In this document: in pieces, positions 1 to 62,237 of the stretch
Position numbering within the stretch: the stretch's first letter is position 1
Layout: every line of letters begins with the position of its first letter
DNA from: a virus
Taxonomy: Duplodnaviria; Caudoviricetes
Virus record (IMG/VR): IMGVR_UViG_3300011336_000364
Coordinates: 1 to 62,237 of that record
Reading direction: 5' to 3' (one strand)
DNA: 62,237 bases
Translations under genes and position numbers: made by a program
Notes under the pieces: generated by a model
Told to the model about the DNA's origin: nothing
The model's input: only the letters and a program-made list of their open reading frames with translations
The model's database searches: none

Positions 1-182
1 TGGCGTAGCAGCTACAATCCCAACGGGTGTTTTTCGTACTGGACTTAACACACTCGCGGTAACATCAAATAGTGCTGGCTCAAGTGCAGCATTTACTGCA
101 TCTACATCTGACTTTTTCTTTGTAGACGAGCAAGTTGCTGATCAGTTAGTGGTAAATAGTGTTGCTGATGGAACAAAGGGTG
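1..182. repeat. Terminal direct repeat (circular overlap), left copy
   Basis: Matches 62056-62237 except at positions 18 and 56; indicates a complete circularly permuted genome. Confidence 0.95.
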
Positions 183-943
183 ACGGATTAAGCCTTGCGG
201 CTGCACCGCTTGGTTTTAGAAATGCTAACGCTCCAACAAGTGTAAGCACTACTACTGGACTTTGGACGTATACACTGGGAAACTCTACTCCTCTAGTTAA
301 TGGTCAGTTGATTTTATTTACTGCTATTACTGGTGGTGCTGGTGCATTCCAGACGAACCGGCTTTATTCTGTAATCGTAGTTAGCCCAAACACGTTCTAC
401 TTGACTGAGCGACAATCTACACAGGTTATTGTTCCAAGTGCAAACGTTACGGCATCTACGTTCTACACGACTGCTTCAGGTACTGGTTTAGGTCCTCAGT
501 CACCTAGTAATAACGGTAATATTCCTGAGCCATTGCCCGGAATGTATGTCCGTCCAATGTATTTAAAGGTTAATGTTGTTCCTACAAACGTTAACTTTGC
601 AGCTGTTACTGGCGCTGTATCTTTGCAAAACATTACAGTCACTTGTACTGGTTCTTATGTTCGTGGATTCAGTGCAAGTACTGGTGCAATGTCTGATCTT
701 GACGGTACTCCATATAGTACGGTTACAAGCAAGACATTCACGCAAGTTTTTGCTGATGGTGTTACGCCAGTTAATGGACGTGGACTGCTAGGTACCATGC
801 CAATTCAAACAGATTATCCATTCTTGCGATTTTCTGTTTCGGTTGGACGTACTGAGACCTCTACCACTGGACTGTTCGGTACTGGTGCAAATCTTGGATT
901 AGGTCTATCGCTGGTTGCCGGACGTGACAACGCCCAGCCATAA
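1..943 (+). CDS. 3' part of putative capsid cement/decoration protein (about 334 aa in total)
   Basis: Position after a BPP-1-like MCP; beta-rich with C-terminal YPFLRFSVSV; function inferred from synteny. Confidence 0.6.
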   Translation, partial: GVAATIPTGVFRTGLNTLAVTSNSAGSSAAFTASTSDFFFVDEQVADQLVVNSVADGTKGDGLSLAAAPLGFRNANAPTSVSTTTGLWTYTLGNSTPLVNGQLILFTAITGGAGAFQTNRLYSVIVVSPNTFYLTERQSTQVIVPSANVTASTFYTTASGTGLGPQSPSNNGNIPEPLPGMYVRPMYLKVNVVPTNVNFAAVTGAVSLQNITVTCTGSYVRGFSASTGAMSDLDGTPYSTVTSKTFTQVFADGVTPVNGRGLLGTMPIQTDYPFLRFSVSVGRTETSTTGLFGTGANLGLGLSLVAGRDNAQP

Positions 944-954
944 GGATAATTAAA

Positions 955-1602
955 ATGAATATAGGCCAAATAAAACAAAAGGTGAGGATGCTAGGTAAGA
1001 ACTACTTTGGCACTGATGCCGATCGTGATCCGTTTGGCCTAGATTACTTAATTATTGAATCAGCGAATCAAATTGCACGACAAACAGACTGTCTTGTAGG
1101 TCGTCGCAAACTATCCGTAGTGGCAGGGGAAGCAGATTACTGCTCCCCTGACCTCTACAAAATTCGTGTTATTAAAATACTTAGTCAGGCTGGTAACTAC
1201 GGAAAGATTCGTATTTACAACTACAGCGATCAAATGATTGATTACTGGCGCAATGCCGGATCGCAACTAGTACCAGATGTTGCAGCAATACGTGGGATGA
1301 ACGCCATCACTTTACTTCCTACGCCGCTTGAAAATATTACAGATGGCCTGTTAGTAGAAGGATTCTGCATTCCCGGTGATTACTGGGAATACGATGCTAA
1401 CGGCAACCCAATTGTCAATTCAGACACTACTGAATGCCCATTACCTGTTGTTGGTCATGACTGCTTAGTCTTTGCAGTTCTTTACAATCGAGCTATGCAA
1501 ATGATGGATGCAAATGGCATGGCTGTTTTCAATAAAGAATATCTTGAACGTTTAGGCCAACTAGAATCTTATGCAGCTACATATGCGAGGAGGACAGTTT
1601 AA
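955..1602 (+). CDS. Head-tail adaptor/tail tubular protein A-like
   Basis: Helical N-terminus (LDYLIIESANQIARQTDCL) and C-terminus (HDCLVFAVLYNRAM) typical of podovirus adaptors; synteny. Confidence 0.6.
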   Translation: MNIGQIKQKVRMLGKNYFGTDADRDPFGLDYLIIESANQIARQTDCLVGRRKLSVVAGEADYCSPDLYKIRVIKILSQAGNYGKIRIYNYSDQMIDYWRNAGSQLVPDVAAIRGMNAITLLPTPLENITDGLLVEGFCIPGDYWEYDANGNPIVNSDTTECPLPVVGHDCLVFAVLYNRAMQMMDANGMAVFNKEYLERLGQLESYAATYARRTV

Positions 1603-2522
1603 TGGCTTTAGGATTTACTACGCTTCGCAACGAGGCATTAAAACTACTCAATGAAACAAACACTTCTGTTGTCGGTGAACTAGCAACAGGCATTGGTCAA
1701 GGATTTATTTCTGCTACCATCACTCTTGGTAACGCAATAATTGTCGCTAACAACAATTTCTCCGCCGGAGATCAAATAAAATTTTTAGCATCAACTGTCA
1801 CAAACGTTGTGGCTGGAACGATATATACAGTATCAGCAACAAACTTATCAGCATCACAGTTTCAGATTACAGGTGTTACACCAAGTGGTGGAACAGGTGG
1901 AACATTTACTGTCGTATCCGCTGCTGTATTTAGCGACAGCACAATACTTGACTACATCAATGAAGCAGCAGCAGACATGTGCCGTACATGCTGTTTTGAG
2001 CAATTGACGTACACAGCTCCTTCTACGACGTCCTCTCGTATTACTAACACATCTAGCACACGTATATGGTTTCCGATGCATGTTGGTTACAGTACGTATA
2101 ACTTAATACACTGCGGAGAAATGGAGTTACGATCCTACGATTTAAACTACCATAATACATTTGGTGTTCCAAAGTACTGGTACAAATCAGGACAATACAA
2201 CGTCGGTATCTATCCAGTTCAGTCGTCGCCAATTACATTGATTATTACTGGCGCAGCTATACCAACACCAATTGCCACGGCTATGATTACAACTGATACG
2301 TATAGTTTTATCCCAGACGACATAATGCTTAAAACTATTCCTGCGTATGTAGCCGGAAAATTAGCTATGAAAAACTTTGATGACCCATCACTTGTCGGTA
2401 GGTCTTTCTGGAAAGATTGGTACGACAATAATAGAATGTTGCTGTGGGCGCAGCTAGATGCAAGCTTAAAAGCATCTGGTGGACCGTTCGCAATACCTCC
2501 GGTTCCACAGGCAAGTAAATGA
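1602..2522 (+). CDS. Second adaptor-like paralog with an inserted beta module
   Basis: ILDYINEAAADMCRTCCF resembles the 955-1602 protein; GVPKYWY...IYPV adaptor-like motif. Confidence 0.55.
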   Translation: MALGFTTLRNEALKLLNETNTSVVGELATGIGQGFISATITLGNAIIVANNNFSAGDQIKFLASTVTNVVAGTIYTVSATNLSASQFQITGVTPSGGTGGTFTVVSAAVFSDSTILDYINEAAADMCRTCCFEQLTYTAPSTTSSRITNTSSTRIWFPMHVGYSTYNLIHCGEMELRSYDLNYHNTFGVPKYWYKSGQYNVGIYPVQSSPITLIITGAAIPTPIATAMITTDTYSFIPDDIMLKTIPAYVAGKLAMKNFDDPSLVGRSFWKDWYDNNRMLLWAQLDASLKASGGPFAIPPVPQASK

Positions 2523-2815
2523 AAATAGCTTACGGTCGATTAGCCTTAATCATACTAGCTGCATTTATGGCAAGTGCTGCTCCTGAATTTGACGCATCGT
2601 GGAAATCACAACACATTCCCGACAATGCTACATTTGGCACGGTAACTCGTGCTCTATTTTTGTCTGGCATTGAAGGCCTACGTGCTGGTATACCTGCAAT
2701 GGTTACTGCGTTGATTGCATTCTTTATGAGACAAGACAGTAACTTGCCTGTGTTTTCTACAAGACTACCGGAGGTTACAAAGATCAGTGAAGCCACGAGG
2801 AACATCGATGGATAG
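2519..2815 (+). CDS. Small membrane protein, holin-like
   Basis: Two hydrophobic segments; in lysis/structural cluster. Confidence 0.45.
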   Translation: MKIAYGRLALIILAAFMASAAPEFDASWKSQHIPDNATFGTVTRALFLSGIEGLRAGIPAMVTALIAFFMRQDSNLPVFSTRLPEVTKISEATRNIDG

Positions 2816-3086
2816 AGATCAGCTAATCGCAGGAGCCATTGGTGCAGTTGCTGGCACTGACTGGTGGGACAAAACCAAAGTGAAAAACATTTGGCATGGT
2901 CTTGCTGGTGTAATCGTCGGCACGATATCAGCTGTATATCTCACACCTCTTATTGCTAAACAATTCCAATGGACAACACCTGAACAAGTTGTTGGCGTTG
3001 CATTTGCTGTTGGCACACTTGGACTTAGAGCCGTTCAGTTGGTTAATGCAATGGCTGAAAAAATTGTAAAGAGGCTAGGCGAATGA
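2808..3086 (+). CDS. Putative holin
   Basis: Multiple TM segments, basic C-terminus; start reassigned to ATG 2808 after GAGG RBS. Confidence 0.55.
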   Translation: MDRDQLIAGAIGAVAGTDWWDKTKVKNIWHGLAGVIVGTISAVYLTPLIAKQFQWTTPEQVVGVAFAVGTLGLRAVQLVNAMAEKIVKRLGE

Positions 3087-3208
3087 TGGCACTTTACGGG
3101 AGCAAGGCTGTTGCGGCTGGTGTCACTGCTGCGATGAGTGCTGCGCTGGGCTTCTTGACGATGCCGTTCAAGGGGACGGGAATCAATGCGCTGAAGGTGG
3201 GCAAATGA
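3083..3208 (+). CDS. 41-aa hydrophobic ORF, possibly a truncated holin-like remnant
   Basis: MMALYGSKAVAAGVTAAMSAALGFLTMPFKG...; ATGA overlaps at both ends; not in the ORF track. Confidence 0.45.
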   Translation: MMALYGSKAVAAGVTAAMSAALGFLTMPFKGTGINALKVGK

Positions 3209-3432
3209 ACTTTGTAAACTTTGACATTGTCAAGGAACCAGCACCATCAACCGATTGGCGTGTCTTTGGCGATATCTACGACGATTCAAACAACCTTATA
3301 GGTACATTTGGGCCAGATGGAACAAGCGTAAATTTATGGTGGGTCACACAGGATGAGTTGTTTCAGTCGCAAATTGTCAGACAGTTTGCTGTTGTAATGG
3401 CTCAACAGATTACAAGTGGAGATGCCGAATAA
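3205..3432 (+). CDS. Hypothetical tail-associated protein
   Basis: Translationally coupled ORF before the tail-spike gene. Confidence 0.6.
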   Translation: MNFVNFDIVKEPAPSTDWRVFGDIYDDSNNLIGTFGPDGTSVNLWWVTQDELFQSQIVRQFAVVMAQQITSGDAE

Positions 3433-5120
3433 TGGCAACTTATTACGTTCGACCTGATGGTAACAATGCCAATACAGGGACTGGGCCAGCAGTTGGTCAA
3501 GCGTGGGCTACGGTTGTTTATGCTCTGGCTAATATGGCATTACCTGATGCTACAAATACCCTATACATTGCTCCCGGTACATATCGTGGTCCAGTAACGA
3601 TTTCTGTTACCCCCAGCGTCTCAAATACTTTGATTGTCGCTGGTGACCCTACAGCCGCACAGTTTACAGGTGTAACGGCTGGACGTGTCCGCATAACATC
3701 ATTTACAACAGACAACACTGGTACACCAACAATCAGCCAAACTTTGACCTGTGACAATAAGACATATTTCACGTTGCGTAATTTGCACATAGAGGGATAT
3801 CAGACAACTAACGGGACAGGTATAGCACACTTCCTAAACAGCAAAAATTACACAGTTGAGAAATGCATATTTACACATTACAGACGTGGTTCAGGGACAA
3901 GTTGTATATTTTTGACAACAACAACGACAACAGCAATCAATGCCACTTTTGATAAATGTGTAATCTTCAATGGATATGCGGGATTAAACATTGTCAGTCC
4001 AGCCACTGGGTCAACATTTGATTTAGGTGTGACTGTAAAAGATACGATTATTACACTAACAAATAACGCTGTGATTATTACAAATCCATCAGAAGGTGCT
4101 GGTGTTGGTAATGGCGTTACGTTTTACAACTGCATACTGCAAGGTGGAGCAACGCTGTATCTTCGTACAACCAACACAACCAACAAAACATTGTTCTACA
4201 ATAATGCAATTGTTGCATTTGCTGGTATTGGCTTAGATGCAACATCCAACGCTGTGACCGAAGATTACAACAGGTTTTCCTGTACGACTGATAGAAGTGG
4301 CACGATGGGTCCTAGTACAAACTCACAGTCTGGCGTGTTTGCTTCGGACTTTGACTACAGCCGTATTACTGGTTTATATGCGCTTGACTTCTGGGCTTCA
4401 TATAACGGGTCAATCGCACAGAATACAGGCACATTGTCAGGCGCACCGACTGTAGATATCTTTGGTGATGCTTGGTCAAGTACAAATCCAGATGTCGGAG
4501 CGGCAACATTCAAGATTGCATCGTCTGTTGGCGCATACAACCCAACCGAGCGCAACGCATCCACCATCACAATCGCACCCAGTAGCACATCACAAAGCAT
4601 CGAGTTATACCTAGGTGCTACAGGGCTAACCGCCTCCACCGCTGGTCTCTCAGCCCGCTACAACCGGACACGCACAGCCAGCGTATCAATCCCGCTGGTA
4701 GCCCGTACAATCGCGCAGGCGTGGACTTCTGGCGGCTTTGCGGAGGTAGACGCAGTTGAAATGCCCGGTGTCTATCGTTTAGATATTCCTAACGAAGCAG
4801 TCAATGTAGGTGCAGACGATGTTACTGTTGTCGTAAGGGGTGCGTCAGGTACTAACGGTGCAGTCATGACTATTAAACTCAGTTCAGGTGGTCTGACAGC
4901 GGCACAGACAGCAGACGCTATTCTCAATCGAAAGTTAGACAGTACAGGTGACGGCACTGACACACTCAACGAACGTACCGTTCGTAGTGCATTGCGGGCA
5001 ATGCGTAATAAAGTGTCGGTAGGAAATGGCACGATGACTGTATATAAAGAAGACGATTCTGCCACTGCGTGGACAGGCTCGTTGTCTAACACTGCTGACG
5101 TAACGGTAGACCCATCGTAA
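3432..5120 (+). CDS. Tail spike/receptor-binding protein, pectin-lyase-like beta-helix
   Basis: TYYVRPDGNNANTG...AWATV...YIAPGTY N-terminal motif followed by beta-helix-like repeats. Confidence 0.7.
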   Translation: MATYYVRPDGNNANTGTGPAVGQAWATVVYALANMALPDATNTLYIAPGTYRGPVTISVTPSVSNTLIVAGDPTAAQFTGVTAGRVRITSFTTDNTGTPTISQTLTCDNKTYFTLRNLHIEGYQTTNGTGIAHFLNSKNYTVEKCIFTHYRRGSGTSCIFLTTTTTTAINATFDKCVIFNGYAGLNIVSPATGSTFDLGVTVKDTIITLTNNAVIITNPSEGAGVGNGVTFYNCILQGGATLYLRTTNTTNKTLFYNNAIVAFAGIGLDATSNAVTEDYNRFSCTTDRSGTMGPSTNSQSGVFASDFDYSRITGLYALDFWASYNGSIAQNTGTLSGAPTVDIFGDAWSSTNPDVGAATFKIASSVGAYNPTERNASTITIAPSSTSQSIELYLGATGLTASTAGLSARYNRTRTASVSIPLVARTIAQAWTSGGFAEVDAVEMPGVYRLDIPNEAVNVGADDVTVVVRGASGTNGAVMTIKLSSGGLTAAQTADAILNRKLDSTGDGTDTLNERTVRSALRAMRNKVSVGNGTMTVYKEDDSATAWTGSLSNTADVTVDPS

Positions 5121-5128
5121 GGTATCTA

Positions 5129-5381
5129 TATGCAACACACAATCACGCTTACAGAAATCTTAGAACACGGTGACTTCACCATCAGGTTTGCGGACAAGCA
5201 ATTTGCCGCGAATACACTGGAGGAACTGCTTGGATTTTCCGAGTCAGAACTGGACGCGATATCTGGTAGGTTGTTGCGTTCACTATTGATTATTGAGTAC
5301 ATGAAACAACAGCGACTGCCGATAAGTGCAACGCTTGACTCTGATGCGCCGAGTGGGCAGATAGTGACTATCAATGGCTAA
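5129..5381 (+). CDS. Hypothetical tail-associated protein
   Basis: 83-aa ORF (track 5130-5381) with AAGG RBS, coupled to the next gene. Confidence 0.55.
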
Positions 5382-6471
5382 AGTACGTGCATTCATACCA
5401 ACAGAGATGCCAATGCTCTCTTCTGTGTCTGGGCCAGTCACTTATACACTGTCGGCAATCAGTGATTATATTTCGCTTATATGTCAAGCGGAAGAAGATG
5501 CGACTATCACCAGAGTTACTGGTTGGGTTAATACCCGTGGTGGAACACCGGGTACAACCCGTGTTGGCATTCAGACGGTTGGTGCGACAACAGGACTAGC
5601 GACTGGTACGTGGCTAGGCTACGTTGACCTAACTACAGATGCTACTAATTTTCCAGCCAACGGAATAAAGGAATGGACTCTGTCCACCAACGCTACTTTG
5701 ACTCGTGGTCAATACTATGCAATAGTCATTCAGGCACTATCGGGAACGTGGAATACAGGTTCTGACAACCTGACAATGTTTGCCACTAGTGGTACTGGTG
5801 TAGGTTCTTCACTTGCATTATTCCCATATGTTCAAACCGTTTTAAATACGGTGTCTGGTGCTAAGACTACAACCCAGATTGTTCCAACTATTGGATGTGG
5901 TTCATCGACAACGCAATATCGCATTGCCCATAAACCAGCCAGTATTGGTTCGTGGGGCTCTGGGTCTACTCCTAATCAACGAGGCATGAAGTTTAGCCTA
6001 CCTGCATCAACTGTAACCTCATACAAGATTGCTGGCGTACGGATGAATGTTGGGCCAACCAACAGTGCATCGACGTGGGACTTAAACTTGTATGACGCTT
6101 CTAATACTGTGTTGCAAAGCCGGTCATTTACAAATCAAGAAGCGTATAACACAAACTCCTTGTTATTGCGTGACTACTATTTTGATGAATCAACCCTAAC
6201 CGCTTTGTCACCAAATACGGATTACAGGATTGCAGTTCAGGCAACAAATGCTTCGTTGGGCTGTATGTCATATATTGAATTTACTAGTGCAACTGACTGT
6301 AGCAGTGCTTTCATACCGGGTGGAACGTATCATCAAACTACACGTACAGGCACTGGAGCGTGGACAGATGCAACAACAACGTGGATGCCAATGCAGTTGA
6401 TTATTGATGACCTGACTTCGTCGGCAGGTGGTGGTTTAGCGGCTAATCCGTTAGCGGGGTACGTGAGATGA
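5374..6471 (+). CDS. Tail fibre/receptor-binding accessory protein, two beta-sandwich repeats
   Basis: Repeated LTRGQYYAIVIQA / LSPNTDYRIAVQA; Thr/Ser/Gly-rich. Confidence 0.55.
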   Translation: MAKVRAFIPTEMPMLSSVSGPVTYTLSAISDYISLICQAEEDATITRVTGWVNTRGGTPGTTRVGIQTVGATTGLATGTWLGYVDLTTDATNFPANGIKEWTLSTNATLTRGQYYAIVIQALSGTWNTGSDNLTMFATSGTGVGSSLALFPYVQTVLNTVSGAKTTTQIVPTIGCGSSTTQYRIAHKPASIGSWGSGSTPNQRGMKFSLPASTVTSYKIAGVRMNVGPTNSASTWDLNLYDASNTVLQSRSFTNQEAYNTNSLLLRDYYFDESTLTALSPNTDYRIAVQATNASLGCMSYIEFTSATDCSSAFIPGGTYHQTTRTGTGAWTDATTTWMPMQLIIDDLTSSAGGGLAANPLAGYVR

Positions 6472-7373
6472 GTAAGTATCTAGGCGACTTCAATGCGTCA
6501 GACATAATAGACTTTAAGTTTACAACTTTCCGTCCTTCTACTGGTGCGCCATTTACGCTTGCTGGCAGTCCAGTTGTCTCTGTGTATAAAGACAATAGCA
6601 CAACGCAATCAACTGCTGGTGTGGCGCTGTCGGTTGATTTCGATGCTGTTACCGGTTTGCATAACGTAAGGATTACAACATCCAGTGATGCCACGTTTTA
6701 CGCTAACGGTGGAGAGTTTGAATGTGTGATTACGACTGGCACTGTTGATTCAGTTAGCGTCGTGGGTTCTTGTGTTGGCAGATTTACACTGGGGGTTACT
6801 GCTAGTAACGTTTGGGATGCCTTGCTTGCATCATATGCAGTCAATAACTCGTTTGGGCAGAGAGTATTGCGCTCAACTACATCACAATCTTCCTGTGCCG
6901 TAACTGGGTCAAACCATATTGCCGCAGATATACATCAACTTCAGGCAGACGTAATTACGGCGGCAGGTATTGCTGCTAACGCAATTGATGCTAATGCACT
7001 GGCGACTGATGCTGTAACTGAAATTGCTGTTGCTACATTGACTACAGATATTTCAAATTATGTATCACCAACTGCTGGTTATGCTATATATGAAGGGCTT
7101 CTTCAGGCAGGGCTTGCAAAGAGTTTTTCTGAACAAACAACAACCTCCGCTTATATAGAATCTCATGCCGATACATTGCTAAATCGCAACGTGGGTGGTG
7201 GTTCTAACGCAGGACGGCTAGTCAAAGAAGCGTTGTATGCATTGCGAAATAAGTCAGAGATTTCTGGCAATCAGTTAAATGTGTACAACGCTACTGATGG
7301 AGCCATTTCATGGTCTGCAACAGTATCAAGTAGTGCTTCTGCTGACCCTGTCACAGGGATTGACCCACCGTAA
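6468..7373 (+). CDS. Tail fibre anchor/adaptor protein
   Basis: Ig-like N-terminus; C-terminal domain shared with 3432-5120. Confidence 0.55.
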   Translation: MSKYLGDFNASDIIDFKFTTFRPSTGAPFTLAGSPVVSVYKDNSTTQSTAGVALSVDFDAVTGLHNVRITTSSDATFYANGGEFECVITTGTVDSVSVVGSCVGRFTLGVTASNVWDALLASYAVNNSFGQRVLRSTTSQSSCAVTGSNHIAADIHQLQADVITAAGIAANAIDANALATDAVTEIAVATLTTDISNYVSPTAGYAIYEGLLQAGLAKSFSEQTTTSAYIESHADTLLNRNVGGGSNAGRLVKEALYALRNKSEISGNQLNVYNATDGAISWSATVSSSASADPVTGIDPP

Positions 7374-7642
7374 TGGCCGCAGGATATAGGTCATATGCAT
7401 TTCGTTGGATAGGTGGATTATCTGCTCCTATAGATTCTCCATCAACCGGTTGTGAGTGTCCTACCTATAAGCGTGATGGCAGTCTTAGTAACAGTTGGGT
7501 TTCTGATTCTTGCAATGTAGGCCATCCATCATTGCTGTATACCATTCCTATCTTTAGGTTGTATATGCTTGCACCGATTGTTAGTTCCTATAAGGTTCCT
7601 GCTACGCTTACAAATGCATGGCAACGAAAGGCATGTGAATAA
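7373..7642 (+). CDS. Hypothetical protein
   Basis: TAATG-coupled on both sides. Confidence 0.6.
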   Translation: MAAGYRSYAFRWIGGLSAPIDSPSTGCECPTYKRDGSLSNSWVSDSCNVGHPSLLYTIPIFRLYMLAPIVSSYKVPATLTNAWQRKACE

Positions 7643-10600
7643 TGGCAACAAAACAAGTTACAAATAATCAACAAGCTTTTACATTAGGTGAAAAGGCATT
7701 CCTTGGTATCGATACGTTTAATGCTCCCAATAGATTACAGGATGGGTATTTTCAAAATTTACAAAATCTATTTGTTTACGGTAATGCGTTACAACCTCGC
7801 AATGGCTGGCAAACTTGTTGGTGGTCTGCATCTACAACCAACTTCCAAATTGCCAACGCACCTATTTATGAAATTACTCCGCTTAAGTATGCCGGGTTTA
7901 AAAGTCGGTTAGTTTTTACCTGCAACAATAAGTTGTATTACTGGGATCCAACTACGTACGAAACCACTGGTAGCCAACCTATAGAGTTACTAGATCGAAC
8001 AAATGGAAACGCATCATTCTCATTCCCTGACAGTGAAAACGTGCGCATGATTACGCACGGTAGATACATATACGGTGCAGCTGGTGGATCTAATTCGTTG
8101 TTCCGTGTTCGCATGAATGGGTCTAGTATTGAAGCCGAGAGCGTACCAGTCCTTGATGATTTTTCCAGCGTAATCCCAATTGCTACAGCTGTCCCATTAT
8201 CTATTGCGTCAATTAGTCAATCAAATACATCGGCTATTGACACAGCTTCTTTTGGTAGCGCTCCAGCAATTTTAACTAATCAAATTACGAACGGTAATTT
8301 TGCAACTAATACTGCTACTGGATTTGGACAATGGAACTACAACACTGGCGACGCTGAGTTTATTACAAGTACTACTAAAACCGTAGGCGCATACACTTAT
8401 AACGTTTACAGCATTACATCAAAGAATCCGAATAACTACATCTTGACGAGAGATGGAACCGTTAGTAATTGTATTAAGATTGATCACATACAGGACTTTA
8501 TATTTCAAGATATTGACGTGCGCGGTAGCAGCATTGTTAAAGATGACACGCCTCTTGCATTTACGACATGGAACACAAACTGTAGTGCAACTGTTACATT
8601 AAGTAACGCAACAATATCTGGTACTAACTCGTTTGTTGCTGGTGATCCAGTTGTGTTTAAAACATCAACAGTAACAAACATTGTAGCCAATACTGTTTAC
8701 TACGTTCTCGCTGCCAGCCTTACAACTACTACTTTTAGGATTGCAACTGCACCAGGGGGTACTGCAATTACACCAACTGGTGGTACAGGTGGAACGTTTG
8801 CTGTTACGCTTCCTGCTTTAATTACTACTGCAGCAATTCATTCATTTGCTGTCGGTCAAGCAATTAGGTTTACAACCACAACTGGTGGCACATCTATATC
8901 GACAACTTATTACGTAAAATCTGTTACATCAACAACATTTACTGTTACCACAGATTCAACTACAGTTGGTAGTGCATTCTTGTTTACGTCTGCAGTTGCA
9001 TCTACGGCTAACTATATAAAGCCTTGGCACAATGCTGGGTCTTATGTGCTCACGTTTTATGCCTATAACCAAGATGACCTCACTAACTTTGTCAGCAACA
9101 ACACATTAGATGTGACTGTTCAGGGCTATACCAAAACGGCAACTACGGCATTTGGAAGTGGTCAGGCTATCATCCCAGCACAAGTCTATTACAGTGCTCA
9201 GCCTCAAACAGCAACAACTGCAAGTGACTGGCAAAAATTTCAGATCTATATTGACTTCAGGGATTACGATCAAATTCTAACTGGAATACAGGTCAGAGTA
9301 CAAGCTGCATTTGACAGAGGTGGAGACAGCTTTGTTTACTTAGATGACTTTTCGTTACATGCAGTAAACGCAAGGATGCAAATCAGTGAAGTCCAAGATG
9401 ACATCAAAGGCCTTGCTAAGTTAGTTACGAATCAAGCCAACTCTACGTTTATAACTGATACACAACCTACTGATCCGTTTACTAACTATCTGGCAAACGA
9501 GTATATAAAGATTAATCTTCCTGCTGCTACTGATTTACGGCAGGTTGAATCAGTTAGTATCAAAGCAGCATTCTCCGAAAAAATTAATCAAGCTGTTCCT
9601 CCATTTAGTCTAGGTATGCGAAGCAGTACTAAAATGGAATTTACGGGACAGTGTACTTACGATAAGGATATTGGTTATTTAACGTTTGAGCTTTTCCCAA
9701 TATCAACCGACACACGGGCTAGTGTGTCTGCGTTGTATTTTAAATTAGACTATGACGTGTCAGGGTTTTTTAATAATGAATGGGTTATTAGTTTTGGCGA
9801 TGTAACCAAGCAAGGTAACTTGACGCCAGCTTCTAAGTACGAATACGCATTTACATTGTGGAGACCATACACGTTACCTACCGGATCTCCGGGTACATGG
9901 TCGTCAGCGGAGCTTCCTAATTCAAGTGGGTTTGAAACACCACCAAGTGCATACAGTAAAGAAGTTGTAGTCACGGCAGCTATTAATCAAGTTACTATTG
10001 CCTTACCTTATGACTTTCTTACGCTTAAACGCGGTGGGGCAGGGACTGTCTCTAAATACAAGTACTGCCTTATATATAGAAAAAACATATTGAGTGGAGA
10101 CAATAGGGGAAGGCTTATTGGTTTCATCGATTTAGACAATGGCACAACCTATACGTCTACTCAATGGACTGGCCTTACTTCTGGAAACGTTACAAATACT
10201 GTTGCTGGTGTTGCTACTACGCAGTTAAACATATATGACCAAGTGCAAGACAGCGCATTGTTCTTTGACAACGGACCGGGCACACGAGGTTATAGGTTAC
10301 GTCAGGGACGAGATCAATTTCCTATTGGATGTGACTCACTTGCTGTTTACAATGAACGTTTGTTTGCAAGTAAGAAGAACACTATATACGCAAGTTGGGC
10401 TTTAGATTCGACTAATGAGTATGGGATTTACACTACCCTTGTTCCAGATATGCTTGACCCAGAAGTTGCGATTAAAGGTACGTCTTTTAGTATCAGTAAC
10501 TCAACTGATCAAGAACAAATACAAGCAATGATATCTGTTCAGGGTGACGGATTAATGCGAGACAACAGTACGTCTGCAGCATTGGTCATTATGCGTGAAC

Positions 10601-11490
10601 ACAGTACATATCTCCTTACGGGAGATAGTCCTCATAACTTTGCCAACCAAGGCTTCTTACAGCAAAACGGAACTGGCTTAATTGCCAAGCGTGGCACTGA
10701 CGTTCTAAATGGACGGCTTGTATACGTAACCAGTAACGGCATTATGGAGTTGCAATCAACAATACTTGTACCTAAAGGACAGCCACTCGAAGGGGTTTTG
10801 AATATTAGGTCACAGGATTTTGCAACTGGATCGTCTTCTTATATCAATGCAAGTGCTTATGCAGATATTGTTTTGTGTTCAAGTGACAGGCGTCTTTATG
10901 TGCTGGCTCCAACGGCTGGAGAGTTAAGTTCAGGCACTAATACCAGAATGTACATCTATGATAGTCGATCTCAGTCATGGGTCAACTGGTTAAACCCAGT
11001 GCCGTTTACTAGCCTATGTGCTGCTGATTCTGCTGATGACGTACAAGAGTTGTATGCAGGTGGTAGGAATGGACGACTCTATAAGTTAGAAAAGTTTCAA
11101 GATGGTGTTTATTCAAGTACGTCCAATGCCACATCGCGTACGTACACCCCAATTCCGTGGAGTATTAAAACGCGTCAATACGGGCAAGCTTTTGCTGAAG
11201 GGTCGATGTACTACAGCGCTAACAAGATACACAACATCCTTTTGCACATGAGAACATATGAATCTGAGAACATAGCCATCAACTGGGCTGTGACTGGCAT
11301 GAAAGGTTATGTGACAAATGGATCATACCTATGGCCAAGTAATACGGAAAAGGTTGTATCTATACGTAGTGTAAGTCGCACATCTGATCAGCAAACCTTT
11401 GACATTACTTTGTCTGGGTCATCATCTACTAAATGGCGGATGTACGCAGTACACGCACAAACCACTGAAGGTAATACCCCAAGGATTTAA
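7642..11490 (+). CDS. Tail tubular protein B/nozzle-like with inserted carbohydrate-binding-type domains
   Basis: N-terminal FLGID...NLQNL...LQPRNG and beta-propeller-like C-terminus (LAVYNERLFAS, YIYDSRSQSW); NQITNGNF...VYLDDFSL CBM-like insert. Confidence 0.65.
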   Translation: MATKQVTNNQQAFTLGEKAFLGIDTFNAPNRLQDGYFQNLQNLFVYGNALQPRNGWQTCWWSASTTNFQIANAPIYEITPLKYAGFKSRLVFTCNNKLYYWDPTTYETTGSQPIELLDRTNGNASFSFPDSENVRMITHGRYIYGAAGGSNSLFRVRMNGSSIEAESVPVLDDFSSVIPIATAVPLSIASISQSNTSAIDTASFGSAPAILTNQITNGNFATNTATGFGQWNYNTGDAEFITSTTKTVGAYTYNVYSITSKNPNNYILTRDGTVSNCIKIDHIQDFIFQDIDVRGSSIVKDDTPLAFTTWNTNCSATVTLSNATISGTNSFVAGDPVVFKTSTVTNIVANTVYYVLAASLTTTTFRIATAPGGTAITPTGGTGGTFAVTLPALITTAAIHSFAVGQAIRFTTTTGGTSISTTYYVKSVTSTTFTVTTDSTTVGSAFLFTSAVASTANYIKPWHNAGSYVLTFYAYNQDDLTNFVSNNTLDVTVQGYTKTATTAFGSGQAIIPAQVYYSAQPQTATTASDWQKFQIYIDFRDYDQILTGIQVRVQAAFDRGGDSFVYLDDFSLHAVNARMQISEVQDDIKGLAKLVTNQANSTFITDTQPTDPFTNYLANEYIKINLPAATDLRQVESVSIKAAFSEKINQAVPPFSLGMRSSTKMEFTGQCTYDKDIGYLTFELFPISTDTRASVSALYFKLDYDVSGFFNNEWVISFGDVTKQGNLTPASKYEYAFTLWRPYTLPTGSPGTWSSAELPNSSGFETPPSAYSKEVVVTAAINQVTIALPYDFLTLKRGGAGTVSKYKYCLIYRKNILSGDNRGRLIGFIDLDNGTTYTSTQWTGLTSGNVTNTVAGVATTQLNIYDQVQDSALFFDNGPGTRGYRLRQGRDQFPIGCDSLAVYNERLFASKKNTIYASWALDSTNEYGIYTTLVPDMLDPEVAIKGTSFSISNSTDQEQIQAMISVQGDGLMRDNSTSAALVIMREHSTYLLTGDSPHNFANQGFLQQNGTGLIAKRGTDVLNGRLVYVTSNGIMELQSTILVPKGQPLEGVLNIRSQDFATGSSSYINASAYADIVLCSSDRRLYVLAPTAGELSSGTNTRMYIYDSRSQSWVNWLNPVPFTSLCAADSADDVQELYAGGRNGRLYKLEKFQDGVYSSTSNATSRTYTPIPWSIKTRQYGQAFAEGSMYYSANKIHNILLHMRTYESENIAINWAVTGMKGYVTNGSYLWPSNTEKVVSIRSVSRTSDQQTFDITLSGSSSTKWRMYAVHAQTTEGNTPRI

Positions 11491-11491
11491 T

Positions 11492-11959
11492 ATGCCTATA
11501 CCTGTACCAGTTTCTGGATATGATGCAATCAGTGGACGAAAAGGCCAACAGTTTGGAGGCATTTCAGGACCGGGTAAAACTAACGCTGTCCTTGGGCAAT
11601 CTGAATTCCTTGGCATAAAACCTGTTCCATATGACGCAGCTTTTAGTCAAGTGCAGTTTGCTAGTGCTGCTACAGAACTAGGTTATGCACCACAGATAAT
11701 TGTTTGTGATGCAACAACTGCTGGTTTTGCTATTACGTTGCCAACTACTGGTTCTGGGTATGGAAAAACAGTAACAGTAATTAAAATGGATTCATCTGCA
11801 AACACTATTACGTTTGTTGCACAGACTGGTAATACGTTATGGAATTACTCTACATGGACAGGGTTGACTAAGCAGTACGAAACCGTAACATGGTTATCAA
11901 TAGTAAATTCTGCTGGTTCTCAAGGATGGATAGCGCTGCTTGATAAAGCAGTAGTGTAG
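11492..11959 (+). CDS. Small tail protein
   Basis: CDATTAGFAITLP...GKTVTVIKMDSSANTIT tail-fibre-type repeat; start reassigned to ATG 11492. Confidence 0.55.
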   Translation: MPIPVPVSGYDAISGRKGQQFGGISGPGKTNAVLGQSEFLGIKPVPYDAAFSQVQFASAATELGYAPQIIVCDATTAGFAITLPTTGSGYGKTVTVIKMDSSANTITFVAQTGNTLWNYSTWTGLTKQYETVTWLSIVNSAGSQGWIALLDKAVV

Positions 11960-11974
11960 TAAACTGGAGGCATT

Positions 11975-12832
11975 ATGGATCCAATGACAATAGGCTTATT
12001 AAGCCAATTTGGTGGTATGGCTTTAAAGGGAATGTTTAAACAAAACAATCCTTACCTTGAAGCACAAAAAACAGCACAAAATAACTCTCGGCGACAAGCA
12101 ATGTATCACGAGCAGTTGTTTAAGGACCAGCGAGCACAAGCGGATCGTATGCGTCCTACATATGAAAAACTGCAACAGCGATCAATGGAAGCTGCTACTA
12201 AGCCAGTAACAAGTACGTCGATGTACAAAAACCTTGGCCCATTAGCAGGAATATTACAGGCTCAGGGCGATGCATCATCAGCTGCTGCATCTCGTAGCGC
12301 TGGCTCTCGTGGTTTATATGGTGGTCAACAACAAGGCGTTTTAGATGCATCCCGTAATGCTACTAACTCTGCTATTGCCAAGTCGATGTCAGACTATGTA
12401 AGTAACTATGAGTCTGCTGAACCTGCTCGAATTGCTGGTGCTGCACAGGCTGCTGGAAACGCATATCAGACAGGTATTGCATCCGCAGATCAAGCATTGA
12501 GTGGAGCAACAAACAATTACAATAACGTAGCACAGTACGGTCAACAGATTGGTGCTGCGCAACAGGCTGCGCGTGACGCAGCAGATGCACAACATGCTCA
12601 GCTAATGCAATTGCTTGGTGGCTATTTTGGCAACCAAGCAGAGATGCGTCAACAAGACAAAGATCTTGCTCAACGTAAAAAACAAGGTGACGTTTTTAAT
12701 GACCGATTGCGAAATATGGGTATGGGCAGCCGTGAACAAAAACCGGGCATGGCTCCAAATGGTGAAGTAATTCCATATGGATACATGTGGAATCCAATGA
12801 CTAACACAATTGATTACATAGGAGGATTCTAG
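11975..12832 (+). CDS. Internal virion/ejection (pilot) protein
   Basis: MDPMTIG... N-terminus; Ala/Gln/Gly-rich helical; first of three ejection genes. Confidence 0.6.
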   Translation: MDPMTIGLLSQFGGMALKGMFKQNNPYLEAQKTAQNNSRRQAMYHEQLFKDQRAQADRMRPTYEKLQQRSMEAATKPVTSTSMYKNLGPLAGILQAQGDASSAAASRSAGSRGLYGGQQQGVLDASRNATNSAIAKSMSDYVSNYESAEPARIAGAAQAAGNAYQTGIASADQALSGATNNYNNVAQYGQQIGAAQQAARDAADAQHAQLMQLLGGYFGNQAEMRQQDKDLAQRKKQGDVFNDRLRNMGMGSREQKPGMAPNGEVIPYGYMWNPMTNTIDYIGGF

Positions 12833-12833
12833 T

Positions 12834-14765
12834 ATGAGTGGAATGGCATTTAACGCCGGATTACAAGCCTTACTAGGTGGAATGACTGAGGCAGGTAAAC
12901 AACGCCGAGCATTTCAACGAGAATCAATTGACCGCAGTCGTGAGGAAGCTGAGAAGCTTTATCAACTAGGCCAACAAAATGAATCTCAACAATGGAATAG
13001 AGATGCTGCTAATCGTGCGACTACACAAGAAGCTGACCGTAAAGCAGAACTATTGCGCCTTGAACAGGAACGCAAAAAAGAAGAAGAGAATCGCAAGAGT
13101 CAATATATTCGCAGTACCCTATCTCCTATTGCTGAAGCAAAAGTAAAATACGAAGGGGCTGTAACAGCCTATAACGCTATTGACTCTAGAGATTTCTTAA
13201 AAAAAGAAGAAGCCTATAAAGAGTTAATGAGATCTCGCGGCAACTATGAGTCCGCTCTCTCCACTAATAAAGAGTTGTTAAAAGCAGACAGGTCTTTTGG
13301 TGTACAGGATTGGAACCCATACATAGATGCGTTTGCGCCAAAGGGTGCGCTTCCTGAGCGTCCTAAGCGTATTAGTCGTGTAGCTGCTCCAGTTACTGGT
13401 ACTACTGGCGCTGTTGCTGGCCCTGCCAATGAACCTACTGATACTGGTGTGGCATTACCCGCTGGTGGCCCATTACGTTCGGTACCTGTGCAATCACCAC
13501 CTCCACCTCCACCACCTGCTCAGACTTCTGGTTTACCTTTTATTGCTCCGCCAATGATTGGTATGCCTAATGTTCCAATGGGTGCAAATGTGCCTCCACG
13601 TCCGGCTGCTCCGCAACAACAGCAACCGTATCCATTTGATCCAAATGCAGCGCGTAATTTTTTACCAGACACATCGATGCTTGGAAGTCGTGGATTCATT
13701 CTTCCGACTACTGCACCAAGGTCACCTATGGTTGCGCCAAGACCTGCTACGCCACCTCCACCAACGTGGGATGAGTCACGTGGTAAGTTAACTAAGCGAT
13801 TCTTTCCTGAAGAAGATTATCTCGACTACGCACAACTTGGTGACTTAACACCTGAAGTTGATAAAGAAGTTGATCGGTTAATTAAGAAGGCTGGCGAAGG
13901 TTTTACATTTCCTATTGATGACACATTGCATCCTAGTAAGTGGTTACCAACAGTTGCTGGTAAGTTTAGGGAACGTGCTCTTAATCCAGCATTCCTAGAG
14001 TCAGAACTGAGCGCAATGAACTACGGCAATAAACGTGAACTGATACCTCATATCCTTGAGCGGATGGGTATGAGATTTCAAAATGACCCGACGTTTCTTC
14101 CTGCTGATGTACGTAAAGCATTGACTGAAGATGCAACATCAACTACTGATCGCAGATACAAAAGCGATGCAGAGAAACGAGCAGAGGCATTAGCCGGTTA
14201 TGCAGCTAAAGCTGAAGAGCGTGAAGCTGGTAAATACTCTTATGAGACCGGCAAGGGTCGTACTATGAAAGAAGAAGAGCATGATGTAAGTGTAGCAAAT
14301 ACAAAAGCGACTACTGCCATGCATCAAGCATCTTCTCGTCGAGCAGCTGCAGAAGTTAAATCCAAAAAACCATTTTATGAAATACAAGCCAGTGTAGCAA
14401 AAATTGTTGACAGCAATTTGGACCGTTACTTCAAATTTATTGACTCTGCTGAGCAACGAATTACTGGTGTATCTTCTACTGGTGGAACGTATTCTCGTGC
14501 ACAATCTAATCTACCTGCATTATCTAAGGGTAGCCCTGCATTTCCGGCTGTTCAAAATATGAAAGCCAGAATGCAGAAGATTAGAGAAGATGTAATCGAA
14601 GCAACTCTCAACGGAGATCAAACTGCAATTGCAGGGTTAAATGATAGATGGAACAATCTCAGAAAAGAATATGTAAATAGACATCCAGTTTTAGGCGCGT
14701 ATCTTGGAGATGCGAGTGATGCAAACATGACAACTGGTAAACCACGTAAAGCGGATAAACAGTAA
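12834..14765 (+). CDS. Internal virion/ejection protein
   Basis: Coiled-coil plus Pro-rich linker; synteny. Confidence 0.55.
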   Translation: MSGMAFNAGLQALLGGMTEAGKQRRAFQRESIDRSREEAEKLYQLGQQNESQQWNRDAANRATTQEADRKAELLRLEQERKKEEENRKSQYIRSTLSPIAEAKVKYEGAVTAYNAIDSRDFLKKEEAYKELMRSRGNYESALSTNKELLKADRSFGVQDWNPYIDAFAPKGALPERPKRISRVAAPVTGTTGAVAGPANEPTDTGVALPAGGPLRSVPVQSPPPPPPPAQTSGLPFIAPPMIGMPNVPMGANVPPRPAAPQQQQPYPFDPNAARNFLPDTSMLGSRGFILPTTAPRSPMVAPRPATPPPPTWDESRGKLTKRFFPEEDYLDYAQLGDLTPEVDKEVDRLIKKAGEGFTFPIDDTLHPSKWLPTVAGKFRERALNPAFLESELSAMNYGNKRELIPHILERMGMRFQNDPTFLPADVRKALTEDATSTTDRRYKSDAEKRAEALAGYAAKAEEREAGKYSYETGKGRTMKEEEHDVSVANTKATTAMHQASSRRAAAEVKSKKPFYEIQASVAKIVDSNLDRYFKFIDSAEQRITGVSSTGGTYSRAQSNLPALSKGSPAFPAVQNMKARMQKIREDVIEATLNGDQTAIAGLNDRWNNLRKEYVNRHPVLGAYLGDASDANMTTGKPRKADKQ

Positions 14766-14775
14766 GGGGATCTAG

Positions 14776-17700
14776 ATGGCAAAGCCGTTAACAGCTGCAG
14801 AAAAAAAGAAGTTACAGTTATGGTTATCTAGGTTTGATGCTGCCACAAAAAAGGTAACTAAAACAAATCCTGATTACGCTTCTATCATTACTAAAGATAC
14901 TCGTGCTGTTCTTTCTGCTGCTCGTGAAAACGGCTTGCTTACTAATGACGCTTATCAAAAACGGTTATCGGCTTATACGGAAACTATTAAAGAAACATCA
15001 CGTCGTCCCGTCATTGACACAGACAAAGTTGTAGTTAAATTTAAAAACCCTGTAACTGGTAAAGAGTCTGCGTTAAACCGGTCTTCATTTATTGACAAAG
15101 AAGGTAACTACAACTGGGAGCGAGACCTTAACGATGTTATATCTGAACGTCAAGCAAAATCTCAGGCTATTGGTGGGCAGTTAAAAAAAGGCCCTACACC
15201 TGCATACACTGCGTATGACGATGTTAAGCTTGTTCCAGAAACAATTGGCCCGTCATTACGAGGGCAAGGCGAAGGCCTTGTAAAAGGCTGGGAAGGCGCT
15301 CTTGGCTCCCTTGGTGCTGTAGCTAACCCTGTTAAAGACGGAATGATGAGGGCTGCAGGACCAATTGTACGAGGATTTGCAGCGACTGCTGGCGGTCCCG
15401 GATCTTACAATAATCCTAACCTCGCAGTGCAAATGGACTTGGCAAAGAAAGTTACTCCTGAGCAATACGGTGAAGCTTACTTCAGGCCAATTGAAGATGA
15501 AAACGAAGCCGTAGGTTTTCAAGCTGCTCAGTTAGCAGCGCTTGGTGTTCCAAGTATGGCAGCAGATATTGCTACCGGTGGACTATTTGCTGGGTTGCGT
15601 CGTGCTGGTGCAGTCAAAGGAATTGCTCCGGCTGCATTTAATGCAGCAGAACTTACTACTGGCTTAGCACCCGGCGTTACTGAAGTTTTAACAAAAAATC
15701 CTTTATGGAATGTAATTGGAAATCCAATTGGTGCTTCACAAGAAGCGTTAAACAATAAAGCTCTTAGAGAACGAGCACAATCTCAATCAGCATCAGCAGT
15801 TGAACTTTCTGGTCCGTCAAACACATTACTCAACATAGCAGGATTAGCTTTAGGCGTCTCCTTAAATACCGCTGGTAAAGTTGTTAAAGGCGCAGACATA
15901 AATGAGATAAAGCAAGGGGTGCGCGGTGTACGGCAGTCAATCCGTCAAGGGTTAGATGCTGCTCGCGCTATTGGTGATGGCGGGAAAATTACACCGTTAT
16001 CACGTGCAAAAATCTGGAGTGCTGGGTTAGGCGATACGCCTGTAGCGCAAGATTACCTAAAGCCTATGGCTATGAACGCACTACAGAGTGCTGTCCCACT
16101 GGGCGTACAGGCTACTGCTGCAGCCATTAATCCATATGATGAAAAGACTAAAAAGGGATATGAAATGCCCAGTGCGTACGATGTCATTGACACCGTTGCG
16201 CAAGTTGCTTTTAGCTCACCACACAAAGATAGTATTCTCGGAAAGTTCAACAACTTATTTGACACAACTGAAGTTGGCACAGGTGCAATTTTAGAAGTAA
16301 CCCAAAAGTCTAATGCATTACGCAAAGAACTACAAAAGGAATCTACATTAATAGACTACTTGGTCAGAAGTAGTGGCTTATCCTATGATCAAGCTTTGGC
16401 GTATGTTTCGCAAAGTCGCAAAGAACAATTTCCAGATAGGCCAGATGTTCGATCACTTCAAGACATTGAGGACATGACTGAAGCAAGGCGTATAGCACAG
16501 GGAATGAATCCTGCTTTAGATAGAGTTATCCTTGGACGTGTTCTTGATGCTGGCAAGTATAAAAAAGAATCTGTAACTGCACCACTTCCACCTATGCAGG
16601 GACCTAAAGAACGTTTTAATGTTGGACGTGCAATTAAAGGTGTTGGTGAAACAATTGCAGACAGACTTGGAGAGCAACCAAAAGATGCAACCTTAAGTCA
16701 GTTTGGTTATGCTCCCGTAGCTGGACGTCAAGATGCTGACTTGGCAGTACACGATTTAATTACTGGCCCACTGCAAGGATTCTCTACAGTTACACGTGAG
16801 TGGACTGCTGCATTGAAATCTCGTTTGGCAATGCAAGAGTCACTCAAGAAACCTCTTACAAAAACTGAGTTAGAAAAGACTGCTGACAATAAACGTAGAC
16901 CATTACCCTACACCAGCATGATGGTTACAACTCCAGATGGTTTAAGGCGCATTGTCTACGATGATAGCTTGCGTCGCATTGGTCTTACTGACGATGTTGA
17001 TTACCCAACCAATAGACAACTTACACCACAGGCTATTACCACAGACGTAAACAATCTAACTCCGGATAATTTACGTAAAGGTCTCCCGACTCTTAATAGC
17101 CGTGACAACATTGATATCCGTTGGAGCCATCGTGGTTCGGACAATAAAGTATTTGATTATCATATACGTGGTTTTGATGCTGACGGCCCCGTCGTTACAA
17201 AGTCATTAAGTGGTGGACCCGGCTTAGAGGATAGTACATATCGAGTTGGTCGCCGAGAACTTAACGAGACTCTGCCTGAATCTAGTAAAGAGAAAATCAT
17301 TGCTCAACTAGAAGCAATCAATAGAGAGTTTGGCGGATCGGATATCGGTGACAACAACGGCGCTATCTATTCCTCTACTGACTTTTCAACCGTTGATAGG
17401 GCACAGTTCCCACATCAGGTTGCCGTTGGTGGTGGCAAGGTTATCCCTGCACGTTTAATCAACAAGACCAATGAATTCTATTCGTATCAAATACCAACTG
17501 GTGGCGTGATCAGAGTTCGCAAAGAATCTATGGGGTCTACAAAAAATACGGACACCCTAATGACTCCAATCGATACACGTATGGAACGTGTCGCTGGAAT
17601 AGTTTATGCGGACAATTTAACAACGCAGCTTGCTAACGTTAAAGATCGTGAATTTATTGACGTTCAACTTGGCGATGACGTCACCTCTACACGACGTGTT

Positions 17701-20700
17701 TACATTAATGCGCGTGATCAAAACAATCTTGAAAAGATGTACGAGGACCATTTACGCAAGCAGGATAAGCGATTACAAAATAACGAAGACCTTGAAGTTG
17801 GGCAAAAGAAGTTTGAGCAAAAGGTTGCAAAAGTACTGCGAGCCTTAAGTCAAATTGAAGACCCTGCAGATGTTCGTTATAACGATGGAACTGAGACCGG
17901 CGGTAGTAAGATTACTGCTGGTGACGTTGTGCTCATCAATAGTTCGACTGATGAACTTGGTGCTATATCTAGGCCATCCCGTATACCGGAAGGTCAATTA
18001 CGTGCTGTCGTTTTAGGAATAGATAAGGACGGAGTTCACGTTGCGTTGCAGGATCGTTTAGATGAAACAGCAGCAATAGTTCACCCTGACTTACTACGTC
18101 CTGTTCATGAGGTGTCTGGACATCAATTCCAACCTAATGCTGAGCGTTTTGAATTTGTAGACATGACAGACTTTGGGTCTTCTGGATTTGGTATACCCGG
18201 AGTACTTGACGAGAACGGTCAACCAGTAACCGCACCATTAGACACAACACCTGCTGATGCAACTCCTGCTGCGCCACTGCCTGTTGATAGCACTAACCCT
18301 GCACCTGATTTGATTTATCAACGTGCTATTGAGTCAACTACAATTGAATCTGCGCAGAATCACCTTGAGTATGCTCTCGGAGATTTAAGCGTTACACCAA
18401 ACACTATTGGTCGTGTTTACCGAGAAGCGTTTGCTAATGCAACTCCTGAAGTACGCGACAACCTTGTTCATGCCGTCTTGACATTTGATATAGATCGACC
18501 TTTAGAGATCAATGAGATTACTAGGTTGAATGCTGTTTTAGACGCAATGATTAGTTGGAATAAAGATCGTGACGTAGCAGTCAATTACACTGATGACTTT
18601 GTTTCTCATATGTCTGAAGGTATGACTCAAGCTGGACGCAAGGTTTATGCAAACACAGTCAATACTCTTGCAACTGAAGCACTGGATCGCTGGCGTCGCG
18701 GACGCCTTGAAACTCATGTGCGTAACATTGTTGGTAAGTTAGATTTACCAGCAACTGAAAAGGCTGCGATGGAGGCTGCTGTTGTTCAACGCGCAGTGCA
18801 AATGCAACACGTCAGTACTACGTTGCGTACTCGCTTGAAAAACATTGGCGTAACAGCAAATGACTTCTGGGCATCCGTCAGCTTTATGTCTCCAGCGCAA
18901 CAGGCTGAAGTAGAAGCCCAGTTAAAAGATGCTCAGCGAACTGGAACAATGCCTACGAGTCAACGGCAGTTTGCTGAAGATTTTAGGCATGTTGCTTCTC
19001 AGGTTTCTCCTTTAACTAGAGTTCGTAAAAAGTATGACGCTAAAGCTTATAGGGAAAAAGTCAACACTGAATTAGAAACGTTTGCCAAAAAGGTAAGTGG
19101 CAAAGTTATTGAAACAACTGTTGCTAAATCTGCTGACCCTAATACATCTATCACTGAATTGAAACATGCAATGGACATGATCAGTGGTGATCCTGCAGCA
19201 ATGAAAGAAATTATCAGCAATCTTGCATCTCAGGATTTGGACTCAACGGTATTTGATAAATTCTTTAGTGACGTACGTTTCCCTAATAGTAAGTTAACTC
19301 TTTCTGACGTTGCTCGCGTGTTGAAGAATAATGGCATCGACGACTTAACAGGCCTAAACAACAGCATGAAGCAAACGCTTCAAAACATTACGACAGATGT
19401 AGACATTACTCCGCAGTCGATGTACAACGACATCTTTACCCGCTTGGGAGAAACTAGTCCAGCTGCACGTAAGTATCTTGAGGATAATGAAACAGATATT
19501 CTTGATCGCCTTGAGGATGCTTATAAGAAGAATCCAGCAGACTACATATTGCAAGTTGGTACTGAGGTCGAAGGCTTTGTGTCTCACATGGCTAAAGCCG
19601 CTACCAAGGATGCAATTGCCGGTGCAGCTGAAACTGCTGCTGCTATTAACAAGGAGTACATTGCTCGCAACACGTCTCCTGAAAAGGTTAGTCTTGCTGC
19701 TAAGCGATTCCTTGAAGAAGCAGGAAGCTTGCCATCTGGTGATGGATCTGTAAAGCAAGGTGGCGTACGGTTATTGCCACAGGATGTTATTAGCCAGTTT
19801 GTAGATATGACTGCAGATAACGCAGTACAAGCCAGCACGGGTAGTCGTGTATCACAAGAGCGTTTAGCAGTTAGCCGTCAGATACTGTCCGATGCTGCTC
19901 CTTGGCTTAAGGCTTTCAACCAACGCTCCATTGCTGATCAGGTATGGACCTTACCATTACCCGGAGCACAGGCACTTATGGGTGCATCCCCTCCGAGAAG
20001 TGTAGTTGAAAAGGGCATTGACGGAGAAGTCAAAGGCAAGGGTGTTACCTACACTACTGACGAGCAAGGTAATGCACGTGTCGGATTAAATCAACAGCGT
20101 GGTTTAAATAGGGACTCTATGGTCGCTGTTATTAAAGACATGCTTACTGGTGGTCAGGAGTTTAGTAACGCAGGTTTGAATCAAATGGTTGATGACATGG
20201 CTAACACATATGCAGATATGTGGGATGTACATGCTCATGGTTATGCCGTACGTCATATGGAATATGAGTTAAAGACTGGCAACAGTGTTGATGCCAAGAA
20301 GTTCTATTCCGAGTTAATCCGATCTGCTATGGAAGCAGAAAGTGATCCCGGTATTCGTTCTGCAATGCAGGAAGTTTACGATCACGTCCAAGATACAGGC
20401 ACGTTGTTAGTTGATACAGGAACTAAAAAGTTCAGTAAGGATGCAAACTCTGTTGTCGCAGGAGCTTTCCGTGAAGTCAACAAAGAGTACGGTATCCAGT
20501 TCGGTAAATGGCTATCAACGCATCGTATGGCTCAGTTGGTGCATGACTTCTATACGACAAACGCACAAGTCAATATGTCATCTGCTGCTGTCGATCAGTT
20601 CTCTGAAGCAAGTTTAATTCGTGGGAGTTACGGAAGCCTTACTACTGGTCCAGTCATTGAGATACCGGGTTCACAACGAGCAATCGTGAACCTGATGTTA

Positions 20701-23700
20701 CACATTAACAAGGATAAGAACGCTGGTCGTAATGCACTTAGTGTTGGTCACGAGTTGTTCCATGGCGTGTATCACACGATGCCATTGCATGACAAACTGC
20801 GCATCGCAAAGAATGCATTAGCAATGTTTGGTGACAAAACAAACAACTCGCTCAGTGCTGCTTTACGTAATGTGACCACGGAATTGTCGGACTACAACGC
20901 AGAGATTGCTAAACTTAAGAAGGTGATAGCAGAAGGAACAGAAGACGAGGTTGATGAGGCACGAAAGTCATTAGCCGAGCTTGAGTATCACTACACAGTA
21001 GATATGCATGGCGACACAAATAGCTTCCTTTATACAGACCCAACCATTAATGAAGTTGTTGTTAGTTACCTGATGTCTACTGCAATGCAAGATCCACTGA
21101 TTTACAGTGATGACTCTAACATTGCTCACTATGCATCAGGCGCCATGTCTAGGCTTGGTATTGCATTGAATCAAGCCATTGGTGTAATGACCCGTGGTAA
21201 CACGGTTCAGTCAGACTGGGTTGGTGCGGAGACGGGTTCTAGTCACAGGTGGACACTTGGAGGAAAGTCGTTCTTCCATGTAGATGCTGGTGGTAATCCA
21301 ATTGCAACACCTATGATGTCTGGCTGGACATTGCGATTCACTGACCGTAGTACACGTGCTCAAAATGTCCTTCAACCATTGACTGCTACACCAGATGGAT
21401 TAGCACAGAACAACATTGGTTCTGACGCTGACCTTACTGATGTAAAGCGTGGACCGTCTATATTTGGACAGTTCGGTGGATTTGAGCATATTGATATGCC
21501 ATTCAGAGTTCACCGGTCATTGATTTTCGTGGACAGTAAAAGCGACACGTTCAACAAACTTAGGCAAAAGGGTATAAAGCCAGTTGCGACTGGCGGGAAA
21601 AATAAGAACTGGTTTGAGATGGATGTGTCAGATACGGGAATGCCTGTTAACTCGGTAGGTGGAGTACCTATTAAAGACAAGCGTCCTCAGTATGCATATG
21701 TGGTTGAAGCTGACACTGAAGGTGGCAAGCGGAAACGATACATAACGTACGGCGATGTTGTTGCTATGCAACCAAACGTTCGCGTTAGTGGAAGCAGTGG
21801 GTCTGCATCTCCAACTGTAGCAGGAATCCTATACAGTTCCTACGGTCGTGTATCAGAAGCACAACAAGTCTTGATGGGCATGGCTGATCAACGACAACAG
21901 CGCATCTTAAAGGGTTATGCGTTTATGTCTGGTCCAGCACCGGGATTAATGCCTGATGTTGCCGGTACAACATTTGGAGTTAGCAGTAAAGAAGTCAGTG
22001 ACCTGAATTCTATTATTAAAAACGGCAGTCCTGAAGATGCTCAAGAAGCCCAAGATAGATTAGACGAGATAAGAAGAGCGTATTCAGAAAGCCCTATTGC
22101 TAAAGCTATTGCGACTAGTAAAGTAAACTCTGCTGAAAATGTTCTTGCCGTAGCTGACACTACTACTGATGCAATTTCCATTGTCTATAACAATGGACTT
22201 AAGCAAGCAATAGGTCACGATGATCAAAAAGCACAAGAAGAAGTGCAGAAGAAAATAGACAATGCTAGACAAGGCATGGAGAATCTACGAACATCACTAT
22301 TCGGTATTCGTCCTGCTGACAACAGACCTATTGTCTTATCTTCTAAAAGTGAAACATCAGGAGATACAACAAATGTTCATATCTCTAGCTTCTTTGGTAA
22401 CAAGAGTGGCAATATTCTTTCTTCTGCTCCAATTTATTTAAATAAGGGTGAGGGCACAGGGGATGGAGATCCTACATCCTATACGTTATCGAGGCTTGCT
22501 CGTCGTTTAACTGAAGACTTTGACTCAGCGGATGAGTTGAATGACATTGGTGAGGCATTAGTCAAGTCACGCAGTGTTGTTGAATTTGGTCAGCAGTTAC
22601 AACGCAAGGGCTATGATGACACATTTATTTCGGATGCGTTATCAGCTATAGAATCAGCAACTGATGAATCAATGCCGACTGGTGTAGCCCTATCTATGGA
22701 TAGTGCGTTTACTATTGCTCGTGATTTTGCAAAGGGTTCCGTCAACTTTATCAGTGATGCTGACGGCGATACTGGAGCTTCAGCATTTGCACAGAACCTA
22801 CAAGATGTTGTTGAAGGTTTTGATGGAGATGATCCAGTACCACTAGCGCATAACCAACGTGCAATCATTACATTCGCTGTGCAAGCATATGCTCAATCTC
22901 AGAATAGATTAGGCAAAGCCATGAGTGAAGCTGATGTGTTGGAAGCTGCAGCAAATCCGTTTTCACAAGAGTACACAGCAATATCAGCGTTTGCCCAAGC
23001 TCTCAGTGTCGATATCAGCCACAGGGCCACAGCGTTGAAATCTAGAGGCGAGTACCAGTTAGTTGATTCAATCTACCTGTTCAGGAAATCTAGCCCATGG
23101 TACGTGCTAAGGCATGACGTAAGAGCATCCGGATCTGACACAAGCGCAGTCAGCCGTGATGCCAACTCAGCAGTGCCGTCTACGTATCACATTGCAGTTA
23201 ACAAGGCGTCTGGTGAAATAGCGTTTGTCACACAGAAGCGTGATAACAACGGAGACCTTAAGTGGGTTGCGTTAAAACAAGGGCAAGGTCGGTCGGCCTA
23301 TTCTAGTATTGACCGTTCTTCACGTAACCCTGAGAAGTCCACCAACTTTAATAAGGCTGGAGCATTATGTTACAACCCTGATAAAGAACTTACGGATAAC
23401 GTGAAGACTAAGTATGAGTCTAGGTTTAAGTATGGGATTGCTGGTATTAGAGCAGCTCTAATAAAAATACCAGAGGCGTCTGCTCAAACTTTACTAAACA
23501 CTATTGATGGTTTATCTAAGCGTAAGCCGGGTACATCAGCAGTCGTGACTGTTTCTCTTCCTCACCGCTGGGGTTATGATCCTAATAATCCATCAGTAAA
23601 ACAAACATTATCTCCAGAGCAGAAGTTTAGGGATTTCGATGAAGTCCTTAAGGCTATGACGGGACAGGCTAATTACGATGCAGCAGTGCTACGTAATGTA

Positions 23701-26055
23701 AAGATAACCATCTTAAAAGACAACACCATTGAGATTACTGATTTAGGTATTGGTGGAAATGAAGTCGTTGGCATTGAGCGACGACTTGGTGGAATGAAAC
23801 CCCACATCGGCGACACTCTACCAGTAGCGTTACCTGAAGTACACATTGCCAAGATACTTGTCCATGAGGATATGGAGAAGGGTGAGGATGGCATCCTTGC
23901 AGGTATTAGCCACGCCGCAAATCAACAAAGCCCAACACCCGGACGTGACGAGAAGTTTGGAAACTCTGTGTTCTCTGGTGGGTTTGACCCACAAGATATG
24001 TTCTCTTCTCTAGGTGTATCTAATCAAACCGTTGATGAGGCTAAGGCTAATGGGCCAGTTGGTGTTATTGATGAAGCAATGATTGACCAGCAGGGTAACA
24101 CGGAAGTGTTTAGTGACCCAACGCTGTCTTCGACTCAGCTTGTAATCGATGCTGACAAGAGCGGTATTGTCCAAGTACGTGCTGGCGACAAAATGGTTCA
24201 AGCAATAAGAGATACCTCTACGAATTCAATATCAAAAGGTGCAAAATTACTTGATGAACTCAACACTTTGACTCGTGTACTTGCATTAGGTCGTGATATT
24301 GGTGTTGCTTCTAACCAAGCGTGGTTGATTGCAAATCCTATGTCGGACCTCATGTATATGATCAAGCATAGGAAGGTTGGATCTATGGCATGGGCAATGA
24401 GTGCGCTGCCAGCAATACTGCCAAATACGCCAGACATGAACGTCGTGTTTAGGGCTGGGTCAGATCCGTTTGCTCAACATGGTGATACATCGTTTGGTGA
24501 CAAGTACGTACACTTACAGATGGCTAAGTTGATAGAGCAAGTGCCTGATCTATCTATGGACAGGCTTGCAAGTTATGGACTTGGAGTTGAATACTTAGAT
24601 CACTACAGGACTTACCAAGCAGCACTTCAGGATAATCCAAACATTAGACCTGAAGACATTCCATTGCATATGCGTATGAGTGATTACTATGGGTCAGGAG
24701 AATTTGCTCGCAAGATAATACCTATGCAGAGTGCAATTGAAAGAGCAAACGTTTTGTATAAAGACCTTGCAATCATTTCGGCATTCCAGCAGATGTATCA
24801 AGCTACGGAGAACGTCATACCTCCAGCTAAGTTAAACATGACGGCTGACAACTATCGCGAGATGTTGCGCCGTGAATATGCTGAAGCAATTAACTTTATG
24901 ACTGGTAATGATGGTGGCTCACCATCAGAGAATGCAAAGATTGCTGGACTTCAAAGTGTTATGGCAAAGGCTGTAATCTCTACCAAGTACGCCAAGTCTA
25001 GGTTAGTGCTTAGTCCGTTAGGTCCTGTGTACACACTTGGTAAACATGCAGTCAACAATGTCGCAGAAACTTTTGGCTTTGATAAGATTGCCAACACTAA
25101 CATTGAAGATAAGGTCTGGTTAAGTCAAGACAAAGGTGGCTGGAGTTCTGAGGTTAAGTGGTATGTAACCAAGAAGTGGCTTTCGGCATACCTTTCATCT
25201 AAAGCAACACAAGTTATTACTAGATCTCCAAAGATTCTTGCTGCATTGGCAGCTGCATCTGGTGGGGTGCAGTTAAAGGCACAAGTCTGGGAAGAAATGT
25301 ACGACGAGTTGCTTCTAGATGATTCCGGAATGATGAAGGTAGACATACTTGGTACAACGTACATGCAAACCCTACCGGGTGCGCAAGGTAGAGCTATACG
25401 ACAGGCAGGACGAGCATCTACCAAATGGCGTACTCATTCCATACCGGAAAACATTGAGTACTGGGTAAAGCAGTTTGGATTAAATATGCTTGCTCCATTT
25501 GCAGCTAATATCAAAGAAGGTGTTACTGGGCGTGACTTTACTGGCAAGCCAGCATTTGAAAGTCATTTAGGTTATGAGGAATATGTCAAGCAGTTAAAGT
25601 CTGACCCTGACCTTCGCCTGTATGGAGTACCTGACGGTGCTAAATACATACCGGGGTACTTAACCATTGAGGAAAACATCAAGAAGGCCATGCCAGATAA
25701 GATGACACGTTTTGCTATTGATGCATTGAACAACGTCAATACAAAGGACATGCTTTCTGATATGGAATATATGTCTACCCGTAACTTTGACTCTGGTATG
25801 GGAACGGAGCTTTCTTCGGAAGACATCTCAAGGCAGAACATCATTCCGTTCATCATGAACTTCTTTGGTTCTGGAGCAACTCAGTTTGATGATGACTACC
25901 AGAAATGGTTACGTCAACGAGTTGGTGGCAGTGCTAGATACAAGCAAGCTGAAGAGGAACTGAAATCACTCAGTCCAAAGTCTGCCGCTGATGTTGTCGG
26001 AGAATCTGGAGTACGTGGTTTATTCAATCCAGCAGGTAGTGGTATCAAGGAATAA
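14776..26055 (+). CDS. Giant (3759 aa) internal virion/large polyvalent protein with zincin-like HExxH motif
   Basis: Uninterrupted ORF; VGHELFHG at 20749-20763; last ejection-module position. Confidence 0.65.
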   Translation: MAKPLTAAEKKKLQLWLSRFDAATKKVTKTNPDYASIITKDTRAVLSAARENGLLTNDAYQKRLSAYTETIKETSRRPVIDTDKVVVKFKNPVTGKESALNRSSFIDKEGNYNWERDLNDVISERQAKSQAIGGQLKKGPTPAYTAYDDVKLVPETIGPSLRGQGEGLVKGWEGALGSLGAVANPVKDGMMRAAGPIVRGFAATAGGPGSYNNPNLAVQMDLAKKVTPEQYGEAYFRPIEDENEAVGFQAAQLAALGVPSMAADIATGGLFAGLRRAGAVKGIAPAAFNAAELTTGLAPGVTEVLTKNPLWNVIGNPIGASQEALNNKALRERAQSQSASAVELSGPSNTLLNIAGLALGVSLNTAGKVVKGADINEIKQGVRGVRQSIRQGLDAARAIGDGGKITPLSRAKIWSAGLGDTPVAQDYLKPMAMNALQSAVPLGVQATAAAINPYDEKTKKGYEMPSAYDVIDTVAQVAFSSPHKDSILGKFNNLFDTTEVGTGAILEVTQKSNALRKELQKESTLIDYLVRSSGLSYDQALAYVSQSRKEQFPDRPDVRSLQDIEDMTEARRIAQGMNPALDRVILGRVLDAGKYKKESVTAPLPPMQGPKERFNVGRAIKGVGETIADRLGEQPKDATLSQFGYAPVAGRQDADLAVHDLITGPLQGFSTVTREWTAALKSRLAMQESLKKPLTKTELEKTADNKRRPLPYTSMMVTTPDGLRRIVYDDSLRRIGLTDDVDYPTNRQLTPQAITTDVNNLTPDNLRKGLPTLNSRDNIDIRWSHRGSDNKVFDYHIRGFDADGPVVTKSLSGGPGLEDSTYRVGRRELNETLPESSKEKIIAQLEAINREFGGSDIGDNNGAIYSSTDFSTVDRAQFPHQVAVGGGKVIPARLINKTNEFYSYQIPTGGVIRVRKESMGSTKNTDTLMTPIDTRMERVAGIVYADNLTTQLANVKDREFIDVQLGDDVTSTRRVYINARDQNNLEKMYEDHLRKQDKRLQNNEDLEVGQKKFEQKVAKVLRALSQIEDPADVRYNDGTETGGSKITAGDVVLINSSTDELGAISRPSRIPEGQLRAVVLGIDKDGVHVALQDRLDETAAIVHPDLLRPVHEVSGHQFQPNAERFEFVDMTDFGSSGFGIPGVLDENGQPVTAPLDTTPADATPAAPLPVDSTNPAPDLIYQRAIESTTIESAQNHLEYALGDLSVTPNTIGRVYREAFANATPEVRDNLVHAVLTFDIDRPLEINEITRLNAVLDAMISWNKDRDVAVNYTDDFVSHMSEGMTQAGRKVYANTVNTLATEALDRWRRGRLETHVRNIVGKLDLPATEKAAMEAAVVQRAVQMQHVSTTLRTRLKNIGVTANDFWASVSFMSPAQQAEVEAQLKDAQRTGTMPTSQRQFAEDFRHVASQVSPLTRVRKKYDAKAYREKVNTELETFAKKVSGKVIETTVAKSADPNTSITELKHAMDMISGDPAAMKEIISNLASQDLDSTVFDKFFSDVRFPNSKLTLSDVARVLKNNGIDDLTGLNNSMKQTLQNITTDVDITPQSMYNDIFTRLGETSPAARKYLEDNETDILDRLEDAYKKNPADYILQVGTEVEGFVSHMAKAATKDAIAGAAETAAAINKEYIARNTSPEKVSLAAKRFLEEAGSLPSGDGSVKQGGVRLLPQDVISQFVDMTADNAVQASTGSRVSQERLAVSRQILSDAAPWLKAFNQRSIADQVWTLPLPGAQALMGASPPRSVVEKGIDGEVKGKGVTYTTDEQGNARVGLNQQRGLNRDSMVAVIKDMLTGGQEFSNAGLNQMVDDMANTYADMWDVHAHGYAVRHMEYELKTGNSVDAKKFYSELIRSAMEAESDPGIRSAMQEVYDHVQDTGTLLVDTGTKKFSKDANSVVAGAFREVNKEYGIQFGKWLSTHRMAQLVHDFYTTNAQVNMSSAAVDQFSEASLIRGSYGSLTTGPVIEIPGSQRAIVNLMLHINKDKNAGRNALSVGHELFHGVYHTMPLHDKLRIAKNALAMFGDKTNNSLSAALRNVTTELSDYNAEIAKLKKVIAEGTEDEVDEARKSLAELEYHYTVDMHGDTNSFLYTDPTINEVVVSYLMSTAMQDPLIYSDDSNIAHYASGAMSRLGIALNQAIGVMTRGNTVQSDWVGAETGSSHRWTLGGKSFFHVDAGGNPIATPMMSGWTLRFTDRSTRAQNVLQPLTATPDGLAQNNIGSDADLTDVKRGPSIFGQFGGFEHIDMPFRVHRSLIFVDSKSDTFNKLRQKGIKPVATGGKNKNWFEMDVSDTGMPVNSVGGVPIKDKRPQYAYVVEADTEGGKRKRYITYGDVVAMQPNVRVSGSSGSASPTVAGILYSSYGRVSEAQQVLMGMADQRQQRILKGYAFMSGPAPGLMPDVAGTTFGVSSKEVSDLNSIIKNGSPEDAQEAQDRLDEIRRAYSESPIAKAIATSKVNSAENVLAVADTTTDAISIVYNNGLKQAIGHDDQKAQEEVQKKIDNARQGMENLRTSLFGIRPADNRPIVLSSKSETSGDTTNVHISSFFGNKSGNILSSAPIYLNKGEGTGDGDPTSYTLSRLARRLTEDFDSADELNDIGEALVKSRSVVEFGQQLQRKGYDDTFISDALSAIESATDESMPTGVALSMDSAFTIARDFAKGSVNFISDADGDTGASAFAQNLQDVVEGFDGDDPVPLAHNQRAIITFAVQAYAQSQNRLGKAMSEADVLEAAANPFSQEYTAISAFAQALSVDISHRATALKSRGEYQLVDSIYLFRKSSPWYVLRHDVRASGSDTSAVSRDANSAVPSTYHIAVNKASGEIAFVTQKRDNNGDLKWVALKQGQGRSAYSSIDRSSRNPEKSTNFNKAGALCYNPDKELTDNVKTKYESRFKYGIAGIRAALIKIPEASAQTLLNTIDGLSKRKPGTSAVVTVSLPHRWGYDPNNPSVKQTLSPEQKFRDFDEVLKAMTGQANYDAAVLRNVKITILKDNTIEITDLGIGGNEVVGIERRLGGMKPHIGDTLPVALPEVHIAKILVHEDMEKGEDGILAGISHAANQQSPTPGRDEKFGNSVFSGGFDPQDMFSSLGVSNQTVDEAKANGPVGVIDEAMIDQQGNTEVFSDPTLSSTQLVIDADKSGIVQVRAGDKMVQAIRDTSTNSISKGAKLLDELNTLTRVLALGRDIGVASNQAWLIANPMSDLMYMIKHRKVGSMAWAMSALPAILPNTPDMNVVFRAGSDPFAQHGDTSFGDKYVHLQMAKLIEQVPDLSMDRLASYGLGVEYLDHYRTYQAALQDNPNIRPEDIPLHMRMSDYYGSGEFARKIIPMQSAIERANVLYKDLAIISAFQQMYQATENVIPPAKLNMTADNYREMLRREYAEAINFMTGNDGGSPSENAKIAGLQSVMAKAVISTKYAKSRLVLSPLGPVYTLGKHAVNNVAETFGFDKIANTNIEDKVWLSQDKGGWSSEVKWYVTKKWLSAYLSSKATQVITRSPKILAALAAASGGVQLKAQVWEEMYDELLLDDSGMMKVDILGTTYMQTLPGAQGRAIRQAGRASTKWRTHSIPENIEYWVKQFGLNMLAPFAANIKEGVTGRDFTGKPAFESHLGYEEYVKQLKSDPDLRLYGVPDGAKYIPGYLTIEENIKKAMPDKMTRFAIDALNNVNTKDMLSDMEYMSTRNFDSGMGTELSSEDISRQNIIPFIMNFFGSGATQFDDDYQKWLRQRVGGSARYKQAEEELKSLSPKSAADVVGESGVRGLFNPAGSGIKE

Positions 26056-26059
26056 GTAG

Positions 26060-26845
26060 ATGTCTGATTTAGGAAAGTTATTTATTGACATAGCAAATAA
26101 GTATGTAGGTGTAGAGGAGTCACCTACTGGAAGTAATCGCGGTCCATTAATTGATCGTTGGAATACAAACGTCCGTGCTCCTATCGGTAGTTTCTGGTGT
26201 GCTTCATTTGTCAGCGGAGTTGCTATGGAGTGGGAGGATCAAAGTGGACTTGACTGGCCGTTATGTTTTAGTGCTGATTGTGACGTATGGCTTAGTAGTG
26301 CTCGCAAGCACGGTGTTCTTAAAGCGCAAGGTTCACCCGGTGACATCGTACTTCTGGTTACTGGTGATGATGCTTATCACATCGGTATTGTCACAGGTCG
26401 TAATGAAGACGGGGCGTTAATCTCCGTTGAGGGAAATAGCAACAACGATGGAAGTCGTAACGGTTACATGGTTGCTAGGCGACCTAATCTATATCGTGGT
26501 CGCAATAAGTCTAATGTATTCTTCATCAAGCCTTGGAGTTTAGTTACGCCTGATGTTGACTGGAAGATATGTAATGCGTCCAACAATAAGTTTGTTGAAG
26601 CCCTTGTCGAGAACGGTAGGACATATGCACCATTGCGTAAATCCTTGGAGTTGTTTATGGACAAGAGTGAAGTTGACACAAGTTTAGGTTGGGGAACTGA
26701 AGGTCCTTCGCTTGACGGAAAGCCACTGCCAGTGCAATACATTCAACGTAACAACGTCACGTATGTTTCTATACGTAGCCTCGCTAAAGTCTTAGGTAAA
26801 ACACTGACAGTCAACTCGGAAAACAAGAAAGTCTTTCTTTCTTAA
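26060..26845 (+). CDS. Endolysin: CHAP domain plus copper-amine-oxidase-N-like C-terminal domain
   Basis: FWCASFV, PGDIV, HIGIV, SVEGNS CHAP motifs; GRTYAPLR / VTYVSIRSL repeats. Confidence 0.8.
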   Translation: MSDLGKLFIDIANKYVGVEESPTGSNRGPLIDRWNTNVRAPIGSFWCASFVSGVAMEWEDQSGLDWPLCFSADCDVWLSSARKHGVLKAQGSPGDIVLLVTGDDAYHIGIVTGRNEDGALISVEGNSNNDGSRNGYMVARRPNLYRGRNKSNVFFIKPWSLVTPDVDWKICNASNNKFVEALVENGRTYAPLRKSLELFMDKSEVDTSLGWGTEGPSLDGKPLPVQYIQRNNVTYVSIRSLAKVLGKTLTVNSENKKVFLS

Positions 26846-28224
26846 AGGTCGAACTCACCAAGGATAAAGTCGCTGAACTTAGCAAACTTGGATTGGAATT
26901 TCAGCAGTGACATACCAGTCTTACCATTACGGTTCTTCGCTGTTATGATCTCTGCCTTGTCTTCTTCTTCCTGTTGTCCATCTTGACTACGCTCGTAATA
27001 CCCAGCTCGATATATGAACTGGATTACGTCAGCATCCGACTCAATGTCTCCTGACTCTCTAAGGTCAGACATCATTGGTCGCTTATCCTGTCTTTGCTCT
27101 ACAGCCCTAGACAGGCTCGACAATGCAATCACTGGACACTTGTACTCACGGGCTATGTCCTTGAGTCCACGACTGATTACACCGATGTCACGAGTTCTGT
27201 TCTCTGACTTATATGACGATGGCATTGCAATCATCTGTAGGTAATCAACAACCACCAAGCCAACATGAAAAGATTTTTGCGTATCCCTAATGGCGTCTCG
27301 GATTCCTCCAAGGGTGACAGTTTTATCTGCGACAATTCTGACATGAAGTGACTTAGCCTCCTGAGCTACACCGTGTAGCTTATCTTTCTGGTAGTTATTC
27401 AGTTTCTTCGTCTGAATAACTTGGCTGTCTACTTCACTGTAGATCGACAACATACGTGCAGTGACCATGTCTTTAGACATCTCTGCACTAACAATAAGGA
27501 CTCCTGCCTTCTCATCTAGTTGACGCATGAAACGAGCAGCGTTCCATGCATACTGCAACCCAAGACTAGACTTACCCATAGAAGGTCGTCCACCTACAAT
27601 GATTAACTCACCATCACGCCATCCTCCTGTTACAGAATCTACTTCATTAAACCCGCTGGCTACACTAAACGTTGTCTCATCTTCTTCTCGGTGTATGGCT
27701 GTGTCAGATGCCGACAAAATTAATTTAGATAAATCTTCCGTGGTGTTTCCGGAATAGGTCCCAGAAACAGATTTATTTAAATCAGTAACGATTGTGTCGA
27801 TACTGTCATCGCCGATTGAGGCACGTTTACTAGCATGTTCAGATGCAAAGATGATCTCCCTGCGTCTGTGATACTCAACAACTAACTTGACGTAACTCTC
27901 ATAGTTAGAGGTAGTAGGTAATAGTTCTGCGCACTGCATGATGTAGCCTAGTCCACCACATGCTTCAAGTGCGTTGCGCTTCGTCAGCTCCTCATTCACG
28001 GTCACGATATCGATGTCTTGACCAGATGCGTCAATAGATGTATACGCCTCCCATATGAGGCTATGGGAGACCCTGTAGAACATACCCTTGTCTATGTTAG
28101 AGACGTTCTTGAATAACTTCCTGCCACCAAGAAGCACAGACGCTATAAGTGATTGCTCACTCATAACGTCCGATGGAACTTCTATGTTAAAGCCAAGGCT
28201 TTTAGCTTTTGTTTCGTAGTTCAT
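26842..28224 (-). CDS. dnaB: Replicative DNA helicase
   Basis: GGRPSMGKS Walker A, VVDYLQ, LSSLSR, SDLRESGDIESDAD, KNRNG. Confidence 0.95.
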   Translation of the reverse strand: MNYETKAKSLGFNIEVPSDVMSEQSLIASVLLGGRKLFKNVSNIDKGMFYRVSHSLIWEAYTSIDASGQDIDIVTVNEELTKRNALEACGGLGYIMQCAELLPTTSNYESYVKLVVEYHRRREIIFASEHASKRASIGDDSIDTIVTDLNKSVSGTYSGNTTEDLSKLILSASDTAIHREEDETTFSVASGFNEVDSVTGGWRDGELIIVGGRPSMGKSSLGLQYAWNAARFMRQLDEKAGVLIVSAEMSKDMVTARMLSIYSEVDSQVIQTKKLNNYQKDKLHGVAQEAKSLHVRIVADKTVTLGGIRDAIRDTQKSFHVGLVVVDYLQMIAMPSSYKSENRTRDIGVISRGLKDIAREYKCPVIALSSLSRAVEQRQDKRPMMSDLRESGDIESDADVIQFIYRAGYYERSQDGQQEEEDKAEIITAKNRNGKTGMSLLKFQSKFAKFSDFILGEFDL

Positions 28225-28639
28225 TGATGTATTCCGTTAACCGAACAATGTGTACTTCATTGATTACTTCTTGTAATTGCTGACCTTTGAGCGGTGATTC
28301 AACTCTCCATGCTCTGTAACCACCAGTTTTCTTTAGGACAAGTACAACGGTAGGGTGAAGCTTATTAGGGTCAGCACCTGTCCTTATGCCCTCGTTAATG
28401 TCATGAGTAATCATGTGCGGTTGAGCATCACCAAACTTTTCAACAGCCACGCTAAGTAACACCTCTGATGGAGTAGGACGGAACTTACTCCGTGTAAGTA
28501 GTCGTTGTGCTCCACCTTTAATGTCTTCGTCTGTCAAGCCATTTATGGCCACACGATAAACTGTCTCGCTTGTATCGTTCCATGGAATAGAACTAGGTAG
28601 TTGCGAAAGAATCGCTAGTAATTTATCCGTTGCTGTCAT
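28202..28639 (-). CDS. Putative helicase loader/inhibitor
   Basis: Between initiator and DnaB; SKFRPTPSEV motif. Confidence 0.55.
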   Translation of the reverse strand: MTATDKLLAILSQLPSSIPWNDTSETVYRVAINGLTDEDIKGGAQRLLTRSKFRPTPSEVLLSVAVEKFGDAQPHMITHDINEGIRTGADPNKLHPTVVLVLKKTGGYRAWRVESPLKGQQLQEVINEVHIVRLTEYINELRNKS

Positions 28640-29336
28640 TGAACCAGTCCTCTATTCTTACGACCGTCTTTGGTATTGTGTACGTTGGCACAGCATGTGT
28701 TTCCCAATGCTTCCATAGCGAACGAACAGTAACCATCTCGTGGTTTGTCCACTTACTCTTTAGTGTATTCACGCGCTCGACTACACTCTTTGCTGTAACT
28801 CCAGCCTTGTGCATCTGCCATATGGTTAGACGCACATCCTTCCACTCCTTATCTGTGATTGCCTCCTCAGACACTTCTCCCCACCGTGCTCGCTTAAATG
28901 CTTTATATAAAGGGAATGCTGGATCATCTTCCTTTACAGCATCTGCTCTAGCTTGCTTGACTGATGTAACTTTCACGTCTGGGTCATGATCAACTGAATC
29001 AGGGAATAACTTGTAGCCATTGCTAGTTGTTCTCCCATTAGGAGAAGTTCGCCCATTGACTTCAAGTAGTCTCTTCTCGTTTATCTTCATGCCTGTTAGG
29101 TAGTGCAGTGCTGTCTTGACTGTAGTTTCAGACAACCCTGTACATTCAACAAGTCTCTTGATACTTGGCCAGCAGTAGCCATCATTGTCTACATGCATTA
29201 CCAATGCCATAAACACTACAAACCCTGATGGAGTAAATGACGTTATGTGGTTTACGAGTAAGCGGTCTATCTGAACAAAGCCAGACGAACGCTCACCTGA
29301 CAAGCCAAACGACTTGCCGTTGAATACTGTAATCAT
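28623..29336 (-). CDS. Phage replication initiator (winged HTH)
   Basis: CWPSIKRLVECTGLSETTVKTALHYL...SNGYKL. Confidence 0.75.
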   Translation of the reverse strand: MITVFNGKSFGLSGERSSGFVQIDRLLVNHITSFTPSGFVVFMALVMHVDNDGYCWPSIKRLVECTGLSETTVKTALHYLTGMKINEKRLLEVNGRTSPNGRTTSNGYKLFPDSVDHDPDVKVTSVKQARADAVKEDDPAFPLYKAFKRARWGEVSEEAITDKEWKDVRLTIWQMHKAGVTAKSVVERVNTLKSKWTNHEMVTVRSLWKHWETHAVPTYTIPKTVVRIEDWFNDSNG

Positions 29337-29344
29337 TACTACCT

Positions 29345-29959
29345 CTAGTTGTTATATGGGCATTGGTCGCAGTACCTTTGCACCTTCACTTCTTCTTCTG
29401 ATAATTTTGTAAGTCCCGCTTCGTATACATCTGCAAGTGGGATAGGTGACGTGCTTATAAGATCTAGTGCTTTGTTCACATCGTCTACTGTCCATCCTGC
29501 TGGTATCGCCACAGACTTTGTTGGTATTTCCTTGTGTTCTGAAACTCCTTTTACTTCGTCTTTAAATTGACCAACAGACATGTCTTTCGTCATAGCCATT
29601 GATAGCGCACTAACTTGCTGGTCAACTGGAAGTGATGCAGCTATTCTGTGGTGTGTCCAACTTAAGCCGGACATACGGTTTTCTATGGGGATAGACTTGC
29701 TCACCCACGCCCAGTTAGCAAGTGACTGATATGCATACCCAGTAGCACTCATGGCTTGGCTATACTTCTCTCCGTACTTGATGCTGCCGTAGTTGAGTAC
29801 ATCGCCAATGCCAAACTGGAAAGCAGTCTCTAACCGCTGTAGTGTCATCATCAACCTGTACCACTGGTCAAAGTCAATGTCGGCACTAAATGTAATGCCG
29901 ACATCGCTTACGTGTACTGAGTCAGGAAGACTACCTATGTGTACTATTTCATCTTTCAT
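29345..29959 (-). CDS. LmbU-like HTH protein
   Basis: FGIGDVLNYG..YGEKYSQA..TGYAYQSLANWAWV...LSWTHH. Confidence 0.6.
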   Translation of the reverse strand: MKDEIVHIGSLPDSVHVSDVGITFSADIDFDQWYRLMMTLQRLETAFQFGIGDVLNYGSIKYGEKYSQAMSATGYAYQSLANWAWVSKSIPIENRMSGLSWTHHRIAASLPVDQQVSALSMAMTKDMSVGQFKDEVKGVSEHKEIPTKSVAIPAGWTVDDVNKALDLISTSPIPLADVYEAGLTKLSEEEVKVQRYCDQCPYNN

Positions 29960-30518
29960 CTGCTACCTCGCTGGCTGTTAATGTTTTAATCGTAACGTTT
30001 TCTGTGGATCCAGAAATGCAGAACAAGTCAGGATGCGCGTCTACCAATGTGAGTTGTATCTCTTTCGGGATTTTACTTTTGTACACTTTGAACTGCTGTA
30101 CGACAGCGTCACATGACAGTGGGATAACCATAGCTGCCTTCTGTTCATCTAGGATAGTAAACGATGGTGGAACTGTACGGAATGCAACTTGACCCCATGG
30201 ACACTTCCATGTCTTTGCTTTACCAGTCAGTTGCTTTTCGGCAAAGTCTGCTATTTGATCGCCATATCGATTCTTAAGCCATTGAACTTTACGCTCTTTG
30301 TCTTTGACAAGTTGCTTGCACCTGTCGATGACAGACTGCATAGCCAACTCTTCAGCCTTAAGTTCAGTCTCGTATTTTAGTAAACGCTGTAAAGCTAAAA
30401 GAACGTCATCTTCTGTTTTAAGTTCATCGCCTAACCAGCCATCAACTGGACCGGCATATTCGCCGGTCTCGATCTCGTAGTAACCATCGCCAATAATGTC
30501 AAATTTACTTGTGTCCAA
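29949..30518 (-). CDS. Host-nuclease inhibitor Gam-like protein
   Basis: Coiled coil followed by KTWKCPWGQVAFR, Mu Gam-like. Confidence 0.65.
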   Translation of the reverse strand: MDTSKFDIIGDGYYEIETGEYAGPVDGWLGDELKTEDDVLLALQRLLKYETELKAEELAMQSVIDRCKQLVKDKERKVQWLKNRYGDQIADFAEKQLTGKAKTWKCPWGQVAFRTVPPSFTILDEQKAAMVIPLSCDAVVQQFKVYKSKIPKEIQLTLVDAHPDLFCISGSTENVTIKTLTASEVADER

Positions 30519-30519
30519 T

Positions 30520-31104
30520 TTAATCCTCCTCTGCCAAGAACACCGACTCTGCTTCTTCCGGTGTATTGAATCCCATTAGTACTTCTGTAACTAATCGTAG
30601 GTTTTGTTCTGATGTATCTGTATGTCCAGCGAGACGTGCAAAAACACGCTTCATATCTTGTGGAGTAATGTTTGCACCCCATATACGTTTACACTCTAAA
30701 GCAAACTGCTTACCAGCCGAAAGCGTAGATGCCTTGGCTTGTTGTGGTGCATCAACGATACGCATGTCACCAGTTGGTGTAATAGGTTCTTCTAGTTCTT
30801 GAGCAAACAGTGTGCCGTACCCACACAAGGCCAATGCTCGCCCAATAGCGCCCGTTTCTGCCTTCTCTCGGTAATCAGCAAAGTGCTTCTCATGTTCTGT
30901 CTTATGAGCCTTAGCAATAAGTCTGCCTGATGCGTCGTGAATCTCGGCTGCAAATGTACAGTAGTCAGCACCCGAAAGATCGGGTACTGCATACGTCATG
31001 ATTGTCCAGTCTGGATGGTCTTCTCTGAACCAAGCAATACGTGCAGCGACAGGCAAGTACTGCTTGCCTTTTAGGTTAATGAAGTGATCTCTAGGATTGA
31101 ACAT
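30520..31104 (-). CDS. Single-strand annealing protein (Rad52/Sak-like)
   Basis: LKGKQYLPVAARIAWFR...EKAETGAIGRALALCGYG. Confidence 0.7.
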   Translation of the reverse strand: MFNPRDHFINLKGKQYLPVAARIAWFREDHPDWTIMTYAVPDLSGADYCTFAAEIHDASGRLIAKAHKTEHEKHFADYREKAETGAIGRALALCGYGTLFAQELEEPITPTGDMRIVDAPQQAKASTLSAGKQFALECKRIWGANITPQDMKRVFARLAGHTDTSEQNLRLVTEVLMGFNTPEEAESVFLAEED

Positions 31105-31738
31105 TGTTATCTCTCATCTTTCTGTAATGTAGTGAAACGCCAAGTGATTGACCGACGTGCGATAGTGAGCCATCACAATACACAATTGGATTGACCTTGG
31201 CGATCTGTATCATGGTCTCTGTAATCATCTTGTATTCGCCAGTAAATAACTTGTCTAGTGTGTCGTTATCTAGCGAGAACATGATTGTCTGTAACTTCTG
31301 TGGGGTAGAAGAACACACGAGTGCATTGTTGTATTTGTACGGTGTTCCTTCTGCGTCAACAAGGTAAGTAAGTAACTGGTAGACATGTGGATACACGTGT
31401 CCATTCTCTACAAGTAGAGATGTTGTTGCAAATCTATTGGAGCAACCCATCAGGAGTGTTGGCTCTCCTTTGTACATAACTGAACGCCAGTTATCTAGCA
31501 GCTCGTAAACACTAATAGGAGTTGCGTTCCAGTCATTTGAGTCTGGTAAGTACTTGGCAATAGTTTCTGCCAATTCTTCTGGAGTATCACCTAAGAACAC
31601 ATACGTATATGTGTTGCTACCATCAACTGAAAGGACCATGTCTTCATCTTTGCGTACTGCAATGTAGACTTTGTCTTGTGCTTTCATAGGCAGAACGTAA
31701 TCCATACGCTCTTCACTGCATGGGTAATTAATATCCAT
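31091..31738 (-). CDS. Hypothetical protein
   Basis: Coupled ORF in the - strand operon. Confidence 0.65.
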   Translation of the reverse strand: MDINYPCSEERMDYVLPMKAQDKVYIAVRKDEDMVLSVDGSNTYTYVFLGDTPEELAETIAKYLPDSNDWNATPISVYELLDNWRSVMYKGEPTLLMGCSNRFATTSLLVENGHVYPHVYQLLTYLVDAEGTPYKYNNALVCSSTPQKLQTIMFSLDNDTLDKLFTGEYKMITETMIQIAKVNPIVYCDGSLSHVGQSLGVSLHYRKMRDNNVQS

Positions 31739-32159
31739 TTATATCTTTCACTTGCTTTAATCGTGTGACCATTTGTTCTTGGCCATGTTGTTGTTCAGTT
31801 ATTGTTAGTGCATCTATGACATCCGCCATAGTTCTGCATATGTATGAGTTGTCTTTCTTTTCTAACTCAAGTTGTGTATCCCGCACCTTTCCTATTGTTG
31901 TTTTCAATTCGATGGCTAAGGCAATGCCTTTACCCCACCTTGATGAATGTATATAAATGTCTGGCAGTCCCGGCGTGTTGCCTTGCCAGCCAGTTGCATA
32001 TTGCATTGAGCCACATGACCTGCACTTGCTTTTACCTCTCGCTTTACCAGTCTCCATGACTGTGTAACCAAGAGTAATCGCTAATGTGTAGACATGATGT
32101 TGTAACGCCTTCTCAGGTATTACTTTAGTAGTAGAGACACGCATACTATAACCACCCAT
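31728..32159 (-). CDS. VRR-NUC/PD-(D/E)xK nuclease (possible resolvase)
   Basis: EKALQ...PGLPDIY...IELKT..GKVRDTQ; start uncertain. Confidence 0.75.
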   Translation of the reverse strand: MGGYSMRVSTTKVIPEKALQHHVYTLAITLGYTVMETGKARGKSKCRSCGSMQYATGWQGNTPGLPDIYIHSSRWGKGIALAIELKTTIGKVRDTQLELEKKDNSYICRTMADVIDALTITEQQHGQEQMVTRLKQVKDINGY

Positions 32160-32228
32160 AAAACTATCGTTCCGATTGATTCTATAAGGTCGATAGTACG
32201 CTTGTTGATGCGTCTAGTTTCTTGGCAA

Positions 32229-32831
32229 TCACGGCACCCGCAGTTTACTCCGTGTGTGTCTTTTACTATTGTAAGCTCCCTCCCTTTTCATAAATTTGTA
32301 TATAGCTCTACTGTGCTTTTTAATCAGATGTATTCCTTCTATCTCACGTTCATCCATAAGGTTGACGGCAGAACTAAATACATTTGCTGCTTGTGCAGAA
32401 AAGCACAACTGCAGTAATGAGATGTCCCTACATGTAAACTCTATTGCCTTTTTAAAATCATCATTTAAATGCAATGCTGAAATTGTTAATCGTTTAAATC
32501 CATAGTTGTAATCACCTCCTTTATTTCTATTGAATAAATCAGTAGTCTCTCCTGAAACAATGACTTCTCGTTCTATCAAGTCAGAGTCCCAGCACCCATT
32601 CAGTAATCGTACTATTTGCTGTGCGTTGTAAGCTTTGTTTGCGTACGGTGACAGCACAGAGCATAACGAGATTACTACTGTGCGTTTGTTGTTGTGTGCT
32701 ATCTTCTTCCATGTGTCATATACAACATGGGCAGTCCAACTACTTTGTATATAAAACTTGTCATCATTCCATGACACCTCGTAAAAGATTGGACGCGAGG
32801 TTCTTGCTACCTCACTGTACTTAGTTACCAC
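32229..32831 (-). CDS. Hypothetical protein
   Basis: ORF in the - strand operon. Confidence 0.55.
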   Translation of the reverse strand: MVTKYSEVARTSRPIFYEVSWNDDKFYIQSSWTAHVVYDTWKKIAHNNKRTVVISLCSVLSPYANKAYNAQQIVRLLNGCWDSDLIEREVIVSGETTDLFNRNKGGDYNYGFKRLTISALHLNDDFKKAIEFTCRDISLLQLCFSAQAANVFSSAVNLMDEREIEGIHLIKKHSRAIYKFMKREGAYNSKRHTRSKLRVP

Positions 32832-33223
32832 CTTGGTGTAATTTTTTTATTGTGACGTTGTTGGCAGAACCCACACTTCCAAGGTGGAGTCCATTCACCA
32901 GACAGGAATGCGTCAACTACATCTATAACGAATGCTTTGTCAGTGCCATCCCATTCACGTGTGTTTTCTGTCTTGACTGTGCGCCATATAATTTGTCCAT
33001 CAACGTCATACAGTGGATCAATAGTACGAATCATTTCTGCGTATGCTGTTTCATTGTTCCAGTCATCAGGCATTTTGAATGACACAACTTTTAATTTAAA
33101 TTTAGGCCACGTCAATGTAACGATATGCCCGTATCCGATTGTAGGTTCAAGTAATTTCCAGCCACCTCGATAGTCACTTGTAATAGACATTGCATTAATA
33201 ATGCTTGCCAAATCTTCTAGCAT
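32825..33223 (-). CDS. Hypothetical protein
   Basis: AAGGAG RBS; downstream of promoter motif at 33300. Confidence 0.65.
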   Translation of the reverse strand: MLEDLASIINAMSITSDYRGGWKLLEPTIGYGHIVTLTWPKFKLKVVSFKMPDDWNNETAYAEMIRTIDPLYDVDGQIIWRTVKTENTREWDGTDKAFVIDVVDAFLSGEWTPPWKCGFCQQRHNKKITPRW

Positions 33224-33299
33224 AATTCTCCTTGTGTTAAAAACTTGTGGAGCCTGAAATGCAGCTCAGACTCCACAAGGTGTGGTTAGATCCCCGTAT

Positions 33300-33314
33300 A
33301 TTATACCGTAGGTA
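33300..33314 (-). promoter_or_regulatory. Phage promoter motif TACCTACGGTATAAT
   Basis: Exact motif with consensus -10 TATAAT; points into the replication module. Confidence 0.75.
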
Positions 33315-33316
33315 AT

Positions 33317-33814
33317 CTACTCACAAGTGCAGTTTGATTCCCAGTTCTTACACTCATCACAGGTTTCGGAACCCATGAGGTGATAGTCATCGTCTTCTAG
33401 TTCATCACCACTGCGCTGTACATGTTCATAGCCTTTAGCTCCAGCATATATATTGCCAGCAAAACACATACCGGGTTCAGCGTAACGACATGTAAACTCA
33501 AGATCGGGAAACATGTCAGACATAGTGTGTATCCATGTGTCTGCTGGACCCCACGCTGTATCGAAAGCAATGACAACGTGACCCTCTTTGTAGTCAAGGT
33601 AGGATGTATCACAAGCTCCCCATTTAGTACCCCAGTTGTCGTATTGCCAATTAACATTGCCGTGGCCATGCTCATCTAATTCTTGTGGCACAGATTTGTT
33701 GAAGTCTAGTACTGATGTGCTTGTTTCATACTTTGTAGTGTGTAACTCAGCCCAAGCAAACACCTTGTCTGCTGGGCCAGTGATCGTCAATTCGTTCATA
33801 CACCAATTAGGCAT
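33317..33814 (-). CDS. YubB/Api92-like ferredoxin-fold protein (DUF1281-like)
   Basis: MPNWCMNELTI...NWGTKW...FDTAWGP...YAEPGMCFAG. Confidence 0.8.
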   Translation of the reverse strand: MPNWCMNELTITGPADKVFAWAELHTTKYETSTSVLDFNKSVPQELDEHGHGNVNWQYDNWGTKWGACDTSYLDYKEGHVVIAFDTAWGPADTWIHTMSDMFPDLEFTCRYAEPGMCFAGNIYAGAKGYEHVQRSGDELEDDDYHLMGSETCDECKNWESNCTCE

Positions 33815-33825
33815 TGTGTTATTCC

Positions 33826-34152
33826 TTATCCGTAAACCAATTCACCAAAACATATTCCTTGAAGCAACGCGTCAATCACATCCTGATCAACCTGTTGCTC
33901 TTCTTCAAACGATCGATCACCTTGCATCCATGACTTTGTAAGATTATCAAGAACATCAAGTGGAGATATTGTATGTATCTCACCTTCGTCATCATGTATA
34001 TCTATGTGCCAAAGGTCAGGCTTGCTCACCCAAGCAGCATGCCATTTCCTAACCCATTCGCAATGGTGCAATGCTTCTGTAATTTGGTCGTACCAAAACT
34101 CGTTATCAATACTGCCTACTACCCACTTAATGTGTGTGTCACTTGCTTGCAT
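33826..34152 (-). CDS. Hypothetical early protein
   Basis: C-terminal DALLQGICFGELVYG motif recurrent in phage proteins. Confidence 0.65.
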   Translation of the reverse strand: MQASDTHIKWVVGSIDNEFWYDQITEALHHCEWVRKWHAAWVSKPDLWHIDIHDDEGEIHTISPLDVLDNLTKSWMQGDRSFEEEQQVDQDVIDALLQGICFGELVYG

Positions 34153-34435
34153 TACGTCGTACTTCCTTTACTGTTATGTCAATCCTGTCCCAGTTCGTGC
34201 CGTAGTTGGCATCAAATCCTTCGTGTAATTCTGTTACAACTTCTGGCCATTCATCTTCTCGCTCAATAATCTCAGCCATAATTAAGTCGTGTGATTGAAA
34301 CTCTTCTCTGTTGACTCCAACAACAAAGTCGTATGGTCCCCACACTTCAAGGTAAAACTCCGGGAATTCATCCCGGAGTTTACGCAGTGCTTTCTCAAAC
34401 GCTAAGTCTTTGATGTTCCATTCTTCTTCTGTCAT
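34139..34435 (-). CDS. Hypothetical early protein
   Basis: Coupled acidic ORF. Confidence 0.6.
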   Translation of the reverse strand: MTEEEWNIKDLAFEKALRKLRDEFPEFYLEVWGPYDFVVGVNREEFQSHDLIMAEIIEREDEWPEVVTELHEGFDANYGTNWDRIDITVKEVRRNASK

Positions 34436-34857
34436 TTATCTTCTCCCCATCCTGTTGGTTGATCAACACATGTATCTATATACAAATCATTCGAGCTAAA
34501 CATGTCATTCCATTCGTCATACGTACAGTCACCAATGTACTCAGACAATGCATCGTTGAACTCGTCAATGTTTGACTCGTGATAAACAGATGCGACTAAT
34601 GCACAAAACTTCTCAATTTCGTCATCAGTCGGTCGCTTGACTTTCATTGCTTCGGCAACTTCATCAATGAACTTAATGACTGCCTTGTCTGTGTACTGGA
34701 TACTTACATCAGAGAACAACAGTTTGCCCATACGGAACATGAACTCTGCGCCAATGGCCGGGGAGAGAACCTCCCCGTCATCTGTGTAGTGACAGTCACG
34801 AGCATAATCGTACTGATCGGTTGACCACTCTTCTTCTTCGCATATTGAATAAAACAT
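34432..34857 (-). CDS. Hypothetical early protein
   Basis: GAGGAG RBS; acidic. Confidence 0.6.
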   Translation of the reverse strand: MFYSICEEEEWSTDQYDYARDCHYTDDGEVLSPAIGAEFMFRMGKLLFSDVSIQYTDKAVIKFIDEVAEAMKVKRPTDDEIEKFCALVASVYHESNIDEFNDALSEYIGDCTYDEWNDMFSSNDLYIDTCVDQPTGWGEDK

Positions 34858-34890
34858 TACTAACTCCTCTATGTTTATTTGTTTGTTTAA

Positions 34891-35784
34891 TTAAACCCAC
34901 GCAGCTGCACTGCCGTGAGCACGGATGACAACATGACTGTCGCCATCACACTGTAGTGATGCAGGACAACTTACACAAGTTGTATGCATCGGAAGCATGT
35001 TGCGGAACGTACGCATCTCATTTATGAACGGGTCGCTAGGGCATTGCTTCATACCCTTACTGTATGCTACGTGCCGACGATTGACGTAGTCATGTTCAGG
35101 AAGAACAGTAAATGTACCCCAGCCAGCTCGCTCTGCATCTACTTGATCAAGGTAACTGTCACATGATGCTTGCAGTATGCCTTTGAATGGCTCTGCAATC
35201 TTGCTGCGCCATTGATGTGTATAACCACGATGACCAAGGCTATGCCGTAGTAAGTCACCCCATATAGGGAATGGCACGGCTACTGGGTCACCATATGAAC
35301 CAATGCGTGTCTGCTTACCAGCAACAACCTGTATTGACGCAGCAACATCACTAGACACAAGTGGAATATTGCCACGATGCCATGAGTCATAGATAGCAGC
35401 AACACCCTTGCCTATATTGACATAGCAAGTACGAACGATCTTCTCCTTGCCATTGACAATATGTTTCTTCCAGCCTTTCATATGTGGACATCTACCACAG
35501 ATGCAACGGTCAAGACCTGTGTCGATAGCATCTTGTGGATGAACATCACGCATGATGATGTAGGTCTGCAACATATCACCTGTCTTGATGTTGTAGTCCT
35601 CGTTGTTAGTCTGACAGTTAGACATAACAGCAATGATGTTATGCCTAGGGTCAAGCTGTGACCATCCTGTGTACATGCAGTATGAGTTGTACTTAGGCTT
35701 CATGTGTTTGCCATTGTGTACGTTGGTGAAAAGGGTTGGATTTGGATCCATCCCAAACTTGTTTAGATATTCTCTTGCTGTCAT
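34891..35784 (-). CDS. Cys-rich conserved phage protein, possibly Gp88/radical-SAM-like fold
   Basis: KTGDMLQTYI, CICGRCPH, CYV, RIGSYGDP, GYTHQWR, CVSC...C. Confidence 0.5.
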   Translation of the reverse strand: MTAREYLNKFGMDPNPTLFTNVHNGKHMKPKYNSYCMYTGWSQLDPRHNIIAVMSNCQTNNEDYNIKTGDMLQTYIIMRDVHPQDAIDTGLDRCICGRCPHMKGWKKHIVNGKEKIVRTCYVNIGKGVAAIYDSWHRGNIPLVSSDVAASIQVVAGKQTRIGSYGDPVAVPFPIWGDLLRHSLGHRGYTHQWRSKIAEPFKGILQASCDSYLDQVDAERAGWGTFTVLPEHDYVNRRHVAYSKGMKQCPSDPFINEMRTFRNMLPMHTTCVSCPASLQCDGDSHVVIRAHGSAAAWV

Positions 35785-36164
35785 TTTGTTACTCCATCAT
35801 TCCAAAACCAATACTTACTGTATTTGTTGTCGTCTCTATCAATAATTTCACATATGTAATGTGCCTCCTCTTCACTGATGCCAGCCCAGCCAATGTCTAT
35901 ATTGACTGTACTAAGATCATCGCATTCGCCCTCACATTTCTTGCCTACACAATCAAGTGCAAAGCCACACTCAATGCGAAACTTCCATGTGTCATACACA
36001 TCCTCATCATCATCAAGTACATCGATGCTGTATGTGCGATGTGCATTAACAGGACAGTCTTTCCACTCGCTGTTGTGCCACTGCAGTTCCCATATGTTTA
36101 CTGCAGTCTGCATAATTATTTCTGCAGCTGCATGGTAGTACTCATCTTTGTATCTTTTATTCAT
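35781..36164 (-). CDS. Hypothetical early protein
   Basis: Coupled ORF with GAGGAG RBS. Confidence 0.6.
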   Translation of the reverse strand: MNKRYKDEYYHAAAEIIMQTAVNIWELQWHNSEWKDCPVNAHRTYSIDVLDDDEDVYDTWKFRIECGFALDCVGKKCEGECDDLSTVNIDIGWAGISEEEAHYICEIIDRDDNKYSKYWFWNDGVTK

Positions 36165-36567
36165 AATGACTCCTCGTTGTGTTTTGATTCTGTCCCGGCA
36201 TTGATTCTATTATCATGTAGTATGTTGATGGTCCGTCATATCCGTTATCATCAACATCTTCACCACGTTGATCAGCGCGGTGCATGTGACGTAAACAATC
36301 ATTACCATCAGCTTTCTTTGCTGCTTCTGTTAGTTCTTCGCAGTGATCACGCAATTTTTCCATCAGCATTTCTGCTTGCGCATATGATGAACACTTGCAA
36401 TATTTCTGGAGTAGCTGTAAGTACCCCCACCATCCTCCTTCCTCTGGTCCACCGTAATACGAAACGTTTTCATAAAGAGAAAGGTAGCACTCTTGTACTA
36501 CCTCGCTGTCTTCTATGATCTCATTCCATGCTTGTAGAAAGATACTCTCATCACTCATCGTCATCAT
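36157..36567 (-). CDS. Hypothetical early protein
   Basis: YGGPEEGGWW motif recurrent in phage proteins. Confidence 0.65.
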   Translation of the reverse strand: MMTMSDESIFLQAWNEIIEDSEVVQECYLSLYENVSYYGGPEEGGWWGYLQLLQKYCKCSSYAQAEMLMEKLRDHCEELTEAAKKADGNDCLRHMHRADQRGEDVDDNGYDGPSTYYMIIESMPGQNQNTTRSHYE

Positions 36568-36949
36568 CCTCTCTAGGTTCTATGTGTATTGGCTTGCCAA
36601 ACTTTACTGGCATGACTCTATTGCCATGACATTTGTAGCAAGACACGTCATACACACCACTGAAGTAATCTTCTGCATATCCATCGTCGTATAAGTCCTC
36701 ATACGTTAGACCATTGCAATCGACAGAAGGATTAACATGATGGCCTTTACCATCACACGTGTCGCACGTCTCATACTTAAACTTATACCAAACTTGTAGA
36801 TCATCTTCAGTGTCATACTTGTGCCTCACGATCATCTTGCGTTCATTGATGTCTATCCACCAACGATCCTGACCACCGCGTACACGGTGGTCATTCTGAT
36901 AGTTGCGATCCTCCAAACTAAACCATTCACTCATTAGGTTTTTCTCCAA
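36551..36949 (-). CDS. DnaJ-type zinc-finger-like phage protein
   Basis: CDTCDGKG and CYKCHGNRV motifs. Confidence 0.6.
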   Translation of the reverse strand: MEKNLMSEWFSLEDRNYQNDHRVRGGQDRWWIDINERKMIVRHKYDTEDDLQVWYKFKYETCDTCDGKGHHVNPSVDCNGLTYEDLYDDGYAEDYFSGVYDVSCYKCHGNRVMPVKFGKPIHIEPREDDDDE

Positions 36950-37175
36950 AGTATTTAAATAGAATCACTCCACCGGTAATGATTAACCCTATTGAAAGAG
37001 TTACCAGTACAGTCTGTTTGTTGTAAGTCAGTACACCTATTAATCCACTTGTACCGATTGCAACAGTAGAGAAAATTGTTATTACAATAAATGCAATAAC
37101 AGGTGCTAAACAACACCCACATCCTATTAACACTGGGCTTGCTATGATTAACCCAGCCCCTTCGACAGCTTTCAT
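36927..37175 (-). CDS. Small membrane protein
   Basis: Highly hydrophobic coupled ORF. Confidence 0.5.
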   Translation of the reverse strand: MKAVEGAGLIIASPVLIGCGCCLAPVIAFIVITIFSTVAIGTSGLIGVLTYNKQTVLVTLSIGLIITGGVILFKYFGEKPNE

Positions 37176-37492
37176 TATTGTTTTAACTCCATAAACTCAC
37201 ATACTGATAGTGCTTGTGCTTTAGACACAACAGTTACAGGTGCAAGCACTTCAGCAAAGCCGATCACGCAATGTCGTTCACTAAACATTGAGAATCGTGT
37301 GTCATCGCAGTGCCATTCAACACCTCGCCGTAATCCCTTACATCCAATCTCTGTTGCAAGCTTGCGCCTAATCTTGATGATGCATGGGTTGCCATAGTGT
37401 GGCTCTATGTATGTGCAAACTAGATCGTTCGGGGTGTTATCCCCGAACGTATTCCAAAACGTATATTTGATAGGTCTAAATTCAAAACTCAT
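37175..37492 (-). CDS. Hypothetical early protein
   Basis: Coupled ORF. Confidence 0.55.
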   Translation of the reverse strand: MSFEFRPIKYTFWNTFGDNTPNDLVCTYIEPHYGNPCIIKIRRKLATEIGCKGLRRGVEWHCDDTRFSMFSERHCVIGFAEVLAPVTVVSKAQALSVCEFMELKQ

Positions 37493-37731
37493 TTTGTTTT
37501 CTCTGTTATTGTGATTGTGACAACATCATCTTCCCATTCAATGAGTGAGTCATCGCATTCAAGGCAGTACTTGGCTCGCTTGTCACTTTTGACCCAAGCT
37601 TTTAGGATTCCAAGGAAGTACTTCTTGTCTTGCTTGGATGCATTCTTCATACGGTAGAAGTGTCGTGCCCAGCGTAACATGCCGGGTGCATTGAACATTG
37701 GTACTGATACTAAAGCGATTCGTGTGTCCAT
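37489..37731 (-). CDS. Hypothetical early protein
   Basis: Start reassigned to ATG 37731 (TAATG coupling, GGAG RBS). Confidence 0.55.
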   Translation of the reverse strand: MDTRIALVSVPMFNAPGMLRWARHFYRMKNASKQDKKYFLGILKAWVKSDKRAKYCLECDDSLIEWEDDVVTITITEKTK

Positions 37732-37970
37732 TAGATTTTGTCTCCATTCATGTGATGATCGATAAGTGATTGTTGATATCCATATAGCCATGTCATAGCT
37801 TCTTTGAATCCACAGGCTTGACATCGTGGCTCGCAAGCAAAGTAATCCTGATACAAACCCTTACGTGCAAACTTGTATCGTGTGATGCCATCACCGGGGC
37901 TGTATGTGAATACATCGAGGTTGCAATGCTTGAGTACTGCATTCATGTGTTCTTTATCTCGTTTTGTCAT
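37731..37970 (-). CDS. Hypothetical early protein
   Basis: AAAGG-TAACACA-ATG start; TYSPGDGITRY motif. Confidence 0.6.
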   Translation of the reverse strand: MTKRDKEHMNAVLKHCNLDVFTYSPGDGITRYKFARKGLYQDYFACEPRCQACGFKEAMTWLYGYQQSLIDHHMNGDKI

Positions 37971-37994
37971 TGTGTTACCTTTGTGTTGTGTAGT

Positions 37995-38024
37995 GTGCGT
38001 TGTTAGTGAGACGCACCCCTCACT
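37995..38024 (-). ncRNA. Putative H-type pseudoknot, copy 1
   Basis: GTGAG-GG-GTGCGT-CTCAC-TAACA-ACGCAC; repeated at 38543-38571. Confidence 0.55.
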
Positions 38025-38030
38025 TACCGA

Positions 38031-38525
38031 TTACTTGATAAGAGTTATCAAGTCTGAGTTATCACGAGCAGCAGCTGCCTTGATATTGTCAAGCTTCTTC
38101 ATTGCTTTGGTGACCTGCGTCCAGAAATCGAAATCAATCTCAGGCATAGGCACCTTGTCAATGACTAATCTTAATCCCTCAATCGCTTGATTGATTTGAT
38201 CATCAAGTGTTGTTGCCGTGATGGCAATACCGAACTCAGATTCCTTCATTGCATTTGGGTGATACCACTGATCATTGCCTTGATCGTAGGCAGAGTATGT
38301 GACTGTAACTATAGCAGTAGGTACAGGCAAGGCTACTAATGCAGAGGTAGCAATGTCCATTCGTAGAACATACTTCATTCTCAACCTATGACCGTTGATA
38401 GTCATATCAGTTTCGTATGATGTAGTTTGAAACTCTTCATAAGAAGTAAGTGTGCCAGCGCTGAGGCGCTCGCCAGACTTCTTGGTGTTCTCAACGAAAT
38501 GGCTTGTGTAAAGTGTTACGGACAT
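38031..38525 (-). CDS. Hypothetical early protein
   Basis: ORF flanked by the two pseudoknot copies. Confidence 0.6.
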   Translation of the reverse strand: MSVTLYTSHFVENTKKSGERLSAGTLTSYEEFQTTSYETDMTINGHRLRMKYVLRMDIATSALVALPVPTAIVTVTYSAYDQGNDQWYHPNAMKESEFGIAITATTLDDQINQAIEGLRLVIDKVPMPEIDFDFWTQVTKAMKKLDNIKAAAARDNSDLITLIK

Positions 38526-38542
38526 GATTGTGTTTCTTTTCT

Positions 38543-38571
38543 ATGCGTTGTTGGTGAGACGCACCCCTCAC
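38543..38571 (-). ncRNA. Putative H-type pseudoknot, copy 2
   Basis: GTGAG-GG-GTGCGT-CTCAC-CAACA-ACGCAT. Confidence 0.55.
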
Positions 38572-38579
38572 ATCAAACA

Positions 38580-38834
38580 TTAGATAGCGATGTAGCAGTA
38601 ATTAAAGTCTGTTACTTGACCTTTAGTCTTGATTAAGTTCTTGACATCTGCATATTGTGATTCATCTAGCAACTCAAGGATCTCATTAATAATAATTAAC
38701 GTGTAGTTTTGATCGTTGCGTAAATCCTCATAACGTTTATCAATCTTGTCATGTTGACCTTGTGTTATAAGATTGTTGTTGAATAGTGAATCGAGTAACA
38801 TCTCGCCACTAATAACCTCAAATGGAAATCTCAT
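38580..38834 (-). CDS. Hypothetical early protein
   Basis: Coupled ORF. Confidence 0.55.
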   Translation of the reverse strand: MRFPFEVISGEMLLDSLFNNNLITQGQHDKIDKRYEDLRNDQNYTLIIINEILELLDESQYADVKNLIKTKGQVTDFNYCYIAI

Positions 38835-39103
38835 TTAATTAAATCTTCCTTTCGCTTGGACACTTTAGGTTGTCCAGTTGTGTTGTCAAACCACACGAGC
38901 ATGAATGGCTCATCGGTATATGTGCCATTCTTTCTACGTGTTATCCGCACATGAAGTACAGGTACGGAATTCTCTTGAATAATAACTCTGTAACGAGCCA
39001 TCATTCGTGCCGATGCTGCATCGCGCCAAAGAGAAGGAGGGCCGAATTCTCGACCCTCCATGTCATAGCACTGCGTAGTATAAGAATATGGATAGTTACC
39101 CAT
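38831..39103 (-). CDS. Hypothetical early protein
   Basis: Coupled ORF. Confidence 0.55.
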   Translation of the reverse strand: MGNYPYSYTTQCYDMEGREFGPPSLWRDAASARMMARYRVIIQENSVPVLHVRITRRKNGTYTDEPFMLVWFDNTTGQPKVSKRKEDLIK

Positions 39104-39428
39104 TATCTGTCTCTACTTCCTCCCATCCTGCTGGTGTTGGTCTAGGCATCGGTGTGATTGCCGACATCCATTTGTTGAATGATTCTTTCTCAAACATATT
39201 TGGTTCTTCACCAAGCCAGTCATTGAATCCCTGTGAGTTCCTAGTGTCATGAGGGACATGAGCACCAGCAAACCTGAGTAACTCAACCAGATTAGCTTGC
39301 GCAATATGGTCTAGCTTGTCTTCAAAGCCGGGCTTAAGCATGATCATTGCGGCAATGCCACCACCCGGATGGATGTGAAGGTAAGCAAAGCGCAGGATGA
39401 TTGTCCTGTAGTGTGTAAGATCAGTCAT
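39096..39428 (-). CDS. Hypothetical early protein
   Basis: Start reassigned to ATG 39428 after GAGG RBS. Confidence 0.55.
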   Translation of the reverse strand: MTDLTHYRTIILRFAYLHIHPGGGIAAMIMLKPGFEDKLDHIAQANLVELLRFAGAHVPHDTRNSQGFNDWLGEEPNMFEKESFNKWMSAITPMPRPTPAGWEEVETDNG

Positions 39429-39795
39429 TATTTTTATCCTCTCCAAACGTTTTACGTACAAAATATTTAAATTGTACTAACCACAACTCAAGTGCATTGG
39501 AATCACTTGGGAATACATATCGTGTATCAAGATTAGCTCCATGTATACAGACTTCCCCTTGATTACCTCTAAGGTTTACGTCAATAAATAACAAGTAAGC
39601 TTGATACGGTTCAATTGTTTCAAGCTCTACCTTGCATGTCTGTGTCAGTGTCAAAGCATTATTAGGTTTATCAAAAGACCTTGCTGAACTTGAAATGCCC
39701 ATTCTTGTAAATGCATGTGTGTAACCGCTTCTCATGTGTGCGTATGCAGTTGCAGCCGCTAACTGCGGTGCAATGTAATAATCATTCAGAATCAT
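39421..39795 (-). CDS. Hypothetical early protein
   Basis: Coupled ORF. Confidence 0.55.
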   Translation of the reverse strand: MILNDYYIAPQLAAATAYAHMRSGYTHAFTRMGISSSARSFDKPNNALTLTQTCKVELETIEPYQAYLLFIDVNLRGNQGEVCIHGANLDTRYVFPSDSNALELWLVQFKYFVRKTFGEDKNND

Positions 39796-39892
39796 TATCT
39801 ATTTCCCTTTGTGCTACTTCGATTGCATGAAAGAACCACGCAATCAAAAATATGAGTGATGCTAAAACTACGCAGATGCAGAAGATAATCAT
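39782..39892 (-). CDS. 36-aa membrane microprotein
   Basis: MIIFCICVVLASLIFLIAWFFHAIEVAQREIDNDSE; fills the gap with ATGA coupling; below the ORF-track cutoff. Confidence 0.5.
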   Translation of the reverse strand: MIIFCICVVLASLIFLIAWFFHAIEVAQREIDNDSE

Positions 39893-40203
39893 CGTGTTCG
39901 TCTTTTCTTTCTGTTGTATGCAGCGATTCGTGCGCCGACTCCGCCTTCATCACCACTGCGTTTATAACTTTCAAACGCTTCGTGTACTTCTGTTCCAGTC
40001 TTCATGAGGTCTATTGGTAATTCGTCCAACACGCCTCCTTTCCAATTGCCATTGGATAACTTGGTCAATCGTGGGTATCTGACCAGTACACGGTGGTCCT
40101 GTGGTCTTGTAGCCCACTTATTGTTTGGTGCGTCGAGTGATGTGACAACCCCGATAACATCGGGGCGTCGTACGTTCCTGACACGTTGTCCTACTTCAAG
40201 CAT
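39889..40203 (-). CDS. Hypothetical SH3-like early protein
   Basis: LEVGQRVRNV...IGVV...VLVRY pattern. Confidence 0.55.
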   Translation of the reverse strand: MLEVGQRVRNVRRPDVIGVVTSLDAPNNKWATRPQDHRVLVRYPRLTKLSNGNWKGGVLDELPIDLMKTGTEVHEAFESYKRSGDEGGVGARIAAYNRKKRRTR

Positions 40204-40429
40204 TTTGCATCTCCCTCAATTGATTAACGAGCATACCAACTGGATTTTGCATGTACTCTACGCACTCTGTGCCAAGCTTGATGATAAGGTCCTCATTAAG
40301 CTTGTTGAGTCCATGCATAGAAATCTGCATGTACTGCTCTCTTGAATACTGTGGCCATAGTTCAATGGTTGTGTCGTATTTCCACTCGCAGTAAACGCGT
40401 AATGCTTCAAGGGCTTGTTCTCTTGTCAT
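40196..40429 (-). CDS. Hypothetical early protein
   Basis: AAGGA-CAACACA-ATG start. Confidence 0.6.
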   Translation of the reverse strand: MTREQALEALRVYCEWKYDTTIELWPQYSREQYMQISMHGLNKLNEDLIIKLGTECVEYMQNPVGMLVNQLREMQNA

Positions 40430-40479
40430 TGTGTTGTCCTTCCAATCATATGTTCATATATGATTGTTATTCAATATAT

Positions 40480-40548
40480 GAGGGGGGTAGAATCTGACCC
40501 CTCCCCCCTAGTAAAAATTGGAGGGGTATAAAATTTGACCCCTCCCCT
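40480..40548. repeat. Two palindromic iteron-like repeats GGGGT-N8/10-ACCCCTCCCC
   Basis: Intergenic; next to an AT-rich inverted repeat at 40443-40466. Confidence 0.55.
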
Positions 40549-40551
40549 TAC

Positions 40552-41037
40552 TCAGTCTTTTACAAGCTTGAGAAAGTTGTTTCGGCTCACGTCATAGACG
40601 TTACCGTTCATGTGATAGAACCGTACGTTCTGATCATCTTTAAGGCACTGGACCTTAGTCCTCCGTATTGTGCACTCGTCTTGTGTCTCTTCTTTGTATG
40701 AGTCTGCAATCTCCATGGCATCATCAAGGTTATCAAAGAACAGCACGTATGTTTCATCATCATCTGATTGATGGACAACGAACGTACCTTCATTGTGCTC
40801 TCTGTGTTCACCCCAATCAGTGATGCCTCCACCCTCAGTAAAGAGTGCATATACCTCTGATGGGAATGAGATGTCGTGGAACTCTGTGTCTCGCCGTGAG
40901 CGTTCCATAGCCTCATCAAATGCCTTGTCAATCTCAGCGACTGTGCTCATTAGCATCTTGTGTTCGGATGGATTGAACACCCTCATAAGCATGAGTTTGA
41001 AGTTCATACTCCAAATCGATAGATAGTATTTAACCAT
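40552..41037 (-). CDS. Hypothetical early protein
   Basis: Start reassigned to ATG 41037 (AAACACAATG). Confidence 0.55.
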   Translation of the reverse strand: MVKYYLSIWSMNFKLMLMRVFNPSEHKMLMSTVAEIDKAFDEAMERSRRDTEFHDISFPSEVYALFTEGGGITDWGEHREHNEGTFVVHQSDDDETYVLFFDNLDDAMEIADSYKEETQDECTIRRTKVQCLKDDQNVRFYHMNGNVYDVSRNNFLKLVKD

Positions 41038-41257
41038 TGTGTTTCTTCTTAGCCTTTCGTATGTATGTTGCCACCTGATCAAAGTCAAGATAGCCAGTCA
41101 CGCTTTTGTCATCGACTCCATCTGTTGGTGAGAGAAGAGCGCATTCAAACAACAGTTCTCTGTAGCCGATGCTGACGTGGTCTTTGCAGATGATCGATAT
41201 TACCCATCCATCATCTAAGTCAATCTTGCGGTGATACCAAGTTTCCTTGTCTTTCAT
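41030..41257 (-). CDS. Hypothetical early protein
   Basis: GWVISII...LFECALL...VTGYL motif recurrent in phage proteins. Confidence 0.6.
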   Translation of the reverse strand: MKDKETWYHRKIDLDDGWVISIICKDHVSIGYRELLFECALLSPTDGVDDKSVTGYLDFDQVATYIRKAKKKHNG

Positions 41258-41259
41258 TG

Positions 41260-41532
41260 TTAGTCCACAACCTCAATCATCTTGAGTTCAAGTCCAATGT
41301 CAAGCAGGTGATTGAGTGCAGTTGACACCATCCACATCTCGTCTTCCAGTTTGTAGAGCTTAGCCTCTGCAACACTCTTGTTCTTGCGGAGATTATTGAT
41401 GATGAGGGTGATGCCGGTGACGATGTCGGATGGGGTGCGACGGTCACGCTTCGTTGCGTCTTGAATCTTAATCAAGTTGCTGACAACAGACAAGAGGTTT
41501 GACTGTTGTACTTTGGAGTCTAATCTATTCAT
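41260..41532 (-). CDS. Hypothetical early protein
   Basis: AAAGG-TAACACA-ATG start. Confidence 0.6.
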   Translation of the reverse strand: MNRLDSKVQQSNLLSVVSNLIKIQDATKRDRRTPSDIVTGITLIINNLRKNKSVAEAKLYKLEDEMWMVSTALNHLLDIGLELKMIEVVD

Positions 41533-41569
41533 TGTGTTACCTTTCCAAACATCTCCTCAAGGGAGAAAG

Positions 41570-41610
41570 AGTAGCCGGGGAATCGAACCCCGGCTTAGCA
41601 CCAGCCTACT
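41570..41610 (-). ncRNA. Anticodon-less tRNA-like (elbow mimic) element A
   Basis: AGTAG-GCTGGTGCTAAG-CCGGGG-TTCGATT-CCCCGG-CTACT. Confidence 0.6.
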
Positions 41611-42026
41611 TAGCGAACAATCTGCACTGGAACCAAGATGCTCTCGGTTATGCAGTAACCGTATCCAACAGTGCCTGTGTCAAAGTGGTTGTACTTCTCA
41701 AACAACTTGAGGCGTTGTTCAGGTGTAAGTACAGGGTCAGACTTATCGGACTTGTAGTCGTGTACAAATTCATTGTCAACGATTGTAAAACTGTAATCGC
41801 TGAAGTCAATGAACGATTTGAGCCATTCGATATCTTCTGGACGCATGAACCATCTAGTGTCCACATAATCGCAGAAGTACTCAGGCAGTACTTCCCCAAG
41901 GCGTGTTGTAGCATCTCCAATGTTACTAAAGACACCGTGTACTTGCGTCTTGGCTTCACCGTACATGGGGTCATCTCCACCCCATGTTTCGGTTACAACG
42001 TATGCAAGATCATGTTTAATCTTCAT
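41610..42026 (-). CDS. Hypothetical early protein
   Basis: Start reassigned to ATG 42026 after GAGGT RBS. Confidence 0.55.
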   Translation of the reverse strand: MKIKHDLAYVVTETWGGDDPMYGEAKTQVHGVFSNIGDATTRLGEVLPEYFCDYVDTRWFMRPEDIEWLKSFIDFSDYSFTIVDNEFVHDYKSDKSDPVLTPEQRLKLFEKYNHFDTGTVGYGYCITESILVPVQIVR

Positions 42027-42639
42027 TCGTGACCTCATCGTCATATGTAAAGTCCATTCCTTTTTCAATGGATTCTGCAATCCTTTGACTCCACTCGGCA
42101 CGTTCTTTCTTTGCTGCCTCAATTGTTTTATGGAACTGGTGTTCCGTATACCAGAAAGTCATTGATGGCTTCTCTGGATTTGAGACCATGCTACCGATCT
42201 GGTAGTCGTTAGCCTCTGTCACACCCCAAGGAGAGGTCACGTAACAGCAAGCTGTGATTTCCCATTCGTAGTACTCAACGTCGTCGCGTCGGTATGTGTG
42301 CTTACTACGCAGAGCAAGGTTATGCAACTCGTCGTTGCGTGGTTTGTCGCAGTTGTAAATGACGGTCGTGCTATCACTGAACTCAGTGTTGCCTTTGTGG
42401 TACCACCAGAATGCGTCTGCAATAAGCCCTTCTTCAAGGGCAACAACGCCAGCACGGAAGCACTTGCGACCAACAGTGTCGCTGTTGTGGTCAACGAACT
42501 CTTTGTCGTTGATGAGCTGATTGACAAATGTTCTCGCGTACAGGGCACGTTGCAGTGCATTAACGAGTGCTTCTGCCATTACTTCTTGTTGCTTCTCATC
42601 ACCGGCAAGCCGGTTGAATCTGAAGATGTTGTTATACAT
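42016..42639 (-). CDS. Hypothetical early protein
   Basis: AAGGAGG RBS. Confidence 0.65.
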   Translation of the reverse strand: MYNNIFRFNRLAGDEKQQEVMAEALVNALQRALYARTFVNQLINDKEFVDHNSDTVGRKCFRAGVVALEEGLIADAFWWYHKGNTEFSDSTTVIYNCDKPRNDELHNLALRSKHTYRRDDVEYYEWEITACCYVTSPWGVTEANDYQIGSMVSNPEKPSMTFWYTEHQFHKTIEAAKKERAEWSQRIAESIEKGMDFTYDDEVTNED

Positions 42640-42644
42640 CTTTC

Positions 42645-42737
42645 CTCCTTGTGTTTAGCAGTAGGTTGCCAGCCGTGTTCCTCTTGCGAGGTAAAGGTAG
42701 CCGGGGCATTCAACCCCGGCAGTCAGGCTTGAACTGA
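42645..42737 (-). ncRNA. Structured intergenic leader, copy 1 (T-loop-like hairpins, GCAA hairpin, ACCTAC-loop hairpin)
   Basis: 42645-42694 is homologous to 43174-43223 with compensatory changes; hairpin 42697-42720 has the same stem as 41571-41594. Confidence 0.6.
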
Positions 42738-42923
42738 TTACCGTGAGACTTCAGCGTTTACGATAGCGTCCTGAGACTTCTCAAGCAGCTCTTGTGCTAC
42801 ATGAGCACGGAACTCTGCCTCTTGTGCCTTACTCTGCTGATACATCAGCATGAAACACAGCACCAATGCAACTGTCCACCCGATGATGTGTGACTTAACA
42901 AACATCTGTTCTACTTGCTTCAT
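42738..42923 (-). CDS. Small membrane-anchored early protein
   Basis: Start reassigned to ATG 42923 (GGGAG RBS); one TM segment. Confidence 0.55.
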   Translation of the reverse strand: MKQVEQMFVKSHIIGWTVALVLCFMLMYQQSKAQEAEFRAHVAQELLEKSQDAIVNAEVSR

Positions 42924-42925
42924 AA

Positions 42926-43168
42926 TTATCTCCCTGCAATCTGGCCAATGGCCTTGCGAATAGCGCACTGGTCGTGCTCACTGGCATTGTAGAGGCTCGC
43001 CAGATCGTTAATCTGCCTCTTAAGATGGTCGATGTTGTTGTAGTACAACTTGACCGTGATGCCCTTCTTGGTCTTGGTGTGCATGACGGTGGTCATGAGA
43101 CCGAGTCCGTCTTTCTCCATGTCGATGTCGAAATTTCCGGCTGTGATTGAGCCGCGTTGGATGACCAT
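42926..43168 (-). CDS. Hypothetical early protein
   Basis: Start reassigned to ATG 43168 after AAGGAG. Confidence 0.6.
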   Translation of the reverse strand: MVIQRGSITAGNFDIDMEKDGLGLMTTVMHTKTKKGITVKLYYNNIDHLKRQINDLASLYNASEHDQCAIRKAIGQIAGR

Positions 43169-43173
43169 AATGT

Positions 43174-43267
43174 CTCCTTGTGTTAGTGGTAGGTCACTAC
43201 CCGTGTTCCCCTTGTGAGGGTAATGGACGTCAGGGAATCGAACCCTGATACAAACACCAGCCGTCCA
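43174..43267 (-). ncRNA. Anticodon-less tRNA-like element B (43224-43267) plus structured leader copy 2 (43174-43223)
   Basis: TGGACG-GCTGGTGTTTGTA-TCAGGG-TTCGATT-CCCTGA-CGTCCA followed by the leader homologous to 42645-42694. Confidence 0.65.
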
Positions 43268-43313
43268 GAGATGCATTTTGCCGGAGATGCATCAAACTCC
43301 CTGATTATGATAC

Positions 43314-43667
43314 TTACTTGGCGCGAGCAGCGGTATTCTTCTTGCGCATCATTGCAGCAGCTTCACCTGCAGCATCCAACTTGACAACCCCAACCGTAAC
43401 CAAAACACCCTCATCAGCCAACTTGCCATATGCAAGCATCATGTCGTCAAGCAGATTCTTCTGCGCCTTCGTGAGAACGCTTGTGTTCATCTGACGAATC
43501 ATCGTAGCAACGATATTGATTCCCTTGATGTCACGTGCGTTGTACGCCTCAAACAGTTTCACTGCCGTTTCTGCAATAGGCTCTACCTTGTCAAAGGTAA
43601 AGGGGCCTGCCGATACGGTGGTGGACTGGCTTGCGACGAACTTAGCGAGAACAGACTTCGTAATCAT
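43314..43667 (-). CDS. First early-arm protein, hypothetical
   Basis: ORF preceded by ACACAACACAAAGGG. Confidence 0.65.
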   Translation of the reverse strand: MITKSVLAKFVASQSTTVSAGPFTFDKVEPIAETAVKLFEAYNARDIKGINIVATMIRQMNTSVLTKAQKNLLDDMMLAYGKLADEGVLVTVGVVKLDAAGEAAAMMRKKNTAARAK

Positions 43668-43748
43668 AATAACTAACCCTTTGTGTTGTGTATAGGACGG
43701 GTATACACGCCCGTGATAGCAGTTTATTCACATGCTTAGGTGGATACA

Positions 43749-43815
43749 CCCGCGTCGGAGTCGAACCGATACCCAAAACGTAACGTAACTGGGCACTATC
43801 CTAGATTAGCGCGGG
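43749..43815 (-). ncRNA. Degenerate tRNA-like RNA with a 12-nt anticodon loop
   Basis: CCCGCG/CGCGGG acceptor, CTA-ATCTAGGA-TAG D-like arm, CCCAG/TTGGG arm, TCGG-TTCGACT-CCGA T arm. Confidence 0.55.
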
Positions 43816-44223
43816 GCAACTTCGTACCAGATGATTCCGATACTAGGTAAAGGGGATAGTTTTGATATTGGAACCGCTACAACGGGTTCAAAGCATGGCA
43901 AAACGGTTAGTAAACTTCGTAACCGTGATAGGTTTTAGGTGATAGTTTGGCGGGTTTTGACGTTAGAATCGAATAAAGCAAAACAAAACCCGTTGCATAG
44001 CCTGTAGTAGACTAAAACAACGGGTTAGAACTGCTAGCGTGTAGCGGTAAAGTTTGGAGCCGCTAACAGCGGACTGGTTAAAGGTACAACACCCACATAC
44101 AAAGGAGTGTAAGGAGGAGGTACACCCCCGGCACACCCCACCCCCACATGGCAAGCCCCTGCCCCCCTGCAAAGGAGTGTTTGGGACTCCGACGGATATA
44201 TTCCCTCTTCTCTATTATCTATT

Positions 44224-44260
44224 TCTCCCAACGGAGAACATCATCTCCCCACGGAGAACA
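44224..44260. repeat. Tandem 17-bp operator-like repeats TCTCCCMACGGAGAACA
   Basis: Copies at 44224-44240 and 44244-44260, each containing a TCTCC-N4-GGAGA palindrome. Confidence 0.6.
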
Positions 44261-44301
44261 GCTTGTTACGCTGCCTCAATATGGATATACTTACGGTATG
44301 T

Positions 44302-44373
44302 TCCTACTTAGCTCAGCGGAAGAGCGTTCGGCTGTTAACCGAATGGTCGCTGGTTCGATCCCAGCAGTAGGAG
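44302..44373 (+). tRNA. tRNA-Asn(GTT)
   Basis: TCCTACT/AGTAGGA acceptor, GCTC/GAGC D arm, TTCGG-CTGTTAA-CCGAA, GCTGG-TTCGATC-CCAGC; CCA not encoded. Confidence 0.93.
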
Positions 44374-44455
44374 TCCCCCATGCATGTAAAGGCACTGGGG
44401 ATAGCGTTGCATCTCGTAGGTCTTTCATACTCTTTCAACTACGAGGTGTAACGTT

Positions 44456-44698
44456 ATGACAAAGAGGGCCAAGTTGAACGTAGATCAGGCTCTAGTTATT
44501 AAAGAGCTGCATAAATCTGGGTGGACACAGGATTCCCTAGCAAGGCGTTACGGCGTACGTCAACAACAGATCAGTCGTATTATCCGTGGTGAGCGTTGGT
44601 CGATGGCAATAACGATGTTACAGAACAAGCGCACCCATAAAAAAATGCTTGACCTAATGAAGAAGTGCGATAATATCAAATCTGCTACCGTGAGGTAA
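44456..44698 (+). CDS. HTH DNA-binding protein
   Basis: AKLNVDQALVIK...TQDSLARRYGVRQQQISRIIRGERW. Confidence 0.75.
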   Translation: MTKRAKLNVDQALVIKELHKSGWTQDSLARRYGVRQQQISRIIRGERWSMAITMLQNKRTHKKMLDLMKKCDNIKSATVR

Positions 44699-44760
44699 GC
44701 TTGTATGAAAGTCCAGAAACCTCCTCTTCTGTCCGTCATACTCAAACTCTGCAAACAGGA

Positions 44761-44789
44761 AAGACCAGTCAGCCACACTGGTCTTTTTT
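44761..44789 (+). terminator. Intrinsic terminator
   Basis: AGACCAGT/ACTGGTCT stem plus T-run. Confidence 0.75.
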
Positions 44790-44818
44790 GGCTATAATGG
44801 GGTTGGAGGGTTAGACCA

Positions 44819-45247
44819 ATGCCACAAGGTAAGCAAACAGATATTATTGGCGGAATAGCCAGTGGGTTAAATAGGCCCGCAAATGCGTTGCAAAGAGCAG
44901 CATGGGGAGCACTACGCAGTAGTTATACTGATTCTGAATGGGAAACAAAAAATTTACCAAAGTACCGACAAGGTAATTTACCAAAAGGTGATTCACGTTT
45001 AGACAAGCCCATTGCTGCAAAGATCAATGCTGGTCGTCACTACCAAAATCAACAGGGTGGTGGTGAATACGCAGATGATACAAACGACACGCGTGACAAA
45101 CGCATTGATAAATATGGGGAGCAAGCCATGAGTAACATGCAGTCCAAGCAATATGGTGCATCTGCTTTAGGTGGATCTAATGGCTCTTATGCAAACCAAG
45201 GCCCTATCTCTAAGATGCTTGGCGTACGCAAAGATAAACCTAAGTAA
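44819..45247 (+). CDS. Low-complexity protein, possible virion cargo
   Basis: GGAGG RBS, upstream TATAAT; C-terminal ISKMLGV. Confidence 0.65.
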   Translation: MPQGKQTDIIGGIASGLNRPANALQRAAWGALRSSYTDSEWETKNLPKYRQGNLPKGDSRLDKPIAAKINAGRHYQNQQGGGEYADDTNDTRDKRIDKYGEQAMSNMQSKQYGASALGGSNGSYANQGPISKMLGVRKDKPK

Positions 45248-45627
45248 TGTACGAATATGCGATCAAGTACAAGAGAACTATTGATGGGGATACTTTCGTT
45301 TGTGATATCGATCTTGGTTTTTCAGTTTGGCTTTTGGATCAACACTGTAGGCTCCATGGCATTGACACACCAGAGAAAGATACTGCGGAAGGCAAGAAGT
45401 GCATCCTTGAATCAACGTTCTGGTTTGAAGACGCCGCAAATAGACTTGAAAAGTTCTCAATCAAGGTAGAAGCTAAGGCGGACAAGTATGGGCGCAGGTT
45501 GGTCCATGTACGCACCGACAAGTCACCTCGTACGTTGAACGAACAACTAGTCAGAGATGGATGTGCAGTTCCATACTCAGGCGGTAACAAAAAAGAAGCT
45601 TGGACAATAAAAAAAGCCCCTCTGTGA
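45247..45627 (+). CDS. Thermonuclease (SNase)-family protein
   Basis: IDGDTF..DIDLGF, RLHGIDTPE, DKYGRRL, LNEQLVRDGCA. Confidence 0.85.
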   Translation: MYEYAIKYKRTIDGDTFVCDIDLGFSVWLLDQHCRLHGIDTPEKDTAEGKKCILESTFWFEDAANRLEKFSIKVEAKADKYGRRLVHVRTDKSPRTLNEQLVRDGCAVPYSGGNKKEAWTIKKAPL

Positions 45628-45637
45628 AGGGGCTTTT
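45612..45637. terminator. Bidirectional intrinsic terminator
   Basis: AAAAGCCCCT-CTGTGA-AGGGGCTTTT. Confidence 0.7.
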
Positions 45638-45721
45638 ACTTCGCTCGACCTAAATGTCATATCGGCATGATGGGCGGACTTTTTAAGTTTTCATCGCGTT
45701 GCACATACATATTATCACATA

Positions 45722-45736
45722 TACCTACGGTACAAT
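45722..45736 (+). promoter_or_regulatory. Phage promoter motif TACCTACGGTACAAT
   Basis: 9 nt upstream of tRNA-Leu. Confidence 0.7.
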
Positions 45737-45745
45737 AGTACGTAA

Positions 45746-45826
45746 GCCTCGGTGGTGGAATGGTAGACACGGCGGACTTAAAATCCGCTGTCGCAAGACG
45801 TACGGGTTCGAGTCCCGTCTGAGGTA
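45746..45826 (+). tRNA. tRNA-Leu(TAA)
   Basis: GCCTCGG/CTGAGGT acceptor, GGAATGGTAGACAC D arm, GCGGA-CTTAAAA-TCCGC, long variable arm, GGG-TTCGAGT-CCC. Confidence 0.93.
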
Positions 45827-45837
45827 TAGGAGAAAAG

Positions 45838-46479
45838 ATGGCAGCCACACTCAAGTATATTCAACCGGACGCAGAGCAGTTTATGATTCACCTTGCACGT
45901 GTTTCATCGACTAACCAAGAGAACCCAGAGTACTCGGCGTTGCTTACGTACTGCATCAAACATGGCCATTGGAGTGTGTTTGAAATGGTCGATGTGACCA
46001 TGGAAATCTATACATCTAGGGCTATTTCTGCGCAAATCTTAAGACATAGGAGCTTCCATTTTCAAGAGTTTAGTCAACGATATGCAAACCCAAGCAAGAT
46101 TGAACTAGACCTTCCTGTGATGCGACGCAAAGGTTCTACTAACCGGCAGAGTAGCCTTATGTTTGACGACCCTGAAACACAATACGAAATGGACAACAAA
46201 GCACTGGCTCCAGTACTGGTTGCTATTCGCGCTTATGATGATCTTATTAAGTGCGGTGTGGCCCTTGAATCAGCTCGTATGGTGCTACCTCTGTGCGTTG
46301 GCACACGACTATACATGAAGGGTACAGTTCGTGACTGGCTGCATTACTGCCGTGTACGAATGGATATTCATACGCAACAGGAACACCGCGAAATTGCCTC
46401 TGATTGTTGGAATGTACTCAAGGAAGTACTGCCTGTGACAACATCTGCGTTTGAGGCGCATTATATGGAGAGTAAATAA
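45838..46479 (+). CDS. thyX: Flavin-dependent thymidylate synthase
   Basis: HGHWSVFE, RHRSFHFQEFSQRY (RHRx7S), ESARMVLP, TQQEHREIA. Confidence 0.95.
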   Translation: MAATLKYIQPDAEQFMIHLARVSSTNQENPEYSALLTYCIKHGHWSVFEMVDVTMEIYTSRAISAQILRHRSFHFQEFSQRYANPSKIELDLPVMRRKGSTNRQSSLMFDDPETQYEMDNKALAPVLVAIRAYDDLIKCGVALESARMVLPLCVGTRLYMKGTVRDWLHYCRVRMDIHTQQEHREIASDCWNVLKEVLPVTTSAFEAHYMESK

Positions 46480-46781
46480 TGTTTGTAGAAACAATACATA
46501 ACGAGAAATGCCTTGTGCGCATTGGCCGAGACTCCGATGCAACGATAACTGTACTTAGACGCAAAGATAAATTGTTTATGAAGATAGCAGTACGTTCAAC
46601 TGTTGCCGATCAAGAACTTTTTACTGATAAAGAAATGCCTTTTGATGAAGGTGCTGCACTTGTTTACAAGATGTGGTCAGAAGGTGAGATGATTCAATCA
46701 AAACTTTTGATTCATTTACAGAACGATGTCATTAGTTACTTAACTAACAAAGTAACATTTGAAGATCTACCTACGGTATAA
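46479..46781 (+). CDS. Hypothetical protein
   Basis: TAATG-coupled to thyX. Confidence 0.6.
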   Translation: MFVETIHNEKCLVRIGRDSDATITVLRRKDKLFMKIAVRSTVADQELFTDKEMPFDEGAALVYKMWSEGEMIQSKLLIHLQNDVISYLTNKVTFEDLPTV

Positions 46782-46782
46782 T
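46768..46782 (+). promoter_or_regulatory. Phage promoter motif TACCTACGGTATAAT (probably leaderless transcript)
   Basis: -10 box ends 5 nt before ATG 46788; no SD. Confidence 0.7.
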
Positions 46783-46787
46783 AAATT

Positions 46788-47018
46788 ATGGAACTAATTA
46801 AACCAAGCAATAACTGTGACATCACGGTTACTCAGTCTCTTGACTACACTGATGGCAATGGCATTAAGTTTACTGTTGCGCGTGATGGCGTTGTCCTTTC
46901 AGAAGGCAATGTTGTTACTGTTGCCAAGTGGATTTGCACTGCGTCTGTCGGCAACCAACACAAAATCCCTAGTAAGTTTGCTGCTAAGTTTGCATCAATG
47001 GCACTGGAGTCGCTTTGA
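46788..47018 (+). CDS. Hypothetical protein
   Basis: ORF directly after the promoter. Confidence 0.55.
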   Translation: MELIKPSNNCDITVTQSLDYTDGNGIKFTVARDGVVLSEGNVVTVAKWICTASVGNQHKIPSKFAAKFASMALESL

Positions 47019-47479
47019 AACTAGAGCTTGAATGGTGTGGTAAAGACGAAGATGATTACCGTACATTCCTACCTGTACGCAAAACCGTTGGCTCCTCTGG
47101 AGTAGATCTTAAGGCCTATAACACAAAACCGATCACCATCAAAGCTGGTGAAAACGCATTAATTCCTACTGGATGGAAAGCAAAAATACCTGAAGGGTAT
47201 GAGGCACAGATCAGATCTAGGTCAGGAATGGCTTACAAGCAGTCTGTGTGGGTGCAAAACTGTCCCGGAACCATTGATCAAGACTATCAAGGAGAATTAC
47301 TTGTCCTCCTCTACAATGGTAGTAATGATAACCGAGTTATTTTGCGTGGTATGGCAATTGCACAGCTTGTTATTGCACCTGTTGTTTTGCCTGAAATTGT
47401 GCCTGTGGCTAACGCTGTGTTGTTTGATATCGCTACTGATCGTAAAGACGGTGGATTTGGTAGCACGGGGGATTATTGA
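47015..47479 (+). CDS. dut: Trimeric dUTPase
   Basis: SSGVDL, IRSRSG, PGTIDQDYQGE, IAQLV, RKDGGFGSTG. Confidence 0.95.
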   Translation: MKLELEWCGKDEDDYRTFLPVRKTVGSSGVDLKAYNTKPITIKAGENALIPTGWKAKIPEGYEAQIRSRSGMAYKQSVWVQNCPGTIDQDYQGELLVLLYNGSNDNRVILRGMAIAQLVIAPVVLPEIVPVANAVLFDIATDRKDGGFGSTGDY

Positions 47480-47784
47480 TGGATACTAAACACTACAGGA
47501 ATAAATATGAAACAGTAGACATTGCAGCAGACTGGAAGTTATCCGGACCGTTATTTAACGTCCTGAAGTATATTCAGCGACGTGGCCGTAAAAGTGATAA
47601 CTCTGAACAACAAGACTTATTAAAGGCTATTTGGTATCTAGCCTATGAGTTAACAAAGAGTAAAGAGATGTGCGATGCCGTGATAGAGACTCTAGGTATG
47701 GCGGTAAAACCAATCAAGGTAAGTGATATTTGTCAGTGCCCTGAGTGCAAATCTGTTAGGCTTTACAATCAAAAGCAGTTATAA
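47476..47784 (+). CDS. DUF3310-like protein
   Basis: KHY...ETVD...FNVLKYIQRRGRK...DLLKAIWYL. Confidence 0.7.
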   Translation: MMDTKHYRNKYETVDIAADWKLSGPLFNVLKYIQRRGRKSDNSEQQDLLKAIWYLAYELTKSKEMCDAVIETLGMAVKPIKVSDICQCPECKSVRLYNQKQL

Positions 47785-47832
47785 TGTAAGTCCCTGAAAC
47801 AATATCAAACAGGGACAACAACAACCAAATGG

Positions 47833-47862
47833 TAAAGAGGGAGTGTAACAACTCCCTCTTTA
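47833..47862. terminator. Bidirectional terminator between convergent genes
   Basis: TAAAGAGGGAGT-GTAACA-ACTCCCTCTTTA. Confidence 0.7.
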
Positions 47863-47866
47863 TTTG

Positions 47867-48004
47867 TTAACAGTCGCAGTTTTTCTTACGGCAGTATGGG
47901 CAAGGATCTTCCTTTTCACGCTCAGGGGTTTCCTTACCTTTGTACATACCCTTCTTCATTCCCTGCTTCATGCCGTTCATTTTCATTCCGCATTTCATAG
48001 CCAT
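47867..48004 (-). CDS. 45-aa Met/Lys/Cys-rich microprotein
   Basis: AGGAG RBS; MAMKCGMKMNGMKQGMKKGMYKGKETPEREKEDPCPYCRKKNCDC; followed by a terminator; not in the ORF track. Confidence 0.65.
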   Translation of the reverse strand: MAMKCGMKMNGMKQGMKKGMYKGKETPEREKEDPCPYCRKKNCDC

Positions 48005-48031
48005 AGTAGATCTCCTGTTACAATGTGATAT

Positions 48032-48046
48032 TACCTACGGTATAAT
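48032..48046 (+). promoter_or_regulatory. Phage promoter motif TACCTACGGTATAAT
   Basis: Upstream of the GGAGG RBS of ssb. Confidence 0.75.
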
Positions 48047-48063
48047 AACAACCGGAGGTACAC

Positions 48064-48462
48064 ATGTTAAACCATGTTACATTAATTGGCCGTCTTGTTG
48101 CAGATCCTGAACATAAGCAATCAAGTAATGGTAAAGGATTATGCTCAATCCGCATTGCTGTAGATCGCAAGGGACGCGAGAAAGAGACGGACTTTTTCAG
48201 CTGTACAGCATTTGGGCAGACTGCTGATGCGCTTAGCACCTATGCGCAAAAGGGTAGGCTTATTGCTATTACTGGGAAGATTCAGATTGATAACTACACA
48301 GATAAAGATGGCGCAAAGCGTCAAGGACTTAAGGTGATAGTTGATCAGTGGACGCTTCTTGATTCACGTAAAGAGCAAGATGGACAGGTTAGCCCTCCAC
48401 CGAATCCGCGCCCAGCAGGTAAGTTGCAAGTAGACGATATTGACGATCCATTTGCGGATTAG
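48064..48462 (+). CDS. ssb: Single-stranded DNA-binding protein
   Basis: MLNHVTLIGRLVADPE...TDFFSC..FG..A...KGRLIAITG; acidic tail DDIDDPFAD. Confidence 0.95.
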   Translation: MLNHVTLIGRLVADPEHKQSSNGKGLCSIRIAVDRKGREKETDFFSCTAFGQTADALSTYAQKGRLIAITGKIQIDNYTDKDGAKRQGLKVIVDQWTLLDSRKEQDGQVSPPPNPRPAGKLQVDDIDDPFAD

Positions 48463-48665
48463 TCTAGTAGATTTAATTCCATTGCTTTGCCAAGAGCTGC
48501 ATATCTAGCACGTGGACCTGAAACGCCAAGTTTTGCATAGATGCACTCAAAGTAAAAGTGAATAGTTCGTAATCCAAGGTTAAGCTCAAGTGCTATAGCC
48601 TTGGATGTTTTTTTGTCTGCTACTAATTTTAAAACTTGCTTTTCGCGACTTGACAACTTAATCAT
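48459..48665 (-). CDS. LuxR/GerE-family HTH transcription regulator
   Basis: LSSREKQVLKLVA..KTSKAIALELNLGLRTIHFY...IYAKLGV; start reassigned to ATG 48665. Confidence 0.85.
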   Translation of the reverse strand: MIKLSSREKQVLKLVADKKTSKAIALELNLGLRTIHFYFECIYAKLGVSGPRARYAALGKAMELNLLD

Positions 48666-48674
48666 AGTATGTTT

Positions 48675-48689
48675 ATTGTACCGCAGGTA
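48675..48689 (-). promoter_or_regulatory. Phage promoter variant TACCTGCGGTACAAT
   Basis: 9 nt upstream of the LuxR ATG. Confidence 0.65.
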
Positions 48690-48736
48690 ATGCATTCCAA
48701 ATTGCAAACAGTGTATGATGCGGTGAGGTATACCAC

Positions 48737-48985
48737 ATGGGCGTTGTCAAAAAGTATCAAAATCCTGCAGGTGGATTGAACGCGGCTGGACGTGCGCATT
48801 TTAAGCGTACGACTGGAGCTAATCTTAAACCACCAGCACCTACTCCAAAGACATCTGCCGATGCTGCGCGACGTAAATCATTCTGTGCTCGCATGGAAGG
48901 AATGAAGAGAGTCAATACTTCAGCAAAAACAGCAAGTGATCCTAATTCACGTATCAATAAATCGTTACGAGCATGGGACTGTTAG
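48737..48985 (+). CDS. Conserved small basic phage protein (DUF6321-like)
   Basis: GGLNAAGR...RRKSFCARM...SRINKSLRAWDC. Confidence 0.7.
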   Translation: MGVVKKYQNPAGGLNAAGRAHFKRTTGANLKPPAPTPKTSADAARRKSFCARMEGMKRVNTSAKTASDPNSRINKSLRAWDC

Positions 48986-48997
48986 TGAGGTATAGAC

Positions 48998-50125
48998 ATG
49001 GCAGATCGTAAATTTAATCAAAAGCGTGACGATGCAAATGAGGCACGTGGCAAAGGTAAAGTTACACGGGCAGTAGGAACTACTCGTGGCCCAGGAATGA
49101 ATTCCCAACCTCCTTCACTAGGTTTAGGTAGATCGTCCATTTCTAATGCCAGCTTTGAGCAATATCCAGATCTTCCTAGCACCAGAACTCGCGGATTAGG
49201 TGCCAAATTTTCATTTCAACCACCAGATTTTGGCGTAAAACGTCCGGGTGAAATGTCACAACGCGCAAGTAGAGAAGCTGATGTTCGAGGATTTAATGCA
49301 GGAGCAATTAGCCGTCCCGGCACACGTGTTCAAGGCGGATCTGAAACTACTAGTCCTAGAGCAAGTGCATTTTTTGAAGCATCGGCAAATGAACGTCGTA
49401 ATAAACGCGCTTTTGAAGCTGGTATTCAAAAAAACGGACTGCCTGTAAAAAGAGATGAAAAAGGAATTATGCGGGACTACGATAAACAAGCTCGCGCTTC
49501 CGAGAATACTGGAAGAGGTGAAGCACGTGATGCTATGAACCGCTATTTGGGTAATCAAACAGACAAAATGCGACGCATGACTGGCAACCCTGTAACATCC
49601 GCTCTTGGACCTGGTTTAAGAAGCTTTGATGAGGCAATGGGTAAAACGCCTAGCGATATGCGCCGTGAAGGTACTGCGCCGCCTAAACCGTCTCCACGTA
49701 CATCTGTCCCTGAAGGTATGAAGATGCGCGATAGTGGCGGTAGAAGCATGGGTATAAGTGGCAGTGAAGCTTCTGACAACATGCGTAAGTATCAAAAATC
49801 ACGTAGTGGTATTGCAGACGTAGATAGTACTAGACGTGAAAATGCTGGAATGCTTACAGGTGCTTTAACTGTTCCAATCGCGTATGGACTCAAAGCGTTA
49901 TATGACGATCGTCGTCAACAAACAATTGATAATAACGTTAATCGCCGACGCGACGACGCATCCGATATGGGACCAGTTAAAGGACGAGCACTTGAGCGCA
50001 GTAACCAATTTGAGGGTGGTCGCCCTAAAACAGCAGCAGAATTAAATCAAGAAAAGGACGTTGCCACAATGAAGAAAAATGGCACCTCTCTTACTAAAGC
50101 AATGCTTAAGGATGCAAAAAAATGA
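48998..50125 (+). CDS. Disordered Arg/Gly-rich late protein
   Basis: GAGG RBS; low complexity. Confidence 0.65.
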   Translation: MADRKFNQKRDDANEARGKGKVTRAVGTTRGPGMNSQPPSLGLGRSSISNASFEQYPDLPSTRTRGLGAKFSFQPPDFGVKRPGEMSQRASREADVRGFNAGAISRPGTRVQGGSETTSPRASAFFEASANERRNKRAFEAGIQKNGLPVKRDEKGIMRDYDKQARASENTGRGEARDAMNRYLGNQTDKMRRMTGNPVTSALGPGLRSFDEAMGKTPSDMRREGTAPPKPSPRTSVPEGMKMRDSGGRSMGISGSEASDNMRKYQKSRSGIADVDSTRRENAGMLTGALTVPIAYGLKALYDDRRQQTIDNNVNRRRDDASDMGPVKGRALERSNQFEGGRPKTAAELNQEKDVATMKKNGTSLTKAMLKDAKK

Positions 50126-50358
50126 TGGGTCGAATGAACAAGCATATCAACTCTCTTTCAATGCGCACATTGATGAAGGTTGAGAAGAAAGAACATGGCA
50201 TGAAAAATATGCCAACTAAAAAAGGTCTTCCTGCAATGGAGATGAAAGAGCATGGATTGAAATCAAAACCATCTATGTCTCAGATCATGCAAATGGAACG
50301 CAAGGAACACCTTAAGGGTGGCAAAATTGTAATTGGTAAGGGTGCTAAAGGTAACTAA
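50122..50358 (+). CDS. Small basic repeat protein
   Basis: Three E-x-KEH repeats. Confidence 0.6.
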   Translation: MMGRMNKHINSLSMRTLMKVEKKEHGMKNMPTKKGLPAMEMKEHGLKSKPSMSQIMQMERKEHLKGGKIVIGKGAKGN

Positions 50359-50360
50359 CA

Positions 50361-53300
50361 ATGGCTATGACTCCATTAACGCGAGCGTTGTTCGCTGATG
50401 AATCTGCTGCAGGGTCCGCTGGTGGGGCTACACCTCCACCAATGCGTTCAATTGCGCCTACGGATCCTATGGCAGCTCATGTACGGAGATTTTTTAGGAC
50501 TAACCCGCAAGCATCTAATGAGCAAATTGCGGGTGCGTTCAAAAAAGAATATAAGCTAGAAGAAGATATTGATCCGGCATCTATTGCTGCATTGCGAGGA
50601 CGAGAAGGACGTCGTCGTGAAATTGCGTCTACGCCATTAGCTGAGCGCCCAGATGCTTCCGCTGTAGCAAAAGCTTCTATTGCAGCAACTACATCTAGTA
50701 CAGTTGGCAACGTAGTACAACCACCTATTCCAGTTAGTACATCTGGTAAAGCTGGCGCTGCACCTCAGCCAAGAGTTTCTGTACAAACACCCAACCAGCA
50801 ACGATTCAACACAAATGATGAATTTTTGCGTGATTACACTAAGCGAATTCTTTCAGGACAAGCAGATGCTCCTGTAATGCCTGATCCAGTTACTAACAAA
50901 ACAATGCCAATTACAATGTCATTGGATGTTAGAACGGCGCCTAATGACGCAGCAAAAGAACTTGCATTATTTAAAGCATTAAAGAAAATGCATAATCGCG
51001 GGTCAAAAGATATGACCTTGCCGGGCGATGTAAACTCTGAAGCACAATTAGCAAAGCGACGAGAAGTGCTTAGTGCTAAGCCTGAAGGAACTATGATTCC
51101 AAAGGCACCTGTCACTAAGGCAACTAGCACTACTGAAGGGTCTACTATCACTACTAATACTGTAGTGCCTAGATCTGTTGTTATGTTTACTCGTGACGCT
51201 ATTCCAAGTGCAAGAGTGGCACCTATTGTGTTACAGCAAATTACACAACGTTATGCTGGCGTTGGTAATAACACTGCTAAGTTTGTTAACGACTACCGTG
51301 ACTTTGCACAGACACGACCTAATGAAGTTGACCCTACGCTTGTTAAGATGATTAGTTTGTATGACGCTAACAAGGGTGTCCCGCAAGCGCAACAGTCACT
51401 TGACAAATTAATTAAGTCTTATGTATCTGCATTGCATGTTCGTACAAACGCGTCTAAGTTAGGATTAGACAACAGTGACGTTGAACGATTACGCAAAACG
51501 TGGGCAGGTACAGCAAACTCTGTAATGAAAGTGTTAGCAGATAACCCACGTGGGTCTATTACTGCAGCACGTAAATTGGACGAGATGTTCTCCCGTGGAG
51601 AATTTGGTGCGTATGCTCGTGGTTATTCAAAAGCAGCATTCCAAAGTTATTTAGATGACTTCGAAAACGGGTTGTCCGAAATGGACCCACGTGCTCATAA
51701 CTGGGGTGAAAAAACTACTGCAGCACGAACAAGCCCAGACGCTACTGCCCAAGAGTTAATTCGTCATGGTTCAGAAATTGCACGTCAAAAACTTGGACGC
51801 CAATTTACTGGAACAGATGAAGCAGGTAATTTAAAGCATCCTGAATTGCGCGTTAAAGTAGATGCTGTCAGCAATTTAATGCAAGCTATTTTGGTTAACC
51901 CAAATACAACTCTTGCTAAAAAAATGCGTGTAGATGTTGCTGACAATATGGAAAAGACTGGTGTTAATGCTGCACTGCAAAACCCAGCAACCGCAAAGGC
52001 AATGGCAGCAGCCTTAGCCAAGCGTAGTGGTAACCCTAACACAACGCAGTTAATTGATCCTAGTACAGGTAAACAAATATTTGATTCAGGATTCCTTAAG
52101 TTAGCAGCTGAGGCTGGGATTGACAAGTCCATTATAGGAAGCACAAAACTGTTATGGGATGGGTTTGGCAGTGCCATTGTTAATGCAGATCCAAGAACAT
52201 CAGCGCAGTTTTCACAGCGTGTAAATGAAGCAGCAGCTGAAGTTTCCAAGGGTACAAAAACAGACTGGAATAAAGTCAGTCAATTACTGAGAGACTATAT
52301 TACTCCAGAGCAAACCAAGTTAATGTTCCCACAGATGGCAATGGCTAAACCTACTAAAAAGGGAGCCGACTTTAGCCCAGAAGTCCATCAAGCAACATAC
52401 TTCAAAAATGCTTTTGCTAAAGCAACTGGATTAAAGATTACAGATGCCGGAGATTTATCTGGAGACACAGGTCGTATGGGCGACTTGATTCTTACTGAAA
52501 TCAAAGCCAATAACCCTAAGCTTTATCAGGAAATGGTACGAAGAGCTAATCTTAACCGTGGTGTTAATTTAGATCCAACGCAAAGTGTAAACACTCGTCG
52601 TAAAGATGTGTTTGATGTAGCTCCGGGTGGAGGAAAGAAGCCGGGAACAACAAACGTTTCTACACCAGTGGCAGGATTTAATCCTAAATCAGTTAATGGT
52701 GTGCAAGTATGGAATGCGTTGTTAAATCCAACGTATCAAGTTCAAGATTGGAAATACAATCCCAACACACAAACGTCTGACCGGCGTACTACTACCATTA
52801 GTCCTGAGCAAGGTGCGCAAGGCCGTACGGGTTTAAACTTATTCCAACAAGCAATGGAAGCAAGTCCTACGATGCGTGGCTTTATGGGCGGTTCAAAAAT
52901 AGGCGAGACAAAGGTTGCACCTGTAGGAGTTATTGGAGCATCTAACACTCAACGGTTAGAAGGAGCAAAGAAACTTGCTGGTATTAAACCAATGGAAGCT
53001 GATGTTTATTCACCAGCCAAAATTAACTTAATGGTTCAGTTAAGTGAGGAGCTTGGCGTTAGCCCACAGATGTTCCGTGGATTACAACCTAATGCAGATG
53101 GAACTATGGCCGAAAAGAAGTTGGCAGCAATCATGGCTAACCCAACTACCAGAAAGCAATACGAAACATTAGCTGATCTTGAAAAGGGATTAGTCGGCAT
53201 CTTCCAAAAGGTTGATAACAATAAAGGACTTGGCTTACCAGAATCAAGTCAAAGAAAAACAGGTACAGGTAAAACTGCATCTGCTATTACAAAGGTTGTT

Positions 53301-54422
53301 TCATCTATTGAAAACATGGACCTGTCTGACTTTGGAGACGACGTCAATAAGGCTCGTGCAGCAAAAATGCGTAGCATTGAATACATACGTGGATTTGCTA
53401 AAAGTGCTGGACAGGAAAGCGCAGGTTCTGCAAGTGGAGCATCCAATGTAGTTAGTTGGATTTTACGAAACAGAACTAACTTCCAAAACTTTGCAGCTCT
53501 TGCACCTAGTAGTGTTCCCGGAAAAATCATACGCCCAAACAATATGTCTGATGCTGATGTATATCGTTTTGGTCGTCAAATAGAAGACGTTATTAAACGT
53601 AGTGGCAATGAAAAACTTATCATTAAATATGTTGATAAGTTTGAACCGGGTCGAAAAGCATTACGACTTTTATCTGAAGTAAATAGCACAGCAGAAGTAG
53701 CAGCTATTGTTGGTGATTTAAATCGTGCAGCTAAAATGTTCGGCGCTAGTGAAGCCAGTGCAATGGGTGGATCCACTGTCAAGACTCCACAGGGTGGTCC
53801 ACGTGGTTCTACGCAAGTTGAGAAGGCTGCTGAAACTGGACGGTTTGCTGGTGTGCAACGACCAGAACTTGGCACTGTAGGGCCTACAAGTGCTGGCCAC
53901 AAGGCGCCCGGTGCACCTACTGGCGCTAATTACCAGTATCAACCATTTATGGGTGAAAATAGCCCAGAGTCTTGGGTTCGCAAGTGGACAGCATTTGCTA
54001 AGAATTCGTTCCAGCCGGGTTCCGAATCATATCGACTTGCAATGCAGATGGGGCAAAAACTTGGAAGCAACTACTCACTAGAACAAATTCTGACACCAGT
54101 ACCTACAGGTGGTGCAAAGGCTAAACGTTCTGAAGGTGCAGAAGGATTTACTCCAACGCAAGAAACCAGAGCAAAGCAGTTGATTGTTAATCGGGCTAAA
54201 GAAGCTGGCATTCTGGTTCAAGGGCGTTCTAGTAACCGCCTACCAATGCCAACAGAGGACGCCACACCAGCTCGCGGTAGAAACATTGGCGTAACTGCAG
54301 ACATGCTCCCAGCAAAGGGCAAGCAAGGTGGAGCCGGTGGTCGTGCAGCTTTAGGTATTGGCGCAGCAACTATCGCTGGAGGCATTAAGGACATCATTCA
54401 ATCTCGCTCTGGAGGTAAATAA
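50361..54422 (+). CDS. Large (1353 aa) hypothetical protein, possible internal head protein
   Basis: Ala/Gly/Lys-rich long ORF in the pre-terminase cluster. Confidence 0.7.
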   Translation: MAMTPLTRALFADESAAGSAGGATPPPMRSIAPTDPMAAHVRRFFRTNPQASNEQIAGAFKKEYKLEEDIDPASIAALRGREGRRREIASTPLAERPDASAVAKASIAATTSSTVGNVVQPPIPVSTSGKAGAAPQPRVSVQTPNQQRFNTNDEFLRDYTKRILSGQADAPVMPDPVTNKTMPITMSLDVRTAPNDAAKELALFKALKKMHNRGSKDMTLPGDVNSEAQLAKRREVLSAKPEGTMIPKAPVTKATSTTEGSTITTNTVVPRSVVMFTRDAIPSARVAPIVLQQITQRYAGVGNNTAKFVNDYRDFAQTRPNEVDPTLVKMISLYDANKGVPQAQQSLDKLIKSYVSALHVRTNASKLGLDNSDVERLRKTWAGTANSVMKVLADNPRGSITAARKLDEMFSRGEFGAYARGYSKAAFQSYLDDFENGLSEMDPRAHNWGEKTTAARTSPDATAQELIRHGSEIARQKLGRQFTGTDEAGNLKHPELRVKVDAVSNLMQAILVNPNTTLAKKMRVDVADNMEKTGVNAALQNPATAKAMAAALAKRSGNPNTTQLIDPSTGKQIFDSGFLKLAAEAGIDKSIIGSTKLLWDGFGSAIVNADPRTSAQFSQRVNEAAAEVSKGTKTDWNKVSQLLRDYITPEQTKLMFPQMAMAKPTKKGADFSPEVHQATYFKNAFAKATGLKITDAGDLSGDTGRMGDLILTEIKANNPKLYQEMVRRANLNRGVNLDPTQSVNTRRKDVFDVAPGGGKKPGTTNVSTPVAGFNPKSVNGVQVWNALLNPTYQVQDWKYNPNTQTSDRRTTTISPEQGAQGRTGLNLFQQAMEASPTMRGFMGGSKIGETKVAPVGVIGASNTQRLEGAKKLAGIKPMEADVYSPAKINLMVQLSEELGVSPQMFRGLQPNADGTMAEKKLAAIMANPTTRKQYETLADLEKGLVGIFQKVDNNKGLGLPESSQRKTGTGKTASAITKVVSSIENMDLSDFGDDVNKARAAKMRSIEYIRGFAKSAGQESAGSASGASNVVSWILRNRTNFQNFAALAPSSVPGKIIRPNNMSDADVYRFGRQIEDVIKRSGNEKLIIKYVDKFEPGRKALRLLSEVNSTAEVAAIVGDLNRAAKMFGASEASAMGGSTVKTPQGGPRGSTQVEKAAETGRFAGVQRPELGTVGPTSAGHKAPGAPTGANYQYQPFMGENSPESWVRKWTAFAKNSFQPGSESYRLAMQMGQKLGSNYSLEQILTPVPTGGAKAKRSEGAEGFTPTQETRAKQLIVNRAKEAGILVQGRSSNRLPMPTEDATPARGRNIGVTADMLPAKGKQGGAGGRAALGIGAATIAGGIKDIIQSRSGGK

Positions 54423-55225
54423 TGCCACAAGATAATAATCCTAGATTAAAAGGGTCCCGATCCATGATGGGTGGTATTTCGGGACCGATGAAAGGAATTA
54501 ATGTAAGACCTTATATGGGTGCTGCTTATCCTGTAAATGCCGCAGGACGAATGATTAATGCATTGGGTAACCCTAATCCTGATATTGCCAAAGAAATGGC
54601 TACAGTAGAGTTGCTTAAGTTACTTGGCAATGCTGGTCAAGATACTGCATCTGCGTTTATTGGCCCAGCGGCTTTTATACCAAACATGCTAATGGACACC
54701 GGCGCATCTGTAATGGATTCTGAAATTACATCTGGATTACAAAAAGCAAATAAAGCGCTTGGATTACAAAAAATACTTGGCATGGAAAACGTTGTTGACG
54801 ATCCAACATCAAGGCGTAATTTTATACAGGCAGCTACTGCTGAATTACCACAATGGATGGGAACTAAAGGGCCAGCTCTTAATCACATAATGAGCTTGTT
54901 TAATTCTCCCGCACAAATGGCTAAAGGCATTGTTGATGAAAATATGGTTTACCCATTAGCAAGTAATGAATACCGTAAGCAATACAATACAACGCAAGGC
55001 CATCCTTGGCGTAACTTTACTGCTATTGATGAATCTGATAAAAGGCAACGTGAATCGTCTGATATGGGTCCAGTAAAAGGACGTATGCTTACAGATAAAA
55101 ACCGTAGGTCTAGCCCTGTGTCTATTCATTACGATCGTCCAGATATGCAAGGTGGTGGATCTGGTGTACCATCTAGGGTAAGCAAATATCCTCAGTTTAG
55201 GAGTGGCCGAATACCAAGTGAGTAA
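54422..55225 (+). CDS. Hypothetical late protein
   Basis: GGAGG RBS, TAATG coupling. Confidence 0.65.
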   Translation: MPQDNNPRLKGSRSMMGGISGPMKGINVRPYMGAAYPVNAAGRMINALGNPNPDIAKEMATVELLKLLGNAGQDTASAFIGPAAFIPNMLMDTGASVMDSEITSGLQKANKALGLQKILGMENVVDDPTSRRNFIQAATAELPQWMGTKGPALNHIMSLFNSPAQMAKGIVDENMVYPLASNEYRKQYNTTQGHPWRNFTAIDESDKRQRESSDMGPVKGRMLTDKNRRSSPVSIHYDRPDMQGGGSGVPSRVSKYPQFRSGRIPSE

Positions 55226-55940
55226 TCAATGTAAAGCCTCTGTGAAGAGGAAGGACGGTGTTAGGCAATGTCAACAGCTAGCCGTTCAAGGGACTCCGTT
55301 TTGCGGAATACACAATAAGAAGAGTAAGGAAGTTGCAGAAAGCCCACAGTTTAAAACTGGTATTTACAGTGAATTTAAACAAAGGTTTTCAGGAGTAGCT
55401 CCTAAGCTCTTAAAGCGCATTAGTGAATTGCGCGAAGATCCAGACTTATGGTCCTTGAAAGATGATGCTGCATACGTTACTGCATTAATGGACTTGCGGT
55501 CTGAGGCCGTCGATGAAGGTGTCACGTTAGAGCACTATAGATTACTGAAGCGCTCCTACTCAGCTATAATGTCTGCATACAGGCGCGGTGATGATAGCTT
55601 TGATCAGCAATTAAAAGATTTTGAAGACATGCTGAATAAAGGCATGGATGCGTTTGAAGGCAGTCAGGATATTATCTAACTGATTGAACGACGTACAGAA
55701 ATCATTGAAGCCGAACAAAGCATGCTTCACGCCAAGGCGTATACCTTAGAAGTTGATCAAGCATACAGCCTAGTCATGCAAGTGCTTGGAGTAGTTAAAG
55801 CAAACGTACGTAGCTCAGATGAGTTGTCTGCTATTAAATCAGGCATCGCTAAACTACTTAAGGTTTACCAAGAAGCAGACGACATCATAGATGTAGAGGT
55901 CATAGATGAAACTATCAGTCAACACGCGATCGACGCCTAA
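55203..55940 (+). CDS. Putative terminase small subunit, interrupted by in-frame TAA at 55677-55679
   Basis: CKA...CQQLAVQG..FCGIH and FKTGIYS TerS-like motifs; ORFs 55203-55679 and 55722-55940 share a frame; directly upstream of TerL. Confidence 0.65.
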
Positions 55941-57654
55941 AAAATTAAAGAAGTTTGTTCGTCCTGATAAAAGCCTAGCCGTAAGTTTACTTGAAGCGCT
56001 TGAAGAAGAACTAGCAGAAACAATCAGTGCTGGCGATTTTGATTCAGGTAAAGCAACGCCGCTTACCGGTGCTGATTTAGATTACACTACATGGCTTAAA
56101 ACATATGCTCCACATGCTGCAAGCAGTAAACTAGCGGACCACCATAAACGTGCGTGGGATTGGTCAGACGGATTCTCACCGGGTATGCCACCACCAGCAT
56201 TGATTGAGTGTTGGTTCCGTGGAGGTGGCAAAAGTACGACAATGGAACTTATTGTCAGTCGTACGGCTGTACGTGCTACAAGACGATTTGCGTTGTACGT
56301 TTGCGCCACTCAAGATGCTGCTAACCGCCACGTAAGTGATATTGCCAATGCTATGGAAAAGTGTGGCATTGAGCGAGCTGTAAACCAATATGGCTTCTCA
56401 CGAGGATGGAACGCCAGTAAGTTGCGTACATCCAATGGATTCAACATTCTTGCATTTGGATTAGATACCGGCGCACGTGGTGTAAAACTTGATCACTTGC
56501 GACCAGACTTTATAATCTTGGACGACATTGACGAATTAGATGATTCAGTCAACAGGGTCGAAGGTAAAATTCGTACTATTACCCAAACAATCCTTCCCGC
56601 CAAAAGTACCGATTGCGCAATTGTATTTGTGCAAAACGCCATCCACTCTAATAGCGTAATGTCTCGTGTGTTAAGTGGTGAGTTAGACATGCTGCAAAAC
56701 CGCATCCAAAGCAAGGTTGTGCCAGCAATTGAAAACCTACAGTATGAACCAGTTGAAAAAGAAGATGGCCGTATTAGTTGGAAGATTACTGGCGGTACAC
56801 CTACGTGGGATCATAAAAACCTTGAGGTTTGCCAGCGTGAAATAGAAGACTTTGGACTGCTTCCGTTTCTACGTGAGTGCCAACATGACGTTGGTGTAGG
56901 CGGGCGATTCTTTCCTGAGTTTAGAGAGTACGGACCAGAAGGTCAACCATGGCACACAGTTGACGCTATTGACATACAGCCGTGGTGGCGATTCTGGGCA
57001 AGCCATGACTTTGGTACTGGTGCTCCATCATGTTTCTTGCTGTTCGCGTCAGATGAACGTGAAAACGTATACGTCATTGATGAGTGGTATGAAGCAGGTC
57101 ATGTTAGTAGCTCACAAACAACAAAGGTTATTGAGTTGCTTGAAAAACACGGACTTGCAAGTCCAAGAGAACAACGCAAGCGTGATGGTGCATGGAACAC
57201 AAAACTTGAGGCTATTGCCTTTGACTATGCAAATACATTCCCGCCAATGAAAGCAGAAGAACGCATTGGTGAGTATCCGGTCGAAATTTGGTGGGAGCGT
57301 GGACTTGCTGCTGTTCGTGCAGTTAAAGACCGCAAAGCTGGTTGGCAACGATGCAAAGAGCTTCTTATTGATAATGAGGTTGTTGATAAGATTATTCGTC
57401 CAAAGCTACGTATATTACGCAGGAATTGCCCTAATTTAATCAAGCAGTTAAATGACACAATGGCATCACCAAAAGATCTCGACGAAATTGATAACGGTAC
57501 AAAGCACGATCACGCCATTGATAGTTTTAGATATGGGGCAATGTGGCGGATGAATCCAGTAAGATGTCCTGAAGTAGATGGAAAGTCGGATGTTACAGGG
57601 CCACGTAATATGCCATTGTGGTTAACTAACAAAAAGAAAGATGATTACTTATAA
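55906..57654 (+). CDS. terL: Terminase large subunit
   Basis: FRGGGKST Walker A, FIILDDID Walker B, SHDFG and DHAIDSFRYG nuclease motifs. Confidence 0.93.
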   Translation: MKLSVNTRSTPKKLKKFVRPDKSLAVSLLEALEEELAETISAGDFDSGKATPLTGADLDYTTWLKTYAPHAASSKLADHHKRAWDWSDGFSPGMPPPALIECWFRGGGKSTTMELIVSRTAVRATRRFALYVCATQDAANRHVSDIANAMEKCGIERAVNQYGFSRGWNASKLRTSNGFNILAFGLDTGARGVKLDHLRPDFIILDDIDELDDSVNRVEGKIRTITQTILPAKSTDCAIVFVQNAIHSNSVMSRVLSGELDMLQNRIQSKVVPAIENLQYEPVEKEDGRISWKITGGTPTWDHKNLEVCQREIEDFGLLPFLRECQHDVGVGGRFFPEFREYGPEGQPWHTVDAIDIQPWWRFWASHDFGTGAPSCFLLFASDERENVYVIDEWYEAGHVSSSQTTKVIELLEKHGLASPREQRKRDGAWNTKLEAIAFDYANTFPPMKAEERIGEYPVEIWWERGLAAVRAVKDRKAGWQRCKELLIDNEVVDKIIRPKLRILRRNCPNLIKQLNDTMASPKDLDEIDNGTKHDHAIDSFRYGAMWRMNPVRCPEVDGKSDVTGPRNMPLWLTNKKKDDYL

Positions 57655-57794
57655 TGCCGTTATGGTTTTTGCTTGTGATTTGTTTGTTCATGATCGCCAT
57701 GTCAGTGTGGTGTTACTTCATGTATAAGCTTGTTCGCGAATTAAAATATGAACGTATTTTAAGAGTTATTGAAAAGATGGAGAATTGGTTATGA
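57654..57794 (+). CDS. 46-aa membrane microprotein
   Basis: MPLWFLLVICLFMIAMSVWCYF...; coupled to TerL and portal; not in the ORF track. Confidence 0.55.
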   Translation: MPLWFLLVICLFMIAMSVWCYFMYKLVRELKYERILRVIEKMENWL

Positions 57795-60037
57795 GTATGC
57801 CACCCATGGATCCAAATGCCCCTCAAGGCGCACAAATGCCAATTGATCCACGCATTATTCAGCGTATGTTACCAATGGCAATGCGACCGAATAACGTGCG
57901 TGTAACGGCGTTTAAGAAGCCTTCTAACGCTGGCACGGTTGGATCGCAGCCATTAAAGAATCCATCACTTACAGATCCTGATAACTTAAAGATTGATCAA
58001 GAAAAGAAAGACTGGAAAGTTTCTCCTAAAGATCAACCTGATGAATCACGTCGAATTAACGACTTTGTAAAAACACAGTTTGACACTGCTTATCGCGCAC
58101 GTTCCGAGATGGAAATTGAATGGGCAATGGCAACTGCGTTTTTTGAGGGACGTCAATGGTTTAGGATTAATAGCCAGACACGTAACTTGGTGCAGTTACA
58201 AAATCCAAATGAACCAAACCGTTATATGACGGTTAATAAGATCAGGCCGTTAATTGACGGTGTCGTTGGCAAACTTACTCAATGTAGTCCAGATGCAGAT
58301 GCTGTCCCGTTAAGTGAGAGCCAACAAGATATTGCTGCTGCTGATGAAGCTAACTTTTTAGTTAGTCATTACAACCGCAAATTTAAACGTGAGACACAGT
58401 TAAAAGAACGTGTTCGCTGGGCGTGTGTAACTGGCACAAGCTTTGTAAAAATATTTTGGGATTCCCGCAAGACGCAGATTGTTCCTCAGTTTGCATCCGA
58501 CGGACAGCAAGTAATTGGACACAAAGAACTTGCTGTAGGTGACGTTGTAGAGCAGATCATCCCATGCTTCGATGTTTATATGGATCCATCAGCTAAGCGT
58601 GACGATGAAGTGCGCTGGATGATTCATGCCATGATTAAACCTTTGTCATGGTTTGTAGACTCATATGGCGATATAGGCAAGCTGGTTAATGCTGATGCCG
58701 TAATGGGTCACAGTAGTGGTTATATCGACAGTTACTTAGAAGGTGCTAATGGTAGTGGTAAAGGATGGGTTCCACCATCTGTTGCCCGTATGAATAACTA
58801 CGACACACGTAAGCAGTCCGCTGTTGTTTACGAGTACTGGGAAAAACCAACTCAGCTTTATCCTGATGGTCGTTACATTGTGTGTTCTAACAACACGTTG
58901 CTTTATGCTGGAGTATGGCCTTACAAAAAGAAGGACTCGTTTCCGTTTATTCCATTGCGCTGGCAGCCTCGTGCAGGAACGCCATTTGGATACAGCCTTG
59001 GCTTTGACTTGTGCGGTTTACAGCAATCCTATAATCGTATCTATTCAAGGTTAATGGAGCAGTTTGAAAGCCAGAAAGACTACATCTTAGTAGAGCGCCT
59101 AAGCAACGTTGGCGCAGATGCATACAACAACACATCAGACGAGATTGAAGACAAGAACCGTATTTACCGTAAGGTTTATTACAACCGGGGTTCACAGCCA
59201 CCATCAATTCAGCGAGCACCGGGAGTTGGTGGAGATTTATTCCCACTGCTTCAGATGTTTGAAAAAGACATGATGGACATTGCTGGTTTGCACGATGTAA
59301 GCCAAGGCATGGCTAGTGCTGGCACTCCTGCGGAATCCGTTCGGTTATTGCAACGTGCCGACAACACGCAGCATAGTTTCATTAGGGCTGACATTGAAAT
59401 TAGTTCAGCAATGATCAAGGAATGGGAAGTGTCCCTTGTTGAGCAATTTGCCATTGTTCCATTTGTTGGAAACATGGAAGGCGGAATGCTTCCATCAGAC
59501 CAGATTAAACAAGGTGTCATGCGATTTGATGCTATCCGTAATGGTGGTCAGTTCCGGATTGTTTACATACCGGGATCATCAATGGAAGACGGACCAGAAC
59601 AGAAATTACAGAAGTATGCTGCCTTAAGGCAAATGGGTATCTTTGGCGATCCAGCTGATCCAGCAACTAATAAGTTGTTCGTCGAACTGGTAATGATGCC
59701 TGAGACATCTAAGATCCTAAAGCACCTTGATGAGCAAGCGCAGAAAATGGCGCAGATGCAACAAGAACAAGCAGCAATGATGCAGCAACAAATGGCTGCT
59801 CAGCAACAACCACCACCAGCTCCGGGGTCTGACTTTAATCCAGAAGTTGAACAAGCCAAGGCCGAGATCGAGCTGAATAAAAAGGTGGGAGAAATTAAAG
59901 CAAAACTAGAAGCCGATATTGCACTTGAAACGGCTAAGGCTGGTATTGCTAGTTCAGTGGAAGATGACAAAGTCTATTCCGCGCAAACCGCTAGTTTGAC
60001 ATCTAGCGGACCAATGAAAAATGGAGATAATATGTAA
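57791..60037 (+). CDS. Portal protein (P22-like)
   Basis: FFEGRQW, VNKIRPLID, DIAGLHDVSQG, Gln-rich C-terminal barrel; between TerL and scaffold. Confidence 0.85.
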   Translation: MSMPPMDPNAPQGAQMPIDPRIIQRMLPMAMRPNNVRVTAFKKPSNAGTVGSQPLKNPSLTDPDNLKIDQEKKDWKVSPKDQPDESRRINDFVKTQFDTAYRARSEMEIEWAMATAFFEGRQWFRINSQTRNLVQLQNPNEPNRYMTVNKIRPLIDGVVGKLTQCSPDADAVPLSESQQDIAAADEANFLVSHYNRKFKRETQLKERVRWACVTGTSFVKIFWDSRKTQIVPQFASDGQQVIGHKELAVGDVVEQIIPCFDVYMDPSAKRDDEVRWMIHAMIKPLSWFVDSYGDIGKLVNADAVMGHSSGYIDSYLEGANGSGKGWVPPSVARMNNYDTRKQSAVVYEYWEKPTQLYPDGRYIVCSNNTLLYAGVWPYKKKDSFPFIPLRWQPRAGTPFGYSLGFDLCGLQQSYNRIYSRLMEQFESQKDYILVERLSNVGADAYNNTSDEIEDKNRIYRKVYYNRGSQPPSIQRAPGVGGDLFPLLQMFEKDMMDIAGLHDVSQGMASAGTPAESVRLLQRADNTQHSFIRADIEISSAMIKEWEVSLVEQFAIVPFVGNMEGGMLPSDQIKQGVMRFDAIRNGGQFRIVYIPGSSMEDGPEQKLQKYAALRQMGIFGDPADPATNKLFVELVMMPETSKILKHLDEQAQKMAQMQQEQAAMMQQQMAAQQQPPPAPGSDFNPEVEQAKAEIELNKKVGEIKAKLEADIALETAKAGIASSVEDDKVYSAQTASLTSSGPMKNGDNM

Positions 60038-60921
60038 TGTCCGATGAGATGGTGATGCGAACCACTGATTCACCAGCAGTGGCTACGGGCGATGGTTACG
60101 GTGCAGCTGATGCTTTGGTTGATTACGTACGGGATTCCGCCTCTCCCGATGATTCAGAATGGGCGTTAAACTCTGAAGACTCTGCCGATAGTGATGGTGC
60201 ATATTATGGCGAGGACGATTCATCTTATGATGTTGAAGCCGATGTTAGACAGCGGATTTACGATAACTTGTTGGGTAACGAACCTGCAGCCGTTCCATAT
60301 GAGCGGTTTCGTGAAGTAAACGAACAGGCTCGTTCGGGGCGTGAATTTCAGAACAACTATGAAAAGTGGGCTGATGTTATTTCACAACTTGAATCTCAGG
60401 GGTTTCAATCTGCAGCTGATGTTCAAGCCGCATTACAACAACAACAACTTGCTGGTCAGGAAACTGCTATTCGGCAACGATATGCAGAACTTGAAGCAGC
60501 AGAACTTTTACACCCAGAAGTAGCTCAAGCCCAAGCAGAAGCAGAAGTTCAGAAGTTTCGTTACGATCGCGTAATGAATCAAATGTCTGAGTATATGGTT
60601 TCTCAGCAACGGCAAGAAGCATTAGATGCTTACCCATATGCTCGTAGAGCACAGAATATGGTTGATGGTCTAATTCAATCTGGTATGAATCCGTACGATG
60701 CAGCAGCATTAGTACACGATAATGTTAGTGGTCTCGTTGAGTCCATTGTCCCAGAGCTTACAAGTATGATCCAGTCACGGAGTTATGCTCCAACACCAAT
60801 CGATACTTCGTATTCTAATCAGCAAGCAGTGGTTCAAGCCAATGTCCCGCAACCTCGTAGTGGAGCTTTTAGTTCTATTTCTAGATTGCTTGGTATTGGT
60901 GGTAATCCAAATTCATTGTAA
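60037..60921 (+). CDS. Capsid scaffolding protein
   Basis: Acidic N-terminus, VPYERFREVNEQ motif, coiled coil; precedes the MCP. Confidence 0.75.
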   Translation: MSDEMVMRTTDSPAVATGDGYGAADALVDYVRDSASPDDSEWALNSEDSADSDGAYYGEDDSSYDVEADVRQRIYDNLLGNEPAAVPYERFREVNEQARSGREFQNNYEKWADVISQLESQGFQSAADVQAALQQQQLAGQETAIRQRYAELEAAELLHPEVAQAQAEAEVQKFRYDRVMNQMSEYMVSQQRQEALDAYPYARRAQNMVDGLIQSGMNPYDAAALVHDNVSGLVESIVPELTSMIQSRSYAPTPIDTSYSNQQAVVQANVPQPRSGAFSSISRLLGIGGNPNSL

Positions 60922-60932
60922 GGATAAGTTAA

Positions 60933-61979
60933 ATGGCTATTGATTTTAACGGCGCTCTTACTCTTGCTGACCAAGCGATTCTGTCAAACGATCCACTGGT
61001 CAAAGAGATTACAAAGAGCCTTCACCAAACTTGGAATGCTATCAAAGATATTCCATTCTTCACGTCTCCATCGCTTAAGCAGGTTGGTGTTCGTTATTTA
61101 AACCAGAACATCCCAACCCCTAACTGGACTGGAATCAACACGGAACCAGTTGCTGTCAAGGGAAAGCCAAAGTCTTATGAAGAGGCTATGTACCTTGTTC
61201 GCAACAAGTTAACCGTTGACCATGTACTTCTTGATCAGCCAAACAACATCATCGATCCTGTTGATGCTCAGATCAAGATGTTTATGGAAGGTTTCGCGTA
61301 TGACTTTAATGATAAATATATCAATAATGATCCTACGTCTACCGCCAACGGTAGCACCCCAGATTGTTTCCCCGGATTAAAGTACCGTCTTGACAACGCA
61401 GCACAGTACGATATTCCTTCCGAAATGAATATCAATACTACGTCTGACCTCTCTCGTGGAAACCTTCTTGCAACTGCAAGTGCTACTACGGGTGCTGCAG
61501 CTGCTAACATCTTTATTGCTGATCTTCAGTTCTTACTTGACAACATGAATGCGCCGGATGGCGATGGTGTTGTTCTTTATTGTTCTGAGCATGTAAAGCG
61601 TCAGATGGAAATGGCCATCCGCGTTATGGGTATTGGTGCTGGTTTTGATATTACTCAAGACAGCTACGAGCGCCCTGTAGAAAAGTATAAGAACGCTACT
61701 GTTCGTGTTGTTGGACGTAAGTCTGACGGTACAACGCCAGTTATTAGCAACAACCAGACAATTGCTGGTGTTACTGGTACAGGTTTGGCATCTACGATTT
61801 ATGCAGTTCGTTATGGAACTGGATACGTACAGGGATGGCAGTCTGGTCCTTTCAAGCCACAGTATTTAGGCCTTTCTAAGGAAAACGGAATTATGCACAA
61901 CGTGGTCTTTGACTGGGGTGCTGGTTTATGGATTCCTCATGTCCGCGCCATTGGCCGAATTAACGCTAAGGTTAACTAA
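60933..61979 (+). CDS. Major capsid protein (BPP-1/epsilon15-like HK97 fold)
   Basis: LTLADQA...NAIKDIPF N-terminus, YINNDP...FPGLKYRL, IYAVRYG, AIGRI. Confidence 0.85.
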   Translation: MAIDFNGALTLADQAILSNDPLVKEITKSLHQTWNAIKDIPFFTSPSLKQVGVRYLNQNIPTPNWTGINTEPVAVKGKPKSYEEAMYLVRNKLTVDHVLLDQPNNIIDPVDAQIKMFMEGFAYDFNDKYINNDPTSTANGSTPDCFPGLKYRLDNAAQYDIPSEMNINTTSDLSRGNLLATASATTGAAAANIFIADLQFLLDNMNAPDGDGVVLYCSEHVKRQMEMAIRVMGIGAGFDITQDSYERPVEKYKNATVRVVGRKSDGTTPVISNNQTIAGVTGTGLASTIYAVRYGTGYVQGWQSGPFKPQYLGLSKENGIMHNVVFDWGAGLWIPHVRAIGRINAKVN

Positions 61980-61993
61980 AAAGGAGTTAAATT

Positions 61994-62237
61994 ATGGCAC
62001 GAGATTTTAAATCGTCGGTTATCTTCCCTACACAAACGGGTAGCGTAACAGCATTTGGCGTAGCAGCTACAAACCCAACGGGTGTTTTTCGTACTGGACT
62101 TAACACACTCTCGGTAACATCAAATAGTGCTGGCTCAAGTGCAGCATTTACTGCATCTACATCTGACTTTTTCTTTGTAGACGAGCAAGTTGCTGATCAG
62201 TTAGTGGTAAATAGTGTTGCTGATGGAACAAAGGGTG
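61994..62237 (+). CDS. 5' part of putative capsid cement/decoration protein (continues across the origin to 943)
   Basis: AAGGAG RBS, ATG at 61994 (MARDFKSSVIFP...), in frame with ORF 149-943 through the overlap; directly follows the MCP gene. Confidence 0.8.
   Translation, partial: MARDFKSSVIFPTQTGSVTAFGVAATNPTGVFRTGLNTLSVTSNSAGSSAAFTASTSDFFFVDEQVADQLVVNSVADGTKG
62056..62237. repeat. Terminal direct repeat (circular overlap), right copy
   Basis: Matches 1-182 with two mismatches. Confidence 0.95.

Follow-up and report, generated by a model that had tools for sequence, protein, structure and literature searches.

A 50-nt structured leader occurs twice in the early region of this phage genome, in front of two unrelated ORFans, and raises the question of what kind of element it belongs to and whether it acts as RNA or as DNA. 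The window, by which we mean the whole stretch of DNA analysed, is a complete virus record of 62,237 nt (completeness 99%, CheckV) with a 182-nt repeat common to both ends. Recognised genes encode a P22-like portal, a large terminase, a DnaB helicase, ThyX, a dUTPase and Mu Gam. BLAST comparison with GenBank phages gave no nucleotide match to the window region and one weak protein match. Gene orientation is leftward from approximately 43667 down to 26842, and the first leftward unit consists of eight small ORFans (117, 80, 61, 207, 144, 90, 75 and 161 aa), none of which had a match above the curated cut-off. The leaders and the features that frame this unit are as follows:

43745-43817, minus strand: element D, a tRNA mimic resembling a cloverleaf, which precedes the operon's first gene (117 aa, 43667-43314).
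43174-43223, minus strand: leader copy B, the 5' UTR of the 80-aa ORFan, with its ATG at 43168.
42645-42694, minus strand: leader copy A, the 5' UTR of the 207-aa ORFan, with its ATG at 42639.
40430-40551, minus strand: a tandem pair of GC-rich hairpins with a U run after each, which are canonical terminators closing the first leftward unit.

The duplication on the minus strand that was given in the preliminary description, at 42645-42694 and 43174-43223, was exact in sequence and in coordinates. Each copy does follow a T-loop-type hairpin and precede an RBS, with AAGGAG present and the ATG 6-7 nt downstream. The sequence GGAACACGG has exactly two occurrences in the window, namely leaders A and B. 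A covariance model built from both leader copies and two orthologs (model R1) found only these two leaders in the 62 kb (E 6e-28 and 7.5e-27), the next-best matches being non-significant (E 0.074 at 59974-60034 and E 0.079 at 33221-33261). In the orthologue of the match at 33221-33261 (L037) it was the RBS block AACACAAGGAGA alone that matched R1, and the AACACAAGGAG block represents the general RBS context of the phage, preceding other genes too. The proteins encoded downstream of leaders A and B had no evident similarity on reading of their translations. A coding or upstream-ORF reading of the leader was rejected: open frames exist, but the differences between A and B show no third-position bias and a 1-nt indel puts the two copies out of frame. 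Contigs of an RNA run (X20) map to 42862-43094 only, i.e. outside the spacers.

Leaders were counted at exactly two per genome, with orthologs in three related contigs (G001 and G002/G003). Leader B is identical in G001, in G002/G003 and in contigs of runs X16 and X18, and the ortholog of leader A has four differences, none of them inside the hairpins. The AACACGG spacer had been described as unchanged, which does not hold for the G003 ortholog of leader A, where it reads AAUACGG (GGAATACGG). When IMG/VR and one metagenome collection were scanned with patterns that left different parts of the leader free, related loci made up 3/16, 5/11, 4/4, 0/3 (metagenome contigs) and 4/18 of the loci matched, and those of the 5/11 and 4/4 scans all came from the three related contigs. 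The other matches arose by chance and had no minihelix or RBS context; no further leader variants were found in these scans. An R1 search of G004-G008, including the complete relative G005, found no copy of the leader (best E 2.79).

The two leaders contain two small hairpins each:

43208-43220, minus strand: hairpin 1 of copy B, with the registers CCCU-CACA-AGGG (MFE) or CCUC-ACAA-GGGG.
43184-43199, minus strand: hairpin 2 of copy B, UAGUG-ACCUAC-CACUA, pair probability approximately 0.21, in competition with GGUAG-UGAC-CUACC.
42680-42691, minus strand: hairpin 1 of copy A, CCUC-GCAA-GAGG, corresponding to the small post-minihelix hairpin of the cassette family described below.
42656-42671, minus strand: hairpin 2 of copy A, UGGCA-ACCUAC-UGCUA, pair probability approximately 0.75.

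Hairpin 1 is kept between the leaders, as had been proposed, its 4 bp differing by a single change from U-A to U.G. The observation that three of five pairs change in hairpin 2 while all five stay paired around the same ACCUAC loop in A and B was also borne out; two of these changes are double-sided (C-G to U-A and A-U to G-C) and one is one-sided (G.U to A-U). Both hairpins are fully paired in all three distinct leader sequences (copy A, its ortholog and copy B) and both were recovered by RNAalifold. With these three distinct rows, 49 of 500 column shuffles scored as well as hairpin 2 for covariation. The chance of all pairs surviving, given the positions changed, was approximately 0.066 by our own enumeration, and changes between A and B were found at 14 of 36 paired and 11 of 49 unpaired positions, which was not a significant difference (Fisher p = 0.15). 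The leader-bearing relatives (G001, G002/G003, X16 and X18) add no hairpin 2 variation, so the compensatory argument rests on one paralog pair. In copy B, the competing hairpin GGUAG-UGAC-CUACC (-5.7 kcal/mol) is predicted to dominate over the shared hairpin (-4.1 kcal/mol), and the folding energies of the leader and of the whole spacer were not better than those of shuffled sequences (z -0.65 to -1.33). The SD of the leaders is predicted to be open, and hairpin 2 ends 4-5 nt before it, within the 30S footprint. Hairpin 2 is probably a real yet weak second stem, which would tune stability or ribosome access.

The sequence surrounding the leaders places them in a larger unit, for which the following features are needed:

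43270-43293, minus strand: an additional hairpin of 7 bp, GAUGCAU...AUGCAUC, located 5'-terminally in spacer B.
43224-43266, minus strand: minihelix B, GGACG/CGUCC with UCAGGG-UUCGAUU-CCCUGA.
42695-42742, minus strand: minihelix A, with a GGUA/UACC acceptor-like stem, a 7-bp T-type stem and the deviant loop UUGAAUG.
41569-41610, minus strand: minihelix C, belonging to a third cassette copy, which precedes the 90-aa gene.
41533-41568, minus strand: leader of copy C, with the hairpin UCUCC-CUUGA-GGAGA and without hairpin 2.

The gene-junction cassette to which the leader belongs is more widespread and is built on a truncated tRNA; the leader represents a variant confined to this lineage. The order within the cassette is stop codon, minihelix, three to four U/A-rich nt, small GC-rich hairpin, spacer and strong RBS; minihelix, hairpin 1 and RBS recur together, which upholds the earlier suggestion that the leader and the tRNA mimic form one module. 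In the phage group, the standard cassette consists of minihelix, UU(U), hairpin, (U)UUGUUUGA, AGGAG and ATG, with either CCCC-AAYA-GGGG or UCUCC-N5-GGAGA as the hairpin. Copies A and B retain the minihelix, a UUA linker and hairpin 1 of this standard form, and carry a lineage-specific 29-nt addition, composed of AACACGG, hairpin 2 and AACAC, in place of the U-rich spacer UUUGUUUGA. Since G004 and G005 are without such a leader, hairpin 2 appears to be a recent and dispensable addition. The window phage has three to four copies of the cassette. The start of minihelix A falls within the stop codon of the 61-aa gene. In the relative G005, the 7-bp GAUGCAU...AUGCAUC element is found by itself, directly before an RBS. 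GUAGG, a possible kissing or pseudoknot partner of ACCUAC, is found only in minihelix C, approximately 1 kb off.

Each minihelix has an acceptor-like stem of 4-5 bp, which a linker of 10-18 nt joins to a T-type stem of 6-7 bp; the 3' acceptor strand and one further base follow, and the D and anticodon arms are absent altogether. Five of seven aligned rows have the canonical T loop UUCGAUU, and the T-arm motif GGTTCRANYCC is present as GGTTCGATTCC in copies B and C, from which copy A deviates (GGTTGAATGCC). The minihelices were not called as tRNAs by ARAGORN or by Rfam RF00005, even in a relaxed Rfam scan, and minihelix B had a sub-threshold match to the mascRNA/MALAT1 family RF01684 (19.4 bits against a gathering score of 42.5, E 1.8). 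In the alignment of all seven minihelices, pairing holds in 97.4% of cells, and double-sided changes affect 6 of 11 pairs; the covariation score was reached by none of 500 shuffles, a control that overstates significance because the rows are paralogs and orthologs. On the minus strand, changes pass via G.U, as at 43246 (A>G in the T stem) and in the change from GGACG to GGGCG. These intermediates would be A.C on the other strand, which indicates that the element acts in the sense (minus-strand) RNA and not as duplex DNA. Compensatory changes between the window and G001/G003 are also found in the arms of element D. The true phage tRNAs called in the window by ARAGORN and Rfam were tRNA-Asn and tRNA-Leu only, both without an encoded CCA. 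The tRNA-Leu gene lies between a ACCTACGGTACAAT promoter and the SD of thyX, with 2 nt between discriminator and SD, so tRNA-to-mRNA junctions are already part of expression in this phage.

The cassette family extends to relatives and to other phages. Sixteen minihelix instances were folded individually (from the window, four relatives and two unrelated phage contigs), and the small hairpin lies 0-5 nt after the minihelix in 14 of them. MAFFT alignment of nine cassettes set hairpins with 4-nt and 5-nt loops in different registers, so that hairpin 1 is described here from the individual folds. The minihelix model (R2) found one copy in G004, four in G005, one in G006, eight in G007 and one in G008; G005 is a complete 63-kb relative and has its four cassettes within 1.4 kb. 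Some of the R2 matches in G007 may be true tRNAs. The G007 element had no match among GenBank phages by BLAST. A T-arm scan with copy C matched a contig from a bacterial bin (L041) that has the same architecture, with a stop codon before and an RBS after the element, for which ARAGORN made no tRNA call; a second, weaker match in L041 (E 0.041) reads as the same cassette architecture. Scanning with GGTTCGATTCCNNGGCTACC added 29 loci, called by ARAGORN as tRNA-Tyr (19) or tRNA-Gln (1) or left uncalled (9), and among the uncalled loci there were six clear minihelices, one partial (L050) and two that are not minihelices (L053 and L061). To inspection, the minihelices look like tRNA-Tyr minus the region from the D stem to the variable region, and a tRNA-Tyr-like origin is suggested by the GGTTCGATTCCNNGGCTACC loci, which are mostly tRNA-Tyr together with minihelices. 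A full-text literature search found no published description of such minihelix cassettes in phages.

The reading tentatively favoured here, as a good possibility rather than a probability, is that the cassette is a portable 5' UTR of early mRNAs, cut at the minihelix by tRNA-processing enzymes. Under it, leaders A and B are 5' UTRs preceding two unrelated early ORFans, and each makes up the downstream half of a portable intergenic cassette with a tRNA-Tyr-like minihelix. The minihelix would be a signal to host tRNA-end enzymes, with RNase Z cutting after the discriminator base and/or RNase P at the 5' side, and the polycistronic early transcript would be cut into units at the minihelices. Such a cut would make the 'TTACC...' of the preliminary description the first bases of the downstream mRNA, and hairpin 1, three nt from the new 5' end, could then serve as a protective cap. 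The discriminator is followed by UU or AU after every minihelix in the phage group; U/A-rich nucleotides after the discriminator favour RNase Z on CCA-less precursors, and a 5' stem-loop is protective under 5'-end-dependent decay. No RNA polymerase, sigma factor or RNase was recognisable among the window ORFs scanned, including 20 further ORFs. Points against processing include that the acceptor-like stems are only 4-5 bp long and that the T loop of minihelix A is deviant. The minihelix could instead be a leaky terminator or attenuator, as a U run comes after it in several cassettes and copy C is flagged by a scan. Simple termination is disfavoured because a canonical T loop is superfluous to a terminator and canonical terminators are present at the end of the operon.

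A second reading, possible but doubtful, assigns the function to hairpin 2, which with its fixed ACCUAC loop would be the operator for a trans-acting (phage early) RNA-binding protein controlling, negatively or positively, how the two ORFans are translated. In its favour, the stem arms differ without loss of pairing, and the loop and the adjoining single-stranded parts are conserved; the position of hairpin 2 relative to the SD and the 30S footprint gives a fitting geometry, and the sharing of one leader by two unrelated genes would suit a common regulator. There is a precedent in T4 gp43, which binds an upstream hairpin with a conserved loop together with RBS-overlapping sequence (PMC3014915). 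Against this, the comparison comprises only two independent sequences, the competing fold of copy B buries part of ACCUAC, and the complete relative G005 is without the leader. In addition, no RNA-binding protein or domain was recognised in the 38 window ORFs scanned (each counted once).

The cassette is also associated with exchange of genes between relatives. In G001, the segment from 42767 to 41613, comprising cassette A and two genes, is replaced by other genes; the breakpoints are at 42768 and 41612, and homology resumes exactly at minihelix C. In G003, cassette A forms an island of 86% identity (42599-42818) amid diverged genes. Contigs of runs X16 and X18 match 42918-43302, i.e. cassette B and the 80-aa gene, with unlike sequence on both sides, and the X18 contig has a further break at 42752, so that the mosaic breakpoints of the run contigs (43302, 42918 and 42752) are at cassette edges. 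As replacements and breakpoints fall at these edges, the cassette travels with its downstream gene or ORFan. Constraint on sequence is seen in block B, where 43249-43157 (T arm of B to codon 4) has 0 differences in G001 and G003, against 79-86% identity (14-21% of sites differing) in the coding flanks and in the spacer sequence that adjoins the block on its 5' side. This identity could reflect recent recombination instead of selection.

These patterns bear on a third reading, which is similarly unlikely, that hairpin 2 is functionless and the cassette is a DNA linker for homologous recombination shuffling ORFans in the manner of PeSLs, the hairpin 2 changes having arisen by chance or in one template-switch (quasipalindrome) event. 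PeSLs are described as conserved intergenic cassettes of approximately 100 bp that mediate ORFan shuffling (PMC2839356), and the mosaic breakpoints at cassette edges, with islands of homology confined to cassettes, are consistent with such a role. So are the hairpin 2 statistics given above, in which the pairs were retained by chance at approximately 0.07, 49 of 500 shuffles were as good and the comparison of paired with unpaired changes was non-significant. However, recombination needs identity and not kept pairing; the substitutions pass via G.U on the sense strand only, and covariation in the minihelix is strong.

A role at the level of DNA was considered with respect to the ACCTAC hexamer. 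As had been stated, ACCTAC belongs to a phage promoter motif: it is the 5' part of the promoter-like ACCTACGGTAYAAT, which is present four times, each of the four being conserved in relatives:

45723-45736, plus strand: ACCTACGGTAYAAT promoter-like motif, with tRNA-Leu next and the thyX SD 2 nt after it.
46769, plus strand: start of a ACCTACGGTAYAAT promoter-like motif.
48033, plus strand: start of a ACCTACGGTAYAAT promoter-like motif.
33313, minus strand: start of a ACCTACGGTAYAAT promoter-like motif.

On this basis the leader might contain a weak internal promoter, or a site for a factor that reads ACCTAC in the ACCTACGGTAYAAT promoters, which is very improbable. The hexamer is common to all four motifs, and in copy A it is followed by TGCTAAACA, resembling an extended -10. 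However, reading of the leaders found no TATAAT or other -10 element after ACCTAC, the -7 T is missing from both copies, and a start approximately 7 nt downstream would remove the perfect SD from the transcript. A promoter scan found no promoter-like site within 42640-42737 or 43169-43313. The arms of hairpin 2 covary and their sequence is not kept, and the hexamer is itself common in the window, with 36 copies observed against 23.1 +/- 4.6 expected. Five closing pairs surround it at 3 of these 36 sites, which are the two leaders and one promoter (via G.T pairs), and its sharing between loop and promoter may be coincidence. A combined scheme, as remote a prospect as a DNA-level role, would have a single phage factor bind the ACCUAC hairpin as its RNA operator and recognise ACCTAC in the four ACCTACGGTAYAAT promoters as well, coupling the switch to middle transcription to translation of the two early ORFans; this would take place inside a phage 't-element' system in which tRNA-Tyr-derived minihelices, occurring in several unrelated phage lineages, guide host RNase P/Z to punctuate polycistronic early mRNA. 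A sigma-54 promoter in copy A (TGGCA...TGC) was rejected, because its spacing falls one base short and GG/GC is lacking in copy B.

The preliminary description had proposed a protein-binding cis-regulatory RNA serving antitermination or translational control. Pairing preserved through G.U supports a cis-acting sense RNA, but not the antitermination part, in which the leader would be a site of the nut (boxA/boxB) or put type for read-through of downstream terminators; this is the most improbable of the readings weighed here. Two small hairpins with conserved single-stranded blocks, duplicated in an early operon, would be compatible with such a site, and putL and putR of HK022 are paralogs that keep their stems. 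The leader is nevertheless tied to its RBS and placed after the T-arm hairpin, not before it, and the operon that contains the module is closed by the tandem terminators at 40430-40551. G005 has cassettes and no such leader, and Rfam returned no such family at either threshold, although it may hold no nut or put models. The boxA consensus was absent from both leader copies on reading. An N4-type hairpin promoter for a virion RNA polymerase, for which the 3759-aa ORF came into question, was discarded, as this ORF had no match in Pfam, PHROG or PDB and no polymerase was found.

The leader alone is a small lineage-specific variant of a 5' UTR, and its cassette setting is of greater interest. Copies A and B form a natural pair for gauging what the added hairpin contributes to the cassette. 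Several known systems share part of this arrangement. In nut and put sites, the boxA/boxB or put stem-loops are independent of an RBS, whereas the phage leader abuts an SD. The early genes of T7 have RNase III sites, structured intercistronic signals at which polycistronic mRNA is cut into stable units, but these are long hairpins with an internal loop and not tRNA mimics. The mascRNA/MALAT1 family (RF01684) resembles the minihelices in being a tRNA-like processing signal within a longer transcript; it is eukaryotic, and minihelix B, whose match is below threshold, is not a member. The operator of T4 gene 43 is similarly a hairpin in a phage mRNA, short and with a conserved loop, that lies immediately before the SD (PMC3014915), but it is autogenous and concerns one gene, whereas here there are two unrelated ORFans and no known binder.

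The PeSLs of T4-type phages are repeated composite cassettes of approximately 100 nt that occur in early regions rich in ORFans, where they occupy the interval from a stop codon to the next SD and ATG; they include a GGGG...CCCC stem-loop and coincide with breakpoints of insertions, deletions and replacements (PMC2839356, PMC4122927). The phage cassettes likewise combine a stem-loop and an SD between stop codon and ATG in an ORFan-rich early region, and are associated with indel or replacement breakpoints between close relatives. They differ in that the PeSL, as described there, carries a strong sigma-70 promoter, none of which was found in the phage cassettes, and that its stem-loop is a plain terminator hairpin, whereas the phage stem-loop is a mimic of an acceptor and T arm that covaries, has a canonical T loop and is followed by a second hairpin.

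The nearest precedent for processing is given by the t-elements of plant mitochondria, non-canonical tRNA-like folds with the GGTTCRANYCC motif adjoining mRNA ends, which have been proposed or demonstrated to guide the RNase Z and RNase P cuts that make the 5' and 3' ends of mRNAs (PMC1920247). They are organellar and their ends have been mapped experimentally (PMC1920247), whereas the phage elements are known from sequence alone, are without D and anticodon arms and are nearly always followed by a small hairpin. If the minihelices recruit tRNA-processing enzymes, the cassettes would represent in phages what tRNA punctuation is in mitochondria and would provide a ready-made portable expression signal for shuffled ORFans.

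The promoter-like motif ACCTACGGTAYAAT was found four times in the window and was also detected in relatives:

45723, 46769 and 48033, + strand: ACCTACGGTAYAAT
33300-33313, - strand: ACCTACGGTAYAAT
L035 11245 and L037 13417, related loci: ACCTACGGTAYAAT

All four copies in the window precede nucleotide-metabolism and replication genes. In the related phage genomes G001 and G003, one copy sits within CCTACGG-TATAAT-CCGTAGG, a perfect inverted repeat suggestive of an operator for a dimeric factor. At 45723-45850 (+), promoter-like ACCTACGGTACAAT is followed by a tRNA-Leu, with no encoded CCA, and then by the thyX SD, just 2 nt past the tRNA discriminator. From this order, the thyX mRNA would have a tRNA as its 5' leader.

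Approximately 630 nt of non-coding DNA (43668-44300) separate the divergent early units. This stretch, a possible origin or operator region, shows stronger conservation than the genes on either side and contains repeated AACCCGTT/AACGGGTT-like motifs and a G-rich tract. Two structured elements were located here and upstream of the first early gene:

44224-44258: two tandem UCUCC-N4-GGAGA hairpins, within the non-coding DNA
43745-43817, - strand: element D, a cloverleaf-like tRNA mimic of ~73 nt, upstream of the first early gene

The long arm and T-type stem of element D carry several compensatory changes relative to G001/G003, and the T loop is not conserved (UUCGACU in the window versus AGCGUUA in relatives).

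A second repeated leader, unrelated to the 50-nt leaders, stands 5' of two further early ORFans:

37971-38030 and 38526-38579, - strand: GTGAGGGGTGCGTCTCACYAACAACGCA leader

In G001, one of the two copies keeps 95.7% identity even though the neighbouring genes differ. Elsewhere, a 3759-aa ORF (14776-26055, +) had no sequence match in Pfam, PHROG or PDB. The genome ends share a 182-nt direct repeat (1-182 and 62056-62237, 99% identical) within an open frame running off the left end, so, instead of being a true terminal repeat, it may be an overlap left by the assembly of a circularly permuted genome.

Acceptor/T-arm minihelices, with the pattern GGTAG...TGGTG/TGGTT...T arm...CTACC, formed a family extending beyond the window:

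41569-41610, 42695-42742 and 43224-43266, - strand: minihelices in the window
L080 1067-2436; L076; L075; L041 1305-1344 and 3659-3700: minihelices in other contigs

Within this phage group they lie between genes. At least three unrelated phage-like contigs carry the minihelix as well; for these, intergenic placement was examined in L041 alone. A small hairpin directly follows 14 of the 16 instances. No Rfam family covers these minihelices, and full-text literature searches found no published description of them. Leader A reads GGCTGG-CAACCTAC-TGCTAA in its hairpin 2 region (42672-42656, -), and the linker of minihelix C, the third cassette copy (41606-41595, -), reads GGCTGG-TGCTAA; the competing GGTAG/CTACC hairpin of leader B is identical to the C-type acceptor stem. 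The leader insert may descend from a second, decayed minihelix. In sequence, the minihelices look like tRNA-Tyr lacking the region from the D stem to the variable region.
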